A DNA stretch of 64,000 bases from positions 3,806 through 67,805 of the forward strand of contig DAOUAN010000154.1 in the NCBI GenBank assembly GCA_034433385.1. Direction: 5' to 3'. The notes under the pieces are model-generated. The model made no database searches, had not been told where the DNA came from, and worked only from the letters and a program-made list of their open reading frames with translations. Both the position numbers and the translations under genes were made by a program. This DNA comes from Anaerolineales bacterium. GTDB taxonomy: Bacteria; Chloroflexota; Anaerolineae; Anaerolineales; Villigracilaceae. Of the stretch, positions 1 to 64,000 are shown piece after piece; position 1 is the first letter of the stretch, and each line of letters starts with the position of its first letter.

Positions 1-591
1 CCCAACAACGGCCTCACCTACGGCAGCGGGCACAACCTGAACAAAATGGCCATCCCCTTTACGCCAGATCTCCCCGCCGACCCGCTGATGGGAATATTGC
101 CCGAAGCCGTCCGCTTGCATCCTCGCGCCAAACGCAGCCATCATCCCATTCTTTCTTTCGCCGGTATCGGCGCCGACGCCATTCTGGCGACCCAAACCCT
201 GTTCAACCCACTGGCGCCCATCGGCGCCCTGGCAAAACAAAACGGCTGGGTCCTGCTCATGGGCGTGGATCACACCACCAACACCAGCATTCATTACGCC
301 GAAAAGCTGGCCGGGCGCAAACAATTCGTCCGCTGGGCGCTGACGGACAATCGCATCGTGGAGTGCCCCGGCTTCCCTGGCGATTCCTCTGGCTTTCAAG
401 AAATTGCCCCCGATCTCGAAAAAGTAAGCCGCTGGGCCAGCGTAGGAGAGGCCACCATTCAGGCCATCCCACTCCAAACCCTGTTGAGCACAGTGGAAAA
501 CCGCATCAAAGAAAACCCGCTGGCGTTACTCTGCCAGCGGGAAGATTGCGAACGTTGCCGCGATGTGCGCGCCGCGCTCAACGGGCGCTAA
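1..591 (+). CDS. Aminoglycoside N3-acetyltransferase (AAC(3)) family protein; N-terminus lies upstream of the window
   Basis: The reading frame is open from base 1 (PNNGLTYGSGHNLNK precedes the Met at 46). The translation has an AAC(3)-like core, LLMGVDHTTNTSIHYAE. Stop at 589-591. Confidence 0.6.
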   Translation, partial: PNNGLTYGSGHNLNKMAIPFTPDLPADPLMGILPEAVRLHPRAKRSHHPILSFAGIGADAILATQTLFNPLAPIGALAKQNGWVLLMGVDHTTNTSIHYAEKLAGRKQFVRWALTDNRIVECPGFPGDSSGFQEIAPDLEKVSRWASVGEATIQAIPLQTLLSTVENRIKENPLALLCQREDCERCRDVRAALNGR

Positions 592-597
592 CATAAG

Positions 598-680
598 TTT
601 TGTGCCATCAGGAGCAATTTACTGAACCTCGCCACTGAGGTCGTTTTTCACGCTTTGTCCGCCAGGTGCACAAAAGTTAG
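598..680. repeat. Minimal (about 80 bp) copy of the MITE-like element family (ends only)
   Basis: TTTTGTGCCATCAGGAGCAATTTACTGAA is joined directly to CTGAGGTCGTTTTTCACGCTTTGTCCGCCAGGTGCACAAAAGTTAGG. These match the left and right ends of the long copies at 40279-40697 and 61369-61652. It lies between the convergent stops of the AAC(3)-like gene and dnaE. Confidence 0.65.
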
Positions 681-685
681 GCGAA

Positions 686-3600
686 TCATTGCAGGGTGAT
701 CTCCTCCACGCGCCAGTTCTCCTCGCCCATCAGCCGCTTGAGGCGTTCCAGCAGCTCTGGGCAAATGCGCGTCGTGTCATTGGGGAAATCAATCAGGTGG
801 CCTTTTCCTTCTTCAAAAATTTGAAAACTAAAGCGATCGCGGCCGTGATAAGAAATCAAGGTCCCATAAATGGTTCTGATGCGCCGCTTGTCGCGCTGTC
901 GGTCGCCGCTAGGGCGTAAAAAGATGGTGATTTGCCGCGGCGGGCGTTCGTTGACGTTTTCGGTGACGAAGGGCATGTAGAGCGAAGGCAGGCGAACAGG
1001 GGATTCAGCCCCTCCCATCGAAGAGGCCAGCAAAAGCGCTTCGCCGCCGGGACTTGAGGCGGATTCCGTTTTCGCAGCCGGGCTCTCCACTCGAAGCGTT
1101 TCCATGCGCCGCGGCGGTTCAGGGGATTCTGGGCGAGCGGCCAGGGAGGCAGCCTCAAAGGTGGGTTGCCATTCTTCCTCCCAGCCTGGCGGGAAGGCCT
1201 CCGGCGGCGGGGGCATATCGTCTTCCGCCCAATCCTCGGCGGGGGGAGGAGGCGGGGGAGTGAGATCGGCCGTCGGTGGGGGCGGTGCGGGGGCGCGCCG
1301 CGGCTGGGGGGTAGGCTGCGGCTTGAGGGCAGAATCCGGCGAGGGCGGCGCGGGATCCGCATTTTCTTCATCCGCCGCAATGACCATTTTGAACTCGGTT
1401 TTGATGTCATCTACCAGCACCTTCGGCGGGCTGGATTGCGCATCTACCTTGCCTTCAACGATGATGATTTGCCCAACAGCGATTTGTGCCGCGTATTTGC
1501 CCCAGGTGCGGGAGAACAGCACCAGCTCGATGTTGCCTTGAATATCTTCCAGGGTGACAAAGCCCATCGGCTTGCCGGTTTTGGTCTGGTAGGGACGGAT
1601 GCTGGTGATCAGGCCGGCCACGCGGACTTTTTCTTCGTGGGCGGCTTCGGCCAGCTGACTGGAGAAGTGGCTGACCACCTTGACCAGGGTGGGCTGGTAG
1701 GGGGTGAGGGGGTGGTCGGAGATGTACAGGCCGATGAGTTCGCGCTCCCAGTTGAGCATCTCGCGCCGATCCACTTCGGTGGCTTCGGGCAGGGCAATGG
1801 TCTCGGTGACGCCGGTGGTTTCGCCGAAGAGGGAAAGCTGACCAGCCTGGGCGGCGCGGAAGTGGCTGGCGCTGACGGAGATGATGCGTTCGAGAGCGGC
1901 CAGCAGGGCAGCGCGGTTGCCAAAGCGATCCAGGGCACCGACCTTGATCAGACATTCCAGGGCACGGCGGCCAACGGCGCGCAAATCGACGCGGCGGGCA
2001 AAGTCATTCAAATCTTTGAACGGCTCGTTGCCCCGGGCAGAAAGGATCACGTTTACCGCACCTTCGCCGACGTTTTTGATGGCGCCAAAGCCAAAGCGAA
2101 TGGCCGGCCCCTGGGGCAGGTCTTCGATGGTGAAATCCCAGTGCGAGGCGTTGATGTCTGGCGGTAAGACCGGAATGCCCATGCTGCGGGCATCGGCGAT
2201 GTAGAGGGCCACTTTTTCGGTCTCGTTGCGGGTGACCGACATGAGCGAACTCATGTATTCGGCCGGGTAGTGGGCTTTGAGGTAGGCGGTTTGGACAGCG
2301 ATCACGCCGTAATCGGCGGCATGGCTTTTGTTGAAGCCGTAACGGGCGAATTCTTCCCAGTCGGAGAAAATTTGGTTGGCCACATCTTCGGGGATGCCTT
2401 TTTTCGCCGCGCCTTTGACGAATTTTTCACGGTGCTTTTGCAGTTTTTCGGCGATTTTCTTGGCAATGGCCTTGCGCAGATCATCGGCTTCGGATTGGGT
2501 GTAGCCAGCCAGCTGCACGGCGGCATTCATCAGTTGTTCCTGATAGACCGGGATGCCGTAGGTATCCTGGAAGATCGGGCGCAGGGCTTCGTGGCGATAT
2601 TCGACTTCTGCCTCGCCGTGCATGCGGGCGATGTAATCGGGGATGAATTGCATTGGGCCGGGGCGGTAAAGCGCCACCATGGCGATGACGTGATCCAGGG
2701 TTTGGGGCTTCATCTGCACCAGCCAGCGGGTCATTCCGCCGCCTTCCAGTTGGAAGACGCCGAGGGTCTGTCCATTGCCCAGAAGTTCGAATGCCTTGGG
2801 GTCGTCGAGGGGAATGTTGCTGAGGTCAAAGTGAACGCCATGGCGTTTTTCGATGAGGGCGCAAGCGCGCGCCATCACGGTGAGGGTAGCCAGGCCGAGG
2901 AAATCCACCTTGAGCATCCCCAGCGATTCGAGGATGCCCATTTCAAATTGGGTGACGGTTTTGATGGGGGTATCTTCAGCGTTGGAGGTAGGGCGATGTA
3001 GGGGCAGATATTCCACCAGAGGGCGATCGCTGATCACCACGCCGGCGGCATGGGTGCCTGCATTGCGCACCGTGCCTTCCATTTTGGCGGCGGTATCCAC
3101 CAGTTCGCGCATGTAGGGGGTGGATTCGTACATCTGTTTGAACTCTGGCACGGCCAGGGCATCTTCCATCGTCACCGTTTTGCCGGAGACGAAGGGGACG
3201 AGTTTAGCCAGGCGATCTACTTCGGAAAGGGGGATATCCATCACTCGCCCAACATCGCGCAGGGCGGCTTTTGTGCCCATGGTGCCAAACGTGATGATTT
3301 GGGCCACTTTGTCATCGCCGTATTTGTGGGCGCAATATTCGAGCATTTCGCTGCGGCGGTCGTCGCGAAAGTCCAGATCAATATCGGGCATGGAGATACG
3401 TCCCGGGTTGAGGAAGCGCTCGAAGATCAGGTCGTGCTCGATGGGATCCACCATGGTGATCTCAAGGCTGTAGGCGACGATGGATCCTGCCGCCGAACCG
3501 CGCGCGTTGTACCAGATGCCATTTTCGCGGGCATGACGGCACAAATCCCAGACGATGAGGAAGTAGGCATCAAAGCCCATGTCATGGATCACGCGCAATT

Positions 3601-4573
3601 CATAGTCGAGGCGCTGGCGGATTTTTGGGTCGGAGGCCTTGTTTCCGTAGCGACGTTGCAATCCCTGTTCACACAGATGGCGCAGATAAGTCTCAGCGGT
3701 GTGCCCTTCAGGGACGGGGAATTCGGGCAGGTGGTAGCCCTTGAAGGACAGGTCCACATGGCAACGCTCGGCGATGAGCAGGGTATTGCTGAGCGCCTCA
3801 GGGACTTCGGCGAAGAGGGCGGCCATCTCCTGCGGGGTGCGCAGGTAGTAAGAGGCATCGGTCATCCGCATCCGATCGGGGTCGGAGAGCGTGGAGTTGG
3901 TTTGGATGGCGAGCAAAATGTCCTGGAGGCGGGCGTCTTCAGGGTTAATGTAATGGACATCGTTGGTGGCTACATAGCGGGCTTCGTAGCGTGCGCCTAA
4001 TTCAACCAATTTGCGGTTCAAGTCGGTGATTTCTTTGATGTTGTGGTGCTGCAGTTCGACAAAGAAGCGGTCGCGGCCAAAGACATCAAAGTACCAGTTC
4101 ATGCGGCGCACGGCTTCTTGAGGATTTTCTTCGAGCAAGGCGCGCGGAATTTCGGCGGACATGCAGCCGGTGGTGCAAATCAGCCCTTCAGAGTGGGCGG
4201 CCAGAAATTCGTGGTCAATGCGTGGATAGTAATAAAAGCCCTGAAGCTGGGCGGCGGAAGCAATTTTGAGCAGGTTCTTGTAGCCGGTCTCGTTTTCGGC
4301 CAGCAGCAGGAGATGATAGGATTTTTTGTCTAACTTGGGGTCGCGGTCGGTCATGCCGCGTGCCGCCATGTAAGCCTCCAGCCCAATGATCGGCTTGATC
4401 CCGGCGGCAGTAGCGGCATTGTAGAAGTCAATGACACCGAACATCGTGCCGTGATCGGTGATCGCAACCGCGGGCATGTTCAGTTCTTTGACGCGTTTCA
4501 CCAGCTTCTTGATGTTGGAGAAGCCATCAAGCAAGGAGTATTCGGTGTGGACGTGGAGGTGAGCAAATGTCAT
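686..4573 (-). CDS. dnaE: DNA polymerase III alpha subunit with a C-terminal extension of about 230 aa
   Basis: N-terminal PHP motif MTFAHLHVHTEYSLLDG, a long pol III alpha core and an OB fold (VRVAGLITSIRPYQTKTGKPMGFVTLED). I moved the start to the ATG at 4573 instead of the ORF-track start at 4609. Confidence 0.95.
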   Translation of the reverse strand: MTFAHLHVHTEYSLLDGFSNIKKLVKRVKELNMPAVAITDHGTMFGVIDFYNAATAAGIKPIIGLEAYMAARGMTDRDPKLDKKSYHLLLLAENETGYKNLLKIASAAQLQGFYYYPRIDHEFLAAHSEGLICTTGCMSAEIPRALLEENPQEAVRRMNWYFDVFGRDRFFVELQHHNIKEITDLNRKLVELGARYEARYVATNDVHYINPEDARLQDILLAIQTNSTLSDPDRMRMTDASYYLRTPQEMAALFAEVPEALSNTLLIAERCHVDLSFKGYHLPEFPVPEGHTAETYLRHLCEQGLQRRYGNKASDPKIRQRLDYELRVIHDMGFDAYFLIVWDLCRHARENGIWYNARGSAAGSIVAYSLEITMVDPIEHDLIFERFLNPGRISMPDIDLDFRDDRRSEMLEYCAHKYGDDKVAQIITFGTMGTKAALRDVGRVMDIPLSEVDRLAKLVPFVSGKTVTMEDALAVPEFKQMYESTPYMRELVDTAAKMEGTVRNAGTHAAGVVISDRPLVEYLPLHRPTSNAEDTPIKTVTQFEMGILESLGMLKVDFLGLATLTVMARACALIEKRHGVHFDLSNIPLDDPKAFELLGNGQTLGVFQLEGGGMTRWLVQMKPQTLDHVIAMVALYRPGPMQFIPDYIARMHGEAEVEYRHEALRPIFQDTYGIPVYQEQLMNAAVQLAGYTQSEADDLRKAIAKKIAEKLQKHREKFVKGAAKKGIPEDVANQIFSDWEEFARYGFNKSHAADYGVIAVQTAYLKAHYPAEYMSSLMSVTRNETEKVALYIADARSMGIPVLPPDINASHWDFTIEDLPQGPAIRFGFGAIKNVGEGAVNVILSARGNEPFKDLNDFARRVDLRAVGRRALECLIKVGALDRFGNRAALLAALERIISVSASHFRAAQAGQLSLFGETTGVTETIALPEATEVDRREMLNWERELIGLYISDHPLTPYQPTLVKVVSHFSSQLAEAAHEEKVRVAGLITSIRPYQTKTGKPMGFVTLEDIQGNIELVLFSRTWGKYAAQIAVGQIIIVEGKVDAQSSPPKVLVDDIKTEFKMVIAADEENADPAPPSPDSALKPQPTPQPRRAPAPPPPTADLTPPPPPPAEDWAEDDMPPPPEAFPPGWEEEWQPTFEAASLAARPESPEPPRRMETLRVESPAAKTESASSPGGEALLLASSMGGAESPVRLPSLYMPFVTENVNERPPRQITIFLRPSGDRQRDKRRIRTIYGTLISYHGRDRFSFQIFEEGKGHLIDFPNDTTRICPELLERLKRLMGEENWRVEEITLQ

Positions 4574-4709
4574 GTCGGTTAAATAGCAAAAGAAGGGGCA
4601 ATGAAGCAAGCAGGGGGTAAAACGATTATAGCACGGCGATGGAGAAAGAGAACAAAGTCACGTATAATCGGATAAAGTTGTTTCTCGCCTACTTCAGGAG
4701 AGCGCCACC

Positions 4710-6146
4710 ATGCCTTTTACCCCTGTCTATTATTCTCAGCAAGACCCGGCCTGGAAAAACGTCAAAATTGGCTTCAGCCATGAGACCATCGGTCACGTGG
4801 GTTGTGCCCTGACCAGCGTGGCCATGTTGTTGAGCGGGCACGGCTTCCCCGAAACGCCAGAAAGCCTGAACAAAAGATTGAAAAACAACGGCGGCTTTGT
4901 GGACGCGGCCATCGTGTGGAGCGCGGTCAGTGCAATTTATCCGCAAATCAAAACCAAGCCTTTGATTCTTTGCTACGATACCGACGCCCCACTGGCTCAA
5001 ATCGACGCGGCGCTCGCCGCCGGACAACCAGTCATCGTGCAGGTTGATAGTTCGCCAGCGCCCGGCCTGCAAACGCATTGGGTGGTGCTTTATGCCCGCC
5101 AGGACAATGACTATCTCATTCTCGATCCCTGGCCCTATCCGCCAGAAAGCGGCAAAAATGTGCTGCTGATGTCCCGTTACAGCCAGGGAAAGCCGCTTAA
5201 AAAGACAATTACCGCGGTGGTTATGTACGAGTGTCCATCTTCTGGCGGAACGATTCCGCTGCCGCCGCCGCCCGCCACCACCGAGACCAACCTGTTTTTG
5301 CAGGTTTCGGCCAGCGCGGCCGCCGGTTTGCGCCTGCGCAATCAACCGACATTGGATGCGAATACGCTGACCATCGAACCGCCGGGCACGCGGCTGCGGG
5401 TCATCGAGCCAGAATCGGTGGCCGAACCGAAGATCGGCGTTTACAACCAGTGGATTCGGGTGCGCGACCCGAATGGGCAGGAAGGCTATGTGGCCGCCTG
5501 GTTTGTCGAACGCGCTACACCGGTCGAGGTACCGCCTCCGCCTCCCAGCCCGGAACCTCCACCCCCGCCAGAGCCACCTGCGCCACCTCCCAGCCCCCAG
5601 CCCGAAGAGCCAGCGGCTGAACAGGAAAAACTGGTCGTCATGGTTTCGTCAAGTGTGGGCGCAAGTGGATTGCGTTTGCGCCAGCAACCCAGCCTCGGCG
5701 GGGCGTTGATTACCGTCCTGCCCGCCGGAGAACGCCTGACCGTGCTGGAGAAGCCAGAAGTAGCCCGCCCGAAGATCGGCAAGGCCAATCAGTGGCTGTA
5801 TGTGCGCGATAGCGCCAAAAACCGGGGCTACGTCTCGGCGCAATTTGTGCGGGAAGCAGCCGAAGAAACTCCGCCCGCGGCGGACGAGATTCCTCCCGCC
5901 GGGCCGCCGACCGCCCCGTTGATGGTCACGGTTTCAAGCCTGGCCGCGGCCGGACTGCGCTTGCGAAAACAGGCCAGCCTGAGCGGAGAGACGATCACCA
6001 TCCTGCCGCCTAAGACTTTGCTTCTCGTTTTGGAAGATGCCAGCAGCGCCGGGCCGAAGATCGGCGTGTACAATGAATGGTTGCAGGTACGCGAGCCCGG
6101 AGGAAAAGAAGGCTACGTGGCGGCCTGGTATGTGAAGGCGGCGTAA
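4710..6146 (+). CDS. Peptidase C39-like cysteine peptidase domain followed by three bacterial SH3 (SH3b) repeats
   Basis: The N-terminal domain has YYSQQDPAW...GHVGCALTSVAMLL and a downstream THWVVL (Cys/His pair). Three repeats of about 60 aa have the form LRLR.QP....(I/L)T(I/V)LP...L.V.E......KIG..N.W..VR....K.GYV.A.(F/Y)V. Pro-rich linkers separate them. Confidence 0.7.
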   Translation: MPFTPVYYSQQDPAWKNVKIGFSHETIGHVGCALTSVAMLLSGHGFPETPESLNKRLKNNGGFVDAAIVWSAVSAIYPQIKTKPLILCYDTDAPLAQIDAALAAGQPVIVQVDSSPAPGLQTHWVVLYARQDNDYLILDPWPYPPESGKNVLLMSRYSQGKPLKKTITAVVMYECPSSGGTIPLPPPPATTETNLFLQVSASAAAGLRLRNQPTLDANTLTIEPPGTRLRVIEPESVAEPKIGVYNQWIRVRDPNGQEGYVAAWFVERATPVEVPPPPPSPEPPPPPEPPAPPPSPQPEEPAAEQEKLVVMVSSSVGASGLRLRQQPSLGGALITVLPAGERLTVLEKPEVARPKIGKANQWLYVRDSAKNRGYVSAQFVREAAEETPPAADEIPPAGPPTAPLMVTVSSLAAAGLRLRKQASLSGETITILPPKTLLLVLEDASSAGPKIGVYNEWLQVREPGGKEGYVAAWYVKAA

Positions 6147-6178
6147 CGCGGGTAGCCTTGCACCGAGAGGCCACTGTT

Positions 6179-7279
6179 TTAAGGCAGCGTCTGATTCAGC
6201 GCCTGGATAAAGACCTCCACCATGCGCTCGATGTTAATTTCTTGAGCAACGATACGGTAAGAGGCGGCTCCCATCTGGCGCAGTTTGGGCAGGTCGGCCA
6301 GCGCCAGGCGCAGGGTCTCCACCAGGGCGGGAAAATCATCGGGCGGGATCTGCCAGCCGTTTTCGGGGCGGACGAGGTCGTCTTGCGTGCCATCGCCGCG
6401 GGCGACGATGACCGGCAGGGCAAAGCTCATCGCCTCCTGCACAGCCAACCCACCGGTTCCCGGCAGGACAAAGAGATCGGCGGCCTGCCAATATGGCGTT
6501 AACTGCTCCCCATGCCTGGCGCCGACGAATTCAGCAGAAGGGTACACTTGCTCCGCCAGGCGTTCCAGGCGGGAGCGCTCTGGGCCATCTCCCACGATGA
6601 TCAGGCGCGGTGCTGGCTCAGGCAGGGCGGCACAGGCACGGAGTAACCAATCCACCCGTTTGCGCTGCTGCAAGCGGCCCACAAAGAGCACCGTCGGGCG
6701 GGGAGGAGAATCAGGGCGGAGCGGCGGCGGATGAGGGGGTGACGGGGCGACCGCGTTGCAGGCGACGAAAATCCGCTCAGGGGGGACGCCAGCCCGAGCA
6801 TATTCTTCAGCGCCGCGGTGACTGTAGGCAATCAGGGCGTCGAATCGGCTGAGGAAGGCGCGGCGGCGCATTTGACGGAATCCGGCCAGGGGTCCAGAAA
6901 GAGACGGGGCGCCCAATCCCCAGCCGATGACTGGGCGGCCGCGGGCGTGCATCCAGCGCACTGCAGCGGGAGTCGCCAGGTAGCGTTGATTCGCTTCCAC
7001 AATGAGGGCATCGGGGTCCCAATCTTGAAGCCACTCTACAAAGCCCTTTTGGTAGCAAAGATAAAACACCCCGCCGAACAAATGCAGGTTGGTAGCAGGG
7101 ACAAAGTGCACGCCGCGCGGCGCCTGGGCCGAGAGAATGCCCTCCTGGGGGCGCGGTTGGCCGGCAAAAAGGCTCAGCCCTCCCTGGCAGGCACGCGCCA
7201 GGGTTTCGAAAAAGGGAAGGCGATAAGCGGGCAACACGCGCTGTTGCAAAGCCAGGCGCCCTGGAAAGTGAGGGGTCAT
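6179..7279 (-). CDS. Glycosyltransferase family 4 (GT-B)
   Basis: C-terminal EX7E-type region FVLPGTGGLAVQEAMSFALPVIVARGDGTQDDLV. The start is set at MTPHFPG (ATG 7279), which overlaps the upstream stop as ATGA. Confidence 0.8.
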   Translation of the reverse strand: MTPHFPGRLALQQRVLPAYRLPFFETLARACQGGLSLFAGQPRPQEGILSAQAPRGVHFVPATNLHLFGGVFYLCYQKGFVEWLQDWDPDALIVEANQRYLATPAAVRWMHARGRPVIGWGLGAPSLSGPLAGFRQMRRRAFLSRFDALIAYSHRGAEEYARAGVPPERIFVACNAVAPSPPHPPPLRPDSPPRPTVLFVGRLQQRKRVDWLLRACAALPEPAPRLIIVGDGPERSRLERLAEQVYPSAEFVGARHGEQLTPYWQAADLFVLPGTGGLAVQEAMSFALPVIVARGDGTQDDLVRPENGWQIPPDDFPALVETLRLALADLPKLRQMGAASYRIVAQEINIERMVEVFIQALNQTLP

Positions 7280-8709
7280 GGGGTGCCTCCACCCGGGCAA
7301 CGCAGGTAAATGGCGGCATAAGCGTCGCGGTATTGGGGACACCAGTGCGACGAGGCCGAGACGGCCTCCAGCAAACGCGGTTCATTGACAACGGAAATCA
7401 TCAGCAAGTTGACCTTTTCTTCGGCGAGCAAAGTCTCCCAATTATATTCGGCGCGGGCAATGGACTGGTAGCGTTGCCACTGGGAAGGGGGGTAGAGATA
7501 AAAACGGGTGTCGATCCATACCGGCCGGGACGGCAGGGCGAAGGACAGGTAACTGCCAAAAACATAACCGCTCCACAGGGGGCCGGGCAGGTCGGGGTGT
7601 TCGGCCAGCCAGCGAACGGCGGCAACGGGTGTGTTGGTGAGGGAGTAGGGGGCGGGGGCCGCAGGCCACCAGGCCTGGCGCAGTCCAGGGAGCAGGGAAA
7701 GCGGCAGGAGCAAAAGCAGGCTGCCGGTCACCAGGTTGAGCCGCGGGCGGATCTGCGCCGGTGGGCGATCGAACCAGCGCTGGTCAAAATCCGCGAGCAG
7801 GGCAGCGGTGAGCACGGCGAGGAGATTCAAAAACCAGATGACGTAGCGCAGGCCCGAAAGAGCCAGCCAGCCGAAGGCGAGGAACCAGCCCCATTCCAGG
7901 CGAGAGAGGCGGCGCGGTGAAAAGGCCACCAGAGGCATGAAGAGGAGCAGCCAGGCGAAAAACAGATTCATCTGCCAGCCTTCGTTGAGGGGAGGCCGCC
8001 ACTCGGCGCTGAAGAGCTGATCGGCAGGCGAGCGCAACATGCCAACGACATAACCGAATACATCGATTCCGCGCGGGTTGATCAGCGTCGCCAACAGGGT
8101 CAGCACCATCCACAACAAAAGGGAGGTGCGTTTCCCTTCACCAAGCAGCCAGGCCATGCCCGCTAGCAGGAAAAGCAGGACGAAGGAGCCATGCAGGTTG
8201 GCCCACAAGGCGCCAAGCCCAGGCAAGAGCCAGAGCATTCGCTCTTTACCCTGTTGCCAGTTCCAGAGAAGCCACAATGTGGCCACGAAGAGGGGATAAG
8301 CGAAAATCTGCGGGCGCAATGACCAGTTGTTGCTGCCCGTCAGGGCTGCCAGCAGGAGGAGCAGGCTGGCGAGGCGTGGCCCGGCGCCCTGCTGACGCAT
8401 CCCTTGCCAGAGCAGGGTATAGGTCAGGGCGAGCAACAGGCCGCGCAGCAGGAAGGTCAACGTCAGGCCGCCGGCGGCATAGGTGAGCCAGAAGAGCAGC
8501 GCCGCAAGCCAGGCCTGGTAAAAGACTGGTTGTCCGCTGTGGGTAAAGGTCAAGGTATCGTAACGCGGCACAGCGCCGAGACGGAGCGTATCCTGTCCGA
8601 TGCGCAGATAAAGCCAGTAATCGTGCGGCTCAATGGGCAGGAGAAAGGCCAGGCAGAGCACAATGAAGAGGGCCAGGCTCAACCAGAGAAAATTCAGGCT
8701 ACGGTTCAT
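7276..8709 (-). CDS. Polytopic membrane protein, possible GT-C-type glycosyltransferase or polymerase
   Basis: About 12 hydrophobic segments, flanked by two GT4 genes and coupled to both by 4-nt overlaps. No diagnostic catalytic motif was recognised. Confidence 0.55.
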   Translation of the reverse strand: MNRSLNFLWLSLALFIVLCLAFLLPIEPHDYWLYLRIGQDTLRLGAVPRYDTLTFTHSGQPVFYQAWLAALLFWLTYAAGGLTLTFLLRGLLLALTYTLLWQGMRQQGAGPRLASLLLLLAALTGSNNWSLRPQIFAYPLFVATLWLLWNWQQGKERMLWLLPGLGALWANLHGSFVLLFLLAGMAWLLGEGKRTSLLLWMVLTLLATLINPRGIDVFGYVVGMLRSPADQLFSAEWRPPLNEGWQMNLFFAWLLLFMPLVAFSPRRLSRLEWGWFLAFGWLALSGLRYVIWFLNLLAVLTAALLADFDQRWFDRPPAQIRPRLNLVTGSLLLLLPLSLLPGLRQAWWPAAPAPYSLTNTPVAAVRWLAEHPDLPGPLWSGYVFGSYLSFALPSRPVWIDTRFYLYPPSQWQRYQSIARAEYNWETLLAEEKVNLLMISVVNEPRLLEAVSASSHWCPQYRDAYAAIYLRCPGGGTP

Positions 8710-9710
8710 TCGAGCAAGACCTTCAGGTAAGCCTCTACCATGCGGTCCAGGCTGAACATTGCTTCGGCGCGGGTGCGCGCCCCACGACGGAAACGCTCTT
8801 GATCTTCGATGACTTCAACTGCCGCTTCGGCCAGGGAGGCGGTATCGGGCAAATCCAGTTTCCACGGGTCACCACCATAGGGGACGAGGCGCCCCGCATC
8901 GCCAGCGACCAGTTCACCCAGCGAGCCGTGATCGAAGCCCACAACGGGAAGCCCGCACGCCAGGGCCTCGATCACTGAATTGGGACAGGGCGGGTTGATT
9001 TCTGCAGAGAAGAGCAGGTGCGCCGAGCGCATCAAAGCCGGGACCTGAGAGCGGGGCAATGTGCCGCGGAAACGCACCGGCAGATGAGTTTGTCGCTGCA
9101 AAGCGGCCCGGCTACGCTCATCCACCTGACCAGCGATGTGCAATTCCAGCGGGTAGCGGCGGGAGAGGGCCTCGGCCAGGCGGAACGCGGCCAGCAAGCC
9201 GGTATTCAGCCCGCCGGACAGGCTGCCTTCCACCACCAGCAGGCGGATGTGATCGCTGGGACGTTGCTCAGGCCCTTGCGGCGAATATTGCGCTAAATCC
9301 ACCCCGTTGAGGATCACCCAGGCGGGAACAGGGGCAGGGCCATACCAGTCTTCCCACCAGCGACGGATGAACTGGCTCTGGTAGATCACTCGCTGGGCCA
9401 GGCGAGAGCGGATGAGCGCCAGCAAGGCATTGCCATATTCGGCGCGCAGAGAATAGCGCGCTCCGGCCCAGCGCACCCGCTGCACCCAATTGATGCCGTC
9501 CAGGCGTTGGACGATGCGCCGTCCCTGGCGAGCCGCCTTCCATAACGGGAGCAGGTTGCGGGTCCCGGCAATGACCAGAAGCGCATCGGCGGGGGCGGCC
9601 GGGTCGTAGGTCACTTCGATACGGCGGGAACGCAATCCGGCTTCGAACTTCAGTCGGAAAGAAGCCATCCCGCCGCTTTCCACGCGCGGCAAAAGGCAAA
9701 TACGGGTCAT
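8706..9710 (-). CDS. Glycosyltransferase family 4 (GT-B)
   Basis: HLLFSAEINPPCPNSVIEALACGLPVVGFDHGSLGELV (EX7E-like region). The start is set at MTRICLLPRV (ATG 9710). Its stop overlaps the next gene start (8706-8709). Confidence 0.8.
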   Translation of the reverse strand: MTRICLLPRVESGGMASFRLKFEAGLRSRRIEVTYDPAAPADALLVIAGTRNLLPLWKAARQGRRIVQRLDGINWVQRVRWAGARYSLRAEYGNALLALIRSRLAQRVIYQSQFIRRWWEDWYGPAPVPAWVILNGVDLAQYSPQGPEQRPSDHIRLLVVEGSLSGGLNTGLLAAFRLAEALSRRYPLELHIAGQVDERSRAALQRQTHLPVRFRGTLPRSQVPALMRSAHLLFSAEINPPCPNSVIEALACGLPVVGFDHGSLGELVAGDAGRLVPYGGDPWKLDLPDTASLAEAAVEVIEDQERFRRGARTRAEAMFSLDRMVEAYLKVLLE

Positions 9711-9825
9711 GCGGCAATTATAGTCGCAGGCAGAGGAGCAGGCCATCGTATCCCCAGAAGGGAGCATTTTCTGGGCGCAGATTTATGGTATCCTTGAAAA
9801 AAATTTTGTGTGGAGAGGCCCGTCC

Positions 9826-10467
9826 ATGTATATTGCCATCGAAGGGGTGATCGGTGTCGGCAAGACCACCCTGGCCCGCTTGCTTCAACCTGCTTTTGAT
9901 GCCGACCTGTTGCTGGAGATTTTCGAAGAGAATCCCTTTCTTTCGGATTTTTATACCGATCGCGAACGCTACGCTTTTCAAACGCAGATTTTCTTCTTGC
10001 TCAGTCGTTATCACCAGCAGCGACGGGCTGTGCCTGAGTCTCTGCAAAAGGGGCGTTCTTTGATTGCCGATTACACTTTTGCCAAAGATGCCCTGTTCGC
10101 TCGCATCAACCTGAAGGGCGATGAACTGGAAATGTATTACAAAGTGCATGAGGCTCTGGCCGAGAAAATCGAGAAACCCGATTTGATTGTCTATCTGCGA
10201 GCCAGTACAGAGGTGTTGATGCAGCGGATCGCCCTGCGCGACCGTCCTTACGAGCGCCAGATGGAACGCGAGTATATTGATGCGCTCAATGTGGCCTATG
10301 AGGAGTTCTTCTCCAAACCGTTTGATCACACCCCGATTTTGCCCATCGACACGAACAACCTGAACATTGTCCAGAATCCCGATCACCTGAAATGGATCGA
10401 AAACCGCATCCGCGAGACATTGGGCCTGCATCCGTTTCAACCGGCGTTACCCCTGGCCCAGGCATAG
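9826..10467 (+). CDS. Deoxynucleoside kinase (dAK/dCK/dGK family), paralog 1
   Basis: MYIAIEGVIGVGKTTL P-loop, then FEENPFLSDFYTDRERYAFQTQIFFLLSRY. GGAGAGG lies 7 nt upstream of ATG 9826. Confidence 0.85.
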   Translation: MYIAIEGVIGVGKTTLARLLQPAFDADLLLEIFEENPFLSDFYTDRERYAFQTQIFFLLSRYHQQRRAVPESLQKGRSLIADYTFAKDALFARINLKGDELEMYYKVHEALAEKIEKPDLIVYLRASTEVLMQRIALRDRPYERQMEREYIDALNVAYEEFFSKPFDHTPILPIDTNNLNIVQNPDHLKWIENRIRETLGLHPFQPALPLAQA

Positions 10468-10476
10468 GAGGCCTTT

Positions 10477-11496
10477 ATGCGCGTCACCCGAGAGACTTTG
10501 ATTCGTATCGCCAAGGAAACGGCTCAAGAGCGGGCCTACAACGACAAAGACATCATTGCGGCGTATTTGACCGGCTCGCTCTTGGGCGATGAAGCCATTC
10601 TGGGCGGCACGGCGGACATTGACTTGATTCTGGTACATGCCAACAAGCCTCAACAAAGCCGGGAGATCGTCAAACTGACCCCCGATTTTCACCTGGACAT
10701 CGGGCATCGCTCCAAAAGCGAATTTAAATCGCCACGGGAACTGCGCACCGATCCGTGGCTGGGATACGAGGTCTATGATCCGCTGCTTTTGTATGAGCGA
10801 GAAAAGTTTCTCGAATTTGTCCAGGCAGGCGTTCGCGGCGGATTCGAATTCAATCAGCCGGCTTCGGTACTGCAGCGCTGTCGTAAATTACATGCTCATG
10901 GGCGGCAGATCTGGTTTGCTCTTAGCGACGCCCATGCGGATGAACCGAAAACACTCCATCAATTTTTGAAGGCGGTGTATCACGCAGTCAATGCCGTGGC
11001 AGAACTGATCGGCCCGCCTCTGCCAGAACGGCGTTTGCTGGTGCATTTTGCGGCGCGGGCCGAAGCCGCCGGCCGGCCCGGTCTTTACACAGACTTGATG
11101 AAATTGTTGGGTGTGGAAAACCTGGGGAAAATTGATTTGGATCAGGTGCTGGCAAATTGGCAAAGCGATTTCCAGGCGGCGGCCGAAAGCGGCAGAGCCG
11201 ATGTCCGCATTCACCCCGCGCGGTTGAAATATTATGAGAAAGGAATCCGCTCCCTGCTGGATGGGGAAGTTCCCGCCGCGGCCATCTGGCCTCTTTTGCA
11301 AACCTGGACTCTGGCGGCCATGGTCTTGCCACAAGAGCAAAGAGATGCCTGGCGCAGTGTCTGTACTTCACTGGAGTTGAGCGGGGGCGCGTTGGGTCAA
11401 CGCGTGGAAGAGTTGGATCAATTCCTGGACGTTGTGGAAATCTTGCTGGACGAGATAGCCGAGGCCAATGGGGTGGAAAACACTGCCCTCATCTAA
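10477..11496 (+). CDS. Hypothetical protein with an N-terminal pol-beta-type nucleotidyltransferase-like motif
   Basis: GSLLGDEAILGGTADIDLILV resembles the GS-x(n)-DxD minimal nucleotidyltransferase signature. The rest is unassigned. Confidence 0.45.
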   Translation: MRVTRETLIRIAKETAQERAYNDKDIIAAYLTGSLLGDEAILGGTADIDLILVHANKPQQSREIVKLTPDFHLDIGHRSKSEFKSPRELRTDPWLGYEVYDPLLLYEREKFLEFVQAGVRGGFEFNQPASVLQRCRKLHAHGRQIWFALSDAHADEPKTLHQFLKAVYHAVNAVAELIGPPLPERRLLVHFAARAEAAGRPGLYTDLMKLLGVENLGKIDLDQVLANWQSDFQAAAESGRADVRIHPARLKYYEKGIRSLLDGEVPAAAIWPLLQTWTLAAMVLPQEQRDAWRSVCTSLELSGGALGQRVEELDQFLDVVEILLDEIAEANGVENTALI

Positions 11497-11580
11497 CCCA
11501 AAATCTGCCGGCGATTTGAATTCATGCCCGTAAATGTGGTTTAGCAGCAAAGCCATCCTGTGGCTCAATTCCACGAAAAT

Positions 11581-11867
11581 TGTGGATAACCCGCGAAAAA
11601 CTGTGGATAAATCCTGTTCTCTGTGGAAAAGTGACCAATTGTTCGAAAAAACAGATTTTGAACGCCCCCCATATATGGGGGCGTCTTTTTGTTTTGGCCA
11701 AAATATAGAAAGGCGGGGAAAGAGCCATTTCTATCCACTTTTTGCTGTACAGAAGTTATCCACAGATAGATTTCAAAACAAAGCGGCAAATTCCCCTATC
11801 TTTGGGGATACATCGTGCTATTTCCCCCATCTATAGGGCAAACGATCTTTTCTCCCCATTTTCCACA
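11581..11867. promoter_or_regulatory. DnaA-box cluster (candidate oriC or DnaA-titration locus)
   Basis: Perfect TTATCCACA boxes are at 11581-11589 (rc), 11602-11610 (rc) and 11756-11764 (fwd). One-mismatch TTTTCCACA boxes are at 11622-11630 (rc) and 11859-11867 (fwd). A weaker box, CTATCCACT, is at 11731-11739. The left array has 20-21 bp spacing. By eye this stretch looks more AT-rich than the coding sequence around it. Confidence 0.65.
11662..11695 (+). terminator. Rho-independent terminator between the two DnaA-box arrays
   Basis: ACGCCCCC (11662-11669) pairs with GGGGGCGT (11677-11684) around a 7-nt loop. CTTTTTGTTTTGG follows. Confidence 0.7.
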
Positions 11868-11890
11868 AGGCCTACTAAGATTACTAAAAC

Positions 11891-11919
11891 TTGAAACTAA
11901 TTCAAATATCCTGTACAAT
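11891..11919 (+). promoter_or_regulatory. Sigma-70-like promoter for spoVS
   Basis: TTGAAA (11891-11896), a 17-nt spacer, then TACAAT (11914-11919), about 40 nt upstream of the spoVS start. Confidence 0.55.
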
Positions 11920-11958
11920 GAATGTATAGCCCCTTTATCAACCTTTGGGAGGCACACC

Positions 11959-12219
11959 ATGGAGATGATCAAAGTATCTGCAAACTCCCGTACATCCGCT
12001 GTCGCCGGGGCGATCGCGGGTGTCATCCGCGAGCACAAACGGGCAGAAGTGCAGGCCATTGGCGCTGGTGCAGTAAACCAGGCCATCAAAGCGCTGGTCC
12101 TGGCGACCGGCTATTTGAAGAACGATGGGATTAACATTGTCTGCATCCCGGAGTTCGTAGATGTGGAGATCGAGGACAAAGTCCGCACTGCCATTAAACT
12201 GGTAGTCGAGCCTCGCTAA
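11959..12219 (+). CDS. spoVS: SpoVS (stage V sporulation protein S) family protein, 86 aa
   Basis: MEMIKVSANSRTSAVAGAIAGVIREHKRAEVQAIGAGAVNQAIKA... is the typical SpoVS sequence. GGGAGG lies 6 nt upstream of ATG 11959. The ORF-track N-terminal extension was rejected. Confidence 0.85.
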   Translation: MEMIKVSANSRTSAVAGAIAGVIREHKRAEVQAIGAGAVNQAIKALVLATGYLKNDGINIVCIPEFVDVEIEDKVRTAIKLVVEPR

Positions 12220-12305
12220 GTGACAGGCTGATCTTCCTTGAAAAATGCCATCTCTTCGCTCCTCAACAGGACAAAGAGATGCGCCAGAAGGAAAACTCTA
12301 ACCGC

Positions 12306-12329
12306 TAGGGCAGGATTCGTCCTGCCCTA
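12306..12329 (+). other. Perfect 10-bp hairpin with a TTCG loop just upstream of the LTD gene
   Basis: TAGGGCAGGA-TTCG-TCCTGCCCTA. No U-tract follows, so it may be a weak terminator for spoVS or a leader structure. Confidence 0.4.
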
Positions 12330-12339
12330 CGGGTAAATC

Positions 12340-14337
12340 ATGCTGCTTACCGGATCGTCCATGCGGCCTCAGAAACATTTCTTTCGCTACTTACTGATTT
12401 TCATCTTCGTCTTGAGTGCCTTGGGTGGTGCATTGCCTCCCTGGCCAGAGGTAGCGCGGGCTGCTGCACCAGCACAAGCTGCATCTCATGTGGTCATCAG
12501 TGAGTTTCGTTTCCGCGGGCCACAAGGGGGCAACGATGAATTCATTGAATTGTATAATCCGACAGGAGATACTGTAGATATTAGTAATTGGAGTATCTGG
12601 AAATCCAATGGAAGCGGTGTTCAAAGCCAAATCAAAAAAATTCCTTCTGGAACTTTATTGCACTCTGGGCAGCACTATTTAATTGCAAATACAAATTCTA
12701 ATGGCTACAGCGGAAGCGTTCCGCCAGATCTTACTTACACCTCTGGAATTACTGATGATGGCGGCATTGCTCTCCTGGACAATCAGGGGCATTCTGTGGA
12801 TGAGGTGGGAATGACGATATGCCCTGTTACTCCAATTCCTACTCCTACTCCTACTTCGACCCCTCGCTGTTACTATGAAACAAATCCATTAACAGCATTA
12901 ACCACAAACAGCGACCAGGGCTATGAACGCAAGTTGGGTGGAAGCAGTGATAGCTGCCAGGACAGCGATGATAATGCGAATGATTTTTTGCTGGTTTCCC
13001 CCAGCGACCCGCAAAATTCCTCTTCTCCCTTGCGGTTATGTGGCGTCATCTTGCCTACTTTGACCCCTACGGATACGCCAACACCTACCAATATTCCCAC
13101 GGATACCCCCACGCCTCCTCCCACGCCGGCCTGTGCAGATCGCCCCAATGCTACCCCGCTTTCGATCTTGATCAACGAAGTCGCCTGGGCCGGTACCGCG
13201 GCAAACAGCGCCGATGAGTGGATTGAACTGTATAACCCTGGTTCCACCTGTATCAAACTAGATGGCTGGATATTAAAGGCGGATGATAATACCCCGACTA
13301 TCAATCTTAGCGGCGTGATTCAGGCCAATGGGTATTATTTGTTGGAACGCAGCGATGACAACACGGTGAAAGATATTCCGGCAGATAAAATTTACAGCGG
13401 GGAACTTTCGAATAGTGGCGAAAAATTACTTTTGTATAATCCCAATGGTGGGGTGGTGGATACAGCCAACAATGATGGCGGTGGTTGGCCAGCCGGAAGC
13501 AGCCTGATCTATGGCAGCATGGAACGCCGCGGCATCATGTTGGATGTCCCCTCAGCCTGGTTGACCAATACCGGTGCGGTTCGCGACGGTCATGGCCTGG
13601 ATGCGGATGGGCATGAAATCAACGGCACCCCCAAAGCACGAAACTGGGCAGTCACCGTGACCAATACCCCTATCCGCCGCCCCACGGCGACACCTACCCG
13701 TCCGCCTACGCCAGTAGCGCATATCGTAATTAACGAATTCCTGCCACGCCCCGGCTTTGACTGGAATCGCGATGGCCAGGTAAATGTTTACGATGAATTC
13801 ATCGAAATCGCCAACTATGGTCCGGTCGCTGGCTCAGTTTCGGGATGGAAACTGGATGACGAAGCCAATCTTGGTTCGGCGCCTTTTGCTTTACCAAACG
13901 TCACATTGAACCCTGGAGATCACCTGATCGTATATGCCTCCCAAAGCAACATCTTGCTCAGCGACGGAGGCGACACTGTTCGTCTGATTAATTCTCGTGG
14001 TATCGTGGTAGATGCGCGCACCTATTCCATCGCCGCGGTTGCCGATCAATCCTGGTGCCGTTTGCCCGATATGCGAGGATCCTGGTTCAGCGATTGTACC
14101 CCTACCCCAAATTTGCCCAATGAACGAAAAGGAGCCATTCCGGCTACGCCTCCCGGTACAGGATTGGAATCGCCGCTTTGCCTGTTCCCCGATACACTAC
14201 CGGATGACTTTCGACGGGCAGAATGTGCTGGCTATGGCTCAAATATCTGGCAGCCTGCTTACTGGGACGCGCCCGGCTGGCAAGGGTTGCAATGGGTGCC
14301 AGACCTGTTCAGCAAGTGGCTTTCGTTTGTGGAGTAA
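12340..14337 (+). CDS. Secreted protein with three lamin-tail-domain (LTD) repeats and Thr/Pro linkers
   Basis: N-terminal hydrophobic signal. Three LTD-like cores: HVVISEFRFRG..NDEFIELYNPTGDTVDISNWSI, ILINEVAWAGT..ADEWIELYNPGSTCIKLDGWIL and HIVINEFLPRP..YDEFIEIANYGPVAGSVSGWKL. TPTPT-type linkers. The start may be ATG 12361. Confidence 0.75.
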   Translation: MLLTGSSMRPQKHFFRYLLIFIFVLSALGGALPPWPEVARAAAPAQAASHVVISEFRFRGPQGGNDEFIELYNPTGDTVDISNWSIWKSNGSGVQSQIKKIPSGTLLHSGQHYLIANTNSNGYSGSVPPDLTYTSGITDDGGIALLDNQGHSVDEVGMTICPVTPIPTPTPTSTPRCYYETNPLTALTTNSDQGYERKLGGSSDSCQDSDDNANDFLLVSPSDPQNSSSPLRLCGVILPTLTPTDTPTPTNIPTDTPTPPPTPACADRPNATPLSILINEVAWAGTAANSADEWIELYNPGSTCIKLDGWILKADDNTPTINLSGVIQANGYYLLERSDDNTVKDIPADKIYSGELSNSGEKLLLYNPNGGVVDTANNDGGGWPAGSSLIYGSMERRGIMLDVPSAWLTNTGAVRDGHGLDADGHEINGTPKARNWAVTVTNTPIRRPTATPTRPPTPVAHIVINEFLPRPGFDWNRDGQVNVYDEFIEIANYGPVAGSVSGWKLDDEANLGSAPFALPNVTLNPGDHLIVYASQSNILLSDGGDTVRLINSRGIVVDARTYSIAAVADQSWCRLPDMRGSWFSDCTPTPNLPNERKGAIPATPPGTGLESPLCLFPDTLPDDFRRAECAGYGSNIWQPAYWDAPGWQGLQWVPDLFSKWLSFVE

Positions 14338-14341
14338 ATTT

Positions 14342-15311
14342 TCAGTTGTAATACTGCACTTTGGGGGGTGAAATCTTGTGCTGTGAGGCCGCCAGGAGTT
14401 CATCTACCGTGCTGATATGGTTTTTTACCGTGGTCGGATGGTAATGGATGTGCACGCGGCTCAAATTTGGAATGGAACGACACAGCAGATTTTCTACCTG
14501 AGAGGCGATTGCATCTCCCTCCCACACCGATAATGAGCCATCAATGCCAATCGTCAGGTTGATCACAATGTGAGGGCCAAAGCGATGCGCCTGCAATTCT
14601 TCCACTTGCTGAACCCCCGCTGTCGCCTGCAACAAATCCGAGATCTGTTGTGCCAGATCCCGGCTGGGGACGGCATCCATCAGCTCGACCGAGGATTCCC
14701 GCAAAATAGCGATTCCGGTTCGCAGAATCAGGATGGCGACCAGCGCCCCAGCCAGCGGATCTACCCAGGGGAGGCCGCGCTGACCGAGGAAAATCCCCAG
14801 CGAGGCGGCTGAGGCCGAAAGGACATCGTTGCGATGATCCTGAGCCAGTGCGTCTACAACCGGGTTGTGGGTTTGCTTCCCTAGCCGACGGACATAATAG
14901 GTCAAAAAAAGTTTGATGAGCACCGTCAGGAGAGCGATCCATAGGGCAATGTCGGCTGCTCCCTGCGATTCGATTTTCCCATCCAACAAATCCCAAACTT
15001 TGTCCACTGCATCCCAAAAAAACGGCGACGGCAGTCGTGACGATAAACGATCCTACCACCAGCGAGGCGATGCTTTCTAGTTGGCGATGGCCGTAGGGAT
15101 GTTCAACATCGGGCGGTTTATTTGCCAGACGGACAAAAATGGCCGCTACAACATAGTAAGCCACATCTGAGGTGGAATTAATCCCCTCGGCCAGCAGGGC
15201 CGGGCTATGACCAATGACGCCCGCGGTTGTCTTGATGAAGGAAAGGATGATGTTGATTACCAGACCAAGGTGAACCGCCAACAGGCTTTTCTGATCTCGC
15301 TCGTGGGTCAT
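14342..15311 (-). pseudogene. Cation diffusion facilitator (CDF) transporter, frameshifted at a homopolymer
   Basis: ORFs 14541-15368 (N-terminal TM region, GINSTSDVAYY...HPYGHRQLE) and 14342-15007 (C-terminal half) are two pieces of one CDF gene. Removing one base from the A7 run at 15016-15022 gives a continuous ...AVAVFWDAVDKVWDLL... Confidence 0.75.
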
Positions 15312-15430
15312 GGATAAGACTCCTGAACTCGATTTTATAATAGCCCGTTGGCGGTCGTAAATGGACAAATATCCTGTTTTATCTGTGCAGTCAAATCAAA
15401 AATATGACGGGATTTGTCAGGCCGGTTGTG

Positions 15431-17368
15431 TCAATCCATGCCGTCTTCTGCTCGCAAAATATGCCCAAATAGGGGTGAGGGTTCTCCAACAGAGCTGAGC
15501 GCCTTGCTTTTTTGAGACCCAGGAATCTCATATTGCTGGCGGGCAAGGTATATGAATAGGAATTCAAATAGATTTTCGCGATAAGCACTATCCTCAGCAA
15601 TAAAAGAGACACCTAATTGCAATGAGTCGGATGACATCTTGTTTTTGCGGTGAATGTTTTTGAGAGGCAGAACAATGCATTTCCCCGTCGGCGTATCGAA
15701 GTGCAGGGCCAGTTTTCCATGTGCCTCAGGGAAAGAGTGCTTGACTTTTAAGCCAGCGCCGCTAATGGAGATATCGGTGATTTCAACCTTTGTCAGCAGT
15801 TTTGAATGCTCGAGGTCGTATAAATCGCCCTGGATATAAGCAGGGAAGCGATATTGTTTGCGCTCGTGGGGTTTTTTCAAAATTTCTCGTACCGCGGTCA
15901 GGATAATATAAGCATTGTAGGATGCCCAGAAGAGTGCAATAGAAGCGTTGGTTGGGCTATTTTGTGCCAATGCCCCATGGTGGGTGATCATCTCAGAAAG
16001 CCCATAGATGATTGCCCCGATGAGCACCCCTAAAATGACCATGTAGGAGCGTAAGGCTTTTCTCTCTTTGGCATAGACCGAATCATCCACAGATTTAGGG
16101 GTCACTTTGAATTTGAGCGGCCGGCTGAAGATCAGGGTCAGGGTGGATTGAATGAAGACGATCATCTTGAGAATGTTATATTTTTCCGTCTGGAAATAAC
16201 GGAAATAGCCGCGCCCGCCAACCTGATTGGCCAGAATGTTCAGTAAGAAGTATGGCGTCCAGTGAAGGATAAAAGGCAAAGCCTCTATCTGCATAGGGAA
16301 GATGCCACCAAGCAAAATCAAAAGCGGGGTCAGAATGAGGATCAGTTTCTGGAAAGACTCAAAATAGGCCAGAAAACTGGCAAGATAAGAGAGCCGTTGC
16401 CCCAGCGTGAGGCCGGGAATCCACAATGGGCTTTCCTTGCTGCGATAGAGCTGCATTGTTCCCTGCGCCCAGCGAAGCCGTTGAAGCAAGAAGGCCTGAA
16501 TGGTCTGGGGAGCGATACCGTAAGCAAGTTCTTCGTTCAAGAAATAGGTTGACCAGCCGCGGCTGTGCAGGCGCACGGAGGTGTGAATGTCCTCGGTGAT
16601 TGTCTCGGTGGCAACTCCGCCCACCGACTCGATCGCTTTTCGACGCACAATGGATGGGCTACCGCACCAGAAGGCGCTGTTTGAGTGATTTTTCCCTGGC
16701 TGAATCACTCGGAAGAAGAGGGATTGTTCATGCCAATCTCTGCGTTTCTTATCGTGTTGGATCGAATCGTGGTTATAAAATTCTTGCGGCAGCTGAATGA
16801 GAGCCAGATTCTCATCTTCAAAGTAGCCTAAGGTTCGTTCGATGAAATCAGGCTGGGGAACCATGTCCGCATCCAGGATGACGATGAACTCGCCATCGGT
16901 ATGCTGAAGGGCGTAGTTGATATTCCCCGCTTTGGCATGTTCGTTGGTGGGACGAGTAAGATAATAGCAACCGAGGCGTTCTGCCAACTGTTTGACAGAT
17001 TCCCTGCGACCGTCATCCAGAACATAGGTTTTATGTGGGTAGCGAATGTTTTTACAGCCCACCATGGTAGCTTCGAGAATTTCTAAATCTTCATTGTAAG
17101 TGGGGATAAAAACATCCACACGGATGCCGGGCCTGGGTGGTACATAGGAGCGGGTGGGAGAAATATCCTGGGTGAGCCAGGAGAACAAAATGTAACTGAG
17201 CACTCCAAAGGCCTCTGCTCCCCATAACAGCCATGAAAAGAAGGGCACAACGGGGTTCAGCGTGTACTCGGCGCGCCACCACAAGTAATAGAGCAGATAG
17301 ATGATTGATACGATTGAAATCACCTTAATGTAGGTAGATTGATCGAAAAGTTTGTTGATCTTTTTCAT
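15431..17368 (-). CDS. Processive GT2 polysaccharide synthase (cellulose-synthase-like) with a C-terminal PilZ domain
   Basis: GT2 motifs YVLDDGRR, ILDADMVP, TEDIHTSVRLH and QRLRWAQG (QxxRW). TM segments flank the catalytic domain. The PilZ signature is RKQYR (RxxxR) ... DISISG (DxSxxG). Confidence 0.85.
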   Translation of the reverse strand: MKKINKLFDQSTYIKVISIVSIIYLLYYLWWRAEYTLNPVVPFFSWLLWGAEAFGVLSYILFSWLTQDISPTRSYVPPRPGIRVDVFIPTYNEDLEILEATMVGCKNIRYPHKTYVLDDGRRESVKQLAERLGCYYLTRPTNEHAKAGNINYALQHTDGEFIVILDADMVPQPDFIERTLGYFEDENLALIQLPQEFYNHDSIQHDKKRRDWHEQSLFFRVIQPGKNHSNSAFWCGSPSIVRRKAIESVGGVATETITEDIHTSVRLHSRGWSTYFLNEELAYGIAPQTIQAFLLQRLRWAQGTMQLYRSKESPLWIPGLTLGQRLSYLASFLAYFESFQKLILILTPLLILLGGIFPMQIEALPFILHWTPYFLLNILANQVGGRGYFRYFQTEKYNILKMIVFIQSTLTLIFSRPLKFKVTPKSVDDSVYAKERKALRSYMVILGVLIGAIIYGLSEMITHHGALAQNSPTNASIALFWASYNAYIILTAVREILKKPHERKQYRFPAYIQGDLYDLEHSKLLTKVEITDISISGAGLKVKHSFPEAHGKLALHFDTPTGKCIVLPLKNIHRKNKMSSDSLQLGVSFIAEDSAYRENLFEFLFIYLARQQYEIPGSQKSKALSSVGEPSPLFGHILRAEDGMD

Positions 17369-17445
17369 TTTATTTTTTCCAAAAAACTTTTACCAGAGCG
17401 AAAACAATTAACCCGAACAGTTTGGTAGTCTCATGCGGTGCATTC

Positions 17446-17478
17446 AAAAAATACAGGCCTGACGGATCGCCAGGCCTG
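17446..17478 (-). terminator. Intrinsic terminator (expression platform of the c-di-GMP riboswitch)
   Basis: The minus strand reads CAGGCCUG-GCGAUCCGU-CAGGCCUG followed by UAUUUUUUG. It lies between the aptamer and the GT2 start codon. Confidence 0.65.
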
Positions 17479-17504
17479 AAAATGTCGTGCAAAGTGCGCC
17501 TCAA

Positions 17505-17605
17505 GATTTTCGGCAGCCTGGCAGTCATTGATACGATGTATCATTAGACCCATGGCTTTGCGTCCCTATCTTTCGATAGGTTTGCTATTATCGTATTTGC
17601 ATTCT
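17505..17605 (-). ncRNA. c-di-GMP-I (GEMM-I) riboswitch aptamer
   Basis: The minus strand reads GCAAACCUAUCGAAAGAUAGGGACGCAAAGCCAUGGGUCUAAUGAUACAUCGUAUCAAUGACUGCCAGGC. It has GCAAAC, a 6-bp helix capped by a GAAA tetraloop, the invariant GGACGCAAAGCC, and a second helix with a UCUAA bulge. Confidence 0.8.
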
Positions 17606-17747
17606 ACTCTTATTGTGGCTGAATTTACTTTACACTTGCGTAATCTCCCCTTGCAGTTCTGTAGGATAATTTCCTGAGCAGGGGGCTTCGCTTTTTGTGA
17701 TGTTGTAGCCTCAAATCAGGTCGCTTTAAGTTATACTTGCAGCGCTT

Positions 17748-19547
17748 ATGACTGACCATATTCGTAATTTCTGCATTATTGCTCATGTGGATCACGGCAA
17801 GTCCACGCTGGCGGATCGCTTGCTGCAACTGACCGGCACGATTTCTGATCGTGAGATGACGGAGCAGGTGCTCGATAGCATGGACCTGGAACGCGAGAAG
17901 GGTGTGACCATCAAGGCTTCGGCAGTGCGCATGAATTACACCGCCCATGACGGCAAGACTTATGAGCTGAACCTGATCGACACCCCCGGCCATGTCGATT
18001 TTGGCTACGAGGTCAGCCGGGCTTTGGCGGCCTGTGAAGGCGCTATCCTGGTCGTGGATGCTACCCAAGGGATCGAGGCCCAAACCCTGGCAAATTTGTA
18101 TTCCGCGATTGACGCTAACCTGGAGATCATTCCGGTCATTAACAAGATTGACCTGCCCTCTGCCCGCCCCGATGAAGTGGCTGAAGATGTCGGTAGCCTG
18201 CTCGGGGTCCCGCCTGATTCGGTGCTTCGCATTTCTGCGAAAGAGGGGAGAAACGTCGAGGCTGTCCTGGAAGCCATCGTGCAGAAGATCCCGCCTCCCA
18301 AAGGTGAAGCGGGCCGCCCCCTGCGCGCCCTGGTGTTTGATTCACATTATGATTCCTACAAAGGTGTCATCGCTTATGTCCGCATCATGGAAGGATCGGT
18401 GCGTGTGCCCGATTCGCTGCGCATGATGTCCACGAAAGCGGATTTTAAACCGGTGGAGATTGGAATTTTTGCCCCAGGTATGAAACCGGTAGATGGATTA
18501 ACCGCTGGTGAGGTAGGTTATATCGCCACCGGTTTTAAGACTGTGCATGAATGCCGCGTGGGGGATACGATCACGCTCAGTGCCTCCCCCGCCGCCGACC
18601 CGCTGCCGGGCTACCGCCATCCTAAGCCCATGGTTTTTGCCGGCATTTATCCGGTGGAGGCCGATGATTACGCTGATTTGCGTGATGCCCTGGAAAAATT
18701 GCAACTCAACGATGCCTCGCTGACCTTCCAACCGGAAACCTCGCAGGCCCTGGGCTTTGGCTTTCGGGCGGGTTTTTTGGGTCTCTTCCACATGGAAATC
18801 ATCCAGGAACGGCTTGAGCGCGAGTATTTGCTGGATGTGCTCTTTACTGCTCCCTCGGTGGAATATCAGGTGGTGCTGAATGATGGTTCGATTCTGCTGG
18901 TGGATTCGCCTGCTGAATTACCGGATGAAAGCAAGATCGTCGAGATTCGCGAGCCATGGATGACGATTGAAATCATTACCCCAACCGAATTCTACGGCCC
19001 CATCATGGACCTGGTCACCAAACGTCGCGGTGTTTTTAAATCGCAAGAATATCCGGCGCCGCATCGTGTCCAGCTCAATTTTGAAATTCCGCTTTCGGAA
19101 ATCATTGTGGACTTTTTCGATGAGCTCAAGTCACGCACCCGTGGCTATGCATCACTGGATTACCAATTCCTTGAGTATCGGCCAGATGATTTGCAAAAAC
19201 TGGAAATCCTGGTCAACGGCGAGCCGGTGGATGCGCTGGCGACGATTGTCCACAAAAAGGATGCCTTCCATAAAGGTCAGCGCCTGATCACCAAGCTCAA
19301 AGACCTGATCCCGCGCCAGTTGTTTGATGTGGCGGTGCAGGCTGCTGCCGGAGGACGGGTGATTTCGCGAGCCAATGTCAAGGCCACCCGTAAAGACGTG
19401 CTTGCCAAGTGTTATGGCGGCGATATTACCCGCAAGAAGAAACTACTCGAAAAGCAAAAGCGTGGCAAAAAACGCCTGAAAATGGTGGGTAACGTGGAAA
19501 TCCCACAAGAAGCTTTCATGGCCGTTCTGCGCCTGGATGAGGAGTAG
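17748..19547 (+). CDS. lepA: Elongation factor 4 (LepA)
   Basis: [23 protein letters not shown]-domain, [13 protein letters not shown], and the LepA-specific C-terminal region. Confidence 0.95.
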
Positions 19548-19594
19548 GCCGCGTTTATGCCGCTGCTGTGCAGGTTCCACTTGGGGAGGCAAAA

Positions 19595-20590
19595 ATGTCT
19601 TTCTTGAAAGGCGCCAGGCGCTGGCTGCCGGGGGCGCTCATCAGCGGCGTGCTCATCGTCGCCATCTTGTATTTTGTAGATTTCAAAGCAACCTGGGCCA
19701 CCTTGCGCACTGCCAATTATGCTGTCCTTGCCCTGGTCATGATGCTTTCTCTCGTCTGGATGGCGGTACGTGCCCAGGTTTGGCGCACACTTTTACGCGA
19801 TCGCGCCGCCTATGGCGAAATTTTCCTGACCATCGGCGAGGGCTATCTGCTCAACAACTTTTTGCCGTTTCGCCTCGGAGAATTGGGCCGTGCCTTTTTG
19901 CTCAGCCGTAAAAGTGATTTGCAATTCAGCGAAATCTTGCCCACCATTGTGGTAGAGCGCGCTGTAGATTTAGGCTTTTCGGCCGCCGTATTGCTCATTT
20001 CCCTGCCGTTTGTGGTAGGCGCACAAGGCTCAGAGAAAATCGGCCTGGTGGTGGGCGGAGCCGTTTTATTGGGCCTGCTGCTGCTTTACTTCCTGGCACG
20101 CAACCAGGAGAGGGCCCTTCGGCTGTTTCACTCCCTCACCGTTCGCTGGCCTGCGCTTCAACGCCTGGGGGGAGGCTTTCTCGAATCTTTCCTCAGCGGC
20201 CTGGGCATTCTGACCAATGGCTGGCTTTTCCTCCGTTTTTTATTTTGGATGACGATCAATTGGGGGCTTTCTATTCTTTCCTACTACCTCATGATTCGCG
20301 CCTTTTTCCCTCAGGCGCAACTGGTATGGGGCATGTTTGGCCTGGGAGCCGCTGCCTTTGGGGGGGCGATTCCGTCTCTGCCGGGGGCAGTAGGGACTTT
20401 TGAAGGGGCTTTCGGCGGGGCGATCACCCTGCTTACTGGCGACCAATCGGGTGCTCTCGCTGTGGCCCTCACCGGTCGGTTTTACAATTATCTCAACAGT
20501 GGCCTGGTGGGAGGCATCGGCCTCTTCCGCGAAGGACAGACCATTTCGGGGATCTATCGTCAATTGCGGCAGCTAGTCAAAATCGAATAG
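19595..20590 (+). CDS. UPF0104 / lysylphosphatidylglycerol-synthase-TM-region (flippase-like) membrane protein
   Basis: Polytopic protein with a PFRLGELGRAFLL motif. GGGGAGG lies upstream of ATG 19595. Confidence 0.6.
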   Translation: MSFLKGARRWLPGALISGVLIVAILYFVDFKATWATLRTANYAVLALVMMLSLVWMAVRAQVWRTLLRDRAAYGEIFLTIGEGYLLNNFLPFRLGELGRAFLLSRKSDLQFSEILPTIVVERAVDLGFSAAVLLISLPFVVGAQGSEKIGLVVGGAVLLGLLLLYFLARNQERALRLFHSLTVRWPALQRLGGGFLESFLSGLGILTNGWLFLRFLFWMTINWGLSILSYYLMIRAFFPQAQLVWGMFGLGAAAFGGAIPSLPGAVGTFEGAFGGAITLLTGDQSGALAVALTGRFYNYLNSGLVGGIGLFREGQTISGIYRQLRQLVKIE

Positions 20591-20593
20591 GCT

Positions 20594-21256
20594 ATGTTCC
20601 CCCTCTACGATACCATCCGCACGCGGCATTTTCCCTGGATGAACTGGATGCTCATCCTGGCGAACGCGGCGGTCTTCTCCTTTGAGTTGTCTCTCGGCCC
20701 AGCCGGCATCCAGCGCTTCATCCAGACGTGGGGGCTGGTTCCCGTCCATCTGTTGACTCAACCCCAAAGGGCCTGGCCAACTCTCTTTACCAGCATGTTC
20801 ATTCACGGCGGCTGGTTTCATGTGTTGAGCAACCTGTGGTTTCTGGCCATCTTTGGCGATAACATTGAAGATTGGCTGGGCAAATTCCGCTATCTGATCT
20901 TTTATTTGCTGAGCGGCCTTTTCGCTGCCCTGTTACAGGTGTGCTTCACTTCCAACAGCATCCGCCCTCTGGTGGGCGCAAGCGGAGCCATCGCAGGCGT
21001 GCTGGGAGCCTATCTGGTCCTGTACCCCCAGGCGCGCGTCGTCAGTTTTGTCCCCCTTTTGCTGGTGTTTACCATTGCCGAAATTCCTGCCGTGGTATAC
21101 CTGTTTATGTGGTTCCTCTTACAAATCGTTTCAGGGTTGTTTGCTCTGGATGGCGTCGGCGGAAAGGACATTCCCTGGTGGGCACATATTGGCGGATTTC
21201 TATTTGGCATGATCGCTGCCCTGTTTTTTATCCGGCAGCGTACCTATCCTCAATAA
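20594..21256 (+). CDS. Rhomboid family intramembrane serine protease
   Basis: FIHGGWFHVLSNLWFL (HxxxN) and GASGAIAGVLGAY (GxSG), with a downstream His in WAHIGGF. Confidence 0.85.
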   Translation: MFPLYDTIRTRHFPWMNWMLILANAAVFSFELSLGPAGIQRFIQTWGLVPVHLLTQPQRAWPTLFTSMFIHGGWFHVLSNLWFLAIFGDNIEDWLGKFRYLIFYLLSGLFAALLQVCFTSNSIRPLVGASGAIAGVLGAYLVLYPQARVVSFVPLLLVFTIAEIPAVVYLFMWFLLQIVSGLFALDGVGGKDIPWWAHIGGFLFGMIAALFFIRQRTYPQ

Positions 21257-21274
21257 TTCAATCGGGAGAAAACT

Positions 21275-22303
21275 ATGTCGCGTAACTATCTGATTACCGG
21301 TGGAGCCGGGTTTATCGGCTCGAATTACGTGTATCGTCTGTTGCAACGCGGTGAAAAAGTGACCATCTACGATAATCTCAGCCGCGCCGGCGCAAAGATT
21401 AACCTCGCCTGGCTGGAAGAAACGTTTGGGAAAAACGCCTTCCGCCTCATCGTCGGAGATGTGACCGATGCCGCTCTTTTAACGGCAGCCGCCCGCGATG
21501 CCGATGTGATCGTTCACCTGGCTGGCCAGGTGGCCGTCACTACTTCCGTCACCCATCCCCGCGCCGATTTCGAAGCCAACGCCCTCGGCACATTCAATGC
21601 CCTGGAGGCTGCCCGCCTCTCCGGTCGAAACCCTATCTTTATCTTCGCATCTACAAATAAAGTCTATGGCGGCATGGAAGATGTCAAGATTGTGGAAGAT
21701 GCCACCCGCTGGCGCTATGCTGACCTGACTTACGGTTGCCCGGAGACCCAGCCGCTGGATTTTCACTCCCCCTATGGTTGCTCGAAGGGCACTGGCGATC
21801 AATACGTGCGCGATTACGCCCGCATCTACGGACTGCCCACCGTCGTTATGCGCCAGTCTTGTATTTATGGGCCGCGCCAATTTGGCGTGGAAGATCAGGG
21901 TTGGCTGGCCTGGTTGATCATTGCCGCCGTAACCGGCCGCCCCATTACCATTTACGGCGATGGCAAGCAAGTCCGAGATGTATTGCATGTGGACGATTTG
22001 CTCAATGCCTACGATGCAGCCATCGAGCGGATTGAACAGGCCAGGGGCGAAGTGTACAACATGGGCGGTGGGCCGCGCAATGTGCTGGCTGTTTGGGCTG
22101 AATTTGGACCGATGCTGGAAAAATTGCTCGGGCGTAAAATCCCCGTGACCTATGCCGATTGGCGCCCGGGCGACCAGCGCGTCTTTTACGCCGATTACCG
22201 CAAAGCGCAACGTGAACTGGGCTGGGAACCGCGCATTGACCTGGAAGAGGGCATCGAACGCCTGTTTAACTGGGTGAAAGAAAACCAGCCTCTGTTCAAG
22301 TGA
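21275..22303 (+). CDS. NAD-dependent sugar-nucleotide epimerase/dehydratase (extended SDR)
   Basis: ITGGAGFIGSNYV Rossmann motif and catalytic YGCSKGTGDQY (YxxxK). Confidence 0.85.
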   Translation: MSRNYLITGGAGFIGSNYVYRLLQRGEKVTIYDNLSRAGAKINLAWLEETFGKNAFRLIVGDVTDAALLTAAARDADVIVHLAGQVAVTTSVTHPRADFEANALGTFNALEAARLSGRNPIFIFASTNKVYGGMEDVKIVEDATRWRYADLTYGCPETQPLDFHSPYGCSKGTGDQYVRDYARIYGLPTVVMRQSCIYGPRQFGVEDQGWLAWLIIAAVTGRPITIYGDGKQVRDVLHVDDLLNAYDAAIERIEQARGEVYNMGGGPRNVLAVWAEFGPMLEKLLGRKIPVTYADWRPGDQRVFYADYRKAQRELGWEPRIDLEEGIERLFNWVKENQPLFK

Positions 22304-22913
22304 GGCGTATCTTTTCCAAAATCATTTTTCGCAATTCGTCTTGAACAACCTGCCACGGCTGACTGGCATCAATCACCTGCCAGCGCCGTGGCTCTTGTTT
22401 GACCAGTTCGAGGTAACCGGCTCGCACCCGACGGTGAAACTCCACGTCGTAAGCATCCAGCCGGTTCCACTCGCCGTTTTTCGTTTTGCGCTTCAGTCCA
22501 ATTTCTACTTCTACATCCAACAAAAACGTGAGATCGGGTGTCAGCCCGCCGGTGGCATATTCGATCAATGCCCGTATTTGCCTCAGGTCCTGGCGGTGAC
22601 CGTATCCCTGATAGGCCAGCGTCGAATCAGCGAAGCGGTCGGAGATGACAAGGTATCCCTCTGCCAGCTTAGGGCGGATCACCTGCTCCACAATTTGAGC
22701 GCGTGCTGCCTGATAGAGCAAGGTTTCCGTGCGCGGGTGCATATCGGTGTTTTTCAAATCGTGGATGACGGTGCGAATCTGCTCGCCAATGTCGGTGCCC
22801 CCCGGCTCACGCGTAGTGAAAATGCGATACCCCTGGCCGCGTAACCATTCGGCCAGGGGGGGGATGTGCGATGTTTTGCCTGACCCTTCAGGCCCCTCGA
22901 GAGTAATAAACAT
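22296..22913 (-). CDS. tmk: Thymidylate kinase
   Basis: MFITLEGPEGSGKTSH P-loop, TREPGGT and DRFADSTLAYQG. Confidence 0.9.
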   Translation of the reverse strand: MFITLEGPEGSGKTSHIPPLAEWLRGQGYRIFTTREPGGTDIGEQIRTVIHDLKNTDMHPRTETLLYQAARAQIVEQVIRPKLAEGYLVISDRFADSTLAYQGYGHRQDLRQIRALIEYATGGLTPDLTFLLDVEVEIGLKRKTKNGEWNRLDAYDVEFHRRVRAGYLELVKQEPRRWQVIDASQPWQVVQDELRKMILEKIRLT

Positions 22914-22926
22914 GGTGTGCTCTCGC

Positions 22927-24522
22927 TTACTCGCGGAAAATCCTTACATGCCGACGCGGCTCTTTGCCATAGGAATGACTCACCAGGTCAGCCTGCCGCG
23001 CCATCTCATGCTGCAACCGCCGTACCAGCGAAGGCCCGGGGGGCAGGTCCACCCAGCGTTCGCCGTTCAGCACTGCCTGAATAGCTTGCTGGGTTTGCGC
23101 GCGAACCGCCTCCAGGTCTGCCGAGGTAAACTGCTCTCCCTTCAGGTTGAAGAGATCACTCAAGAACTGTTCCATTTGCCCAACTGTGCTGGAACGCAAA
23201 ACGTAGATCGGCAGACCGCGATGCTCGGCATCCACAATGGTTTGCTGACGATCGCGATAATACGTACGCAGGGTGACCAGAGCATCTGCCTCCATCACAT
23301 CTTTCACTACGATGGCTGGCACGCCCAGCCGTTTGGCTGCCTGCATCAAGCGGTTACGTGCCACCCCGTAGGGGTAAATGCGCACCGTTTGGAGCACGCC
23401 GCGAATCGGCTCAAAACGTGGTCCGCTCTCCTCGCCATAGGTCTCTGGGGTGACTTCCTGGTAAGGGCGAGCGCGTTTTGTGGAACGGCTCTCCTTCGCA
23501 TCTATACGGGATGAGGCGACCGGCGCGGCCTTTTCGATGTGAATATTCCCCTCCGCATCGCGAGTGCGAATCTCCGGCGGCAGCGGGAATCCGCGCAAAA
23601 GGGCATCCACGGAGGCCATGATGTCGCTGTGGATGGCGAAGCGATCGCGATTCTGAATCTCGATCAACACGTCGAAGGTGGGTGGGGCGCGTCTTTCCAG
23701 GACCGTTTTTTGGGTCCCGCGACGACGCGCTTCTTCGTCTGACAGGGTGACTGCCTCGATCCCGCCGACCAGGTCGGAAAGGGTGGGGTTCAGCAGCAGA
23801 TTCTCCAACGTCTGACCATGTGCCGTGCCGATGAGCTGAACGCCGCGCTCGGCAATGGTGCGGGCCGCCGCCGCCTCCAACTCTCGCCCGATTTCGTCAA
23901 TGACGATGACTTCGGGGTTGTGGTTTTCCACCGCCTCGATCATCACTTCGTGTTGGAGCATGGGTTCGCGCACTTGCATTCGCCGCGCTTTGCCGACGGC
24001 CGGGTGGGGCACATCTCCGTCGCCGCCGATTTCGTTGGAAGTATCCACGATGATGACGCGTTTGTTTTCGGCCAGGATGCGCGCTGCCTCACGCAGCAGG
24101 GTGGTCTTGCCTACGCCGGGGCGACCGAGGATCAACACCGACTTGCCGCTTTCGATGATGTCCTGGATGATGTCCACGGTGCCATAAACAGCGCGCCCGA
24201 CGCGCAAGGTCAACCCCACGATATGGCCGCGGCGGTTGCGAATGGCTGAAATGCGGTGCAGCGTACGCTCAATGCCAGCGCGGTTATCGGCGTCAAATTC
24301 GCCGACACGCTCATCCACGTAATCAATCTCGGCGCGGGTAACTTCCCGCTCACGCAGAACAACCTCGCGTTCTACAAAGCGAGCCGTTGGCACACGCCCC
24401 AGGTCGAGGATGATCTCCAGCAGGTTTTCACTATCGTCAGCGCGTTCAACGGCGTGGCGAATATCTGCCGGGAGCACGTCGAGTAGTGCTTCAAGGTCAT
24501 CAGTAATTTTGAGTTGAGTCAT
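22927..24522 (-). CDS. SpoIIIAA/Ycf45-like P-loop ATPase with a C-terminal R3H domain
   Basis: LILGRPGVGKTTLLRE Walker A, VIVIDEIG Walker B, and a C-terminal R3H-like LPPGPSLVRRLQHEMARQADLVSHSYGKEPRRHVRIF. Confidence 0.7.
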   Translation of the reverse strand: MTQLKITDDLEALLDVLPADIRHAVERADDSENLLEIILDLGRVPTARFVEREVVLREREVTRAEIDYVDERVGEFDADNRAGIERTLHRISAIRNRRGHIVGLTLRVGRAVYGTVDIIQDIIESGKSVLILGRPGVGKTTLLREAARILAENKRVIIVDTSNEIGGDGDVPHPAVGKARRMQVREPMLQHEVMIEAVENHNPEVIVIDEIGRELEAAAARTIAERGVQLIGTAHGQTLENLLLNPTLSDLVGGIEAVTLSDEEARRRGTQKTVLERRAPPTFDVLIEIQNRDRFAIHSDIMASVDALLRGFPLPPEIRTRDAEGNIHIEKAAPVASSRIDAKESRSTKRARPYQEVTPETYGEESGPRFEPIRGVLQTVRIYPYGVARNRLMQAAKRLGVPAIVVKDVMEADALVTLRTYYRDRQQTIVDAEHRGLPIYVLRSSTVGQMEQFLSDLFNLKGEQFTSADLEAVRAQTQQAIQAVLNGERWVDLPPGPSLVRRLQHEMARQADLVSHSYGKEPRRHVRIFRE

Positions 24523-24530
24523 ATCTGTTT

Positions 24531-25481
24531 TTATTTTATCACGCTGGCAGGAGGGGGCTGTGGTTTTCTGGCCTGCTCTATGCGCAGCGGGGCAGCTGGC
24601 CTGGCCCGCCCCAGCACTTTTTCCATGGCCGGGGTCAGCTCCGGTTCTTTAATCGTTTGTGTTAGCCGGCGAACCATGACTGCCTGACGTGGTCCAACGG
24701 TGGCGCCTAAATCTTCCAGCACAGGCTCCAGCCAGGCTTGGTAGGAGCGTACACAGAAATATACAGGCAAATCACGCCGGTCGCTCAAGTGGGCCAGGAA
24801 GGCGAGTAACTTTTCACCGACTTGAGCGGTCTCCGGATGAATGAGTGGAAGTAAGACAATGCCCTGAGCGCCGCGCACGACGTTGATATAGCATTTTGCG
24901 CCATCGTTACACAACCAGCCGACACCTTGAACGGGCAAGGGTTCGATGGGATGCAAAAGAGGAGGCACAATTTGCTGGTACAGGCTTTGCAAAGCAGGGA
25001 GATGAACTGACTGCACACGCGTCCAGCCCAATTCACCTTTCTCGCCGTGGATGGTGCTAACATCCCAAATGCGCTGCCAGGCGTAGACCGAAAAGCCCGT
25101 CTGCCGCAAGGGGAGAAAGGCCGCGCTGCTTTCTTCAACTTCTGCCAGGATGTGAAAGACCCCCCAGATTCCCGCCTCGGCTACCAGCCGTTCGATCAGG
25201 TCGGGTAATTCGGGGTGTTGTAGATTGCTCAGAGGGGCCAGGTAATGCAAACGGGCAAAGGCATCCCCCGGGATGTGGTTGATGCCTCCTAGCACGGTTA
25301 TCCCGTTGTCTTCGGCCAGGGCGGCGTAATTATGTTGGCGGGGATTCATGGACGCCATCAGGCCAGATGTGCTCAAGGGGTTGCCATGTGTCAGCAGGCG
25401 AGTACTATCCAGGCTGGCGACTTCATGTCGATAGCGGTAAAGCACAGGCAGATCAAGCAGATCGAGCGGGCGGATGCTCAT
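24531..25481 (-). CDS. Hypothetical protein (possibly GNAT-like fold)
   Basis: A long ORF tightly packed with the upstream ATPase gene (8-nt gap). No motif is confidently recognised. Confidence 0.4.
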   Translation of the reverse strand: MSIRPLDLLDLPVLYRYRHEVASLDSTRLLTHGNPLSTSGLMASMNPRQHNYAALAEDNGITVLGGINHIPGDAFARLHYLAPLSNLQHPELPDLIERLVAEAGIWGVFHILAEVEESSAAFLPLRQTGFSVYAWQRIWDVSTIHGEKGELGWTRVQSVHLPALQSLYQQIVPPLLHPIEPLPVQGVGWLCNDGAKCYINVVRGAQGIVLLPLIHPETAQVGEKLLAFLAHLSDRRDLPVYFCVRSYQAWLEPVLEDLGATVGPRQAVMVRRLTQTIKEPELTPAMEKVLGRARPAAPLRIEQARKPQPPPASVIK

Positions 25482-25520
25482 GGATGGATCGTAAGATGAG
25501 TCGAAACGCCTCCAACGGTT

Positions 25521-26102
25521 TTAATCTTTGACCAGCGAGAGAAAGTATTCGTGGAAGCGTGGATCAGGGGTTAACTCCGGATGAAAAGAAGTTGCCAGCA
25601 ATTTTCCCTGGCGTGCTGCGACGATACGTCCGTCGGGAAGGGTGGCGAGGGGATAAGCCGGCGTACTGACGCTTTCAATGAGCGGAGCGCGGATGAAGAC
25701 GGCGCGATAAGGCGCTTCGGTGTGGGTGGCAGATTTCAGTTCGGGAATATCCAGGTCCACTTCAAAGGATGCCACCTGTCGCCCAAAGGCATTTCGCTCG
25801 ACAGTGATGTCCATGATGCCGAGCAGAGGCTGATTGCGCCGGGCATCTTTGGAGAGAAAAATAGCGCCGGCGCAGGTGCCCCAAATGGCATGTGTTTTGC
25901 TAAATTCACGCAGTGGCTCCATCAAGCCAAAATCTACGGCCAGTTTGCCAATGGTGGTAGATTCACCGCCAGGGATGATGAGGCCATCCAGCCCGTCGAG
26001 GTGGCGCGGAAGGCGCACTTCGGCGGTCTCAACGCCGAGGCGCTTAAGCATGGCAATATGTTCGGCGAAATCGCCCTGAATAGCAAGGACTCCAATTTTC
26101 AT
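25521..26102 (-). CDS. pdxT: Pyridoxal 5-prime-phosphate synthase, glutaminase subunit
   Basis: MKIGVLAIQGDFAEH, GGESTT, WGTCAGAIFL and SFHPELT. Confidence 0.92.
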   Translation of the reverse strand: MKIGVLAIQGDFAEHIAMLKRLGVETAEVRLPRHLDGLDGLIIPGGESTTIGKLAVDFGLMEPLREFSKTHAIWGTCAGAIFLSKDARRNQPLLGIMDITVERNAFGRQVASFEVDLDIPELKSATHTEAPYRAVFIRAPLIESVSTPAYPLATLPDGRIVAARQGKLLATSFHPELTPDPRFHEYFLSLVKD

Positions 26103-26160
26103 AGTGTAGACCGTAGACGATGGACGGTGGACGGTCTATGGTCTACCGTCTACCGTCCAT
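26103..26160. repeat. Heptad-periodic palindromic repeat element (copy A), filling the pdxS-pdxT spacer
   Basis: GTAGACC GTAGACG ATGGACG GTGGACG | GTCTATG GTCTACC GTCTACC GTCCATG: four heptads followed by four heptads of the complementary type. ATGGACGGTGGAC can pair with GTCTACCGTCCAT. Confidence 0.75.
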
Positions 26161-26164
26161 GAGC

Positions 26165-27052
26165 TCACCATCCCCGCCCGGCGATCTTCTCGACCTCGGG
26201 CATGGTGGCAATGCTGCGGCCGACCATCGGTTCGCCCAGATTCTTGCTGACCTCGGCCAGAATGGCGGGATCGTTGTAATGGGTCACGGCTTTGACGATG
26301 GCCGCGGCGCGGCGCGCCGGATCGCCCGATTTGAAAATCCCGGAACCGACAAAGACGCCGTCCATGCCCAGCTGCATCATTAAAGCTGCGTCGGCAGGAG
26401 TAGCGATACCACCTGCAGCAAAGTTGACCACCGGCAGACGCCCCAGTTCTTTGGTTTCCTTTACCAGTTCAAACGGCGCACCAATGGATTTGGCATAGGC
26501 CATCAATTCTTCATCGGGCATGTTTTGCAGGCGCCGAATTTCACCCATCACCGCGCGGGCATGACGCACAGCCTCGACCACATCACCGGTGCCGGCTTCG
26601 CCTTTGGTGCGGATCATCGCCGCTCCCTCGCCGATACGGCGCAGGGCCTCGCCCAGGTTGCGTGCACCACACACAAAGGGCACTTTGAAGGCGTGTTTGT
26701 AAATATGATGTTCTTCATCGGCGGGAGTTAACACTTCAGATTCGTCAATGTAGTCAACGCCGATGGCTTCGAGAATTTGGGCTTCAACAAAGTGCCCGAT
26801 GCGGCATTTTGCCATCACCGGAATAGAGACCGCGTCCATAATCTTGAGAATCAGTTCCGGATCCGACATGCGCGCTACGCCCCCCTGGGCACGAATATCT
26901 GCCGGGACGCGCTCTAACGCCATCACTGCGCAGGCGCCAGCGTCTTCTGCAATTTTGGCGTGTTCAGGGGTGACAACGTCCATGATGACGCCCCCCTTGA
27001 GCATTTGTGCCAATCCCTTTTTTACCGCAAAAGTACCAGTTTGGGCTTCCAT
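26165..27052 (-). CDS. pdxS: Pyridoxal 5-prime-phosphate synthase, lyase subunit
   Basis: [16 protein letters not shown]...[17 protein letters not shown]...[15 protein letters not shown]. The start is set at MEAQTG (ATG 27052), preceded by AAGGAG. Confidence 0.95.
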
Positions 27053-27091
27053 AACACGAACTCCTTTTTTAACGCATAAGTTTGTGCGTAT

Positions 27092-27205
27092 ATTAGACTT
27101 TATCTGCAATAAGGCTCAGTTCTCTTTTGCATCGAATTTTCCGAAGAAAATTTGCTGTATTCGTGTCATTCGATGCGGAGTTGGCTATTGCAAATCATGA
27201 CAATT
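27092..27205 (+). repeat. 114-bp long-hairpin repeat, copy 1 (upstream region of pdxS)
   Basis: By eye this matches the reverse complement of 28963-29076 with only a handful of mismatches. The outer stem is TTTGCAATA/TATTGCAAA plus CAGCTCT/AGAGCTG. The inner stem is GCATCGAAT/ATTCGATGC. Confidence 0.75.
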
Positions 27206-27264
27206 GTGCTCTAAGCGCAATGATTTTACCACTGCTTATCTTTCTCCGTTTTCTTCTTTTCTCC

Positions 27265-27319
27265 TTGACATTTTCTGTTTGTTTGTGTACAATGATACAA
27301 AGATACAATGATACAATAT
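27265..27319 (+). promoter_or_regulatory. Promoter of the GntR gene, with four tandem TACAA(T/A)GA octamers
   Basis: TTGACA (27265-27270), a 17-nt spacer, then TACAAT (27288-27293). The octamers TACAATGA TACAAAGA TACAATGA TACAATAT run up to the ATG at 27318. No SD is visible. Confidence 0.55.
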
Positions 27320-27713
27320 GGTCATGAAAATTGAACTTGATTTCCGTTCCCCTATCTCGCTGACGGAGCAGATTGTTGAGCAAATCCGTCACCAAATTGC
27401 CAGTGGTGTGCTTAACCCAGGCGAACAATTGCCCACAGTACGTTCGCTGGCAACTGAATTGCGCATCAATTTCAACACGGTGGCGCGGGCGTATCGCATT
27501 CTGGATGAGATGGGTCTCATCTCCACTCAGCAAGGCCGCGGCACGTATGTAACTGAGATCCCACCGCCAGAGAGCGGCGAGAAATTGCGCCGAGAAACGC
27601 TGGATGCGTTGACCCGGCGTTATCTCGATGAGGCCAGACAATTGGGCTTTTCAAAAAATGAGATTGAGCAAGTGGTCAGCAACCATCTCCAGAGTTGGAG
27701 TGAATCGAGGTAA
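27318..27713 (+). CDS. GntR family transcriptional regulator (short, YtrA-like)
   Basis: Winged HTH PGEQLPTVRSLATELRINFNTVARAYRILDEMGLISTQQGRGTYV with a short C-terminal domain (131 aa in total). Confidence 0.85.
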   Translation: MVMKIELDFRSPISLTEQIVEQIRHQIASGVLNPGEQLPTVRSLATELRINFNTVARAYRILDEMGLISTQQGRGTYVTEIPPPESGEKLRRETLDALTRRYLDEARQLGFSKNEIEQVVSNHLQSWSESR

Positions 27714-27723
27714 ATAGAGAAGA

Positions 27724-27851
27724 AAATGCTCTGTTGCAAGTATAAGAGAAACCTGGTTTTTGGTGTCATTGCGAGCCGCTGAAGGCGGCGAAGCCATCTC
27801 CAAGATGGCTTTGGGAGATTGCTTAGGGCGCTTCGCTCCCTCGCAAAGACC
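27724..27851 (+). repeat. Palindromic GTCATTGCGAG...CTCGCAAAGAC element, copy X
   Basis: AATGCTCTGTTGCAAG...CCTGGTTTTTGGTGTCATTGCGAGCCGCTGAAGGCGGCGAAGC matches the reverse complement of 37266-37334 closely. It has nested inverted repeats (TTGCGAG/CTCGCAA, CGAAGC/GCTTCG). Confidence 0.7.
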
Positions 27852-27892
27852 CCTTCAGAGGAAACTGTCAAGTAGCCAGAAAGGAAAACAAA

Positions 27893-28837
27893 ATGGAAAC
27901 CAGATTTACGAAGTCTATACCTGAGAAAAAGAAAGTTCAGAGGGCAGATGCACACATTCCGCCAATCGCTCTTTTCTTGTTCATTGCTTTGCTGGCGGGC
28001 ACGGTCAAGGGCATTTTGCTTTTGGAGAGTTTCGGGGCTACAGATTTGCAAATTGCGGTATTTACTTTCCCCATGTTGACCCTCTCCAGTTATGTGTTAT
28101 TTGCCCTGAAGGTTGCCGCTCAATGGGAAAAGGCGGTCGTGTTGCGGCTGGGAAAATTCTATAAGCTCGCTGGCCCCGGCGTGTTCTGGATTGTTCCCAT
28201 TGTAGATACCATTCCGGCCTGGATTGACCATCGCGTGATGGTGACGCCCTTTGCTGCCCAGAAGACACTGACCAAAGACACCGTGCCCGTGGACGTGGAT
28301 GCAGTGCTTTTTTGGGTCGTTTGGGATGCGGAAAAAGCTGCCCTGGAAGTGGAAAACTATCGCGCCGCGGTGGATTGGGCCGCGCAAACCGCGCTGCGTG
28401 ACATCATTGGGCGGATGATGCTGGCGGATATTCTGGTCGGGCGCAGTGCCATTGATCAGGAGTTGCAGCAGGTGATTGATGAGCGTACCACACCTTGGGG
28501 CGTCACTGTGCAGTCCGTCGAAATTCGCGATATCGTCATCCCGCAAGATCTGGAAGATGCTATGTCCCGACAGGCGCAGGCAGAGCGTGAGCGGCAGGCA
28601 CGGGTGATTCTGGGAGAATCTGAAAAACAAATTGCCGCCTCGTTTGCCGAAGCCGCCAAGTCCTATGCCGATAACCCCACCGCACTGCATCTGCGGGCGA
28701 TGAACATGCTCTTCGAGGGCCTTAAGGAAAAAGGTGCGCTGGTGATTGTCCCCAGCTCGGCTGTAGATACAATGAATCTGGGTGGCCTGAGCGGCCTGGT
28801 CTCTTTGGGGCAGCAACACGTGTCCAAAGAAGAGTAA
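27893..28837 (+). CDS. SPFH/band 7 (stomatin-prohibitin-like) membrane protein
   Basis: N-terminal TM segments, then QWEKAVVLRLGKFYKLAGPGVFWIVPIVD...TKDTVPVDVDAVLFWVV and a coiled-coil AQAERERQARVI. Confidence 0.85.
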   Translation: METRFTKSIPEKKKVQRADAHIPPIALFLFIALLAGTVKGILLLESFGATDLQIAVFTFPMLTLSSYVLFALKVAAQWEKAVVLRLGKFYKLAGPGVFWIVPIVDTIPAWIDHRVMVTPFAAQKTLTKDTVPVDVDAVLFWVVWDAEKAALEVENYRAAVDWAAQTALRDIIGRMMLADILVGRSAIDQELQQVIDERTTPWGVTVQSVEIRDIVIPQDLEDAMSRQAQAERERQARVILGESEKQIAASFAEAAKSYADNPTALHLRAMNMLFEGLKEKGALVIVPSSAVDTMNLGGLSGLVSLGQQHVSKEE

Positions 28838-28851
28838 GTTTCACGTGAAAC
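28838..28851. promoter_or_regulatory. 14-bp perfect palindrome GTTTCACGTGAAAC (site 1)
   Basis: It starts directly after the TAA stop of the SPFH gene. An identical 14-mer recurs at 29756-29769. Confidence 0.5.
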
Positions 28852-28879
28852 ATTAGAGTTAATCTGCATAAAGCGCATG

Positions 28880-28937
28880 AGCATCGAAGTACGCGAACGG
28901 ACCGAAATTTTTTTGAGAACTTCGTGCAATTCGGATG
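28880..28937. repeat. Degenerate extra copy of the inner hairpin module of the 114-bp repeat
   Basis: GCATCGAAGTACGCGAACGGACCGAAATTTTTTTGAGAACTTCGTGCAATTCGGATGC parallels GCATCGAATGACACGAATATGGCAAATTTTCTTCGGGAAATTCGATGC at 28992-29039. Confidence 0.5.
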
Positions 28938-28962
28938 CAAAGAAAACCTGCACGTTTTTGAT

Positions 28963-29076
28963 AATCGTCATGATTTGCAATAGCCAGCTCTGCATCGAAT
29001 GACACGAATATGGCAAATTTTCTTCGGGAAATTCGATGCAAAAGAGAGCTGAGCCTTATTGCAAATAAAGTCTAAT
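28963..29076 (-). repeat. 114-bp long-hairpin repeat, copy 2 (upstream region of the SdpI-like gene)
   Basis: Inverted copy of 27092-27205. It ends about 28 nt before ATG 29104. Confidence 0.75.
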
Positions 29077-29103
29077 TTCTATGCTTTCAAAAAGGAGAAT
29101 GCT

Positions 29104-29754
29104 ATGTCCACTCGTACAACCCTTCTGATTTCTCTCCTACTGATTTTGGCCGTTACCGTGGCTGGCCTGCTGTTTTGGGATCGCTTGCCAGAGCAGGTGG
29201 CCTCTCACTGGAATGAGCAGGATCAGGTGGATGGCTACATGTCCCGCTTCTGGGGCGTTTGGCTCATGCCGTTGATGTCTCTGGGGCTGCTGGGGTTGTT
29301 CCTGCTCATCCCTGCCATTGACCCGCTCAAGGCGAATATTGCCCAATTTCGGAGTATCTTCAATCTGTTCATCTTGCTCATCATTGCCTTCCTGGTGTAT
29401 ATGCAAGGGCTGAGCCTGGCCTGGAATCTGGGCTACCAGAATTTTAGAATGAGCGCGGCAATGCTGCCGTTCTTGGGCGTGCTGTTTATCTTCATCGGCT
29501 ATTTGTTGCGCCATGCCAAACGTAACTGGTTCATTGGCATTCGCACGCCGTGGACTCTTTCCAGCGATCGGGTGTGGGATGAGACCCATCGGCTTGGCTC
29601 GATCCTGTTCATGGCGAGCGGCGTGCTGGCGCTTATCGGCTCGTTCTTCGGCGGCATGATCGCCTTCTGGCTGATCTTTGTTCCGCTGCTCGGATCGGCT
29701 TTCTTCTTGATCGTCTATTCGTATTTCCTCTATCAGCGTGAGACAAAGGGCTGA
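29104..29754 (+). CDS. SdpI/YhfL-family membrane protein (DUF1648 plus SdpI-like)
   Basis: N-terminal TM then LPEQVASHWNEQDQVDGYMSRFWG (DUF1648-like), and a C-terminal RNWFIGIRTPWTLSSDRVWDETHR (SdpI-like). AGGAG lies upstream of ATG 29104. Confidence 0.65.
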   Translation: MSTRTTLLISLLLILAVTVAGLLFWDRLPEQVASHWNEQDQVDGYMSRFWGVWLMPLMSLGLLGLFLLIPAIDPLKANIAQFRSIFNLFILLIIAFLVYMQGLSLAWNLGYQNFRMSAAMLPFLGVLFIFIGYLLRHAKRNWFIGIRTPWTLSSDRVWDETHRLGSILFMASGVLALIGSFFGGMIAFWLIFVPLLGSAFFLIVYSYFLYQRETKG

Positions 29755-29755
29755 T

Positions 29756-29769
29756 GTTTCACGTGAAAC
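29756..29769. promoter_or_regulatory. 14-bp perfect palindrome GTTTCACGTGAAAC (site 2)
   Basis: It lies 1 nt after the TGA stop of the SdpI-like gene and about 65-75 nt upstream of the DUF4177-like gene. Confidence 0.5.
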
Positions 29770-29835
29770 AGAAGAAAAAACTGACCGTATATTGGCCGCT
29801 GTTAAAAATAACGTTCTCTTTTTCGCCACTTTTGG

Positions 29836-30066
29836 ATGTTGACCATGACAAATGAATTGCCTCAATGGGAATACCGCGTTCAGACTTTTGGCAGCTTCTT
29901 CCGCAGCGCAAGCGCCGAAGAGCTGGAAGAGATTCTCAATGAATGGGGCGAAGAAGGGTGGGAGGTGGTCGCTGTCCATGTCATCGAGAATACCAGCAAG
30001 GTGAATGTCATCGCGAAGCGACCGCTGACCGATCGCGTGCGTCGCCTGCGCTCAATGCCCGCCTGA
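29836..30066 (+). CDS. Small DUF4177-like protein
   Basis: WEYRVQTF....EELEEILNEWGEEGWEVVAV pattern. The start may be ATG 29845. Confidence 0.5.
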   Translation: MLTMTNELPQWEYRVQTFGSFFRSASAEELEEILNEWGEEGWEVVAVHVIENTSKVNVIAKRPLTDRVRRLRSMPA

Positions 30067-30067
30067 G

Positions 30068-30111
30068 AGGTTTGTGCGGCGGTTACCCAAACGCCGCACA
30101 AACCTGTTTTT
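30068..30111 (+). terminator. Rho-independent terminator
   Basis: A 14-bp stem, AGGTTTGTGCGGCG / CGCCGCACAAACCT, followed by GTTTTT. Confidence 0.8.
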
Positions 30112-30149
30112 CGTAAACAATTCGACCCTGCTTTGCAACTGGAGCAAAA

Positions 30150-31064
30150 ATGATCAACCGAAAATCTCTAACCTGGTTCGTGCTCATCACCTTTGCCATT
30201 TCCTGGCCGTTGTTTCTTATCCCTCTTGCATTGAGGCGCAGTGATGTTTTTGTGCGCCAATTGGCCACGCAGGGATTATGGGCGTTGGCCATGTGGGGGC
30301 CAGGCCTGGCGGCCATTTTGACGACCTGGCTGATCCAGAAAAAGCCTCTCCGCACGTTGCGCCTGAACACGCTTGGCCCCAAACATTTCTACCTTTGGGC
30401 ATGGTTGCTGCCTTTGGCGTTGACCCTGGCAGGTGGCAGGTTTACGCTGCTCTTCGGCCTGGCCCGCTTTGACGCGCGCTTTACTGCCATTCATCAATCC
30501 CTGGCTCAGGCGCCTGGCCTGGGAAATGTTTCGCCGGCCACGGTGGTTGCGGTGCAAATTTTGGTTGCAATTACCCTGGCGCCACTGCTTAACGTGATTT
30601 TTGCCCTCGGCGAGGAATTGGGCTGGCGTGGCTTTTTATTGCGCGAATTGTTGCCGCTAGGACAATGGAAAGCCATTCTCATCAGCGGCGTGATCTGGGG
30701 CATCTGGCATGCTCCGGCGGTGATGCAGGGATTGAATTACCCCGGCTATCCCGTGCTCGGCGTTTTTATGATGATCATCTTCTGTGTTTTGCTGGGAGCC
30801 ATTTTCTCCTGGTTGTATCTTAATACCGCCAGCCCCTGGGCCCCGGCGCTGGCGCATGGAGCGGTCAATGCTGTGGCCGGCTTGCCCGTGTTGTTCTTTC
30901 AGCCTGGATTCAACGTTGCTTTTGGCGGAACGCTGGCAACGCCGCCGGCCTGGCTGGCGATGGCTTTGTTTCTCGCCTGGCTGGTGTTCACGCGGCGCCT
31001 GCCAGTTGACCTGTCAGCGGTGGGGTGGCCCGGGGTGGAGGATCCCGCTCAAAGTCCCGCGTGA
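30150..31064 (+). CDS. CPBP (CAAX protease / Abi) family intramembrane metalloprotease
   Basis: EELGWRGFL (EExxxR), WGIWH (FxxxH-like) and HGAVN motifs in a polytopic protein. Confidence 0.8.
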   Translation: MINRKSLTWFVLITFAISWPLFLIPLALRRSDVFVRQLATQGLWALAMWGPGLAAILTTWLIQKKPLRTLRLNTLGPKHFYLWAWLLPLALTLAGGRFTLLFGLARFDARFTAIHQSLAQAPGLGNVSPATVVAVQILVAITLAPLLNVIFALGEELGWRGFLLRELLPLGQWKAILISGVIWGIWHAPAVMQGLNYPGYPVLGVFMMIIFCVLLGAIFSWLYLNTASPWAPALAHGAVNAVAGLPVLFFQPGFNVAFGGTLATPPAWLAMALFLAWLVFTRRLPVDLSAVGWPGVEDPAQSPA

Positions 31065-31112
31065 ATCGCCCCCCCTAAAAAAACAGAACAAATGTTCTAG
31101 ATAATGGGCAAG

Positions 31113-31143
31113 AAAAAATCCGGGCGCGCGACCCGGATTTTTT
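31113..31143. terminator. Bidirectional rho-independent terminator between the CPBP gene and dnaN
   Basis: AAAAAA-TCCGGG-cgcgcga-CCCGGA-TTTTTT. Confidence 0.75.
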
Positions 31144-31151
31144 GTCTCTTT

Positions 31152-32285
31152 TTAGCCCAGGTGCATGGGCATGATGACTTGCAAATAGCTGTCGTCGCCC
31201 ACCGGTCGAATCACGCCGGGGGCATTCGGCCCCGAAGTCTCTAGCGCCACGTTCGGCGTCTTGATCGCTTCTAGCGCCTCGCGCAAGAACTTGACGTTGA
31301 AGGCAATCAACAGGCCGCTGCCATCTACTGTGGCCTCGACGATGGTCTCGTTTTTGCCGGTCTCTTCCGATGTGGCCGAGATTTCCACTTCGCTGGGTTG
31401 CATTTCACTGACCGCCGATTTGATGTCCAGCCGCACGACGTTGGCTCCCTCGCGGGCGAAGATTTCGGCCTGTTTGCAGGCTTTGAGCATGGCTGTTGTC
31501 GAGACCAGGGTGCGCGACTTATAGGAACGCGGGATGATTTGCTGGTAATCGGGGAAGGTGCCGTCAATCAGTTGTGAGACCACTTCTACGTCTTTGACGC
31601 GGAAGATCACCTGACCGCGCCCTTTCGGGACGATCATGTATACCAGCTCGTTGCCGTCACTGATGATGCGGCTCAGCTCGCTCAGCGCTCGGGCCGGGAC
31701 GATGACGCTGACCGGTTGCGGTGCAGGCGTGGATAGGGTGGCCTTGCGCACCGCCAGGCGGAAGCCATCGGCCGCAGCCATAGTGATTTGATCTTTTTCC
31801 ACGGTGACCAGTACACCCATCAAGACGGGGCGGGCCTCATCCGTAGAGGCAGCAAAGGCCACCTGCTGAATCATTTCTTTGAAATCAGCCACATTCAGTT
31901 GAATGGCGCCGTCCATCTCAGGCACGGGCAAGGGCGGAAATTCCTGGGCATCAATGCACTTGATGTCGTTGTTCGAGGTGCCACAGCGCACATTGAGCGT
32001 TTGCGAAGCCACATCCAGAGTCAGGGTAACTTGCTCGCCTGGCAGGGTGTTGACCAGGTCAGAGAACGTGCGAGCCGGCACCGTCGTCGAGCCTTCTTCT
32101 TCGATACGCGCCGGCACCCAGCAGGTGATTCCCAGTTCCAGGTTGGTGGCTGAAAGTCGCAGCCGCCCCTCGTCGCTGGCGATCAACACATTGGCCAGGA
32201 CTGGCAGGGTGCTGCGTGGAGAAACTGCGCGCGAGACAATACTCAGGCCGCGAGCGAGATTTTCCTGAAGGACAATGACTTTCAT
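31152..32285 (-). CDS. dnaN: DNA polymerase III beta subunit (sliding clamp)
   Basis: MKVIVLQENLARGLSIVSRAV...LPVLANVLI..., 377 aa, with the typical three-domain clamp length. Confidence 0.93.
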   Translation of the reverse strand: MKVIVLQENLARGLSIVSRAVSPRSTLPVLANVLIASDEGRLRLSATNLELGITCWVPARIEEEGSTTVPARTFSDLVNTLPGEQVTLTLDVASQTLNVRCGTSNNDIKCIDAQEFPPLPVPEMDGAIQLNVADFKEMIQQVAFAASTDEARPVLMGVLVTVEKDQITMAAADGFRLAVRKATLSTPAPQPVSVIVPARALSELSRIISDGNELVYMIVPKGRGQVIFRVKDVEVVSQLIDGTFPDYQQIIPRSYKSRTLVSTTAMLKACKQAEIFAREGANVVRLDIKSAVSEMQPSEVEISATSEETGKNETIVEATVDGSGLLIAFNVKFLREALEAIKTPNVALETSGPNAPGVIRPVGDDSYLQVIMPMHLG

Positions 32286-32336
32286 CGGCGTTTCCTCTCC
32301 TGAATCAAGGCTGACAAAAGTATATCAGAGGGCGGT

Positions 32337-34250
32337 TTAATTCACCAGTGCTGAGATTGCCAGCGAACTCAACAAAAAGAAAATTTCCAGGGCAAAGATG
32401 GCGGCGAATACATAAACGATGATCTGCCAGACGGGGGTGTGTTTGGCAGAAAGCGGGCGGACCTCCTGCCCCTCGGCCAGGGCGCGGGCAATTTGGACGA
32501 TCTGCCCCGAATCGCTGCCCCAAAACACGCCCGCCGCTTCATCCGGGACGATGAGCCGGATCCCGTTAAATTGGCGTAACCACTGCTCCAGGGCCGCCGG
32601 GGGGTGGATAGCCAGCGAGCCGGGCAGGATCACGGCTTTTGCCTGTAAAGTTTTCTCGATCTCGCCCTCTGCTTTGAGCACCGTAAGCGGAATTTGGGGT
32701 GCCAGCCGCTCAAATGCTGCCCGCATCATTGCCCCAAATTTGCCATCGGGATCGAGGATCAACACCGGGAACTGTCCCTGTTTTTGCGCCAGCACGTTGG
32801 CCCGGCTGGCCTGGTCCTGCCGCAGAGCCGAAAGATGATAAACCAGCACCAGCACAAACAGACCCAAATTTTGCAGCGGGTTCAGCACATTTTGCCAAAA
32901 GTCGCTCCCGGCTTCGCCGCTCAGCAAAGCGACCAGGATGCGGTAGAACATGACCACCGCGGCCGCCATCCCGCCAATGACCGCGGCAAACAGCGCCAGA
33001 TACAGGTACACCTTCCGTAATAGGGAACGGCGGGCATGATCTCCGAGAGCATTTTCCTGGCTGGCTTCGGCCTGCATCGGGCGCCAGGTCAGCAACCAGA
33101 GGGGCAGGCCGATGAGCAGGGTGGCAAGCGCCCCGGCCAGCCTGCCTCGCCAGAAGCCGGTGCTGAAGAGGGTAGGTAACGTCGTTGCCAGGTCAATGAG
33201 GAACGAAAAAAGCAGACTCAGACCAATAAAAGTCACCGTCAGGCCGGCGGCGGAGAGAATGTAGAAGTACAGGCGCTTCAGGCCGGCTTGACGGGGCGCC
33301 TGGGTTTCAACTTGAATCTGTTTTTCCAGCCAGTTTCGGTAATATGCCCATACCACTCCCAGGGGAATGCCCACGGAAAGCGGCCCGCCGATGCGGTTAA
33401 GCAACTCTTTGCCACTTAGCGGCTCTCCCAGCAACCGCCAGAGCAAGGTATAGAGAACATTCCCGCCGGCGGCCAGGGCGACGGTGATCCCGCTCAAGGT
33501 CAGCAGGTACAGAATTCCCAGGCGTAGCAGCGAAGTCCTTTCTGCCATTTCAGCCAGGGCGTTCTGGCAGGTTTGCCACATGGAGGCCCAAACAGGCAGA
33601 CCGATCACCAGCAAAGCCAACCCGTTGACCACCATTTCGCGGCCCAGGCTGCCAAAAGTTTCGGTGGGTGTGTAGAGCACAAAGCGCAGAATCTGCTGGA
33701 TGCCGAAAATGGTCATCAGCAAACCGTACAAAACCCAGATGTAGCGATACAGGCGCCGCACATCTCGCAGGCTTTCGCTCTCAGGCAAATCTTGCCATTC
33801 CCCGCGCAAAATGTTCCAGAAATAAAAAGCAACCAACCCATTCAGCAGGATGGCAATCAAATTATCCGACCAGGTTTGGGCGCTGCCCAAAATGGCGCTT
33901 TCGCGGGCCAGGTGAGTCACACCGAGAAAAAGACGGTTGATCAGCGCCAGCAAATTTTGGACGAGTGGAATCAGGGTTGCCAGCAAGGTCCCATATAAGA
34001 AAACAGGGCGCAGGAGACTGTTTTTTTCGTCCTCCTCGCGCCCGGCCATTCGCTGCAACCACAGCCAATGAAAGAGAAAAATTGGCATCCCCACCAGGAT
34101 CAGGGCCAGCGCCTGAGCCAGGGTTTGCGCCGGGGTGGTGGACAGGGCGGGGTTGAACATTGAGCGCAACAACCCGATCAACCCCCACAACACCACCTCC
34201 AGGCTGATAAAAGTGACGGCAAAAAAATAGAGCCGACGAACGATTTTCAT
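32337..34250 (-). CDS. Large polytopic membrane protein with repeated (R/K)(R/K)(L/V)Y.(F/Y) modules and a C-terminal soluble domain
   Basis: Repeats: RRLYFFAVTFISLEVV, RRLYRYIWVLYGLLMT, KRLYFYILSAAGLTVT, RKVYLYLALFAAVIGG. The start is set at MKIVRRLYFF (ATG 34250), preceded by AGGAG. Confidence 0.55.
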   Translation of the reverse strand: MKIVRRLYFFAVTFISLEVVLWGLIGLLRSMFNPALSTTPAQTLAQALALILVGMPIFLFHWLWLQRMAGREEDEKNSLLRPVFLYGTLLATLIPLVQNLLALINRLFLGVTHLARESAILGSAQTWSDNLIAILLNGLVAFYFWNILRGEWQDLPESESLRDVRRLYRYIWVLYGLLMTIFGIQQILRFVLYTPTETFGSLGREMVVNGLALLVIGLPVWASMWQTCQNALAEMAERTSLLRLGILYLLTLSGITVALAAGGNVLYTLLWRLLGEPLSGKELLNRIGGPLSVGIPLGVVWAYYRNWLEKQIQVETQAPRQAGLKRLYFYILSAAGLTVTFIGLSLLFSFLIDLATTLPTLFSTGFWRGRLAGALATLLIGLPLWLLTWRPMQAEASQENALGDHARRSLLRKVYLYLALFAAVIGGMAAAVVMFYRILVALLSGEAGSDFWQNVLNPLQNLGLFVLVLVYHLSALRQDQASRANVLAQKQGQFPVLILDPDGKFGAMMRAAFERLAPQIPLTVLKAEGEIEKTLQAKAVILPGSLAIHPPAALEQWLRQFNGIRLIVPDEAAGVFWGSDSGQIVQIARALAEGQEVRPLSAKHTPVWQIIVYVFAAIFALEIFFLLSSLAISALVN

Positions 34251-34282
34251 AGCATCTCCTTGGTGAATGGGTGAGGAACAGG

Positions 34283-34762
34283 TTACGGCATGGGGGTAAG
34301 CAGGGCCTGATACCAGGAATAATCCCAATAAGGATAGGGCATGGTAGACAATTTCCATTCCCCTTTCTGCCGTACCAACAACGCCCGATCTGGGTTACGG
34401 TAGCCGCTTGAGAATGGATCGGAGGGGGCATAGATGATGCTCATGTTTACCACAGCATCGTCGCCGCTGATTTCGGCTTTATCAATCACAATGCCGGCGT
34501 TGTTCGGGTTGACCACGCCCGTCAAAAAGGATTTGCGAAACTGCTCGAACGTCGGTTTGTTTGGTAAGTCGGCCAGGTAGTCATACGCCTTTTGATAATC
34601 TTGCTGGATCACGGCCAGGACATAATTGTGCACCACATCTTCCGGCGAATTTCCAGACGAATATTCCTGTTTTCCCTGGCGCACAAAAAATAACGCCAGT
34701 GCAGCGAGAATCAATACTCCAACGCCGATCAGAATGCCGGTGAGAAAACGATCTTGTTTCAT
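34283..34762 (-). CDS. Membrane-anchored hypothetical protein
   Basis: MKQDRFLTGILIGVGVLILAALALFFV anchor followed by a soluble domain of about 130 aa. The start is set at ATG 34762. Confidence 0.45.
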   Translation of the reverse strand: MKQDRFLTGILIGVGVLILAALALFFVRQGKQEYSSGNSPEDVVHNYVLAVIQQDYQKAYDYLADLPNKPTFEQFRKSFLTGVVNPNNAGIVIDKAEISGDDAVVNMSIIYAPSDPFSSGYRNPDRALLVRQKGEWKLSTMPYPYWDYSWYQALLTPMP

Positions 34763-34881
34763 AAAAGCACCTCCGGGGATATTGACATTGTATAGGGATT
34801 GAACATAAAAATCAAGCAAAGCAGGTCAGAATTTGGTCTGTTACGGTATACTTGCTTTATCTACCTTTCAGGAGAACACCT

Positions 34882-36690
34882 ATGACCCAAACTCCTCCGC
34901 GCTGGGATATGACCAATGTCTATCCCTCTCTCGAATCCGCTGAATTCAAAGCCGCTGTGGAAGACTACAAAAAGCAGGTGGCGGCCCTGGAGAAGTTCTT
35001 CAACCAGAAAGTCAGTAAGACCACGGTGCGTACGTCGGTGAAAGAGCTGGCGGATCTGACTGGCAAGATGATTGATCGCATCAATGCCATTCAGACGCTT
35101 TCGTCCACTATCGTGCCTTTCATCTACTCTTACGTTACGACCGATTCGCGCAACAAACTGGCCATGCGCACCCTCTCTGAATTTGAGCAGGCCAGCCTGC
35201 CCATGGAAAAACTCCAGGTGCAGTTCAAGGCCTGGCTGGGGCGCATTGCTCCCAAGTTGGATAAAGTCATTGCTCTGAACAAATCGGCGCAGGCACACGC
35301 CTTTATGCTCAAAGAAGCGGCCGAGCAAAGCAAATACCTGATGAGCGAAGCCGAAGAATCGCTGGCGGCCGAACTTTCCCTTAGCGGAGGCAACGCCTTC
35401 AGCAAATTGCAGGGCACGGTGACCTCCCAGTTGACCGTGGATTTTGAGCTGGACGGCAAGGTGCAAAAGCTTCCCATGCCGGCGCTGATCAACCTGCGCT
35501 CGCACCCCGATGAAAACGTCCGCCGCCGTGCCTACGAGGCCGAGAACCAGGCCTGGGAGTCGGTCAAAGAGACGTTGGCCGCCTGCCTCAACGGGGTCAA
35601 GGGCGAAGCGATTACGTTGAACAAACGCCGGGGGCGCAAGGATGCTCTTCATTCGGCGATCGATGCTGCTCGCATTGATCGCAAAACGTTGGATGTCATG
35701 CTGGCGGCAATGGAAGCCTCCTTCCCCATGTTCCGTCGCTACTTTAAAAACAAAGCACAACGCCTCGGCAAAGAAAAACTGGCCTGGTGGGATGTCTTTG
35801 CTCCAATGGGCAAGACCGACCGGGTCTATACTTTTGATGAAGCCCGCGACTTCATTCTCGAAAACTTTGGTAAATTTTCCCCCGAATTGCGCGCCTTTGC
35901 CCAGCGTGCTTTTGACAATCACTGGATTGATGCCGAGCAACGCGAGGGCAAACGCGGCGGGGCCTTCTGCATGGAAGTGCAGGGTGTAAAAGAAAGCCGC
36001 ATCCTGTGTAACTTCGATGGCTCGTTTGACCAGGTCAGTACCATTGCCCATGAATTGGGTCATGCCTATCACAATGAATGTGCCTATCAGGCCAACAAGA
36101 CCGTCTTACAGCAACTGACGCCCATGACTCTGGCTGAGACGGCCTCGATCATGTGCGAAACCATTGTCACCGAGGCCGTGCTGGCGCAGACCACTGACCC
36201 GCAAGAAGAGCTGGCCGTGCTAGAAGCGCAGCTTCAGAATGCATCGCAAGTCATCGTGGATATTTATTCTCGCTTCCTGTTCGAAAAAGAAGTCTTTGAG
36301 CGCCGCGAACAGGCTGAACTCTCAGCCGATGATTTTTGTGAGATCATGGAGCGTGCCCAAAAAGCCACGTATGGCGATGGCCTCGACGAGCGTTACCTGC
36401 AAAAGTTTATGTGGACATGGAAGCCGCACTATTATTCCCCCGGCCTTTCGTTCTACAATTTCCCCTATGCCTTTGGCCTGCTCTTTGGGACCGGTCTGTA
36501 TGCCATTTACCAACAGCGTGGCGAGGCGTTTGTGTCCGAATACAAGAACTTGCTTGCTTCCACCGGCGAGGCTACGGCGGCCGATCTGGCAGCCCGCTTT
36601 GGCATTGACATCCGCAAACGCAAATTCTGGGAAGATAGCCTGGCGATCATTGGCCGCCGGGTTGACCGCTACTGCGAACTGAAAGCATAA
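34882..36690 (+). CDS. pepF: Oligoendopeptidase F family (peptidase M3B)
   Basis: HELGHAYH zinc motif (HExxH), about 600 aa. AGGAGA lies upstream of ATG 34882. Confidence 0.88.
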   Translation: MTQTPPRWDMTNVYPSLESAEFKAAVEDYKKQVAALEKFFNQKVSKTTVRTSVKELADLTGKMIDRINAIQTLSSTIVPFIYSYVTTDSRNKLAMRTLSEFEQASLPMEKLQVQFKAWLGRIAPKLDKVIALNKSAQAHAFMLKEAAEQSKYLMSEAEESLAAELSLSGGNAFSKLQGTVTSQLTVDFELDGKVQKLPMPALINLRSHPDENVRRRAYEAENQAWESVKETLAACLNGVKGEAITLNKRRGRKDALHSAIDAARIDRKTLDVMLAAMEASFPMFRRYFKNKAQRLGKEKLAWWDVFAPMGKTDRVYTFDEARDFILENFGKFSPELRAFAQRAFDNHWIDAEQREGKRGGAFCMEVQGVKESRILCNFDGSFDQVSTIAHELGHAYHNECAYQANKTVLQQLTPMTLAETASIMCETIVTEAVLAQTTDPQEELAVLEAQLQNASQVIVDIYSRFLFEKEVFERREQAELSADDFCEIMERAQKATYGDGLDERYLQKFMWTWKPHYYSPGLSFYNFPYAFGLLFGTGLYAIYQQRGEAFVSEYKNLLASTGEATAADLAARFGIDIRKRKFWEDSLAIIGRRVDRYCELKA

Positions 36691-36694
36691 AAGC

Positions 36695-37129
36695 ATGTCC
36701 CGCCGTCTGCTCTTTCTGCTGGCATTTCTGCTGGGGCTCCTGGCTGCCTGTGTGCCGGCTACAGCCACGCCACCCTCTGCGCCGCCGCTTGAAGCGCAGA
36801 TTCCAGAAAGCGAGATTCCGCGCATCCCTCTGGAAGAAGCGAAGGCTGCTTTCGATTCAGGTGCCGCCGTTTTTGTGGATGTGCGCAGCGCAACCTCCTA
36901 TGAGGCGGCTCACATCCCCGGAGCGTTATCCATCCCCCTGGCCGATCTCGAAGCGCGTCTTTCTGAGCTCGACCCGAATCAGTGGATCATCACCTACTGC
37001 ACCTGACCCAACGAAGAATCAAGCGCCCGTGCGGCGCAGATTTTGAAGGCTCACGGCTTTTCTCGCGTCAACCCCATTTTAGGTGGATTTCGCGCCTGGC
37101 AGGCGGCGGGCTATCCGGTTGAGCCATAA
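36695..37129 (+). CDS. Lipoprotein rhodanese-domain protein interrupted by an in-frame TGA at 37004-37006 (Sec candidate or pseudogene)
   Basis: Lipobox LLAAC. The rhodanese fold runs ...VFVDVRSATSYEAAHIPGALSIP...QWIITYCT-TGA-PNEESSARAAQILKAHGFSRVNPILGGFRAWQAAGYPVEP. The same frame continues to a TAA at 37127-37129. Confidence 0.55.
37016..37043 (+). other. SECIS-like hairpin 10 nt downstream of the in-frame TGA
   Basis: GAAUC-AA-GCGCC-CGUGC-GGCGC-A-GAUUU: 10 bp in total with an AA/A internal bulge. The apical loop contains GU, 23-24 nt from the UGA. Confidence 0.35.
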
Positions 37130-37182
37130 CGGCAAAGTTTTGCACTACACTTCCGGAAATGCTTTGTTGTAAACACGTTGCT

Positions 37183-37334
37183 GTGTCACTGCGAGGCGGT
37201 CAGAAAGGCTGCCGACCGCGCAGTGTGCCTGTGGCAAGCAGTCCCCCGCATGGGGGCAGAGATTGCTTCGCCGCCTTCAGCGGCTCGCAATGACACCAAA
37301 AACCAGGTTGGTCTTGTGCTTGCAACAGAGCATT
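37183..37334 (-). repeat. Palindromic GTCACTGCGAG...CTCGCAATGAC element, copy Y
   Basis: Terminal inverted repeats GTGTCACTGCGAG (37183-37195) and CTCGCAATGACAC (37284-37296). The right part is the reverse complement of 27724-27795. Confidence 0.7.
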
Positions 37335-37342
37335 CCGGAGAC

Positions 37343-37378
37343 AAAAACCGTCGGGAGAAGGCCCTCCCGACGGTTTTT
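37343..37378. terminator. Bidirectional rho-independent terminator between the rhodanese gene and gdh
   Basis: AAAAA-CCGTCGGGAG-aaggcc-CTCCCGACGG-TTTTT. Confidence 0.8.
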
Positions 37379-37401
37379 GTTTGTTTCCTTGAGCAAACTG
37401 C

Positions 37402-38700
37402 TTACCAGCCAGAACTCAGCCAGCCGCGCGTCTCCATTGCCTTGACCACGCGATCAATGGCGACCATGTAGGCAGCATCGCGCATGTACACGCCTTCTTT
37501 CTGGCTCAATTCCAGCACGGCATGGAAGGCGGAGGTCATCTTCGTATCCAGTTTTTGCAGCACTTCTTCCTTCGTCCAGTAGAAGTTCATGTCGTTTTGT
37601 ACCTGTTCGAAGTAAGAAGTGGTCACGCCGCCGGCATTGCACAGGAAATCGGGAATATCGAAGATCTTATTGGCTTTGAAGAATTCGTCCGCCTCAGGGG
37701 TGACTGGCCCGTTGGCGCCTTCGGCAACGATCCGCACCCGGCTGGACATCTTCTTGACTGTCTCGGCGTTGACGTGGCCTTCAATGGCGGCCGGAATCAG
37801 CACATCGGCCTCTTTGGTAATCCAGGCATCGCCATCTTCGACGATATAGCCCGCAGCTTCGGCTTTCTTGCGGTCAATCGTGCCATATTCATCGGTGATG
37901 GAGAGCAAGAAGCGGGGATTAATGCCATCCTTATGGCTGTAGGTGTAGGCTTTCTTGTCGTGGCGATCCCAGCAGGAGACACAGGCCACCTTTCCGCCCA
38001 AAATTTCCACGAAGCCAATGGCTGCATACTGGGCTACGTTGCCAAAACCTTCAATGGCGGCCACTGCTTTGGTCGGATCCATCTTGAGGTGGCGCATGGC
38101 CTCGCGCACGGTGTAGATGACGCCAAATCCGGTCGCTTCAGTGCGGCCCAACGAACCACCGCTGCCCAGCGGCTTGCCGGTGAACACGCCGGGGGTATAT
38201 TGCCCGACGAGTTTGGAGTATTCATCCATCATCCAGCCCATCATTTGTGGTGTAGTGCCAACATCCGGGGCGGGGACATCATTGCGCGGGCCGATGTTCT
38301 TCCACATGGCGCGCACCCAGCCGCGGCACAGTTGTTCTTTTTCGTGCACCGAGAGCGTGGCCGGATCGACCACCACGCCGCCCTTGCCGCCACCCAGGGG
38401 AATGTCGGCCACGGCGCATTTCCAGGTCATCCAGGTGGCCAGGGCGCGGACGGTGTCCAGCGTCTCGGCCGGATGGAAGCGGATGCCGCCTTTGTTCGGC
38501 CCACGTGCATCGTTGTGCTGCACGCGGAAGCCCTGGAAAACTTTCATCGAGCCATCGTCCATGCGCACCGGAATGCGGAAGGAATATTCGCGCATCGGCC
38601 AGCGCAGCATTTCCGCAACAGCCGGATCGAGGTTGAGCATTTTGGCAACGGCATCAAATTGTTTTTGCGCCATTTCAAAAGCATTAATCTGAGCGGACAT
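37402..38700 (-). CDS. gdh: Glutamate dehydrogenase
   Basis: FQGFRVQHNDARGPNKGGIRFHP, then GGGKGG and the GFGNVAQYAA dinucleotide fold. The start is set at MSAQINAF (ATG 38700), 6 nt after AGGAG. Confidence 0.93.
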   Translation of the reverse strand: MSAQINAFEMAQKQFDAVAKMLNLDPAVAEMLRWPMREYSFRIPVRMDDGSMKVFQGFRVQHNDARGPNKGGIRFHPAETLDTVRALATWMTWKCAVADIPLGGGKGGVVVDPATLSVHEKEQLCRGWVRAMWKNIGPRNDVPAPDVGTTPQMMGWMMDEYSKLVGQYTPGVFTGKPLGSGGSLGRTEATGFGVIYTVREAMRHLKMDPTKAVAAIEGFGNVAQYAAIGFVEILGGKVACVSCWDRHDKKAYTYSHKDGINPRFLLSITDEYGTIDRKKAEAAGYIVEDGDAWITKEADVLIPAAIEGHVNAETVKKMSSRVRIVAEGANGPVTPEADEFFKANKIFDIPDFLCNAGGVTTSYFEQVQNDMNFYWTKEEVLQKLDTKMTSAFHAVLELSQKEGVYMRDAAYMVAIDRVVKAMETRGWLSSGW

Positions 38701-38743
38701 AATCATCTCCTGAATACGTTGAGATTGTTTAGACAAAATATAA

Positions 38744-38776
38744 GCGGGCACCCCGGACGGGGAAGCCCGCTTTTTT
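38744..38776. terminator. Strong nested hairpin with flanking T/A runs in the gdh upstream region
   Basis: GCGGGC-aCCCCGgaCGGGGaa-GCCCGC followed by TTTTTT on the plus strand. On the minus strand it is followed by TTATATTTTG. It lies about 45 nt upstream of the gdh start. Confidence 0.5.
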
Positions 38777-39017
38777 ACCCTGTTATGTCAATAAAAACAA
38801 CCATAAATTCACACGTGCTTGCATGGTTAACTCGAAGTTAACCTTAATCGATAATTCAGTACCCGTCAATATGACAAAAATCGTGAATCCGAAATGTGGA
38901 AATCTAAGCCTGCTGCCCAAAAATCGAGGTGTCGCCTTTCAGGCTGTCTGCCCAGGATTTCTGGCCTCTTTCGTGACCGAGATTTCTCTTACCGCATCCT
39001 TGTTGCAGTACCGTCCA

Positions 39018-39821
39018 CTATTTTTCAAACCTCGGTGCTCGCCGTTCGAGAAAGGCGGCAACTCCCTCGCCATGCTCTGGGCGGTGACCTGCAATTTCTT
39101 GCAATTGCGCCTCATATTCCAGCACTTCTTCCAGGTTGGGCAACATGGCCCGGTTAAAGGCGCGTTTGGTTAGCCCATACGTGCCCAGCGGACCGTGTTC
39201 CATCTGGCGAGCCATTTCCAGGGTGACCTCTGCCAGCTGCTCGGCCGGCACCACACGATTCACCATGCCCCATTCCAGCGCCTGTCGGGCCGAAATAGGC
39301 GCATTGGTGAACGTAAATTCCGTAGCGCGCCCCAGCCCGATCAGAGCCGGTAACAACAAGGAAACGGCTGAATCGGGGACCAGGCCAATGCCGTTGAAGC
39401 CCACCACGAAGGTGGCCGTCTCCGCGGCCAGCCGCACATCACAGGCCAGGGCGATCCCCAGCGAGGCGCCGGCACACGGGCCGTTGACCGCGGCGATGAC
39501 CGGCTTTTCCAGGCGGCGGATTTGCAAAACAAGAGGATTATACGTTTGCAACAAATGCTCGCGATACGAGATGGTTTTCCCGTATGCCCGCATCTCCTCA
39601 ATATCCTGTCCGGCGCCAAAGACTCGCCCGTTGCCGGTAAGCACGATCACCCGTACCTGTGGGCTGCGTGCCGCTTCGCCAAAGGCGCTTTGCAGCGAGC
39701 GAATCAACTCCAGATTGAAGGCATTGGCCCGCTCCGGGCGATTGACAGTAAGAATCAAAATTCCGCCCGTCAGGCGGGCGCTGAGCGGGGCGGAATTCTC
39801 GGAAAAAGATGCAAAAGTCAA
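39018..39821 (-). CDS. Enoyl-CoA hydratase/isomerase (crotonase) family protein
   Basis: LTVNRPERANAFN, VIVLTGNGRVFGAGQDI and AAVNGPCAGASLGIALACD. Confidence 0.85.
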   Translation of the reverse strand: MTFASFSENSAPLSARLTGGILILTVNRPERANAFNLELIRSLQSAFGEAARSPQVRVIVLTGNGRVFGAGQDIEEMRAYGKTISYREHLLQTYNPLVLQIRRLEKPVIAAVNGPCAGASLGIALACDVRLAAETATFVVGFNGIGLVPDSAVSLLLPALIGLGRATEFTFTNAPISARQALEWGMVNRVVPAEQLAEVTLEMARQMEHGPLGTYGLTKRAFNRAMLPNLEEVLEYEAQLQEIAGHRPEHGEGVAAFLERRAPRFEK

Positions 39822-39848
39822 AGGACAACCTCGATCGTTAGTTTCAGA

Positions 39849-40208
39849 CTACGAATCGAAATCTTCATTCTCATCGTCGCCTGGGTCAAATTCATAAGCC
39901 ACTTGCTCCTGATCCAGGTAAACCCACAAGAGCAATACCTGGCCTTCGGGCGTATCCACATTGCGAGCCGCCAGAATGGGGGCACTCTGTTCCAGGCCCA
40001 TGTCGTTGCGGTAGTGCAGATGAATGGGCAGCTGATTGTGCCAGGCACGATAACAACGCTCTACCAACGCCGGGCCGTTGAATGTGCGCAAACGCGTCAG
40101 CGCCGGTACCAAAAGGCGCGGTCCCTCGCTCAAACCCATTGCCCACCCATCCTGTACCTGTTCAAATACGGGGGGCGGTCCTTCAATAATTGTGATTCTA
40201 TCGTCCAT
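39849..40208 (-). CDS. Hypothetical protein with an acidic C-terminal tail
   Basis: ORF with its likely start at MDDRITIIEG (ATG 40208). No recognised motif. Confidence 0.4.
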   Translation of the reverse strand: MDDRITIIEGPPPVFEQVQDGWAMGLSEGPRLLVPALTRLRTFNGPALVERCYRAWHNQLPIHLHYRNDMGLEQSAPILAARNVDTPEGQVLLLWVYLDQEQVAYEFDPGDDENEDFDS

Positions 40209-40278
40209 AAAGTCTCTTCTTTCTGGCAAAATCATACCACAAAATGACTATTCCTCCATTTCCGATTCCGAAACCTAT

Positions 40279-40697
40279 CCTAAGCTTTGTGCAATCAAGA
40301 GCGATTTCATGAAAAACGCTTCGAAAGTGAAAATTTTCAGCGGTTGGGTTACAGGTTGCCTCCATCCGCTTTCGTGGGAGGGATGCAGAGGTGCTCTTGT
40401 CCCGTCTGGTGCTTCCAACACCCCATCCCCCCGCCCCCTTCCCCGCAGACTGGTGACGCGTACGGCATATGCCTTTTGCGGGGAAGGGGGATGGAGGCTG
40501 CGGAGGGAAGGGGCGCCGTGCGCCCCTTCCCTCCGCCGGGCTTTCCCCTCCCCCGTCCGAGCGATGAACGTTGCGCTGCATGGGTTCACGGACGGGAGAG
40601 GGGCAGGGGTGGGGGCAGGCCGTGAAGATGGCAAGTGCAAAATCTCATCCCTGAGGTCGTTTTTCATGCTTTGTCCGCCAATTGCACAAAAGTTAGG
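40279..40697 (+). mobile_element. MITE-like element, long copy (419 bp) with an internal hairpin-rich insertion
   Basis: The left end is CCTAAGCTTTGTGCAATCAAGAGCGATTTCATGAAAAACGCTTCGAAAG. The right end is CTGAGGTCGTTTTTCATGCTTTGTCCGCCAATTGCACAAAAGTTAGG. The ends are imperfect inverted repeats (TTTTGTGC ... ATGAAAAAC). The core CTCCATCCGCTTTCGTGGGAGGGATGCAGAGG is shared with 61369-61652. Confidence 0.7.
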
Positions 40698-40709
40698 TTA
40701 TCAACTGTT

Positions 40710-40850
40710 GGTTCGCTCATTTTCAGAAGAGTTTTCCAGATTCGCCTTGATTTGTCTTACTCGCCTACGTTTGGTGCCATCAGGAGCGATTTACTGAAAA
40801 AGGCTTCGAAAGCAAAAATTCTAAAAACCGGCTTAAAAAATGAGCGAACC
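40710..40850. repeat. Perfect 14-bp inverted repeat bracketing the solo MITE end
   Basis: GGTTCGCTCATTTT (40710-40723) and AAAATGAGCGAACC (40837-40850), 113 bp apart. Confidence 0.5.
40764..40835 (+). mobile_element. MITE-like element, solo left end
   Basis: CCTACGTTTGGTGCCATCAGGAGCGATTTACTGAAAAAGGCTTCGAAAGCAAAAATTCT matches the left end of the copies at 61369 and 40279. No right end is present. Confidence 0.55.
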
Positions 40851-40878
40851 ATGAGGATCAGTTCGGTATAATGCAGCC

Positions 40879-41223
40879 ATGTACAAACTCGTCATCCTTT
40901 TTCAGCAACCGTTCGCCTGGCAAAACTTTCAACAGGGTTGGCAAAAATTCATGGGACTGGCTGAGCAAATGCCCGGCCTCATACGTGAGACGGTCGGCGA
41001 TGTGGAGCAAATGCTCTACGGCCCCGAAATCCAACGTTTTGCCAAAATTCATGAGCTGTATTTCGAATCGCGCCAGGCGCTGGAGACTGCCCTTCGCTCC
41101 GAGGCAGGGCAGGTTGCCGCTCGCTGGCTGCACGAATTTGGGCGCGGTCGCTTCATCCTCCTCATCGTCGAACACAAAGAAGCTTCTCCCAGCGACTTCA
41201 AAGCCCGGACACAATCTCCCTGA
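40879..41223 (+). CDS. EthD-domain family protein
   Basis: MYKLVILFQQP... small alpha/beta protein pattern (114 aa). Its 3-prime end overlaps the pyrD 3-prime end by 26 nt (convergent). Confidence 0.5.
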   Translation: MYKLVILFQQPFAWQNFQQGWQKFMGLAEQMPGLIRETVGDVEQMLYGPEIQRFAKIHELYFESRQALETALRSEAGQVAARWLHEFGRGRFILLIVEHKEASPSDFKARTQSP

Positions 41224-42274
41224 CCAGCCCAGGGCCGCGATACACCAGGCCGGTGAAGATTTGCACCAGGGTTGCACCCATCTCCAGGCGGCGCCGGGCG
41301 TCGAATGCGCTCATGATGCCTCCCACGCTGATGATGGGGATTCTCCCCTCCACCCGCTTCACAATTTGTCTCAAGGCCGCCTCGCTCTGGACCCGTAGCG
41401 GGCTGCCGCTTAATCCGCCGGCTTCTCCGCCCCATGCCGAGCGCAGCCCCGGCCGCGCCAGCGTGGTATTGGTGGCGATCACCCCATCCATGCCCGTAGC
41501 CAGGATCACACCCAGGGCCTCGTCCAGTTCACCTTCGGAGAGATCGGGAGAGAGTTTGACCAGGAGCGGGAGGCGTTTTTGCAGTCGGGCTTCTTCCAGC
41601 CGGCGTTGACGGTGCAACTCGCTGAGCAAACCCTCCAGGGCAGGGCCTCCCTGCAAGGCGCGCAGGCCAGGGGTGTTCGGTGAACTGACGTTGATGGTCA
41701 GGTAATCGGCATAGGGGGCAAAATTTTGAATCAGGCTCAGGTAATCAAAGACGGCCTCTTCGTTGGGGGTGTTCTTGTTTTTGCCCAAGTTTACGCCGAG
41801 AATGGCCGCCCATGGGCGGCGCGGGGGGCGCCGTCGGCGGGGTTGACCGCTGATTTTTTCCAGCCACCCCGTTTGAAGTCCGGGGTTGAGGCGCATTTGG
41901 ACGAATTCGGCCCCTCGGCTGGGGAATCCCATCCGGTTGATGATCGCTTCGTCTTCTACCAGGCGGAACACTCGCGGTCGTTCGTTGCCCGGCTGCGGCA
42001 ACGGGGTGACTGTGCCGATCTCGATGTGTCCGAAGCCCAGGGCAGAGAGCCCGCGGATGGCCAGGCCGTCTTTATCGTAGCCGGCGGCCAGTCCCACCGG
42101 GTTTTTGAAGGTGAGGCCAAAGGCGGTGACCGGTCGCGCCGGCGCCTGGAACAGCTTGGCGATCAGCCAGTTGACGGGTGGGAGGGAGCCGCTCAGGCGT
42201 AGCAGGGTGAGGGTGAGTTGGTGTGCCTGTTCGGGGTCGAGGCGAAAGAGCCAGGGGCGCAGGGTGGAATACAT
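41198..42274 (-). CDS. pyrD: Dihydroorotate dehydrogenase (quinone), class 2
   Basis: LFRLDPEQAHQLTL N-terminal helix region, GFGHIEIGTVTP, NVSSPNTPGLRALQ and GGI...A. Confidence 0.9.
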   Translation of the reverse strand: MYSTLRPWLFRLDPEQAHQLTLTLLRLSGSLPPVNWLIAKLFQAPARPVTAFGLTFKNPVGLAAGYDKDGLAIRGLSALGFGHIEIGTVTPLPQPGNERPRVFRLVEDEAIINRMGFPSRGAEFVQMRLNPGLQTGWLEKISGQPRRRRPPRRPWAAILGVNLGKNKNTPNEEAVFDYLSLIQNFAPYADYLTINVSSPNTPGLRALQGGPALEGLLSELHRQRRLEEARLQKRLPLLVKLSPDLSEGELDEALGVILATGMDGVIATNTTLARPGLRSAWGGEAGGLSGSPLRVQSEAALRQIVKRVEGRIPIISVGGIMSAFDARRRLEMGATLVQIFTGLVYRGPGLVREIVSGL

Positions 42275-42786
42275 CAGAATTTCTTTTGCCCGCTCAGGTT
42301 GAGGAAGTATTGGATGACTTCTTCTTCCGGGTGAGGCACGTCCATCAGAGCAAACATGGCGGCCAGCTCGCCGCGGTGATGGGTGTTGTGGTTGATGACG
42401 TGCATCAGCATTTGCCAGAGGGGCACGTGAAAAGTCTCGCCGCTAAAGTTCTGGTAGGTGATTTCTTGTTGCAGGCTTTCTTCTGTTTGGGAACGTACAA
42501 AGGAGAGCAGGGTCTGTTCGTGTTCCGCCCAGCGAGTGCGCAAGGATGCCAGGGTGGGGAAGTCTTCTTTGGGCAGGTGTCCTTTGGGAGATGTGCCATT
42601 CCAGCGTTGGAACCAGACCCATTCACTGCTGAACATGTGCACCAACACGGCGTGCACGTCGCCCCAGCTGTGGCCGTGGGGGCGGTGTAATTGTTCCGGG
42701 GTGAGGGTTTCGGCGACGGCCAGGTAACGGTGATTGGCCCAGGAATTGTATTCGTACAGGTGTTGGAGATAGGTAGTAAGGTTCAT
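42274..42786 (-). CDS. DinB family (four-helix bundle, metal-binding) protein
   Basis: YNSWANHRYL...HMFSSEWVW...HVINHNTHHRGELAAM. Its stop overlaps the pyrD start (TGATG). Confidence 0.8.
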   Translation of the reverse strand: MNLTTYLQHLYEYNSWANHRYLAVAETLTPEQLHRPHGHSWGDVHAVLVHMFSSEWVWFQRWNGTSPKGHLPKEDFPTLASLRTRWAEHEQTLLSFVRSQTEESLQQEITYQNFSGETFHVPLWQMLMHVINHNTHHRGELAAMFALMDVPHPEEEVIQYFLNLSGQKKF

Positions 42787-43391
42787 GATGCCTCTAAAAA
42801 TCTTCTACTTGCCTCGATTTTATCCTTTTCCACTTTTCCGTTTTGTTCCCAGTAATCCAGCCATTGGCTGATAGTGGCTACGGCGTGCAGGCGCAGGCCG
42901 GCCTGGGCCAGGGCTTCCTTGGCGCCAGATTGGCGGTCAATCAGCACGACGATGTCGCGCACAAGCAAGCCGGCAGCGGTCAGTTTTTCGATGGCTTCGA
43001 ATTTGCTCCCGCCGGTGGTAGCGAGATCGTCTATGATCACGACGGTTTCGCCGGGGTGATATTCGCCCTCGATGGCGGCTTTCGTGCCGTAGTCTTTGGC
43101 TTCTTTGCGCGGGTAGATCATCGGGTAATTGCCTTGCAGGGAGATGGCAGTAGCAATGGGAATGGCGGCGTAGGGCAGGGCGGCCAGGCGGTCGAACGAC
43201 AGCGTTTGCAGAATTGGCAGGTAAGCGGCAGCGACCTGCTTCAGCAGAGGCGGGTGCGAGATGAGTTGGCGCAGGTCAATGTAGATGGGCGATTTCAGCC
43301 CCGACTTGAGGGTGAATTCGCCAAACTTGACGCAGCCGGCGGCGAGCAGGCCGTCGGCGAGGGAGGAAAGGGGGGATGGTTGGTCGCTCAT
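42783..43391 (-). CDS. pyrE: Orotate phosphoribosyltransferase
   Basis: FTLKSGLKSPIYIDLR and the PRPP loop VVIIDDLATTGGSK. Confidence 0.9.
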   Translation of the reverse strand: MSDQPSPLSSLADGLLAAGCVKFGEFTLKSGLKSPIYIDLRQLISHPPLLKQVAAAYLPILQTLSFDRLAALPYAAIPIATAISLQGNYPMIYPRKEAKDYGTKAAIEGEYHPGETVVIIDDLATTGGSKFEAIEKLTAAGLLVRDIVVLIDRQSGAKEALAQAGLRLHAVATISQWLDYWEQNGKVEKDKIEASRRFLEAS

Positions 43392-44860
43392 GGAAGGGGA
43401 TGCCGTAAATCGTAGATGATGTAACCTGGTTTTTGCACAAGGATATTGTACTTGTTTAACTGTTCCTGTAAGGCTGGTTGATGAGCCAGTTCGGCGAGAT
43501 CGGTCACCAGGAAGTAGGATTTCTGGCGTGTCTGAGCGGCAAAAGCCTGCGGGATGTCTTCATCCGGGGATGTCTTCCACAGGATCACGTTTTGCCAGCC
43601 ATAATAGAACAGTGGATAACCATAATCGGCTGTCAGGGCCACGACGCCGGGCTGGTGTTGGAGCGTTTCGCCGATTTCAGCATACATTTGGGCAAGAGGA
43701 CGGTTGTCGCGGCGACGCAGGGTCAGGTATTCCTGGGTGGTGAAGAAGAGCAGGAAGAGCACAAGAATCGCAAAAAAGGTGGCTCTGTGTGGCTTTCCCG
43801 GCAAGCGGGCGAGAGCTTGCTCGACAAATGCTGAAGCAAGTGGAGCCAGCCCGATGGCGGTGATGGGGATGAGCGGCAGGCTGTAATAGTCATGGCTGGC
43901 AATGTGGTAGGTTTGAAGCAGGCCAAAGAGGAAGTAAAACAGCCAGAGGGAGAGCAGGAAACGGCGCATGGGGCGACTGACAAAGGCCAGCAGGCTCACC
44001 GCGGTCAGCGCCAGGAAGAGGAGGGGGATAACGTTATCCAGTTTGTCCAGCCAGCGCAGATAAAAGGTAGGGGAAAACCACCAGGAAACAATGGTACGCC
44101 CGCGAAATGCTCCCCTCAGAAAGCCGCGCCCGAACAGGCCATCATAGAGATATAAGCCGCCGGGCAACACGCCGAGGAGAATCACCAGCCACGTGGTAGG
44201 ACGCCTGAGCACCGGGAGAAATTGGCTGCGTGCCAGGGATAACCCGATAGCCCCACCGACGACGAAGAAGACGGCGGTCAATTTGATGTAAATATCCAGG
44301 CCACCTGCCAGGCCGGCCAGGATAGCCCAGCGCCAGTCCTCTGGCTGTTGAATCCAGTGGTCAAATGCCCACCAAAAGGCGAGCAGGAAGAGCACCATCA
44401 GCGGGTCTGGCTGGAAGGAACGGCTGGCATCTACGCCATAGGGCAGAAACAGGTAGAAGAGCAGAGCAGCCAGGGCAGCGATAGGTGATGCGGTCAGGTT
44501 GACCGTCAACAGGTAGAGGAAGAAACCGCCAGCGATCCAGAAGAGACCAGATAAGGCGCGGCCAACGGCCGGCGTTTCGCCTGTCCAGCGATAGAGAAAG
44601 GCGGTCAGATGCTCCAGAATAAGCGGTTCGAGCTGAGCCTCGCGAGCCAGGAAGCGCTCCGACAGGTCGCGTTGCCAGGGTGGGGTATCGGGGGCGGTTT
44701 GTTGATAAAGGGCGCGGGCGCGAATTGCGCCAAAGAATTGACGGGTGGGGTGAAAATCGAGCGGCGGGTTGCTGAGATCAGCAAGGCGCAAGAGCAAGCC
44801 GAGAGTGAAAGCCAGGATCAAAAGAAAGGGTAAAGCAAATTTTGCCAGTGCGGATCTCAT
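43388..44860 (-). CDS. GT-C (ArnT/PMT-like, GT39-type) membrane glycosyltransferase candidate
   Basis: 490-aa polytopic protein whose N-terminal region, LLLRLADLSNPPLDFHPTRQ, is typical in layout of lipid-carrier-dependent glycosyltransferases. 4-nt overlap with pyrE. Confidence 0.6.
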   Translation of the reverse strand: MRSALAKFALPFLLILAFTLGLLLRLADLSNPPLDFHPTRQFFGAIRARALYQQTAPDTPPWQRDLSERFLAREAQLEPLILEHLTAFLYRWTGETPAVGRALSGLFWIAGGFFLYLLTVNLTASPIAALAALLFYLFLPYGVDASRSFQPDPLMVLFLLAFWWAFDHWIQQPEDWRWAILAGLAGGLDIYIKLTAVFFVVGGAIGLSLARSQFLPVLRRPTTWLVILLGVLPGGLYLYDGLFGRGFLRGAFRGRTIVSWWFSPTFYLRWLDKLDNVIPLLFLALTAVSLLAFVSRPMRRFLLSLWLFYFLFGLLQTYHIASHDYYSLPLIPITAIGLAPLASAFVEQALARLPGKPHRATFFAILVLFLLFFTTQEYLTLRRRDNRPLAQMYAEIGETLQHQPGVVALTADYGYPLFYYGWQNVILWKTSPDEDIPQAFAAQTRQKSYFLVTDLAELAHQPALQEQLNKYNILVQKPGYIIYDLRHPLP

Positions 44861-44875
44861 ACGTAAAGTATAGGC

Positions 44876-46102
44876 CTATTTCCAGATCATCAGTTGAATC
44901 CAGGCGATTCCGATGACCAGCGAAAGGATGGTGATCACCAGCCCGGATTTGGTGTATTCCCAAAAGGTCAGTTTGATGCCGCGTTTGGCGGCGCTCTCGG
45001 CGACGATGAGGTTGGCCACCGAACCGAGCAGGGTCAGGTTGCCGGCCAGGGTGGAGGCAGCGGCCAGGGTCAGCCAGCCGGCGGTGGGGTCCGCCAGATG
45101 GGTCACGGCCGGGCGGAGGAGCAGCACAGCCGGCACGTTGGAGACCAGGTTCGACATGATGACGGTGATGAGCGAAAGTCCGGCGGCGCCTTTCTGGAGG
45201 AAGGGAGCCAGGGCGGCGAAGATGCCATCGGTGAGGTGGTTCAACTCGATGACGCCGGTCAGGATGAACAGGGCGGCGAAGAAGACCAGCAGATTCCAAT
45301 CTACCTCGTTCATCACCTTTTCCGGGCGGACGCGGCGGGTGAAGAGCAGCACGGTCGCCGCCACGAAGGCCGCCTCGGCAATCGGCACGCCGAGGATGAA
45401 GGCCAGGAGCAATCCGGCGGTGACGATCAGGCTCTTGGTGAGCAGGGGGCGGAAAACGCGCGGCTCAGGGATTTCCACACGGTCGAAGTGCCCACGGGAA
45501 AATTCGGCGGGATAAAACAAAACCAGCACCAGCCAGATGACTCCCAGGCCGAGCAGGGCAATCGGGGTCAGGGCGGCGGCGAATTGCAGGTAGGAAAGCC
45601 CGGAAGCGATGCCGATGATCATGTTCTGCGGGTTGCCGGTGAGCGTGGCCACCGAGCCGATGTTGGCCGCCGTCGCCAGGGCGATCAGGTAGGGGATGGG
45701 GTTGCGTTTAGCCGTCAGAGTCACATCCACGATGAGCGGTGTGAGCATGATGCAGATGGTATCGTTCAGGAACAGGGCGCTCAGCACCCCGGCAACCAGG
45801 ATTTCCAGCGCCAGCAGGCTGCGCGGCGAGCGGGTGAACCTGAGAATGGACGCCCCTGCCAGGCGGAAAAAGCCGGCCAGTTGCAGGTTGGCGTTGATAA
45901 TCATCATCCCGAAGAGCAGGACGAGGGTGTTGATTTCCAGCAAGTTGCCTAGCTGTTTGAAGTCGAGCAAGCCCAGGCCGAGCAGCGCGCCGACGCCGAT
46001 GAGCGTCAGGGTGGTGCGGTTGACGCGCAGGCCTGGGTAGCCGCCGATGGCGATGCCGAGGTAGGTGAGGGTGATGATGATAGCGGTGAGGTAGAAGGTC
46101 AT
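44876..46102 (-). CDS. ArsB/NhaD-superfamily anion permease
   Basis: 408 aa, about 11-12 TM segments, and duplicated GNPQN-like and SNLVSNVPAV motifs typical of this permease superfamily. Confidence 0.65.
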   Translation of the reverse strand: MTFYLTAIIITLTYLGIAIGGYPGLRVNRTTLTLIGVGALLGLGLLDFKQLGNLLEINTLVLLFGMMIINANLQLAGFFRLAGASILRFTRSPRSLLALEILVAGVLSALFLNDTICIMLTPLIVDVTLTAKRNPIPYLIALATAANIGSVATLTGNPQNMIIGIASGLSYLQFAAALTPIALLGLGVIWLVLVLFYPAEFSRGHFDRVEIPEPRVFRPLLTKSLIVTAGLLLAFILGVPIAEAAFVAATVLLFTRRVRPEKVMNEVDWNLLVFFAALFILTGVIELNHLTDGIFAALAPFLQKGAAGLSLITVIMSNLVSNVPAVLLLRPAVTHLADPTAGWLTLAAASTLAGNLTLLGSVANLIVAESAAKRGIKLTFWEYTKSGLVITILSLVIGIAWIQLMIWK

Positions 46103-46103
46103 G

Positions 46104-46138
46104 GTTCAGTATTCAGTATTCAGTGTTCAGTGGTCAGT
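46104..46138. repeat. Tandem heptamer array (5 x RTTCAGT)
   Basis: GTTCAGT ATTCAGT ATTCAGT GTTCAGT GGTCAGT. On the mRNA strand these are ACTGAAY units, each carrying a TGA. The array spans the last four pyrF codons, the pyrF stop and nearly all of the 24-nt spacer before the permease ATG. Confidence 0.8.
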
Positions 46139-46996
46139 GGGAGGGCGGAGGGCGAGAATCTGGTCGCGCAATTCGGCCGCGGCCTGACCGGGATTTTCGG
46201 CGCGCGAGATGCCGCGCGAGACGTTGATGAGCAGCCCATTGCCGTCTGCCCGCAGGCCGAGGCGGAGGGCGGTCTCCAGGTCGCCGCCCTGGGCGCCGAC
46301 GCCGGGGACGAGGAACCACAAATCCGGCGCAGCGGCGCGGAGGCGGGCGAGGGCTTCGGGGTGTGTCGCCCCGACCACCAGGCCGAGGTTGTTGCCGGTA
46401 TTCCATTGTTGGGCAAGATAGGCAACATGCTCATACAAGAGAACAGACCCTGGACGGTGGACCGTTGACTGTGGGTCATCAACTGCTGTCCACTGTCCAC
46501 GGTCTACGGTCAGGTCTTGCAAATCACCCGCCCCGGGGTTGCTCGTCTTGCAGAGCAGGAAGACGCCCTTGCGCGGGTTTTGCAGGAACGGCTCGACCGC
46601 GTCGCGGCCCAGGTAGGGATTGACGGTGAGCGCGTCCGCGCCGAGGGTCTCGAAGGCGGCGCGGGCGTAGGCCTCGGCCGTGGAGGCGATGTCGCCGCGC
46701 TTGGCGTCCAGAATGACGGGAATCTGCGACCCGAGGCGGGCCGATTCGGCATGGACGGCATCAATCACATCCTTGAGCGCCGTCCAGCCCGCCGCGCCGA
46801 AGACCTCGAAGAAGGCCGCGTTGGGCTTGAAGGCCGCGGCGTAGGGAGCGGTCTGTTTCACGAGATTCAGGCAGAAATCCCGCGCCGCATCGGCGCTGGG
46901 GGCGGGGAGATCGCCCGGGTGCGGGTCGAGGCCGACGCAGAGGAGCGAGGCGCAGTCGTCCACCCGCTTTTCGAGGAGGGTGAAGAAGGTTTCCAT
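46127..46996 (-). CDS. pyrF: Orotidine 5-prime-phosphate decarboxylase (type 2), with a repeat-derived in-frame segment
   Basis: LCVGLDPHP, ILDAKRGDIASTA, KTSNPGAGDLQDL and VPGVGAQGG. Confidence 0.85.
   Translation of the reverse strand: METFFTLLEKRVDDCASLLCVGLDPHPGDLPAPSADAARDFCLNLVKQTAPYAAAFKPNAAFFEVFGAAGWTALKDVIDAVHAESARLGSQIPVILDAKRGDIASTAEAYARAAFETLGADALTVNPYLGRDAVEPFLQNPRKGVFLLCKTSNPGAGDLQDLTVDRGQWTAVDDPQSTVHRPGSVLLYEHVAYLAQQWNTGNNLGLVVGATHPEALARLRAAAPDLWFLVPGVGAQGGDLETALRLGLRADGNGLLINVSRGISRAENPGQAAAELRDQILALRPPTDH
46450..46512. repeat. Heptad-periodic palindromic repeat element (copy C) inside the pyrF coding sequence
   Basis: Nine heptads: CTGGACG GTGGACC GTTGACT GTGGGTC ATCAACT GCTGTCC ACTGTCC ACGGTCT ACGGTCA. 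That is 63 nt, or 21 codons. It encodes most of LTVDRGQWTAVDDPQSTVHRP (22 codons, of which the element covers 21). Confidence 0.65.
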
Positions 46997-47010
46997 GATG
47001 TTTTTTATCT

Positions 47011-47094
47011 GACGGTGGACAGTAGACGGTAGACGGTGGACCTTTTACCATCTATGCTCTACGGTCTACGGTCTATGGTCTACGGTCTATGGTC
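47011..47094. repeat. Heptad-periodic palindromic repeat element (copy D), filling the pyrB-pyrF spacer
   Basis: GACGGTG GACAGTA GACGGTA GACGGTG, a spacer, then CTCTACG GTCTACG GTCTATG GTCTACG GTCTATG GTCA. The right end abuts the pyrB stop codon (47093-47095). Confidence 0.8.
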
Positions 47095-48076
47095 ATGCTT
47101 TGCCCAACACCATCGCCAGCAGCGCCATGCGGACGTAGAGGCCGTATTCCATCTGGCGGAAGTAGGCGGCGCGGGGGTCGTCATCGAAAGCGGGGTCAAT
47201 TTCGCCGACGCGCGGCAGGGGGTGCATCACGATCATTTCTTGTTTGGCGGCTTTCATGATTTCGGGGGTGATGACGTAGGCGCCTTTGACCTTTTCGTAT
47301 TCCGCCGGGTCTTCGAAGCGTTCTTTCTGGACGCGGGTAACGTAAAGCACGTCGGTTTGGGGCAAGACTTCGTCGAGGGTGGTGTATTCGGCCTGGGGGA
47401 TGCCCTTGGCCGCCACCTCGTCCATGACTTCGCGCGGCATGCGCAGGATTTCGGGCGAGACGTAGTTGATTTTAACATCGTAGAGCGAGAGCAGCCGCGC
47501 CAGCGAGTGGACGGTGCGCCCGTATTTCAGGTCGCCGAGCATGGTGATCGTCAGGCCGTCCACTACGCCGACGCCGAGTTCTTCGAAGATGGTGAACAGG
47601 TCGAGCAGCGCCTGGGTGGGATGCTCACCGATGCCGTCGCCGGCGTTGATGATCGGCTTTTTAGCGGCGCGGGCGGCGATCTCGGCCGAGCCGGTTTCGG
47701 GGTGGCGCAGGACGATCACATCGGCATAGCATTCCAGGGTGCGGACGGTATCGGGCAGGCTCTCGCCCTTGGCCACCGAGGAATAGCGCACCTCGTTGAT
47801 GGGAATGACGCTGCCACCGAGTCGCTCCATGGCAGCGGTGAAACTGGAGGAGGTGCGCGTGGAGGGTTCGTAGAACAAGTTGGCGAGGATTTTGCCCTTC
47901 AGCAAGTCGAACGTGCCGATGCGCTCGACCATGCCGCGCATTTCGTGGGCGACGCCGAAGATGTATTCCAGGTCGGCGCGGGTAAATTGTTTGACGGATA
48001 GGATGTCTTTGCCGTACCAGTCGGCTTTTTTATTTTCGCCGAAGGGCAGGTGGGGGGAAAGGGAAGGGGTAGGCAT
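47093..48076 (-). CDS. pyrB: Aspartate carbamoyltransferase catalytic subunit
   Basis: [12 protein letters not shown] (STRT), HPTQALLD and HPLPRVGEI. Confidence 0.93.
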
Positions 48077-48164
48077 GGGGTATCTCCTTGGGTCAAGTAA
48101 TCAGGTAGTCACTTCGTCGGGTGAGCGCGTAGTCTCATAGTGCGTGGTTGCCTGGGTGGTGATT

Positions 48165-49268
48165 TTATTGCCAGCATTCCAGTTGTTCGAAGGGCTCAGG
48201 GCGCTGTTCACGGAGATTGAGGCCAAAGCCGGCGGGGACGAGGATCTGCCCATCGCGGTAGGCCTCGCGGCCGCGCAAGACGACACGAATCACGCGACCC
48301 CGTGCCGGCCAGCCCTCGAAGGGCGTCCAGCCACACTTTGAGTGCAACTCGCTCGCCCGAATCTCCCAACGGGCGTTCTCATCTATCTCGATCCAGGTTT
48401 CGGGCTGTTCGGGGAGCGAGAAAATTCTGCGGGGATTGACCACACATTTCTGAATAATATCGTCTACCGTCAACCGTCCATCGTCCGATGCTGTGAGCAG
48501 GAGAGGAAGCATCGTCTCCAGGCCGGGGAAGCCGGGCGGCGGGTTCTCGCCGTCCTTTTCGGCCAGGGTGTGCGGGGCGTGGTCAGTGGCAAAGCAATCA
48601 ATGACATCGAGATTCTGCCAGAGGGCGTCCACATCGGCCTGGCAGGCCAACCGCGGGCGGACTTCGCCGCGGCCGGGGTGTCCGTGCGAGAGGGCGGGGA
48701 TGTTATCGGCGGTCAGGAAGAGATGGTGCGGCGTCACCTCGCAGGTGACTTTCACGCCGCGGGCTTTGGCCTCGCGGATGAGCAGAATCTCCTCGCGCAG
48801 GGAGACGTGAGCGATGTGAACAGGTTGATCGAACATCTGCGAGAAGGCCAGGGCGGCGGCCATGCTGCGGCTCTCGGCGTGGACGACGATGGGGCCGGGG
48901 CCACGCCAACGGCGGAAATGATCCAGCCACAGGGTCATGTCGTTCAGGCGTAGTTCGCCAAAGGTGGAGTCGAGGTACATTTTCAAGGCGGCAGCGTAGG
49001 GGGCCAGAGAGGCAACCTCGGCGGCGTTTTCGGGGCCGGCGCCGAGGTATTGGGCGTAGTCACACCGCGCCTTTGAACGAGCCGCTTCCAGGGCCGAATC
49101 GAGGGTGAATTGGTCGAAGATCGGCGGTTTGGTGTTGGGCATGGCGAGAATGGTGGTCACTCCGCCAGCGAGGGCGGCCTGGGTGGCGGTATCCCAGTCT
49201 TCCTTGTGGGTCTGACCGGGTTCGCGCACGTGGACGTGGGGGTCAATCAGTCCGGGAAGTCTCATCAT
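48165..49268 (-). CDS. pyrC: Dihydroorotase
   Basis: GLIDPHVHVREPG metal-binding motif with downstream conserved His/Asp (DHAPH). The start is set at ATG-ATG 49268/49265. The ORF-track start at 49307 is a TTG inside the leader terminator. Confidence 0.88.
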   Translation of the reverse strand: MMRLPGLIDPHVHVREPGQTHKEDWDTATQAALAGGVTTILAMPNTKPPIFDQFTLDSALEAARSKARCDYAQYLGAGPENAAEVASLAPYAAALKMYLDSTFGELRLNDMTLWLDHFRRWRGPGPIVVHAESRSMAAALAFSQMFDQPVHIAHVSLREEILLIREAKARGVKVTCEVTPHHLFLTADNIPALSHGHPGRGEVRPRLACQADVDALWQNLDVIDCFATDHAPHTLAEKDGENPPPGFPGLETMLPLLLTASDDGRLTVDDIIQKCVVNPRRIFSLPEQPETWIEIDENARWEIRASELHSKCGWTPFEGWPARGRVIRVVLRGREAYRDGQILVPAGFGLNLREQRPEPFEQLECWQ

Positions 49269-49287
49269 CAGATAGTCTTGTGGAGGC

Positions 49288-49316
49288 AAAAAAAGAGAGC
49301 CGATCAAACGGCTCTC
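49288..49316 (-). terminator. Intrinsic terminator in the pyr operon leader (attenuator candidate)
   Basis: The minus strand reads GAGAGCCG-UUUGAU-CGGCUCUC followed by UUUUUUU. It ends about 20 nt upstream of the pyrC start. Confidence 0.65.
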
Positions 49317-49398
49317 TCAGGGAACGAAAACAGCGGACAAAGCAATCGGTTGAGGAAGAAAACATCGTAAGTGTAAAAATGAGACCATATCGGGCGGG

Positions 49399-49426
49399 AT
49401 TATAGGCAGGATTGCGAATCTGTCAA
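49399..49426 (-). promoter_or_regulatory. Consensus sigma-70-type promoter of the pyr operon
   Basis: The minus strand reads TTGACA (49426-49421), a 16-nt spacer, then TATAAT (49404-49399). Confidence 0.6.
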
Positions 49427-49450
49427 GGGCAAAATTTGATCATGATATAA
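49423..49450 (+). promoter_or_regulatory. Possible promoter giving a leaderless or near-leaderless dsbA-like mRNA
   Basis: TATAAT at 49445-49450 lies 7 nt before ATG 49458. There is a weak -35, TCAAGG, 17 nt upstream. No SD. Confidence 0.35.
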
Positions 49451-49457
49451 TGCGCGC

Positions 49458-50195
49458 ATGGATGAGCGTTCTGTTTCCCGAGAAGATGTAGTTGTATTCA
49501 AACGCAGTTATTTCTATGCGTTGATGGTCGTGCTGGCATTTGCTGCCGGGGTACTGGTTGGGTATGTCGCCTGGGGGCGAGAGAGCGCCACCTCGAGACG
49601 GGGTCAGGCCGTTGGTCCGGTAGCCGAGGCGCCTTATGAGACGCCTGAGCCGAAATACACGCGCTACGAGATTCCGACGGATGGTTTTCCCAGCCTGGGT
49701 CCGCAGGATGCGCCGATCGTGATTGTGGAATTCAGCGACTATCAGTGCCCGTATTGCCAGCGCTGGCATCAGCAAACGTTCAAGCCTTTGCTGGCAGCCT
49801 ATCCGGGAAAGATTCGCCTGGTCTATCGCAATTTGCCACTGACATCGATTCATCCGGAAGCCTATTCGGCGGCGGTGGCGGCCTTGTGTGCCAATGAGCA
49901 GAATGCGTATTGGCCTTATCACGACAGGCTGTTTGAGGGGCAATATGGCCTGGGGCCAGAAGTTTACACCCAATACGCGGCCGATTTGGGCCTGGATATG
50001 ACTGCTTTTCAGGAATGCCTGGCGAGCAAGCGTTATGATCAGTTTGTTCAGGAAGATATGAAATTTGCCATGAATTTAGGGGTGCGCTCTACCCCAACGT
50101 TTTTCATCAATGGTCTGGCTGTGGTGGGAGCGCAACCGCTGGATGTCTTCAAGCAGATTATTGACAAAGAATTAGCGGGAGAAATTCCAAAGTAA
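49458..50195 (+). CDS. DsbA-family thiol:disulfide oxidoreductase with an N-terminal membrane anchor
   Basis: EFSDYQCPYCQRW (CxxC) thioredoxin fold, with the anchor YFYALMVVLAFAAGVLVGYVAW. Confidence 0.8.
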   Translation: MDERSVSREDVVVFKRSYFYALMVVLAFAAGVLVGYVAWGRESATSRRGQAVGPVAEAPYETPEPKYTRYEIPTDGFPSLGPQDAPIVIVEFSDYQCPYCQRWHQQTFKPLLAAYPGKIRLVYRNLPLTSIHPEAYSAAVAALCANEQNAYWPYHDRLFEGQYGLGPEVYTQYAADLGLDMTAFQECLASKRYDQFVQEDMKFAMNLGVRSTPTFFINGLAVVGAQPLDVFKQIIDKELAGEIPK

Positions 50196-50201
50196 GCGTT
50201 G

Positions 50202-50226
50202 GGGCGGGAAAACCCGCCCTTTCTTG
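50202..50226 (+). terminator. Rho-independent terminator after the dsbA-like gene
   Basis: GGGCGGG-AAAA-CCCGCCC followed by TTTCTTG. Confidence 0.65.
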
Positions 50227-50407
50227 TGGCAATTTTGGGCTTGTGTAGCCTGAATGGCTGTCCTACCGACGGTTTGATGTGCTGGTGTGCCTGGCAAGAG
50301 CAGGCTTTCCATTTGTTTGCTGTCCGTTGTCCGCCAGGAGACTTCCGAAGTCTGCGTGGAGGATACGGGGCAGCATGGTTAAACTTCCCTGAGGAGCCAT
50401 TGTGTTT

Positions 50408-51073
50408 ATGAAAAAGTTTGTGGCTGTGGCCGGAAATATCGGCGTAGGAAAATCTACCCTGGTGACGATGTTGTGCGACCGCCTGGGGTGGGAGCCTTTC
50501 TATGAACCGGTGGCGGAGAATCCCTACCTGGCCGATTTTTATGCTGATATGTCCTCCTGGGCCTTCCACTCCCAAATTTTCTTCCTGGCGCATCGTTTGC
50601 GGGCGCATCATCAGCTGGCCTTACGCCCGACTTCGGTCATTCAAGATCGTAGCGTGTACGAAGATGCCGAGGTCTTTGCCCGAAACCTGTTCTTGCAAGG
50701 GTTTATCCAGCCGCGCGATTATCAGACATATCGCGAACTGTATGAAACGGTGATGGCTTTCCTACCGCCGCCCGACCTGGTGATTTATTTGCGCGCCTCG
50801 GTTCCGACCCTGCTCAGCCGCATTTCGTTGCGCGGCCGCGAATACGAGCGCACGATTTCGGCGGAGTATTTGCACAGTTTGAATCGGCTTTACGAGGATT
50901 GGATCAACAATTTTACGCTCTGTCCCGTGCTCGCCGTGCCCGCCGATGATTTGAATTATGTGGCGCATCCCGGACATTTGAATCTGATCGCTGCCAAAAT
51001 GGTGGAAAAACTGACCGGGAAAGATGAAGTGGTTTTCGATGCCGATGAGGTGGCGCGGGCTGCCGAAGATTAG
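50408..51073 (+). CDS. Deoxynucleoside kinase, paralog 2
   Basis: KKFVAVAGNIGVGKSTL P-loop, then YEPVAENPYLADFYADMSSWAFHSQIFFLAHR. The start could also be ATG 50402. Confidence 0.85.
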   Translation: MKKFVAVAGNIGVGKSTLVTMLCDRLGWEPFYEPVAENPYLADFYADMSSWAFHSQIFFLAHRLRAHHQLALRPTSVIQDRSVYEDAEVFARNLFLQGFIQPRDYQTYRELYETVMAFLPPPDLVIYLRASVPTLLSRISLRGREYERTISAEYLHSLNRLYEDWINNFTLCPVLAVPADDLNYVAHPGHLNLIAAKMVEKLTGKDEVVFDADEVARAAED

Positions 51074-51861
51074 GCAAATACCTCCGACGAGAGAGCGGCC
51101 TCAATCAGTGGATTGAGGTCGTTTTCTTTGATTGCCTCTCCAATCGTGAGCCAGGCCAAGAATTCTGTATTTCCCTTTGGCCCCAAAATGGGCGAACGGA
51201 TGAGACCTCGCACCTGCCACCCCTGGGCCTGGGCAAACGTCAAAACGTCGCTCAACACCTGACGATGAATTTCCACATCGCGAATCACGCCCTTACCGCG
51301 CGCCACCTCGCGCCGACCCGCTTCAAATTGGGGCTTTATGAGAGCAATCACCTCTCCATCTTGCAGCCAGCGATGCACAACTGGCAGCAACACTTTGAGT
51401 GAGATGAACGAGGCGTCTATGGTCACCAGTGAAACCGGTTCGGGCAGCTGCTCCAGATGACGGGCATTGGTCTCTTCGAACAGCACCACGCGGGGATCGT
51501 TGCGAAGTTTCCAGTGCAATATTCCTTTTCCCACGTCAATGGCATAGACGCGCGCCGCGCCGTGTTGCAGCAAACAATCGGTAAAGCCGCCAGTCGAGGC
51601 CCCCACATCGGCGCAGATGCGCCCGCTTACATCCAGCCGAAAAGCACGCAAGGCAGCCTCCAGCTTTTCGCCGCCGCGCGAGACGTAACGGGGGCCGCTT
51701 TCCACACGAATTTCGCTTCCTGCGCTTACCGCAGTGGCTGGCTTGAGTACCATTTCCCCATCCACACGCACCTGTCCGGCCATGATCAGCGCCTGGGCTT
51801 TGGAGCGCGATTCGGCCAGCCCCTGTTCCACCAGCAAGACATCCAGACGTTTTTTGGTCAT
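51070..51861 (-). CDS. tlyA: TlyA-family rRNA 2-prime-O-methyltransferase (S4 plus FtsJ domains)
   Basis: KRLDVLLVEQGLAESRSKAQALIMAGQVRVDG (S4) and DVGASTGGFTDCLLQHGA (SAM motif). The start is set at MTKKRLD (ATG 51861). Confidence 0.85.
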   Translation of the reverse strand: MTKKRLDVLLVEQGLAESRSKAQALIMAGQVRVDGEMVLKPATAVSAGSEIRVESGPRYVSRGGEKLEAALRAFRLDVSGRICADVGASTGGFTDCLLQHGAARVYAIDVGKGILHWKLRNDPRVVLFEETNARHLEQLPEPVSLVTIDASFISLKVLLPVVHRWLQDGEVIALIKPQFEAGRREVARGKGVIRDVEIHRQVLSDVLTFAQAQGWQVRGLIRSPILGPKGNTEFLAWLTIGEAIKENDLNPLIEAALSSEVFA

Positions 51862-51920
51862 AAGTAAATTGTAATGCGGAAACAAAATCTGAACGAATGC
51901 TGGTAAGGTAAAATTACTTT

Positions 51921-52790
51921 ATGTTTAAGGCACTATTCAAGACCATGCGGCCCAAACAGTGGGCGAAAAACGTTTTCATCTTCGCTGCCCTGGTGTTTGA
52001 CCGAAAATTAACCGACCCCCAGGCCATCCTGCACACCGTTGCCGGGGCAATTTTGTTCAGTTTGCTGGCCAGCGCAGTTTACATCATCAATGACATTAAC
52101 GATGTGGAGGCTGACCGCAATCATCCGCTCAAACGCTACCGACCGATTGCTGCGGGCACATTGCCCATTCCGCTGGCCGGGCTTTTTGCCAGCTTGCTGC
52201 TCGTCGTTTGCCTGCCTCTGGCCTACTGGCTCTCGCCGGCCTTTGCCGGGATTTCTTTGTTTTACTTTTTGCTCAACTTGGCCTATTCGCGCTGGATCAA
52301 GCATGTGGTGCTGATGGACATCATCGTCCTGGCTTCTTTCTATGTCATCCGCGTAGCCGCCGGGGTGACGTTGATTCAGGTGCAGCGTTTTTCTCCATGG
52401 ATCTACATCTTCACCATTTTTCTCTCCCTGCTCATTGGCACCGGCAAGCGCCGCGCCGAATTGGCCGAACTGGCCGGCTCGGCCAACAACCAACGCCGCG
52501 TGCTGGATGGTTACACCCTGAACTTCCTCGACCAGCTCATTAGCCTGGCATCGGCGGTGACCATTGTCACCTATAGTCTGTACACATTTTCGGCCGTCAA
52601 TTTGCCTGAAAATCATGCCATGATGCTCACCATTCCTTTCATCATCTATGGCGTGATGCGCTATCAGTACCTGTTGCAGGTGGCTAACCGCGGCGGCGCT
52701 CCCGAAGAGGTGGTATTGTCCGATCGACCTCTTCAGGCAGCAATTGTCTTGTGGGGCCTGGCGGTGCTGCTCATTTTTTATCTTTCTTGA
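51921..52790 (+). CDS. UbiA-family prenyl/phosphoribosyl transferase (decaprenyl-phosphate phosphoribosyltransferase-like)
   Basis: MRPKQWAKNVFIFAALVF start and YIINDINDVEADRNHPLKRYRPIAAG (NDxxDxxxD). About 9 TM segments. Confidence 0.75.
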   Translation: MFKALFKTMRPKQWAKNVFIFAALVFDRKLTDPQAILHTVAGAILFSLLASAVYIINDINDVEADRNHPLKRYRPIAAGTLPIPLAGLFASLLLVVCLPLAYWLSPAFAGISLFYFLLNLAYSRWIKHVVLMDIIVLASFYVIRVAAGVTLIQVQRFSPWIYIFTIFLSLLIGTGKRRAELAELAGSANNQRRVLDGYTLNFLDQLISLASAVTIVTYSLYTFSAVNLPENHAMMLTIPFIIYGVMRYQYLLQVANRGGAPEEVVLSDRPLQAAIVLWGLAVLLIFYLS

Positions 52791-52793
52791 ACC

Positions 52794-53774
52794 TTGATGA
52801 ATACCTGTTCTGTTCCGGCCAAAATTATCCTCTTTGGGGAACATGCGGTTGTCTATGGACGGCCAGCCCTGGCCGTGCCGCTGGATGGCTTGCGAACGAC
52901 GGCCACCGTGGCCGAAAACCCGGCCGGGAAAATCTGGATCGAAGCCCCGCAAATTGGCCTGGCGACCGAACTTTCGGCTCTCCGCGGGGACCATCCGCTG
53001 GCTGCCGTTATTCAGGGCGTTCTCTCCGCCCTGGGCGTTTCTGCGCCCCCTCCTTTCACCCTGCGCGTCGAATCCACCATTCCGGTTGCTTCTGGGCTTG
53101 GTTCGGGCGCGGCGGTCTCAGTGGCCGTGATTCGTGCGCTGGCTGCTTACCTGGGGCACTCCCTGCCCGTGGAGCAGGTCAATCAACTGGCCTTTGAGAT
53201 TGAAAAACTCCATCACGGCACACCTTCAGGCATAGACAATACGGTAATCGCTTATGAGCGACCGGTTTATTTTGTCAAAGGGCGGCCTATCGAAATCCTG
53301 ACGGTGGGCCATCCTTTGACTCTGGTGATTGGTGATACGGGCATTTCCGCACCGACGAAACAATCGGTCGCGGATGTGCGCCGCCTGTGGTTGAGTGATC
53401 AGCGCAGCTGGGAAAGTGTGTTCGACGAGATCGGCCAACTGGTGATCATGGCGCGACGGATCCTTGAACATGGTCAGCCGCAGATGCTGGGGGAATTGAT
53501 GAATCACAATCATGTTTTGTTGCAGAAGATGACTGTCTCCTCGCCTGAGCTGGATCGGCTGGTGGAGGCCGCGCGTGCGGCGGGGGCTTGGGGAGCCAAA
53601 CTTTCGGGTGGGGGGCGCGGAGGAAACATGATCGCGTTGGTCCCGCCTCATTTAGCGGAGACAGTTGCCGGGTCCCTGAAGGAGGCGGGGGCAGTGCGCG
53701 TCTTTTATACCACGGTGGGATCCTCTGATTCGGCGGAGCGGGGCGTGTACCGAAATGTCCGACATGTGTCATAA
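52794..53774 (+). CDS. mvk: Mevalonate kinase (GHMP kinase)
   Basis: PAKIILFGEHAVVYG, IPVASGLGSGAAVSVA and GAKLSGGGRGGNMIAL. Confidence 0.88.
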   Translation: MMNTCSVPAKIILFGEHAVVYGRPALAVPLDGLRTTATVAENPAGKIWIEAPQIGLATELSALRGDHPLAAVIQGVLSALGVSAPPPFTLRVESTIPVASGLGSGAAVSVAVIRALAAYLGHSLPVEQVNQLAFEIEKLHHGTPSGIDNTVIAYERPVYFVKGRPIEILTVGHPLTLVIGDTGISAPTKQSVADVRRLWLSDQRSWESVFDEIGQLVIMARRILEHGQPQMLGELMNHNHVLLQKMTVSSPELDRLVEAARAAGAWGAKLSGGGRGGNMIALVPPHLAETVAGSLKEAGAVRVFYTTVGSSDSAERGVYRNVRHVS

Positions 53775-53777
53775 TTA

Positions 53778-56700
53778 TTGAAAATGGCCTCTCTCATCTT
53801 TTCACCAGCAATCATTTTTTCCCTGGCGCTTGTGGGAGTGGCGTTGTTGAATGCCTTGCTGGGCCTTTTTACTTTGCACCAGAGGGCGTATCAGGCGGCA
53901 GCCAATTATTTTGCCTGGCTGATGCTGGGCATGGCCTGGTGGGCGGCCGCCTCGGCGCTGGAAATGTTTTCGCAGGATTTGCCAGGCAAATATTTTTGGA
54001 TCAGGGTGGAATATGTGGGAATCGTTCTTGTCCCGTTTTTCTGGTTGGCGTTTGTGCTGGAGTTTATGGGGCATCGCACTTTGCTCAGCCGACGGAATAA
54101 GACGTTGGCGCTGATTGTTCCGCTTTTTACCTTGTTGGCGGTTTGGACGAACGACTATCATCACCTGTATTACTCGAAAATTTATTTGAGCGTTTACGGT
54201 GGTCTGCCGCTGCTGGGGCTGGAGCATGGTCCGCTCTTTTGGGGATATGCCATTTACGCTTACCTGCTGCTGGGAGCGGGAAGCCTGATTTTGCTGATGG
54301 GCGCTCTTCGCTCGCCAACGCTGTTTCGTTCGCAAATTGTGGCGCTTTTGCTGGCGGCTCTTTTCCCCTGGGCGGGGAATGTGATTTACTTGATGGGTTG
54401 GAATCCCATCCCTGAACTGGATCCAACGCCCTTTGCCTTCACGTTGACGGCCATTTCGGTAGCCTGGGCGATGCGCCGCTATCAGCTGTTGCAAATTTTG
54501 CCACCGGCTCAAGCAGAGATTTTGCGGGTGCTGCGCGATGGTGTGGTGGTGGTGGATGAAAACCAGCGCGTGGTTTACATGAACCGCGCCGCCGAAAAAA
54601 TCCTGGGCAAAAATGCCAGGCAGTGTATCGGCGAGAGCGCTGAAAAGGTTTGTGATACCTGCCGCGATATCCTGCCTTTTATGCTCACTACTGAGCCAAA
54701 GAACACTGTGTTACACCTGGAGGTAGACCGCGCCGAGCGCGTCTTCGAGGTAGTCGCGACGCCGTTGTTTGCAGGCAAAGATGAAACAGGTGACCACTCC
54801 TGGCATCTGATTATTTTTTACGATGTTACCCAGAGGGTGAACGCCGAGGCAGCGCTGTATCGCCGCGAGGCCATCCTTTTGGCGGTGAGTAAAGCGGCCA
54901 CTAATTTTTTGGGAATATCGAAGTGGGAGGAAAACATCCCCATTGCGCTGGCCCAATTGGGTTTGGCGGCCAATGTGAGCCGGGTGTATATCTTTGAGCG
55001 GTACGTCGGGCAGGATGGCGTGCCACGCGTCAGTCAACGCTATGAGTGGGTGAAGAGCGGGGTGACGCCGCAAATTGATAATCCGGCCTTGCAAGACCTG
55101 GATTGGCGGGCGGCTGGTTACAGTCGTTGGGAGGAGGCGTTGCTGCGCGGTGAAAGCATTGTCGGGCCAGTCCGCTTGCTTCCCATGCAGGAGCGGGAAT
55201 TGTTACAGGAACAGGACATTCTCTCGATCGCGATCATCCCGATCTTCAGCGGAAACACCTTATGGGGCTTTATAGGTTTTGATGATTGTGAAAAAGAACG
55301 TTCCTGGAGCCAGGCCGAGATCAGTGCTTTGCAAACCGCCGCGGAGGCCTTTGGTGCGGCGGTCATGCGCAACAAAATGGAACATCAGCTGCGCCATAAT
55401 TTGCAACTTCAGCATCTGCTTCAGGAAATTCTGCGCGCCGCCCTGGAAAAAAACAGTATGTCTGAAATGGCGCAATTTTTGGTGGAACATCTGGGAGAGT
55501 TAATTGGTGCCGATAATTGTTTTTTGACCTTGTGGGATGAAGAGCATGGGCGAACGATTCCCTTTGCGGCGTATGGTTTTGCAACGGAGGCCTATCGGCG
55601 TTTGAACATGCGACCTTCCGATAAAACCATCACCGCGGCGGCGCTGGAGGTGGGGCACTCCCTGGTCATCCCCGATGTGCAGAATTCACCTTACCTCAGC
55701 AAGCACATTGCCCGCCAGTTTCCAACGGTTTCCATGCTGGTTGTGCCCCTGATCGCGGATGGTAAAAAACAGGGCGCCATTTTGCTGGGATTTACGCGCC
55801 CTCATTTATTCGTTGAGGAAGAGATTGTAATCAGTGAGCAGGCGGCCGGCCTGGTCTCCCTGGCGCTGGCTAAATTTCAGGCGGTTGAAATGGCGCAACG
55901 CCGCGCCGAAGAGGCGGAAATGTTGCGTCGGGCGGGGATGGCGATCTCGGAAACGCTGGATTTCAACGAGACGATTAATCGCATTCTGGAACAGCTGGCC
56001 CACGTCTTGCCCTATGATAGCGCCTCTGTGCAATTGTTGCGCCAGGGAGAGCTGGAAATTGTGGGGGGCAAGGGTTGGGAGGATCCGGCAATGGTGATCG
56101 GGATGCGCTTCCCCGTGCCGGGAGACAACCCCAATTCTCGCGTGATCGAGACGCGTCAGCCCTATGTGCTGGGAAATGCCGGGGCGGTGTATCCGACCTT
56201 TCGTCAGCCGCCCCATGATCATATCCGCTCGTGGTTGGGGGTGCCGTTGCTGGTGCGCAATCGGGTGGTCGGCCTGCTGGCGATTGACAGCCGAGAACCT
56301 TACTATTTCACCCAAGAGCATGTAAACCTGGCGATGGCATTTGCCAGCCAGGTGGCCGTGGTGATTGAAAATGTCCGCTTGTTCGAAGAGACACAACGCT
56401 TGGCCATTACCGATCCGTTGACTGGGCTTTACAACCGGCGGCGCTTCATAGAACTGGCTCAACAGGAATTCGAGCGCGCGCGGCGCTACAAGCGTAAGCT
56501 CTCTCTTATCATGTTTGATATTGATCACTTCAAGCAAGTCAATGATTCCTATGGCCACCTGGTAGGCGATCAGGTTTTACTGGCGCTGGCTACGTTGTGC
56601 AAGCAGAAATTGCGCGAGGCCGATCCGATTGGCCGTTATGGCGGGGAGGAGTTTATTGCGCTCGTGATTGAGGCCGATTATAAACGGGCTTTTCTGGTGG

Positions 56701-56936
56701 GGGAGCGTTTGCGCCGTGAGGTGGAAAAAATGAGCATACCTGTGCCTGGGGGGGCAATTCACATCACCGTAAGTGTAGGGATCGCTTCGCTGACGAAAAA
56801 TATTCCCGACCTGAAAACGCTGATTTCCCGCGCCGACCAGGCTTTGTATCGGGCCAAACATAATGGCCGCAATCGGGTGGTGGTGAGCGGCTATCGCCGG
56901 GTACTGTCAGGGGGGACATCCGTTCCAGACGGGTAA
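53778..56936 (+). CDS. Multidomain sensor diguanylate cyclase (7TM N-terminal sensor, PAS, GAF domains, GGDEF)
   Basis: Seven N-terminal TM segments, PAS-like ILRVLRDGVVVVDENQRVVYMNRAAEKILG, several GAF-like segments, and a C-terminal GGDEF domain with RYGGEEFIAL and an RxxD I-site (READ) 5 residues upstream. Confidence 0.88.
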   Translation: MKMASLIFSPAIIFSLALVGVALLNALLGLFTLHQRAYQAAANYFAWLMLGMAWWAAASALEMFSQDLPGKYFWIRVEYVGIVLVPFFWLAFVLEFMGHRTLLSRRNKTLALIVPLFTLLAVWTNDYHHLYYSKIYLSVYGGLPLLGLEHGPLFWGYAIYAYLLLGAGSLILLMGALRSPTLFRSQIVALLLAALFPWAGNVIYLMGWNPIPELDPTPFAFTLTAISVAWAMRRYQLLQILPPAQAEILRVLRDGVVVVDENQRVVYMNRAAEKILGKNARQCIGESAEKVCDTCRDILPFMLTTEPKNTVLHLEVDRAERVFEVVATPLFAGKDETGDHSWHLIIFYDVTQRVNAEAALYRREAILLAVSKAATNFLGISKWEENIPIALAQLGLAANVSRVYIFERYVGQDGVPRVSQRYEWVKSGVTPQIDNPALQDLDWRAAGYSRWEEALLRGESIVGPVRLLPMQERELLQEQDILSIAIIPIFSGNTLWGFIGFDDCEKERSWSQAEISALQTAAEAFGAAVMRNKMEHQLRHNLQLQHLLQEILRAALEKNSMSEMAQFLVEHLGELIGADNCFLTLWDEEHGRTIPFAAYGFATEAYRRLNMRPSDKTITAAALEVGHSLVIPDVQNSPYLSKHIARQFPTVSMLVVPLIADGKKQGAILLGFTRPHLFVEEEIVISEQAAGLVSLALAKFQAVEMAQRRAEEAEMLRRAGMAISETLDFNETINRILEQLAHVLPYDSASVQLLRQGELEIVGGKGWEDPAMVIGMRFPVPGDNPNSRVIETRQPYVLGNAGAVYPTFRQPPHDHIRSWLGVPLLVRNRVVGLLAIDSREPYYFTQEHVNLAMAFASQVAVVIENVRLFEETQRLAITDPLTGLYNRRRFIELAQQEFERARRYKRKLSLIMFDIDHFKQVNDSYGHLVGDQVLLALATLCKQKLREADPIGRYGGEEFIALVIEADYKRAFLVGERLRREVEKMSIPVPGGAIHITVSVGIASLTKNIPDLKTLISRADQALYRAKHNGRNRVVVSGYRRVLSGGTSVPDG

Positions 56937-56952
56937 CATGTAGCGAGCCGTG

Positions 56953-58455
56953 TTACCTGATGAGCCGTGCTACGTTGCGTCCCGTCACACCGCTGATCCC
57001 GCCTCCGCCGTGCACGCCGCTACCAGCCAGGTAGAGGTTGTCGAGCGGCGTTTTGTGATTCGACCATCCCGGTATCGGTCGCATGAACAAGAATTGATCC
57101 AGCATGAGCTGACCATGATTGAGATCGCCTTCCGTAAGACCGTATCTTTGTTCCAGGTCGAGAGGGGTGAGGGATTTTTGCGCACGGAGGGAAGGTTTCA
57201 ACTGGGGGAAGTATTCTGCCAGGGTATCTATGGCCAGTTTTTCGAGCGTTTCGCGGGATGTGTTCCAATCTCCGATCTTGAGGGCATAGGGCGCAAACTG
57301 AAAGTGAATGGAAACGGTATGGCCCGAAGTGGTCACTTCCAGATAAGGCTTGGGGGAAATTTCGCCATATTTGGCGGCGTCGTAGGCTTTTTCAAGGTAG
57401 GGAAGGGATGGGGCAATGACTATTGTTCCAGCCGGGATGCCGTGAGTGCCATCGGTGAGCAGATGCACCTTTGCCACGGAGCCGCGCATTTTGATGGCGC
57501 GTACTTTCCAGACGAATTCCGGTGGCAGTTGGGGAGCGCCGACCAGCTGCAGGAAGGTTCGCTTCGGGTCAACGGTTGAGATCACGTTTTGGGCAAAAAT
57601 TTCCTCGCCGCTGGTCAATTTCACGCCGCGGCAGGTGTAGCCCTCGACCAGGATGCTTTGCACTTCGGCTTCGGTTCTGATCTCGCCGCCGAAGGCTTGC
57701 ACCGCGCCGGCCAATGCCTGGGCGATTTCCCCCCCTTTGCCGACGTTGGGGTGTGCCAGCCCGCCGCGATTGAGCCAGTGGTGCAGCAGGGTGTACCCCG
57801 TGCCGGCAGAGTACGGGCCGGCGGTGATGCTGTGAATGGCCACAGAGGCCAGAGCTGCTTTGAGCGGCTCAGATTCAAACCATTCTTCGAGAAATTCGCT
57901 GACCGTCATCGGCAACAGGCGGATCACGTTGAGCATGTCCTTGCGGCCGAGCAGGCGCAGGTCCAGGCCAAGTTCGAGCAGGCCATAACCTTCTTCCAGG
58001 CTGAAGTTTTTGGGCAGGCGCGGCATCAGGGTGGCGTAGGTGGCATCCAGGAAGCGGGCGGCTTTGTTCATGAAGGTGATAAATTCAGGCCAGCGGGCCG
58101 CATCTTTGGCGGAGAAGCGCCGGATGGATTCGGCCGCCCGCGCCGCATCGGCTTCGAGGACAAGAGGGGCGGAATCCGGTTGGGGGGCGATGAGCGCCGG
58201 TTTGACGGTGACCGGCTCAGGGTCCAGGCCGAAGCGGGCGAGATTCAGATCGCGGTAGATGTCGGGGCGGAGGTTGCCGCCAGGCCATACAGCATCCACG
58301 CTGAATCCTTCGCCCAACGTTTCGTGAGCCAGGGTGCCACCGATGATTGGACGGCGTTCGAGCACCAGAATTTTTTGGCCGCGTTTGGCCAGGTAGGCGG
58401 CTGCGACCAGGCCGTTATGCCCGGCACCGATGATGAGGGTGTGGTAGTGGGTCAT
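56953..58455 (-). CDS. CrtI/RetSat-like FAD-dependent oxidoreductase (phytoene desaturase family), paralog 2
   Basis: YHTLIIGAGHNGLVAAAYLAKRGQKILVLERRPIIGG dinucleotide fold, about 500 aa. The start is set at MTHYH (ATG 58455), overlapping the upstream stop as ATGA. Confidence 0.8.
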   Translation of the reverse strand: MTHYHTLIIGAGHNGLVAAAYLAKRGQKILVLERRPIIGGTLAHETLGEGFSVDAVWPGGNLRPDIYRDLNLARFGLDPEPVTVKPALIAPQPDSAPLVLEADAARAAESIRRFSAKDAARWPEFITFMNKAARFLDATYATLMPRLPKNFSLEEGYGLLELGLDLRLLGRKDMLNVIRLLPMTVSEFLEEWFESEPLKAALASVAIHSITAGPYSAGTGYTLLHHWLNRGGLAHPNVGKGGEIAQALAGAVQAFGGEIRTEAEVQSILVEGYTCRGVKLTSGEEIFAQNVISTVDPKRTFLQLVGAPQLPPEFVWKVRAIKMRGSVAKVHLLTDGTHGIPAGTIVIAPSLPYLEKAYDAAKYGEISPKPYLEVTTSGHTVSIHFQFAPYALKIGDWNTSRETLEKLAIDTLAEYFPQLKPSLRAQKSLTPLDLEQRYGLTEGDLNHGQLMLDQFLFMRPIPGWSNHKTPLDNLYLAGSGVHGGGGISGVTGRNVARLIR

Positions 58456-60035
58456 AGCAGACCGTCCTTGAGGATTTCTTTGGCTGCGAGCATTCCTGCC
58501 GCGCCCATCACGCCGCCGCCCGGATGTGCGCCGCTGGCGCCAAAGTAGTAGCCCTTGAGCGGGGTGCGGAAGTCGGCCCATTGGGGCACGGGGCGCAGGA
58601 AGAAGATTTGATGCAGGAGCAGTTCACCGTGGAAGATGTTCCCGCCGCTGATGCCGGCGATGGCCTCGATGTCTTTGGGCGAAATGACCTGCATGCCAAC
58701 GATGCAGTTGCGAATATCGGGGGCATATTGTTCGATGGTCGAGATCACGGTTTCGCCGAGTTGTGTTCGTTTTTCGTCTGTCCAGCCACCTTCCACGTCG
58801 TAGGGGGCGTATTGCACGAAGCAGGAGAGGACGTGATGTCCGGGCGGGGCCATATCGGGGTCGATCATGGAGGGGAAGATCATGTCCAGGTACGGGCGGC
58901 GGGAAATCTGGCCGTATTTGGCGTCGTCGTAGGCGCGCTCGATGTAATCTACGCTGGGGCTGATCGAGACAGCGCCGCGATAGAGGGCGGGTTCATCGGG
59001 CAAGGCGGTGAAGCGCGGCAGGCGGCTCAGGGCGAGGTTGACTTTGGCTGAGGAGCCGCGCACGCGGAAGTTCTGGATCGAGGCGACGAAGTCCTCTGGC
59101 AAATGTTTGGCTTCTACCAACTGAAGGAAGGTTCGTTTTGGATCGGCGGCGGAGAGGACGACGCGGGCATCGATCTCGTCGCCGTTTGCGAGCACCACTC
59201 CCACGGCGCGTCCGTTCTTGACTTTGACCTGTTGCACCGGGCTATTGACGCGAATCTCAGCCCCAAGCGCTTGCGCGGCGCGGGCGATGGCGCTGCTCAC
59301 CCCGCCGGAGCCGCCTTTGGCAAAGCCCCAGGCGCGGAAGGCGCCGTCAATTTCGCCCATGTAGTGATGCAGCAGCACGTAGGCTGTCCCTGGCGAGCGC
59401 GGGCCGAGGAAGGTGCCGATGATTCCGCTGGCGGCTTTGGTGCCCTTGACGGCGTCGGTCTCGAACCATTCATCGAGCAAATCGGCGGCCGATTGGGTCA
59501 TCAGTTTGGCGATCTGGTAAAACTCTTTTTCGGAGAGGCTCACGGCGTATTTGCCCAGTTTGAGCAGGCCGATGAGGTCGCGCGGGTGGAACGAGGATGG
59601 ATCGGGCGGTACCATGCTGATCAGTGGCTTGATGGCTTTGGCTATGCGCGCCATCACCCGGCTGTATTCGTCATAGGCCTCGGCATCGAGCGGGGAATGA
59701 CGGTAAATCTCGCGGCGAGTCAGGTCGTGATCCTCCCACCAGGCGATGTAGTCGCCGTTGTCGAGCGGGGAAAAGGTGGAGGGCAATGGTAAGATTTTCA
59801 AGCCGTGTTTGGGCAATTCCAGGTCGCGGATGATCTCTGGGCGCAGCAGGCTGACCACATATGAAAATTCGGTGAACTTATAACCGGGGAAGATTTCCTC
59901 GGTCACCGCCGCCCCGCCGACGATCGGTCGGCGCTCCAGGACGACGACTTTCTTGCCGGCCCTTGCCAGGTAGGCCGCGGCGACCAGACCGTTGTGACCG
60001 CCACCGATCACAATGACATCATAGGTGTTGGGCAT
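58452..60035 (-). CDS. CrtI/RetSat-like FAD-dependent oxidoreductase (phytoene desaturase family), paralog 1
   Basis: YDVIVIGGGHNGLVAAAYLARAGKKVVVLERRPIVGG. A C-terminal GAHPGGGVMGAAG motif is shared with paralog 2 (GVHGGGGISGVTG). Confidence 0.8.
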   Translation of the reverse strand: MPNTYDVIVIGGGHNGLVAAAYLARAGKKVVVLERRPIVGGAAVTEEIFPGYKFTEFSYVVSLLRPEIIRDLELPKHGLKILPLPSTFSPLDNGDYIAWWEDHDLTRREIYRHSPLDAEAYDEYSRVMARIAKAIKPLISMVPPDPSSFHPRDLIGLLKLGKYAVSLSEKEFYQIAKLMTQSAADLLDEWFETDAVKGTKAASGIIGTFLGPRSPGTAYVLLHHYMGEIDGAFRAWGFAKGGSGGVSSAIARAAQALGAEIRVNSPVQQVKVKNGRAVGVVLANGDEIDARVVLSAADPKRTFLQLVEAKHLPEDFVASIQNFRVRGSSAKVNLALSRLPRFTALPDEPALYRGAVSISPSVDYIERAYDDAKYGQISRRPYLDMIFPSMIDPDMAPPGHHVLSCFVQYAPYDVEGGWTDEKRTQLGETVISTIEQYAPDIRNCIVGMQVISPKDIEAIAGISGGNIFHGELLLHQIFFLRPVPQWADFRTPLKGYYFGASGAHPGGGVMGAAGMLAAKEILKDGLL

Positions 60036-60095
60036 GAAGTTGACTCCAGAAAAAGGGATGACGGAATGAGCGAGGGGCCATGCTAATGTTCTATC

Positions 60096-61355
60096 TCAGG
60101 GGCATTGGATAATTCCCTGCGCCCACAGGCAACCGCCGCAGACCGGAAAGGTGTTGCCAAAGCAATCTTCTTCGTTGGTTTCGGAAAGTTCGCAGCCGCC
60201 GCAAAAGGTGCAGGGAGCAAAGCTGAAATTGTGCAGGCGTTCGCGGTAGGCCACGTAGTCGGGGTCCAGCCACAGGTCGGTGAGGGAGCGGTTGTGTACA
60301 TTTCCGATGACATGTTTTTTCGACAGGCGCGGTTTGTCGTGCAGGTAACTGATATGGGTGTGCATCAGCGGCCAGCAGGGGCTGACATCACCGTTCCAGG
60401 CGATGGACATGGTGCCGCTCTCGACGAAGTTGCAAACATCATTGGCCCCGCCCCAGTTGTTGCCCGCAAAACTGACGTTGCATCCGCTGGTGAAGGCCTC
60501 GAACAGCGCTTCGCGCGTTTCTTCGTTGAAGTCCATTTTGGGCAGGCTGAGTGTTGGCACGGAAGATGAGGGGAGATAGGCAATATCTTTCATTGTGCGC
60601 AGGTAGAGGCGCTCGCTTTGCAGATCGGCAGTGGGCGGCTGCAGGTTGCTGACCGAAAAGTGTTTGGCCCGAAAAGACTTGCCAAGTTTAATCACTTTGG
60701 GCAGGTCTTTGATATTGCGTTTCATGGCCACAAAGGCTACGCCGATTTCGGGTTTGGGAAAGTGTCCTCCCTTGCGCATTTTGTCAAAGCGCCGCAGGTT
60801 TTCAAGTACTTTGGGGAGTTCGGCGCCCAGGCGCACATCGGCGTAACTTTCGGGGGTTGCTCCATCCAGGGAAACCCATAAAATGTCTAAGCCGGCATCG
60901 ATCAATTGCTGGGCTTTCTTCTCGTTCAAGATTGTGCCGTTCGTGATCAATTCGACTTTGACTCCCAATTTCTTCACACGAGCAATCCATTCCACGGTTT
61001 TGGGGTGGAAAAGCGGCTCACCAATTCCGCCGAAGTAAACACTAGGGCGGGGGGAGAGTTCCTCCAGTCCGGTCAGGATGCGCTCAAAGGTTTCATCGGT
61101 CATGCGGCCGAGCGGCTGATCCCAGGCGTTGCGGAAGCAGGTAATGCAATCCAGGTTGCAGGCAACAGTGGGTTCAATATAAATTTTGGTGAGATGGGTG
61201 ACTGGCCGGTGCAAGCGAATGAAGTTTTGGCCCTCATCCAGGCGTACTTTGGCGCCCGGCTGTAGCCCGAATTGAGCAGCCACTTCTGGGGGCAACACCA
61301 GGCGTCCCTGCTCATCTACTTCCGCCCAGGCGGTGGTGGCTTTTGTTGAGACCAT
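60096..61355 (-). CDS. Radical SAM/SPASM-domain enzyme with an N-terminal SpoVT/AbrB-like domain
   Basis: The N-terminus AEVDEQGRLVLPPEVAAQFGLQPGAKVRLD is an AbrB-type swapped-hairpin motif. The radical SAM cluster motif is CNLDCITC (CxxxCxxC). The Cys-rich C-terminus CNFVESG...SPCWPL...CTFCGGCELS...CGGCLWAQGIIQCP is SPASM-like. Confidence 0.85.
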   Translation of the reverse strand: MVSTKATTAWAEVDEQGRLVLPPEVAAQFGLQPGAKVRLDEGQNFIRLHRPVTHLTKIYIEPTVACNLDCITCFRNAWDQPLGRMTDETFERILTGLEELSPRPSVYFGGIGEPLFHPKTVEWIARVKKLGVKVELITNGTILNEKKAQQLIDAGLDILWVSLDGATPESYADVRLGAELPKVLENLRRFDKMRKGGHFPKPEIGVAFVAMKRNIKDLPKVIKLGKSFRAKHFSVSNLQPPTADLQSERLYLRTMKDIAYLPSSSVPTLSLPKMDFNEETREALFEAFTSGCNVSFAGNNWGGANDVCNFVESGTMSIAWNGDVSPCWPLMHTHISYLHDKPRLSKKHVIGNVHNRSLTDLWLDPDYVAYRERLHNFSFAPCTFCGGCELSETNEEDCFGNTFPVCGGCLWAQGIIQCP

Positions 61356-61368
61356 AACAACTCCTTAG

Positions 61369-61652
61369 CCTACGTTTTGTGCCATCAGGAGCGATTTAAT
61401 GAAAAACGCTTCGAAAGTAAAAATTCTCATCGGTTGAATTACAGGTCGTCTCCATCCGCTTTCGTGGGAGGGATGCAGAGGGGCTCTTCTCCAGTCTGGT
61501 GCTTCAAACATCTCCTCCCCCGTCCGAGAGATGAAAGTTGTACTGTATGTATTCACGGAGGGGGGAGGGGCAGGCAGCGAAGATGGTACGTGCAAAATCT
61601 TGTCCCTGAGGTTGTTTTTCATGCTTTGTCCGGCCGTTGCACAAAAATCAGG
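61369..61652 (+). mobile_element. MITE-like element, 284-bp copy directly upstream of the radical SAM gene
   Basis: The left end is CCTACGTTTTGTGCCATCAGGAGCGATTTAATGAAAAACGCTTCGAAAG. The right end is CTGAGGTTGTTTTTCATGCTTTGTCCGGCCGTTGCACAAAAATCAGG. The left end lies 13 nt from the rSAM start codon and abuts its AAGGAG. Confidence 0.7.
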
Positions 61653-61908
61653 CTGGCTGGCCGGGAGATGGCTTCGACGGAAGAACGCCGTCTCGCCATG
61701 ACAACCCAACAGATGGGTTTTACCCCGAATTGACGTTAAAAGGGATCTGAGCCTTTGCAGATAAAGAAAAGCCAGGACGGTTTGGCCTGTTACTTCTAAT
61801 CTTACCCAATTTTATCCAAAAATAAAGTGACAAAAGTTATATCCGCTGGAATGACAAATGCCGGGCAAACCGTTGTATAATTCAACTATCTGTACCGAGG
61901 AGAATTTT

Positions 61909-63033
61909 GTGACCGATACGCGCATTCAGAAATTTGCCAAAATTCTGGTAGAGCATTCTGCTCGCATCAAACCCGGCGATCGGGTTTTGATCGAAGGCAC
62001 CACTGCCGCCGAGCCGTTGATTCGCGAATTGATAATTCAGATTTTGCAAAAAGGCGGGCATCCGCATCCACTGGTATCTCTGCCGGGCATGATGCCGTTC
62101 AGCCAGGAAGAATTTTATCTTACCTATGCCGGCGAGGAACAGCTGGATTTTGTGCCCACCTTTTACAAACTGGCCTACGATCAATTCGAATCGCGCATCC
62201 GCATTCACTCAGCGACCAACACCCGCGGCACAACCGGCATTGACCCGGCCAAATCGCAACGGCGCGGCAAGGCCCTGAGCGTCATCTCCGAAGCGCAGTT
62301 CCGACGCGGCGCAGAAGGCGTCTTCAAATGGGTCACCACACTGTATCCCACCGAGGCGTATGCCCAGGACGCCAGCATGAGCCTGATGGAATACCAGGAT
62401 TTTGTCTTTGGCGCTGTCCATGCGGACGCTGAAGACCCCATTGCTTTCTGGAAGAGTGTGGAAGAAAAGCAACAGGCTGCCGTGGATTTCATGAAGGGCA
62501 AAAACCAGGTCGTTTTGCGCGGCCCCAATGTGGATCTCACTCTTTCGGTCAAGGGACGCACCTTCATGAACTCCTTTGGGACGTTCAACATGCCAGATGG
62601 CGAAATTTACACCGGCCCGGTGGAAGATTCGGTGAATGGCTGGGTGAAATTCACCTACCCGGCAATTTACGGCGGCGTCGCCGTCGAAGGGGCCGAGCTC
62701 ACCTTTTCCAATGGGCGCGTCACAAGCGCTCGCGCTGACAAAAATCAGGATTACCTGCTCAAAATGCTGGAAACGGATGCCGGCTCGCGCTACCTGGGCG
62801 AGTTTGCCATCGGCACCAACTTTGACATCAACCGTTTTACCGGCAACATCCTGTTTGATGAGAAAATTGGTGGCTCGTTCCACATGGCCCTGGGGGCGGG
62901 CTATCCGGAGACCGGCTCGCGCAACAAATCGGCCATTCACTGGGATATGATCTGTGACATGCGCACCGATTCGGAAATCCTGGTAGATGGGGAATTGTTC
63001 TACAAAGATGGACAATTCGTCTTTCAAAAATGA
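61909..63033 (+). CDS. Aminopeptidase, peptidase M29 (AmpS/PepS) family
   Basis: TDTRIQKFAKILVEHSARIKPGDRVLIEG start region and a C-terminal GTNF...FDEKIGGSFHMALG...HWDM. A GTG start at 61909 is preceded by GAGGAG. The ORF-track ATG at 61858 lacks an SD. Confidence 0.8.
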   Translation: MTDTRIQKFAKILVEHSARIKPGDRVLIEGTTAAEPLIRELIIQILQKGGHPHPLVSLPGMMPFSQEEFYLTYAGEEQLDFVPTFYKLAYDQFESRIRIHSATNTRGTTGIDPAKSQRRGKALSVISEAQFRRGAEGVFKWVTTLYPTEAYAQDASMSLMEYQDFVFGAVHADAEDPIAFWKSVEEKQQAAVDFMKGKNQVVLRGPNVDLTLSVKGRTFMNSFGTFNMPDGEIYTGPVEDSVNGWVKFTYPAIYGGVAVEGAELTFSNGRVTSARADKNQDYLLKMLETDAGSRYLGEFAIGTNFDINRFTGNILFDEKIGGSFHMALGAGYPETGSRNKSAIHWDMICDMRTDSEILVDGELFYKDGQFVFQK

Positions 63034-63088
63034 ATGTTCGGGCTGCAATAGCCTGAAATCAAAAAAGGCGAGGGCTTCCTCGCCTTTT

Positions 63089-63445
63089 TCAATATCTCCT
63101 CACGGTGGGATCAATCAAACGGGCATATTCGTCGATGCCCCCGCGCACGCTAAAGACGCGTGGATAGCCCTGGCTGATCAGCCAACTCGTCACCGTTGCG
63201 CTGCGCACGCCATGATGACAGAGTACATAGATCGCGGTCTGCGGATCGCGTCCCGCCGGGGGCAGGGCAGCAATTCCCTGTTGGGCCAGGCGGCTCAGGG
63301 CCACGACCTGGAGGCGGCTGTCCGCGATCGCGGCCCGATCCACCTCCCAGGCTTCACGCACATCCAGCAAGAGAAAATTCTCGCTCGAAGCAAGTTTTCG
63401 AGCGAGTTCGTGAACGTCAATTTCTGGGATGGTCTGTCCGCTCAT
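63089..63445 (-). CDS. Single-domain rhodanese (sulfurtransferase)
   Basis: LLLDVREAWE and the active-site loop YVLCHHGVRSA, then GGIDEY. Confidence 0.85.
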   Translation of the reverse strand: MSGQTIPEIDVHELARKLASSENFLLLDVREAWEVDRAAIADSRLQVVALSRLAQQGIAALPPAGRDPQTAIYVLCHHGVRSATVTSWLISQGYPRVFSVRGGIDEYARLIDPTVRRY

Positions 63446-64000
63446 TGGGCAAGCAGACTTTCGGATTTCAGCGCTGGCAGATACAGCCGCTCCACGTATT
63501 CTTTGACCATGCGCCGCGTGCTGAATTGCGGGGTAACCGTGCGCAGCGAGGCCTTAACTCGCTCAATCCATTCGCGCGGCAAGTTGCTGGGGTCGCGATC
63601 GTAGTACAGCGGGATGATTTCGTTCTCCAGGGTGGAATACAGGCTTTCGGCATCGGCGCGATCTTGCACTTCACTGGCCTCCGGGTCTTTATCTTCCCCG
63701 ATGGCCCAGCCATTGCGTCCGTTGTAGGCCTCGCGCCACCAGCCATCCAGCACGGAAAAATTGAGCACACCGTTCAGGCCGGCCTTCATGCCCGAAGTAC
63801 CACTGGCCTCCATGGGGCGGCGCGGCGTGTTCAGCCATACATCCACTCCCTGCACCAGATAACGGGCTACGTTCATATCGTAGTCTTCCAAAAAGACCAG
63901 GCGACCACCACTCTCGGCTTTTTTGACGATGCGATAAATTTGCTGAATCAATTGTTTGCCGGGTTCATCGGCCGGGTGAGCCTTGCCGGCAAAGATAATT
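63442..64000 (-). CDS. glgP: Alpha-glucan (glycogen/maltodextrin) phosphorylase, C-terminal part; N-terminus lies beyond the window end
   Basis: MEASGTSGMKAGLNGVLNFSVLDGWWREAY is the PLP-Lys region of alpha-glucan phosphorylases. The frame stays open to base 64000. Its stop overlaps the rhodanese start by 4 nt. Confidence 0.8.
   Translation of the reverse strand, partial: IIFAGKAHPADEPGKQLIQQIYRIVKKAESGGRLVFLEDYDMNVARYLVQGVDVWLNTPRRPMEASGTSGMKAGLNGVLNFSVLDGWWREAYNGRNGWAIGEDKDPEASEVQDRADAESLYSTLENEIIPLYYDRDPSNLPREWIERVKASLRTVTPQFSTRRMVKEYVERLYLPALKSESLLAQ

Follow-up and report, generated by a model that had tools for sequence, protein, structure and literature searches.

A translated heptamer-repeat hairpin at an insertion-prone loop of the pyrimidine enzyme PyrF in Anaerolineales

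How a palindromic array of seven-base repeats can lie in frame within the gene of an essential enzyme, and what keeps it recognisable there, is the question raised by the pyrF gene of an Anaerolineales bacterium (assembly GCA_034433385.1). The window, which is the whole stretch of DNA analysed here, comprises 64,000 nucleotides of contig DAOUAN010000154.1 and includes the following features, each given with the basis for its assignment:

26104-26160 (no strand assigned): third palindromic element of GACNGTN heptads, filling the pdxT-pdxS spacer (repeat search of the window)
46103-46141 (minus strand): one-armed array of ACTGAAC/ACTGAAT heptads, encoding the last PyrF residues and supplying the TGA stop at 46127-46129 (repeat arrays)
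46127-46996 (minus strand): pyrF, the host gene, encoding a type-2 orotidine-5'-phosphate decarboxylase of 289 amino acids (TIGR02127 profile match and Leishmania OMPDC 3qw3/3qw4)
46449-46469 (minus strand): right arm of the element in pyrF, three complementary heptads GTCAACG GTCCACC GTCCAGG, with pairing that continues to 46440 (inverted repeats I1-I3 and fold)
46470-46483 (minus strand): spacer and hairpin loop region of 14 nt, GTTGATGACCCACA, not a heptad repeat (sequence and fold)
46484-46511 (minus strand): left arm, four heptads GACCGTA GACCGTG GACAGTG GACAGCA, encoding (L)TVDRGQWTA (sequence and TRF)
47011-47094 (no strand assigned): intergenic heptad palindrome of GACNGTN flavour, filling the pyrB-pyrF spacer and beginning at the pyrB stop codon (repeat arrays and relatives)

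The host protein belongs to the type-2 OMP decarboxylases. Its ORF (46127-46996, minus strand) matched the TIGR02127 profile with 262.1 bits, above the curated cut-off of 110.6, and its AlphaFold model (pLDDT 84, pTM 0.85) had the normal TIM-barrel fold of ODCase, with 54% identity and a TM-score of 0.8-0.9 to the Leishmania OMPDC structures 3qw3/3qw4. The GC content was 0.48-0.57 across 46400-46520, which covers the element and its 3' flank, compared with approximately 0.70 in the remaining pyrF, and this counts in favour of reading the segment as a repeat at the nucleic-acid level.

The element occupies 63 nt of the minus strand at 46449-46511, in frame within pyrF, and encodes T163-P182. 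A preliminary description had correctly recognised a heptad palindrome in frame at this locus, although its coordinates (46450-46512) were one base off. Read along the coding strand from 46511 to 46449, the left arm is followed by GTTGATG ACCCACA and then by the right arm. Of the nine heptads described there, 1-4 are a true period-7 array (detected by TRF) of GACNGTN type and 7-9 are the complementary arm, whereas the nominal heptads 5-6 are a spacer without repeat, in which an inner 6-bp stem GUUGAU/GUCAAC is predicted to close an 8-nt loop. Pairing spans 46440-46517, with arms of 30 nt that are 77% complementary, and the first units of the left arm coincide with the host codons for L-T-V-D. 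The architecture attributed earlier to intergenic copies as well is borne out at 47011-47094 and 26104-26160, which have the unit and the two-armed layout in common with the pyrF element. In sequence only the unit is common to the three copies; the number of units differs, and there is no shared spacer, end or target duplication.

The pyrF element is an insertion relative to the family. It lies at the tip of a PyrF surface loop, approximately 10 residues past the KTSNPG strand, and alignment with Leishmania UMP synthase 3qw4 (54% identical) leaves a clean 18-residue gap opposite DRGQWTAVDDPQSTVHRP. The 11 short-loop loci found among Anaerolineales species have 8 residues at the site, with the conserved turn motif x-L-x-[DN]-G-x (e.g. 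ITLADGDL), which agrees with the earlier expectation that other type-2 OMP decarboxylases are short here. The ortholog comparison and the structure model that had been proposed as checks both gave the predicted outcome, with 17-18 extra residues relative to the short-loop orthologs and the Leishmania structure, and with the insert falling in a low-confidence loop of the AlphaFold model (residues 167-182, within the insert, have pLDDT below 50). The translated insert of approximately 17-18 residues is probably a disordered excursion, which the enzyme would appear to tolerate.

Neither chance nor assembly readily accounts for the palindrome. The 96-nt element region folds at -41.1 kcal/mol, compared with -26.6 ± 3.5 kcal/mol for dinucleotide shuffles (z = -4.1, with 0 of 200 shuffles as good), and its best ungapped single hairpin scores 13, whereas 200 length-matched segments of the same gene average 6.7 and reach 8.5 at most. 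Period-7 arrays numbered 55 in 1.28 Mb of related genomes, compared with at most 10 for any other period from 4 to 12 at equal stringency, and GACVGTR arrays were found in at least 120 metagenome contigs. Two independent assemblies made from other sequencing runs agree with the window at every base of the CDS, the element and both flanking arrays, which rules out an assembly artefact, and no length polymorphism of the repeat was seen across the three independent assemblies.

A plain comparison of minimum free energy with segments of the same gene was dropped as a statistic (window z = -1.1; 7 of 56 inserts below -2.5), since GC-rich coding sequence folds well anyway, and the single-hairpin score was therefore used instead.

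Comparison of 80 species-level loci, all from Anaerolineales or Chloroflexota MAGs, showed that the segment between DLQD and LYEHVA is hypervariable, ranging from 8 to 31 residues. In a family-wise scan, at least 4 extra residues were present at this one site in 60 of 75 Anaerolineales pyrF orthologs, and 26 of the 60 inserts were significantly palindromic; the reading frame was kept in all 75. Palindromic inserts were absent from the other two variable pyrF sites in the same 75 orthologs, and from pyrB (54 orthologs), fam4 (29) and fam6 (17). About half of the insert-bearing pyrF loops are not significantly palindromic, including those of a large clade with LLVMPMGSDMPMP, a 13-residue loop, and these could be either inserts that have decayed or ordinary sequence. 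Among the best 120 database homologs a count of 109 was obtained, which does not represent a frequency, since these candidates were picked by shared words and are biased toward the loop type of the query.

The insert is neither private to this genome nor recent, but old and shared in this lineage. The one-off insertion implied by the preliminary description is contradicted by most Anaerolineales orthologs, which have an equally long loop. That description had also reasoned that an equally long loop in repeat-free relatives would make the resemblance coincidental; that condition does not apply, as the relatives concerned are not free of repeats and their loops are themselves heptad palindromes in their DNA.

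The families that occupy the site are unrelated to each other. They include GACNGTN and GACCATN heptads (with peptides TVDGGQW...STVNGPRS and TIDHRPL...SIVHRPSS), GAAAGAG and GAAAGTG heptads, a CCCTCAC type, REP-like GTAGGGGC...GCCCCTAC hairpins (GTAGGGGCGGAC/GTCCGCCCCTAC) and AGACTTCNGAAGTCT. Even among eight relatives with 83-90% protein identity and the same gene order, insert family and length differ: heptad inserts of 51-78 nt were counted in seven, and L084 and L085 have an AGACTTC element instead. Insert types are scattered across an NJ tree of pyrF, from which gain counts are unreliable as the tree derives from a single protein of approximately 270 residues. The pyrF site is a hot spot at which hairpin repeats of several families have been gained, resized and replaced.

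Conservation within the heptad-type loops was examined in ten loops from different species, chosen as alignable, with the structure derived from the same ten. Third codon positions in the skeleton were 0.90 identical, compared with 0.39 in the arms outside the skeleton and 0.43-0.45 in the well-conserved pyrF flanks. When all third positions of the arms were pooled, identity rose only a little (0.57 vs 0.45), the signal appearing after the split by heptad register, and amino-acid identity of the loop was 0.64 in the left arm and 0.39 in the right arm, compared with 0.78 in the flanks. As the third positions of the skeleton are conserved while the loop peptide is variable, the constraint is on the nucleic acid, in the register of the repeat and not of the codon.

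Base pairing in the same ten orthologs follows this register. The 18 arm-to-arm pairs form in 96% of 180 cells, compared with 9-56% of cells in slid registers; 9 of the 18, in the GAC/GTC triplets, never vary in the ten species at approximately 70% protein identity, and three show compensatory GC<->AU changes. The covariation score was 0.153, which 5 of 500 shuffles reached, vs 0.115 in the shuffles, and a peptide-level proxy for one pair across 79 loops gave an odds ratio of 9.3 (p = 1.5e-5, uncorrected for phylogeny). The consensus hairpin has a folding term of -13.4 kcal/mol, with helices of 3 and 2 bp broken every heptad.

The nearest precedent for a heptamer array in a functional gene is provided by the STRR units inside the RNase P RNA gene of heterocystous cyanobacteria. 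Heptameric simple-sequence repeats comprise the cyanobacterial STRR, the GGGAATC-type repeats of Xanthomonas and Nostoc and the TAACTGA repeats of Beggiatoaceae (PMC4692102, PMC4679880), and the present repeats resemble them in having tandem 7-base units, a period-7 excess, positions next to gene ends, occasional inverted pairs and fast change between relatives. Those repeats are described in the same two papers as essentially intergenic direct repeats, whereas the pyrF copy has inverted arms and is a two-armed hairpin translated within the coding sequence of an essential enzyme.

The Rickettsia palindromic elements (RPEs) are palindromic repeats found both between genes and in frame within the genes of working proteins, according to the relevant passages of PMC3733652, and the parallel with them drawn in the preliminary description is fair as an analogy, as in both cases a palindromic repeat lies in frame in an ORF that stays open and adds a tolerated peptide. 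RPEs are however sequence-defined families of Rickettsia, ending in CGTC per these passages, whereas the pyrF element is 63-80 nt of tandem heptamers in Chloroflexota, without a conserved core or ends. The copies in the window differ in spacer and unit number and share only the heptad unit, rather than a consensus over the whole element, and several families are found at the pyrF site, which is filled in most species of an order.

The GTAG/CGTC-tagged intragenic REPs (Di Nocera et al. 2013) are, in the same passages of PMC3733652, mostly extragenic and in some cases coding, with dimers that encode 20-30 residues, and GTAG REPs are reported there in Chloroflexi. Some species carry REP-like GTAGGGGC...GCCCCTAC hairpins at these same sites in pyrF and pyrC. 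The element in the window has periodic arms with a mismatch every heptad, and would probably not correspond to the one stem-loop of 20-40 bp, tagged at an end, that characterises REPs; the GTAGACG units of some copies do include GTAG and CGTC, which are periodic there and not terminal, and other unit variants lack these tags. Recurrent use of one orthologous site is not mentioned for REPs in those passages of PMC3733652. MITEs are defined by a length of 70-300 bp, terminal inverted repeats and a target-site duplication, whereas the element is 63-78 nt long and wholly hairpin, and common termini or target duplications were found neither among the copies in the window nor among the relatives. 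The Borg tandem repeats, in the part of PMC9879509 that describes them, likewise arise in frame in DNA, evolve fast and encode disordered segments, although they are direct repeats and not hairpins.

By analogy with these systems, the element would work like RPEs and intragenic REPs while being built like heptameric simple-sequence repeats and STRRs, and would be a member of neither RPEs nor intragenic REPs. In the open-access literature searched, we found neither heptad hairpins translated as parts of proteins nor repeated colonisation of a single orthologous coding site across an order.

The best reading of these observations, to which we assign a probability of roughly 0.5, is that PyrF tolerates, at an insertion-prone loop, a hairpin of heptamer repeats that maintains itself. 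Directly supported are its anatomy, its in-frame position, its insertion relative to short orthologs and a solved structure, its recurrence at one site and its conservation in heptad register. The repeat would exist at the nucleic-acid level, with arms of tandem heptamers of the skeleton GAC-N-GT-N paired with their complement, and the pyrF element would belong to the same family as the intergenic copies of this genome. Since 7 and 3 are coprime, each of the three frames of a heptad array yields the same heptapeptide, and neither the GACNGTN unit nor its complement contains a stop triplet, so that any total length that is a multiple of 3 stays open. This rule explains the variants of 51-78 nt and removes the earlier argument that the insertion owes its viability solely to the divisibility of 9 x 7 by 3, an argument that fails on other grounds as well, two of the nominal heptads being spacer, the left arm being partly made of the host codons L-T-V-D, and close relatives carrying versions of 51, 69, 75 and 78 nt, in which the total length modulo 3 is what matters.

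Selection would then act on total length modulo 3, and the heptad version may be kept recognisable by the dynamics of the repeat itself, rather than by any benefit to the protein. Upkeep could involve replication slippage among units, a step based on the heptamer slippage hypothesis cited in PMC4692102 and PMC4679880, together with correction between the hairpin arms, and the element may well have no function. Arrays in pyrF and in a FolC-like gene start at host V-D-G codons (GTGGACGG), which is suggestive of seeding in situ but does not demonstrate it, and this reading was set aside. The invariant GAC/GTC pairs (9 of 18) bear a closer resemblance to sequence-specific constraint than to drift under molecular drive, and the orthologous pyrB-pyrF spacer arrays change flavour fast while the coding copy does not, which argues against maintenance by drive.

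Insertion of a mobile hairpin element (REP/REPIN-like or MITE-like) by a transposase, for example a RAYT-type tyrosine transposase, is an unlikely alternative, in which the hot spot would reflect a target preference for a small palindrome at the beta-turn codons. Some families at the site are demonstrably dispersed among genomes, as identical palindromes are found in different genes and genomes: the 28-nt REP-like palindrome GTAGGGGCGGACGGCCGTCCGCCCCTAC is present both in the pyrF loop of L064 and in an E1-like ORF of L071, and the 33-nt doublet AGACTTC[CG]GAAGTCT x2 is present in the pyrF loops of L026, L068 and L085 and in an intergenic position in L023, whose own pyrF site is short. The pyrF loop of L064 is a single perfect 12-bp hairpin, GTAGGGGCGGAC-GGCC-GTCCGCCCCTAC, where its sister species L051 has a REPIN-like doublet of two hairpins with the same GTAG...CTAC ends, suggesting that the repeat expanded or collapsed in place. 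Both REP tags given in the passages of PMC3733652 on these repeats are present in the unit GTAGACG, GTAG directly and CGTC in the complement, and at the turn of short-loop DNA there is a small palindrome, TCGCC-GAT-GGCGA, although the short-loop hairpins were significant in 0 of 11 cases.

The REP-like and AGACTTC families lend good support to transposase-mediated insertion, whereas the support is poor for the heptad copies, which have no shared ends or core. The heptad copies in the window, with the unit as their only common part, have no spacer, ends or target duplication in common, and the heptad-type loops found in different species have the appearance of inherited sequences that have since diverged. 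Loop 11-mers in the 20-kb flanks were at chance level, giving no local sign of dispersed copies.

A selected nucleic-acid signal within the coding sequence is possible but doubtful, whether as an mRNA hairpin that modulates transcription, processing or translation of the pyr operon, or as GAC/GUC triplets at heptad spacing to which an oligomeric protein with affinity for RNA or ssDNA would bind. This explanation agrees with conservation that tracks the heptad and not the codon register, with GAC/GTC triplets that are invariant in 10 species, with the compensatory GC<->AU changes, with a second hairpin hot spot in the neighbouring pyrC and with a T-rich tract, UCUGUUCUCUUGUAU, after the hairpin. 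HutP, which binds UAG-N4 repeats, and CspB, which binds heptamer repeats, are precedents for repeat-binding proteins. Binding of heptamer repeats by CspB is also cited in PMC4679880. A selected signal is harder to reconcile with the presence of at least 11 species without any insert and of a large clade whose 13-residue loop is non-palindromic, with the unrelated sequences of the families at the site, and with the weakness of the consensus hairpin (-13.4 kcal/mol, with helices broken every heptad). A search of 40000-52000 with the Rfam 15 covariance models, including PyrR sites, gave only sub-threshold, hairpin-like chance matches, the operon already has a candidate leader attenuator of conventional type, and a FolC-like gene outside the pyr pathway has the same kind of insert.

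The internal hairpin was also considered as an intrinsic terminator and rejected, the match being a weak one of 5 bp and terminator-like sites not being enriched (6 found vs 4.2 expected).

A more far-reaching proposal, which we consider improbable, is that the GAC-N4/GTC-N4 skeleton is a conserved signal superimposed on the coding sequence, acting as a binding array or a programmed hairpin, with the beta-turn codons of pyrF, pyrC and the FolC-like gene as the specific places where heptad hairpins of a class not yet described would dock or be seeded. Phase variation, in which the gain or loss of one heptad would shift the frame of pyrF and create reversible pyrimidine auxotrophs, is very improbable: units of a length not divisible by 3, when repeated inside a CDS, are the hallmark of contingency loci, and heptamers are slippage-prone under the hypothesis cited in PMC4692102 and PMC4679880, but there are only 3-4 imperfect units per arm, the allele is identical in three samples, without the length polymorphism that would switch the frame, 75 of 75 orthologs are in frame, and pyrF is a housekeeping gene. 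A native protein loop with a coincidental resemblance to the repeat is hardly credible, as the many orthologs with similar loop length and peptide are outweighed by the hairpin and period-7 statistics, by synonymous positions conserved in heptad register, which contradict it, by peptides that literally translate (GACGGTG)n and (CACCGTC)n, and by the absence of the loop from short-loop orthologs and solved structures.

In-frame palindromic 'selfish DNA' has so far been described mainly from Rickettsia and from scattered intragenic REPs. In the present case a repeat of another kind, a tandem-heptamer hairpin, is translated in an essential enzyme, and several families fill a single codon-level site across most species of an order. 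The locus provides a comparative system for asking whether a coding hot spot for hairpin DNA arises through targeting or tolerance, and why heptamer repeats are so over-represented in some bacteria, a question that synonymous conservation in the repeat register makes testable by synonymous recoding. Such loops also inflate apparent protein divergence, and the recurrent peptides TVDGGQWTVD, STVHRPPS and VGADGRPPLP should not be taken for domains.

A second hot spot for in-frame hairpins is present in the dihydroorotase gene pyrC, between CEV(C/T)PHHLFL and GR.EVRPRLA. Inserts were found at this site in 16 of 48 orthologs (L004, L009, L010, L017, L038, L039, L051, L069 and others), and 9 of the 15 tested were significantly palindromic, whereas the pyrC of the window (48165-49307) has no insert. 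The insert families match those of pyrF, including the CCCTCAC type, REP-like GTAGGGGC and CCCTCCCCCATTTTC. The pyrC gene of the window also contains a heptad-phased segment, GGACGAT GGACGGT TGACGGT AGACGAT (48458-48486, minus strand), with GAC every 7 nt, which encodes the conserved PyrC peptide DDGRLTVDD. Orthologs use GGA for the Gly of this peptide in 13 of 18 cases (24% gene-wide) and TTG for its Leu in 12 of 17 (19% gene-wide), so that synonymous sites preserve the heptad register in a stretch that is native to the protein.

Upstream of pyrC, at 49283-49426 (minus strand), lies a candidate leader attenuator of the pyrBI style, with a perfect TTGACA-16-TATAAT promoter and a T-rich leader ORF of 23 codons (MVSFLHLRCFLPQPIALSAVFVP), the TGA stop of which overlaps the 5' stem of a 10-bp hairpin followed by TTTTTTT. 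Three adjacent GC-rich palindromes are present at 40434-40603 (plus strand), namely CCCCCTTCCCCGC...GCGGGGAAGGGGG, GCGGAGGGAAGGGGCGC-CGT-GCGCCCCTTCCCTCCGC and CCCCTCCCCCGTCCG...CGGACGGGAGAGGGG, in DNA that is probably non-coding and that has only sub-threshold, miRNA-like Rfam matches.

In-frame heptads of GACAGTG type precede LQIPLLG.HQ.ENA in FolC-like ORFs, which are assigned to the folylpolyglutamate synthase family by sequence motifs only. Among metagenome contigs, L125 has a full two-armed element at approximately 3948-3971 (TVDSGQWTVDGGQSVNGLRSTVN), and L137 has the right arm only (HRPPSTV) at approximately 3203-3226.

The arrays on either side of the coding element vary among relatives. 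The one-armed array at 46103-46141 adjoins the ATG of the next gene, which encodes an ArsB/CitMHS-like permease, and its ACTGAAC/ACTGAAT flavour is kept in relatives, with differences in copy number and point variants. In the intergenic palindrome at 47011-47094, as in the pyrF loop of L003, the central heptad base is the same on one strand in both arms (GAC-G-GTA vs TAC-G-GTC), and this constant central base produces a strand-asymmetric G.G (or C.C) mismatch every 7 nt in the hairpin. A heptad element with two arms lies in the pyrB-pyrF spacer of nearly all the close relatives compared (L081-L088), that of L082 having one arm, and the units are GACCGTA (window and L088), ACACCTG (L081, L084 and L087), CAACCTT (L083), CAACGTG (L085) and AACAGGT (L086), so that the architecture of this spacer is kept while its sequence turns over.
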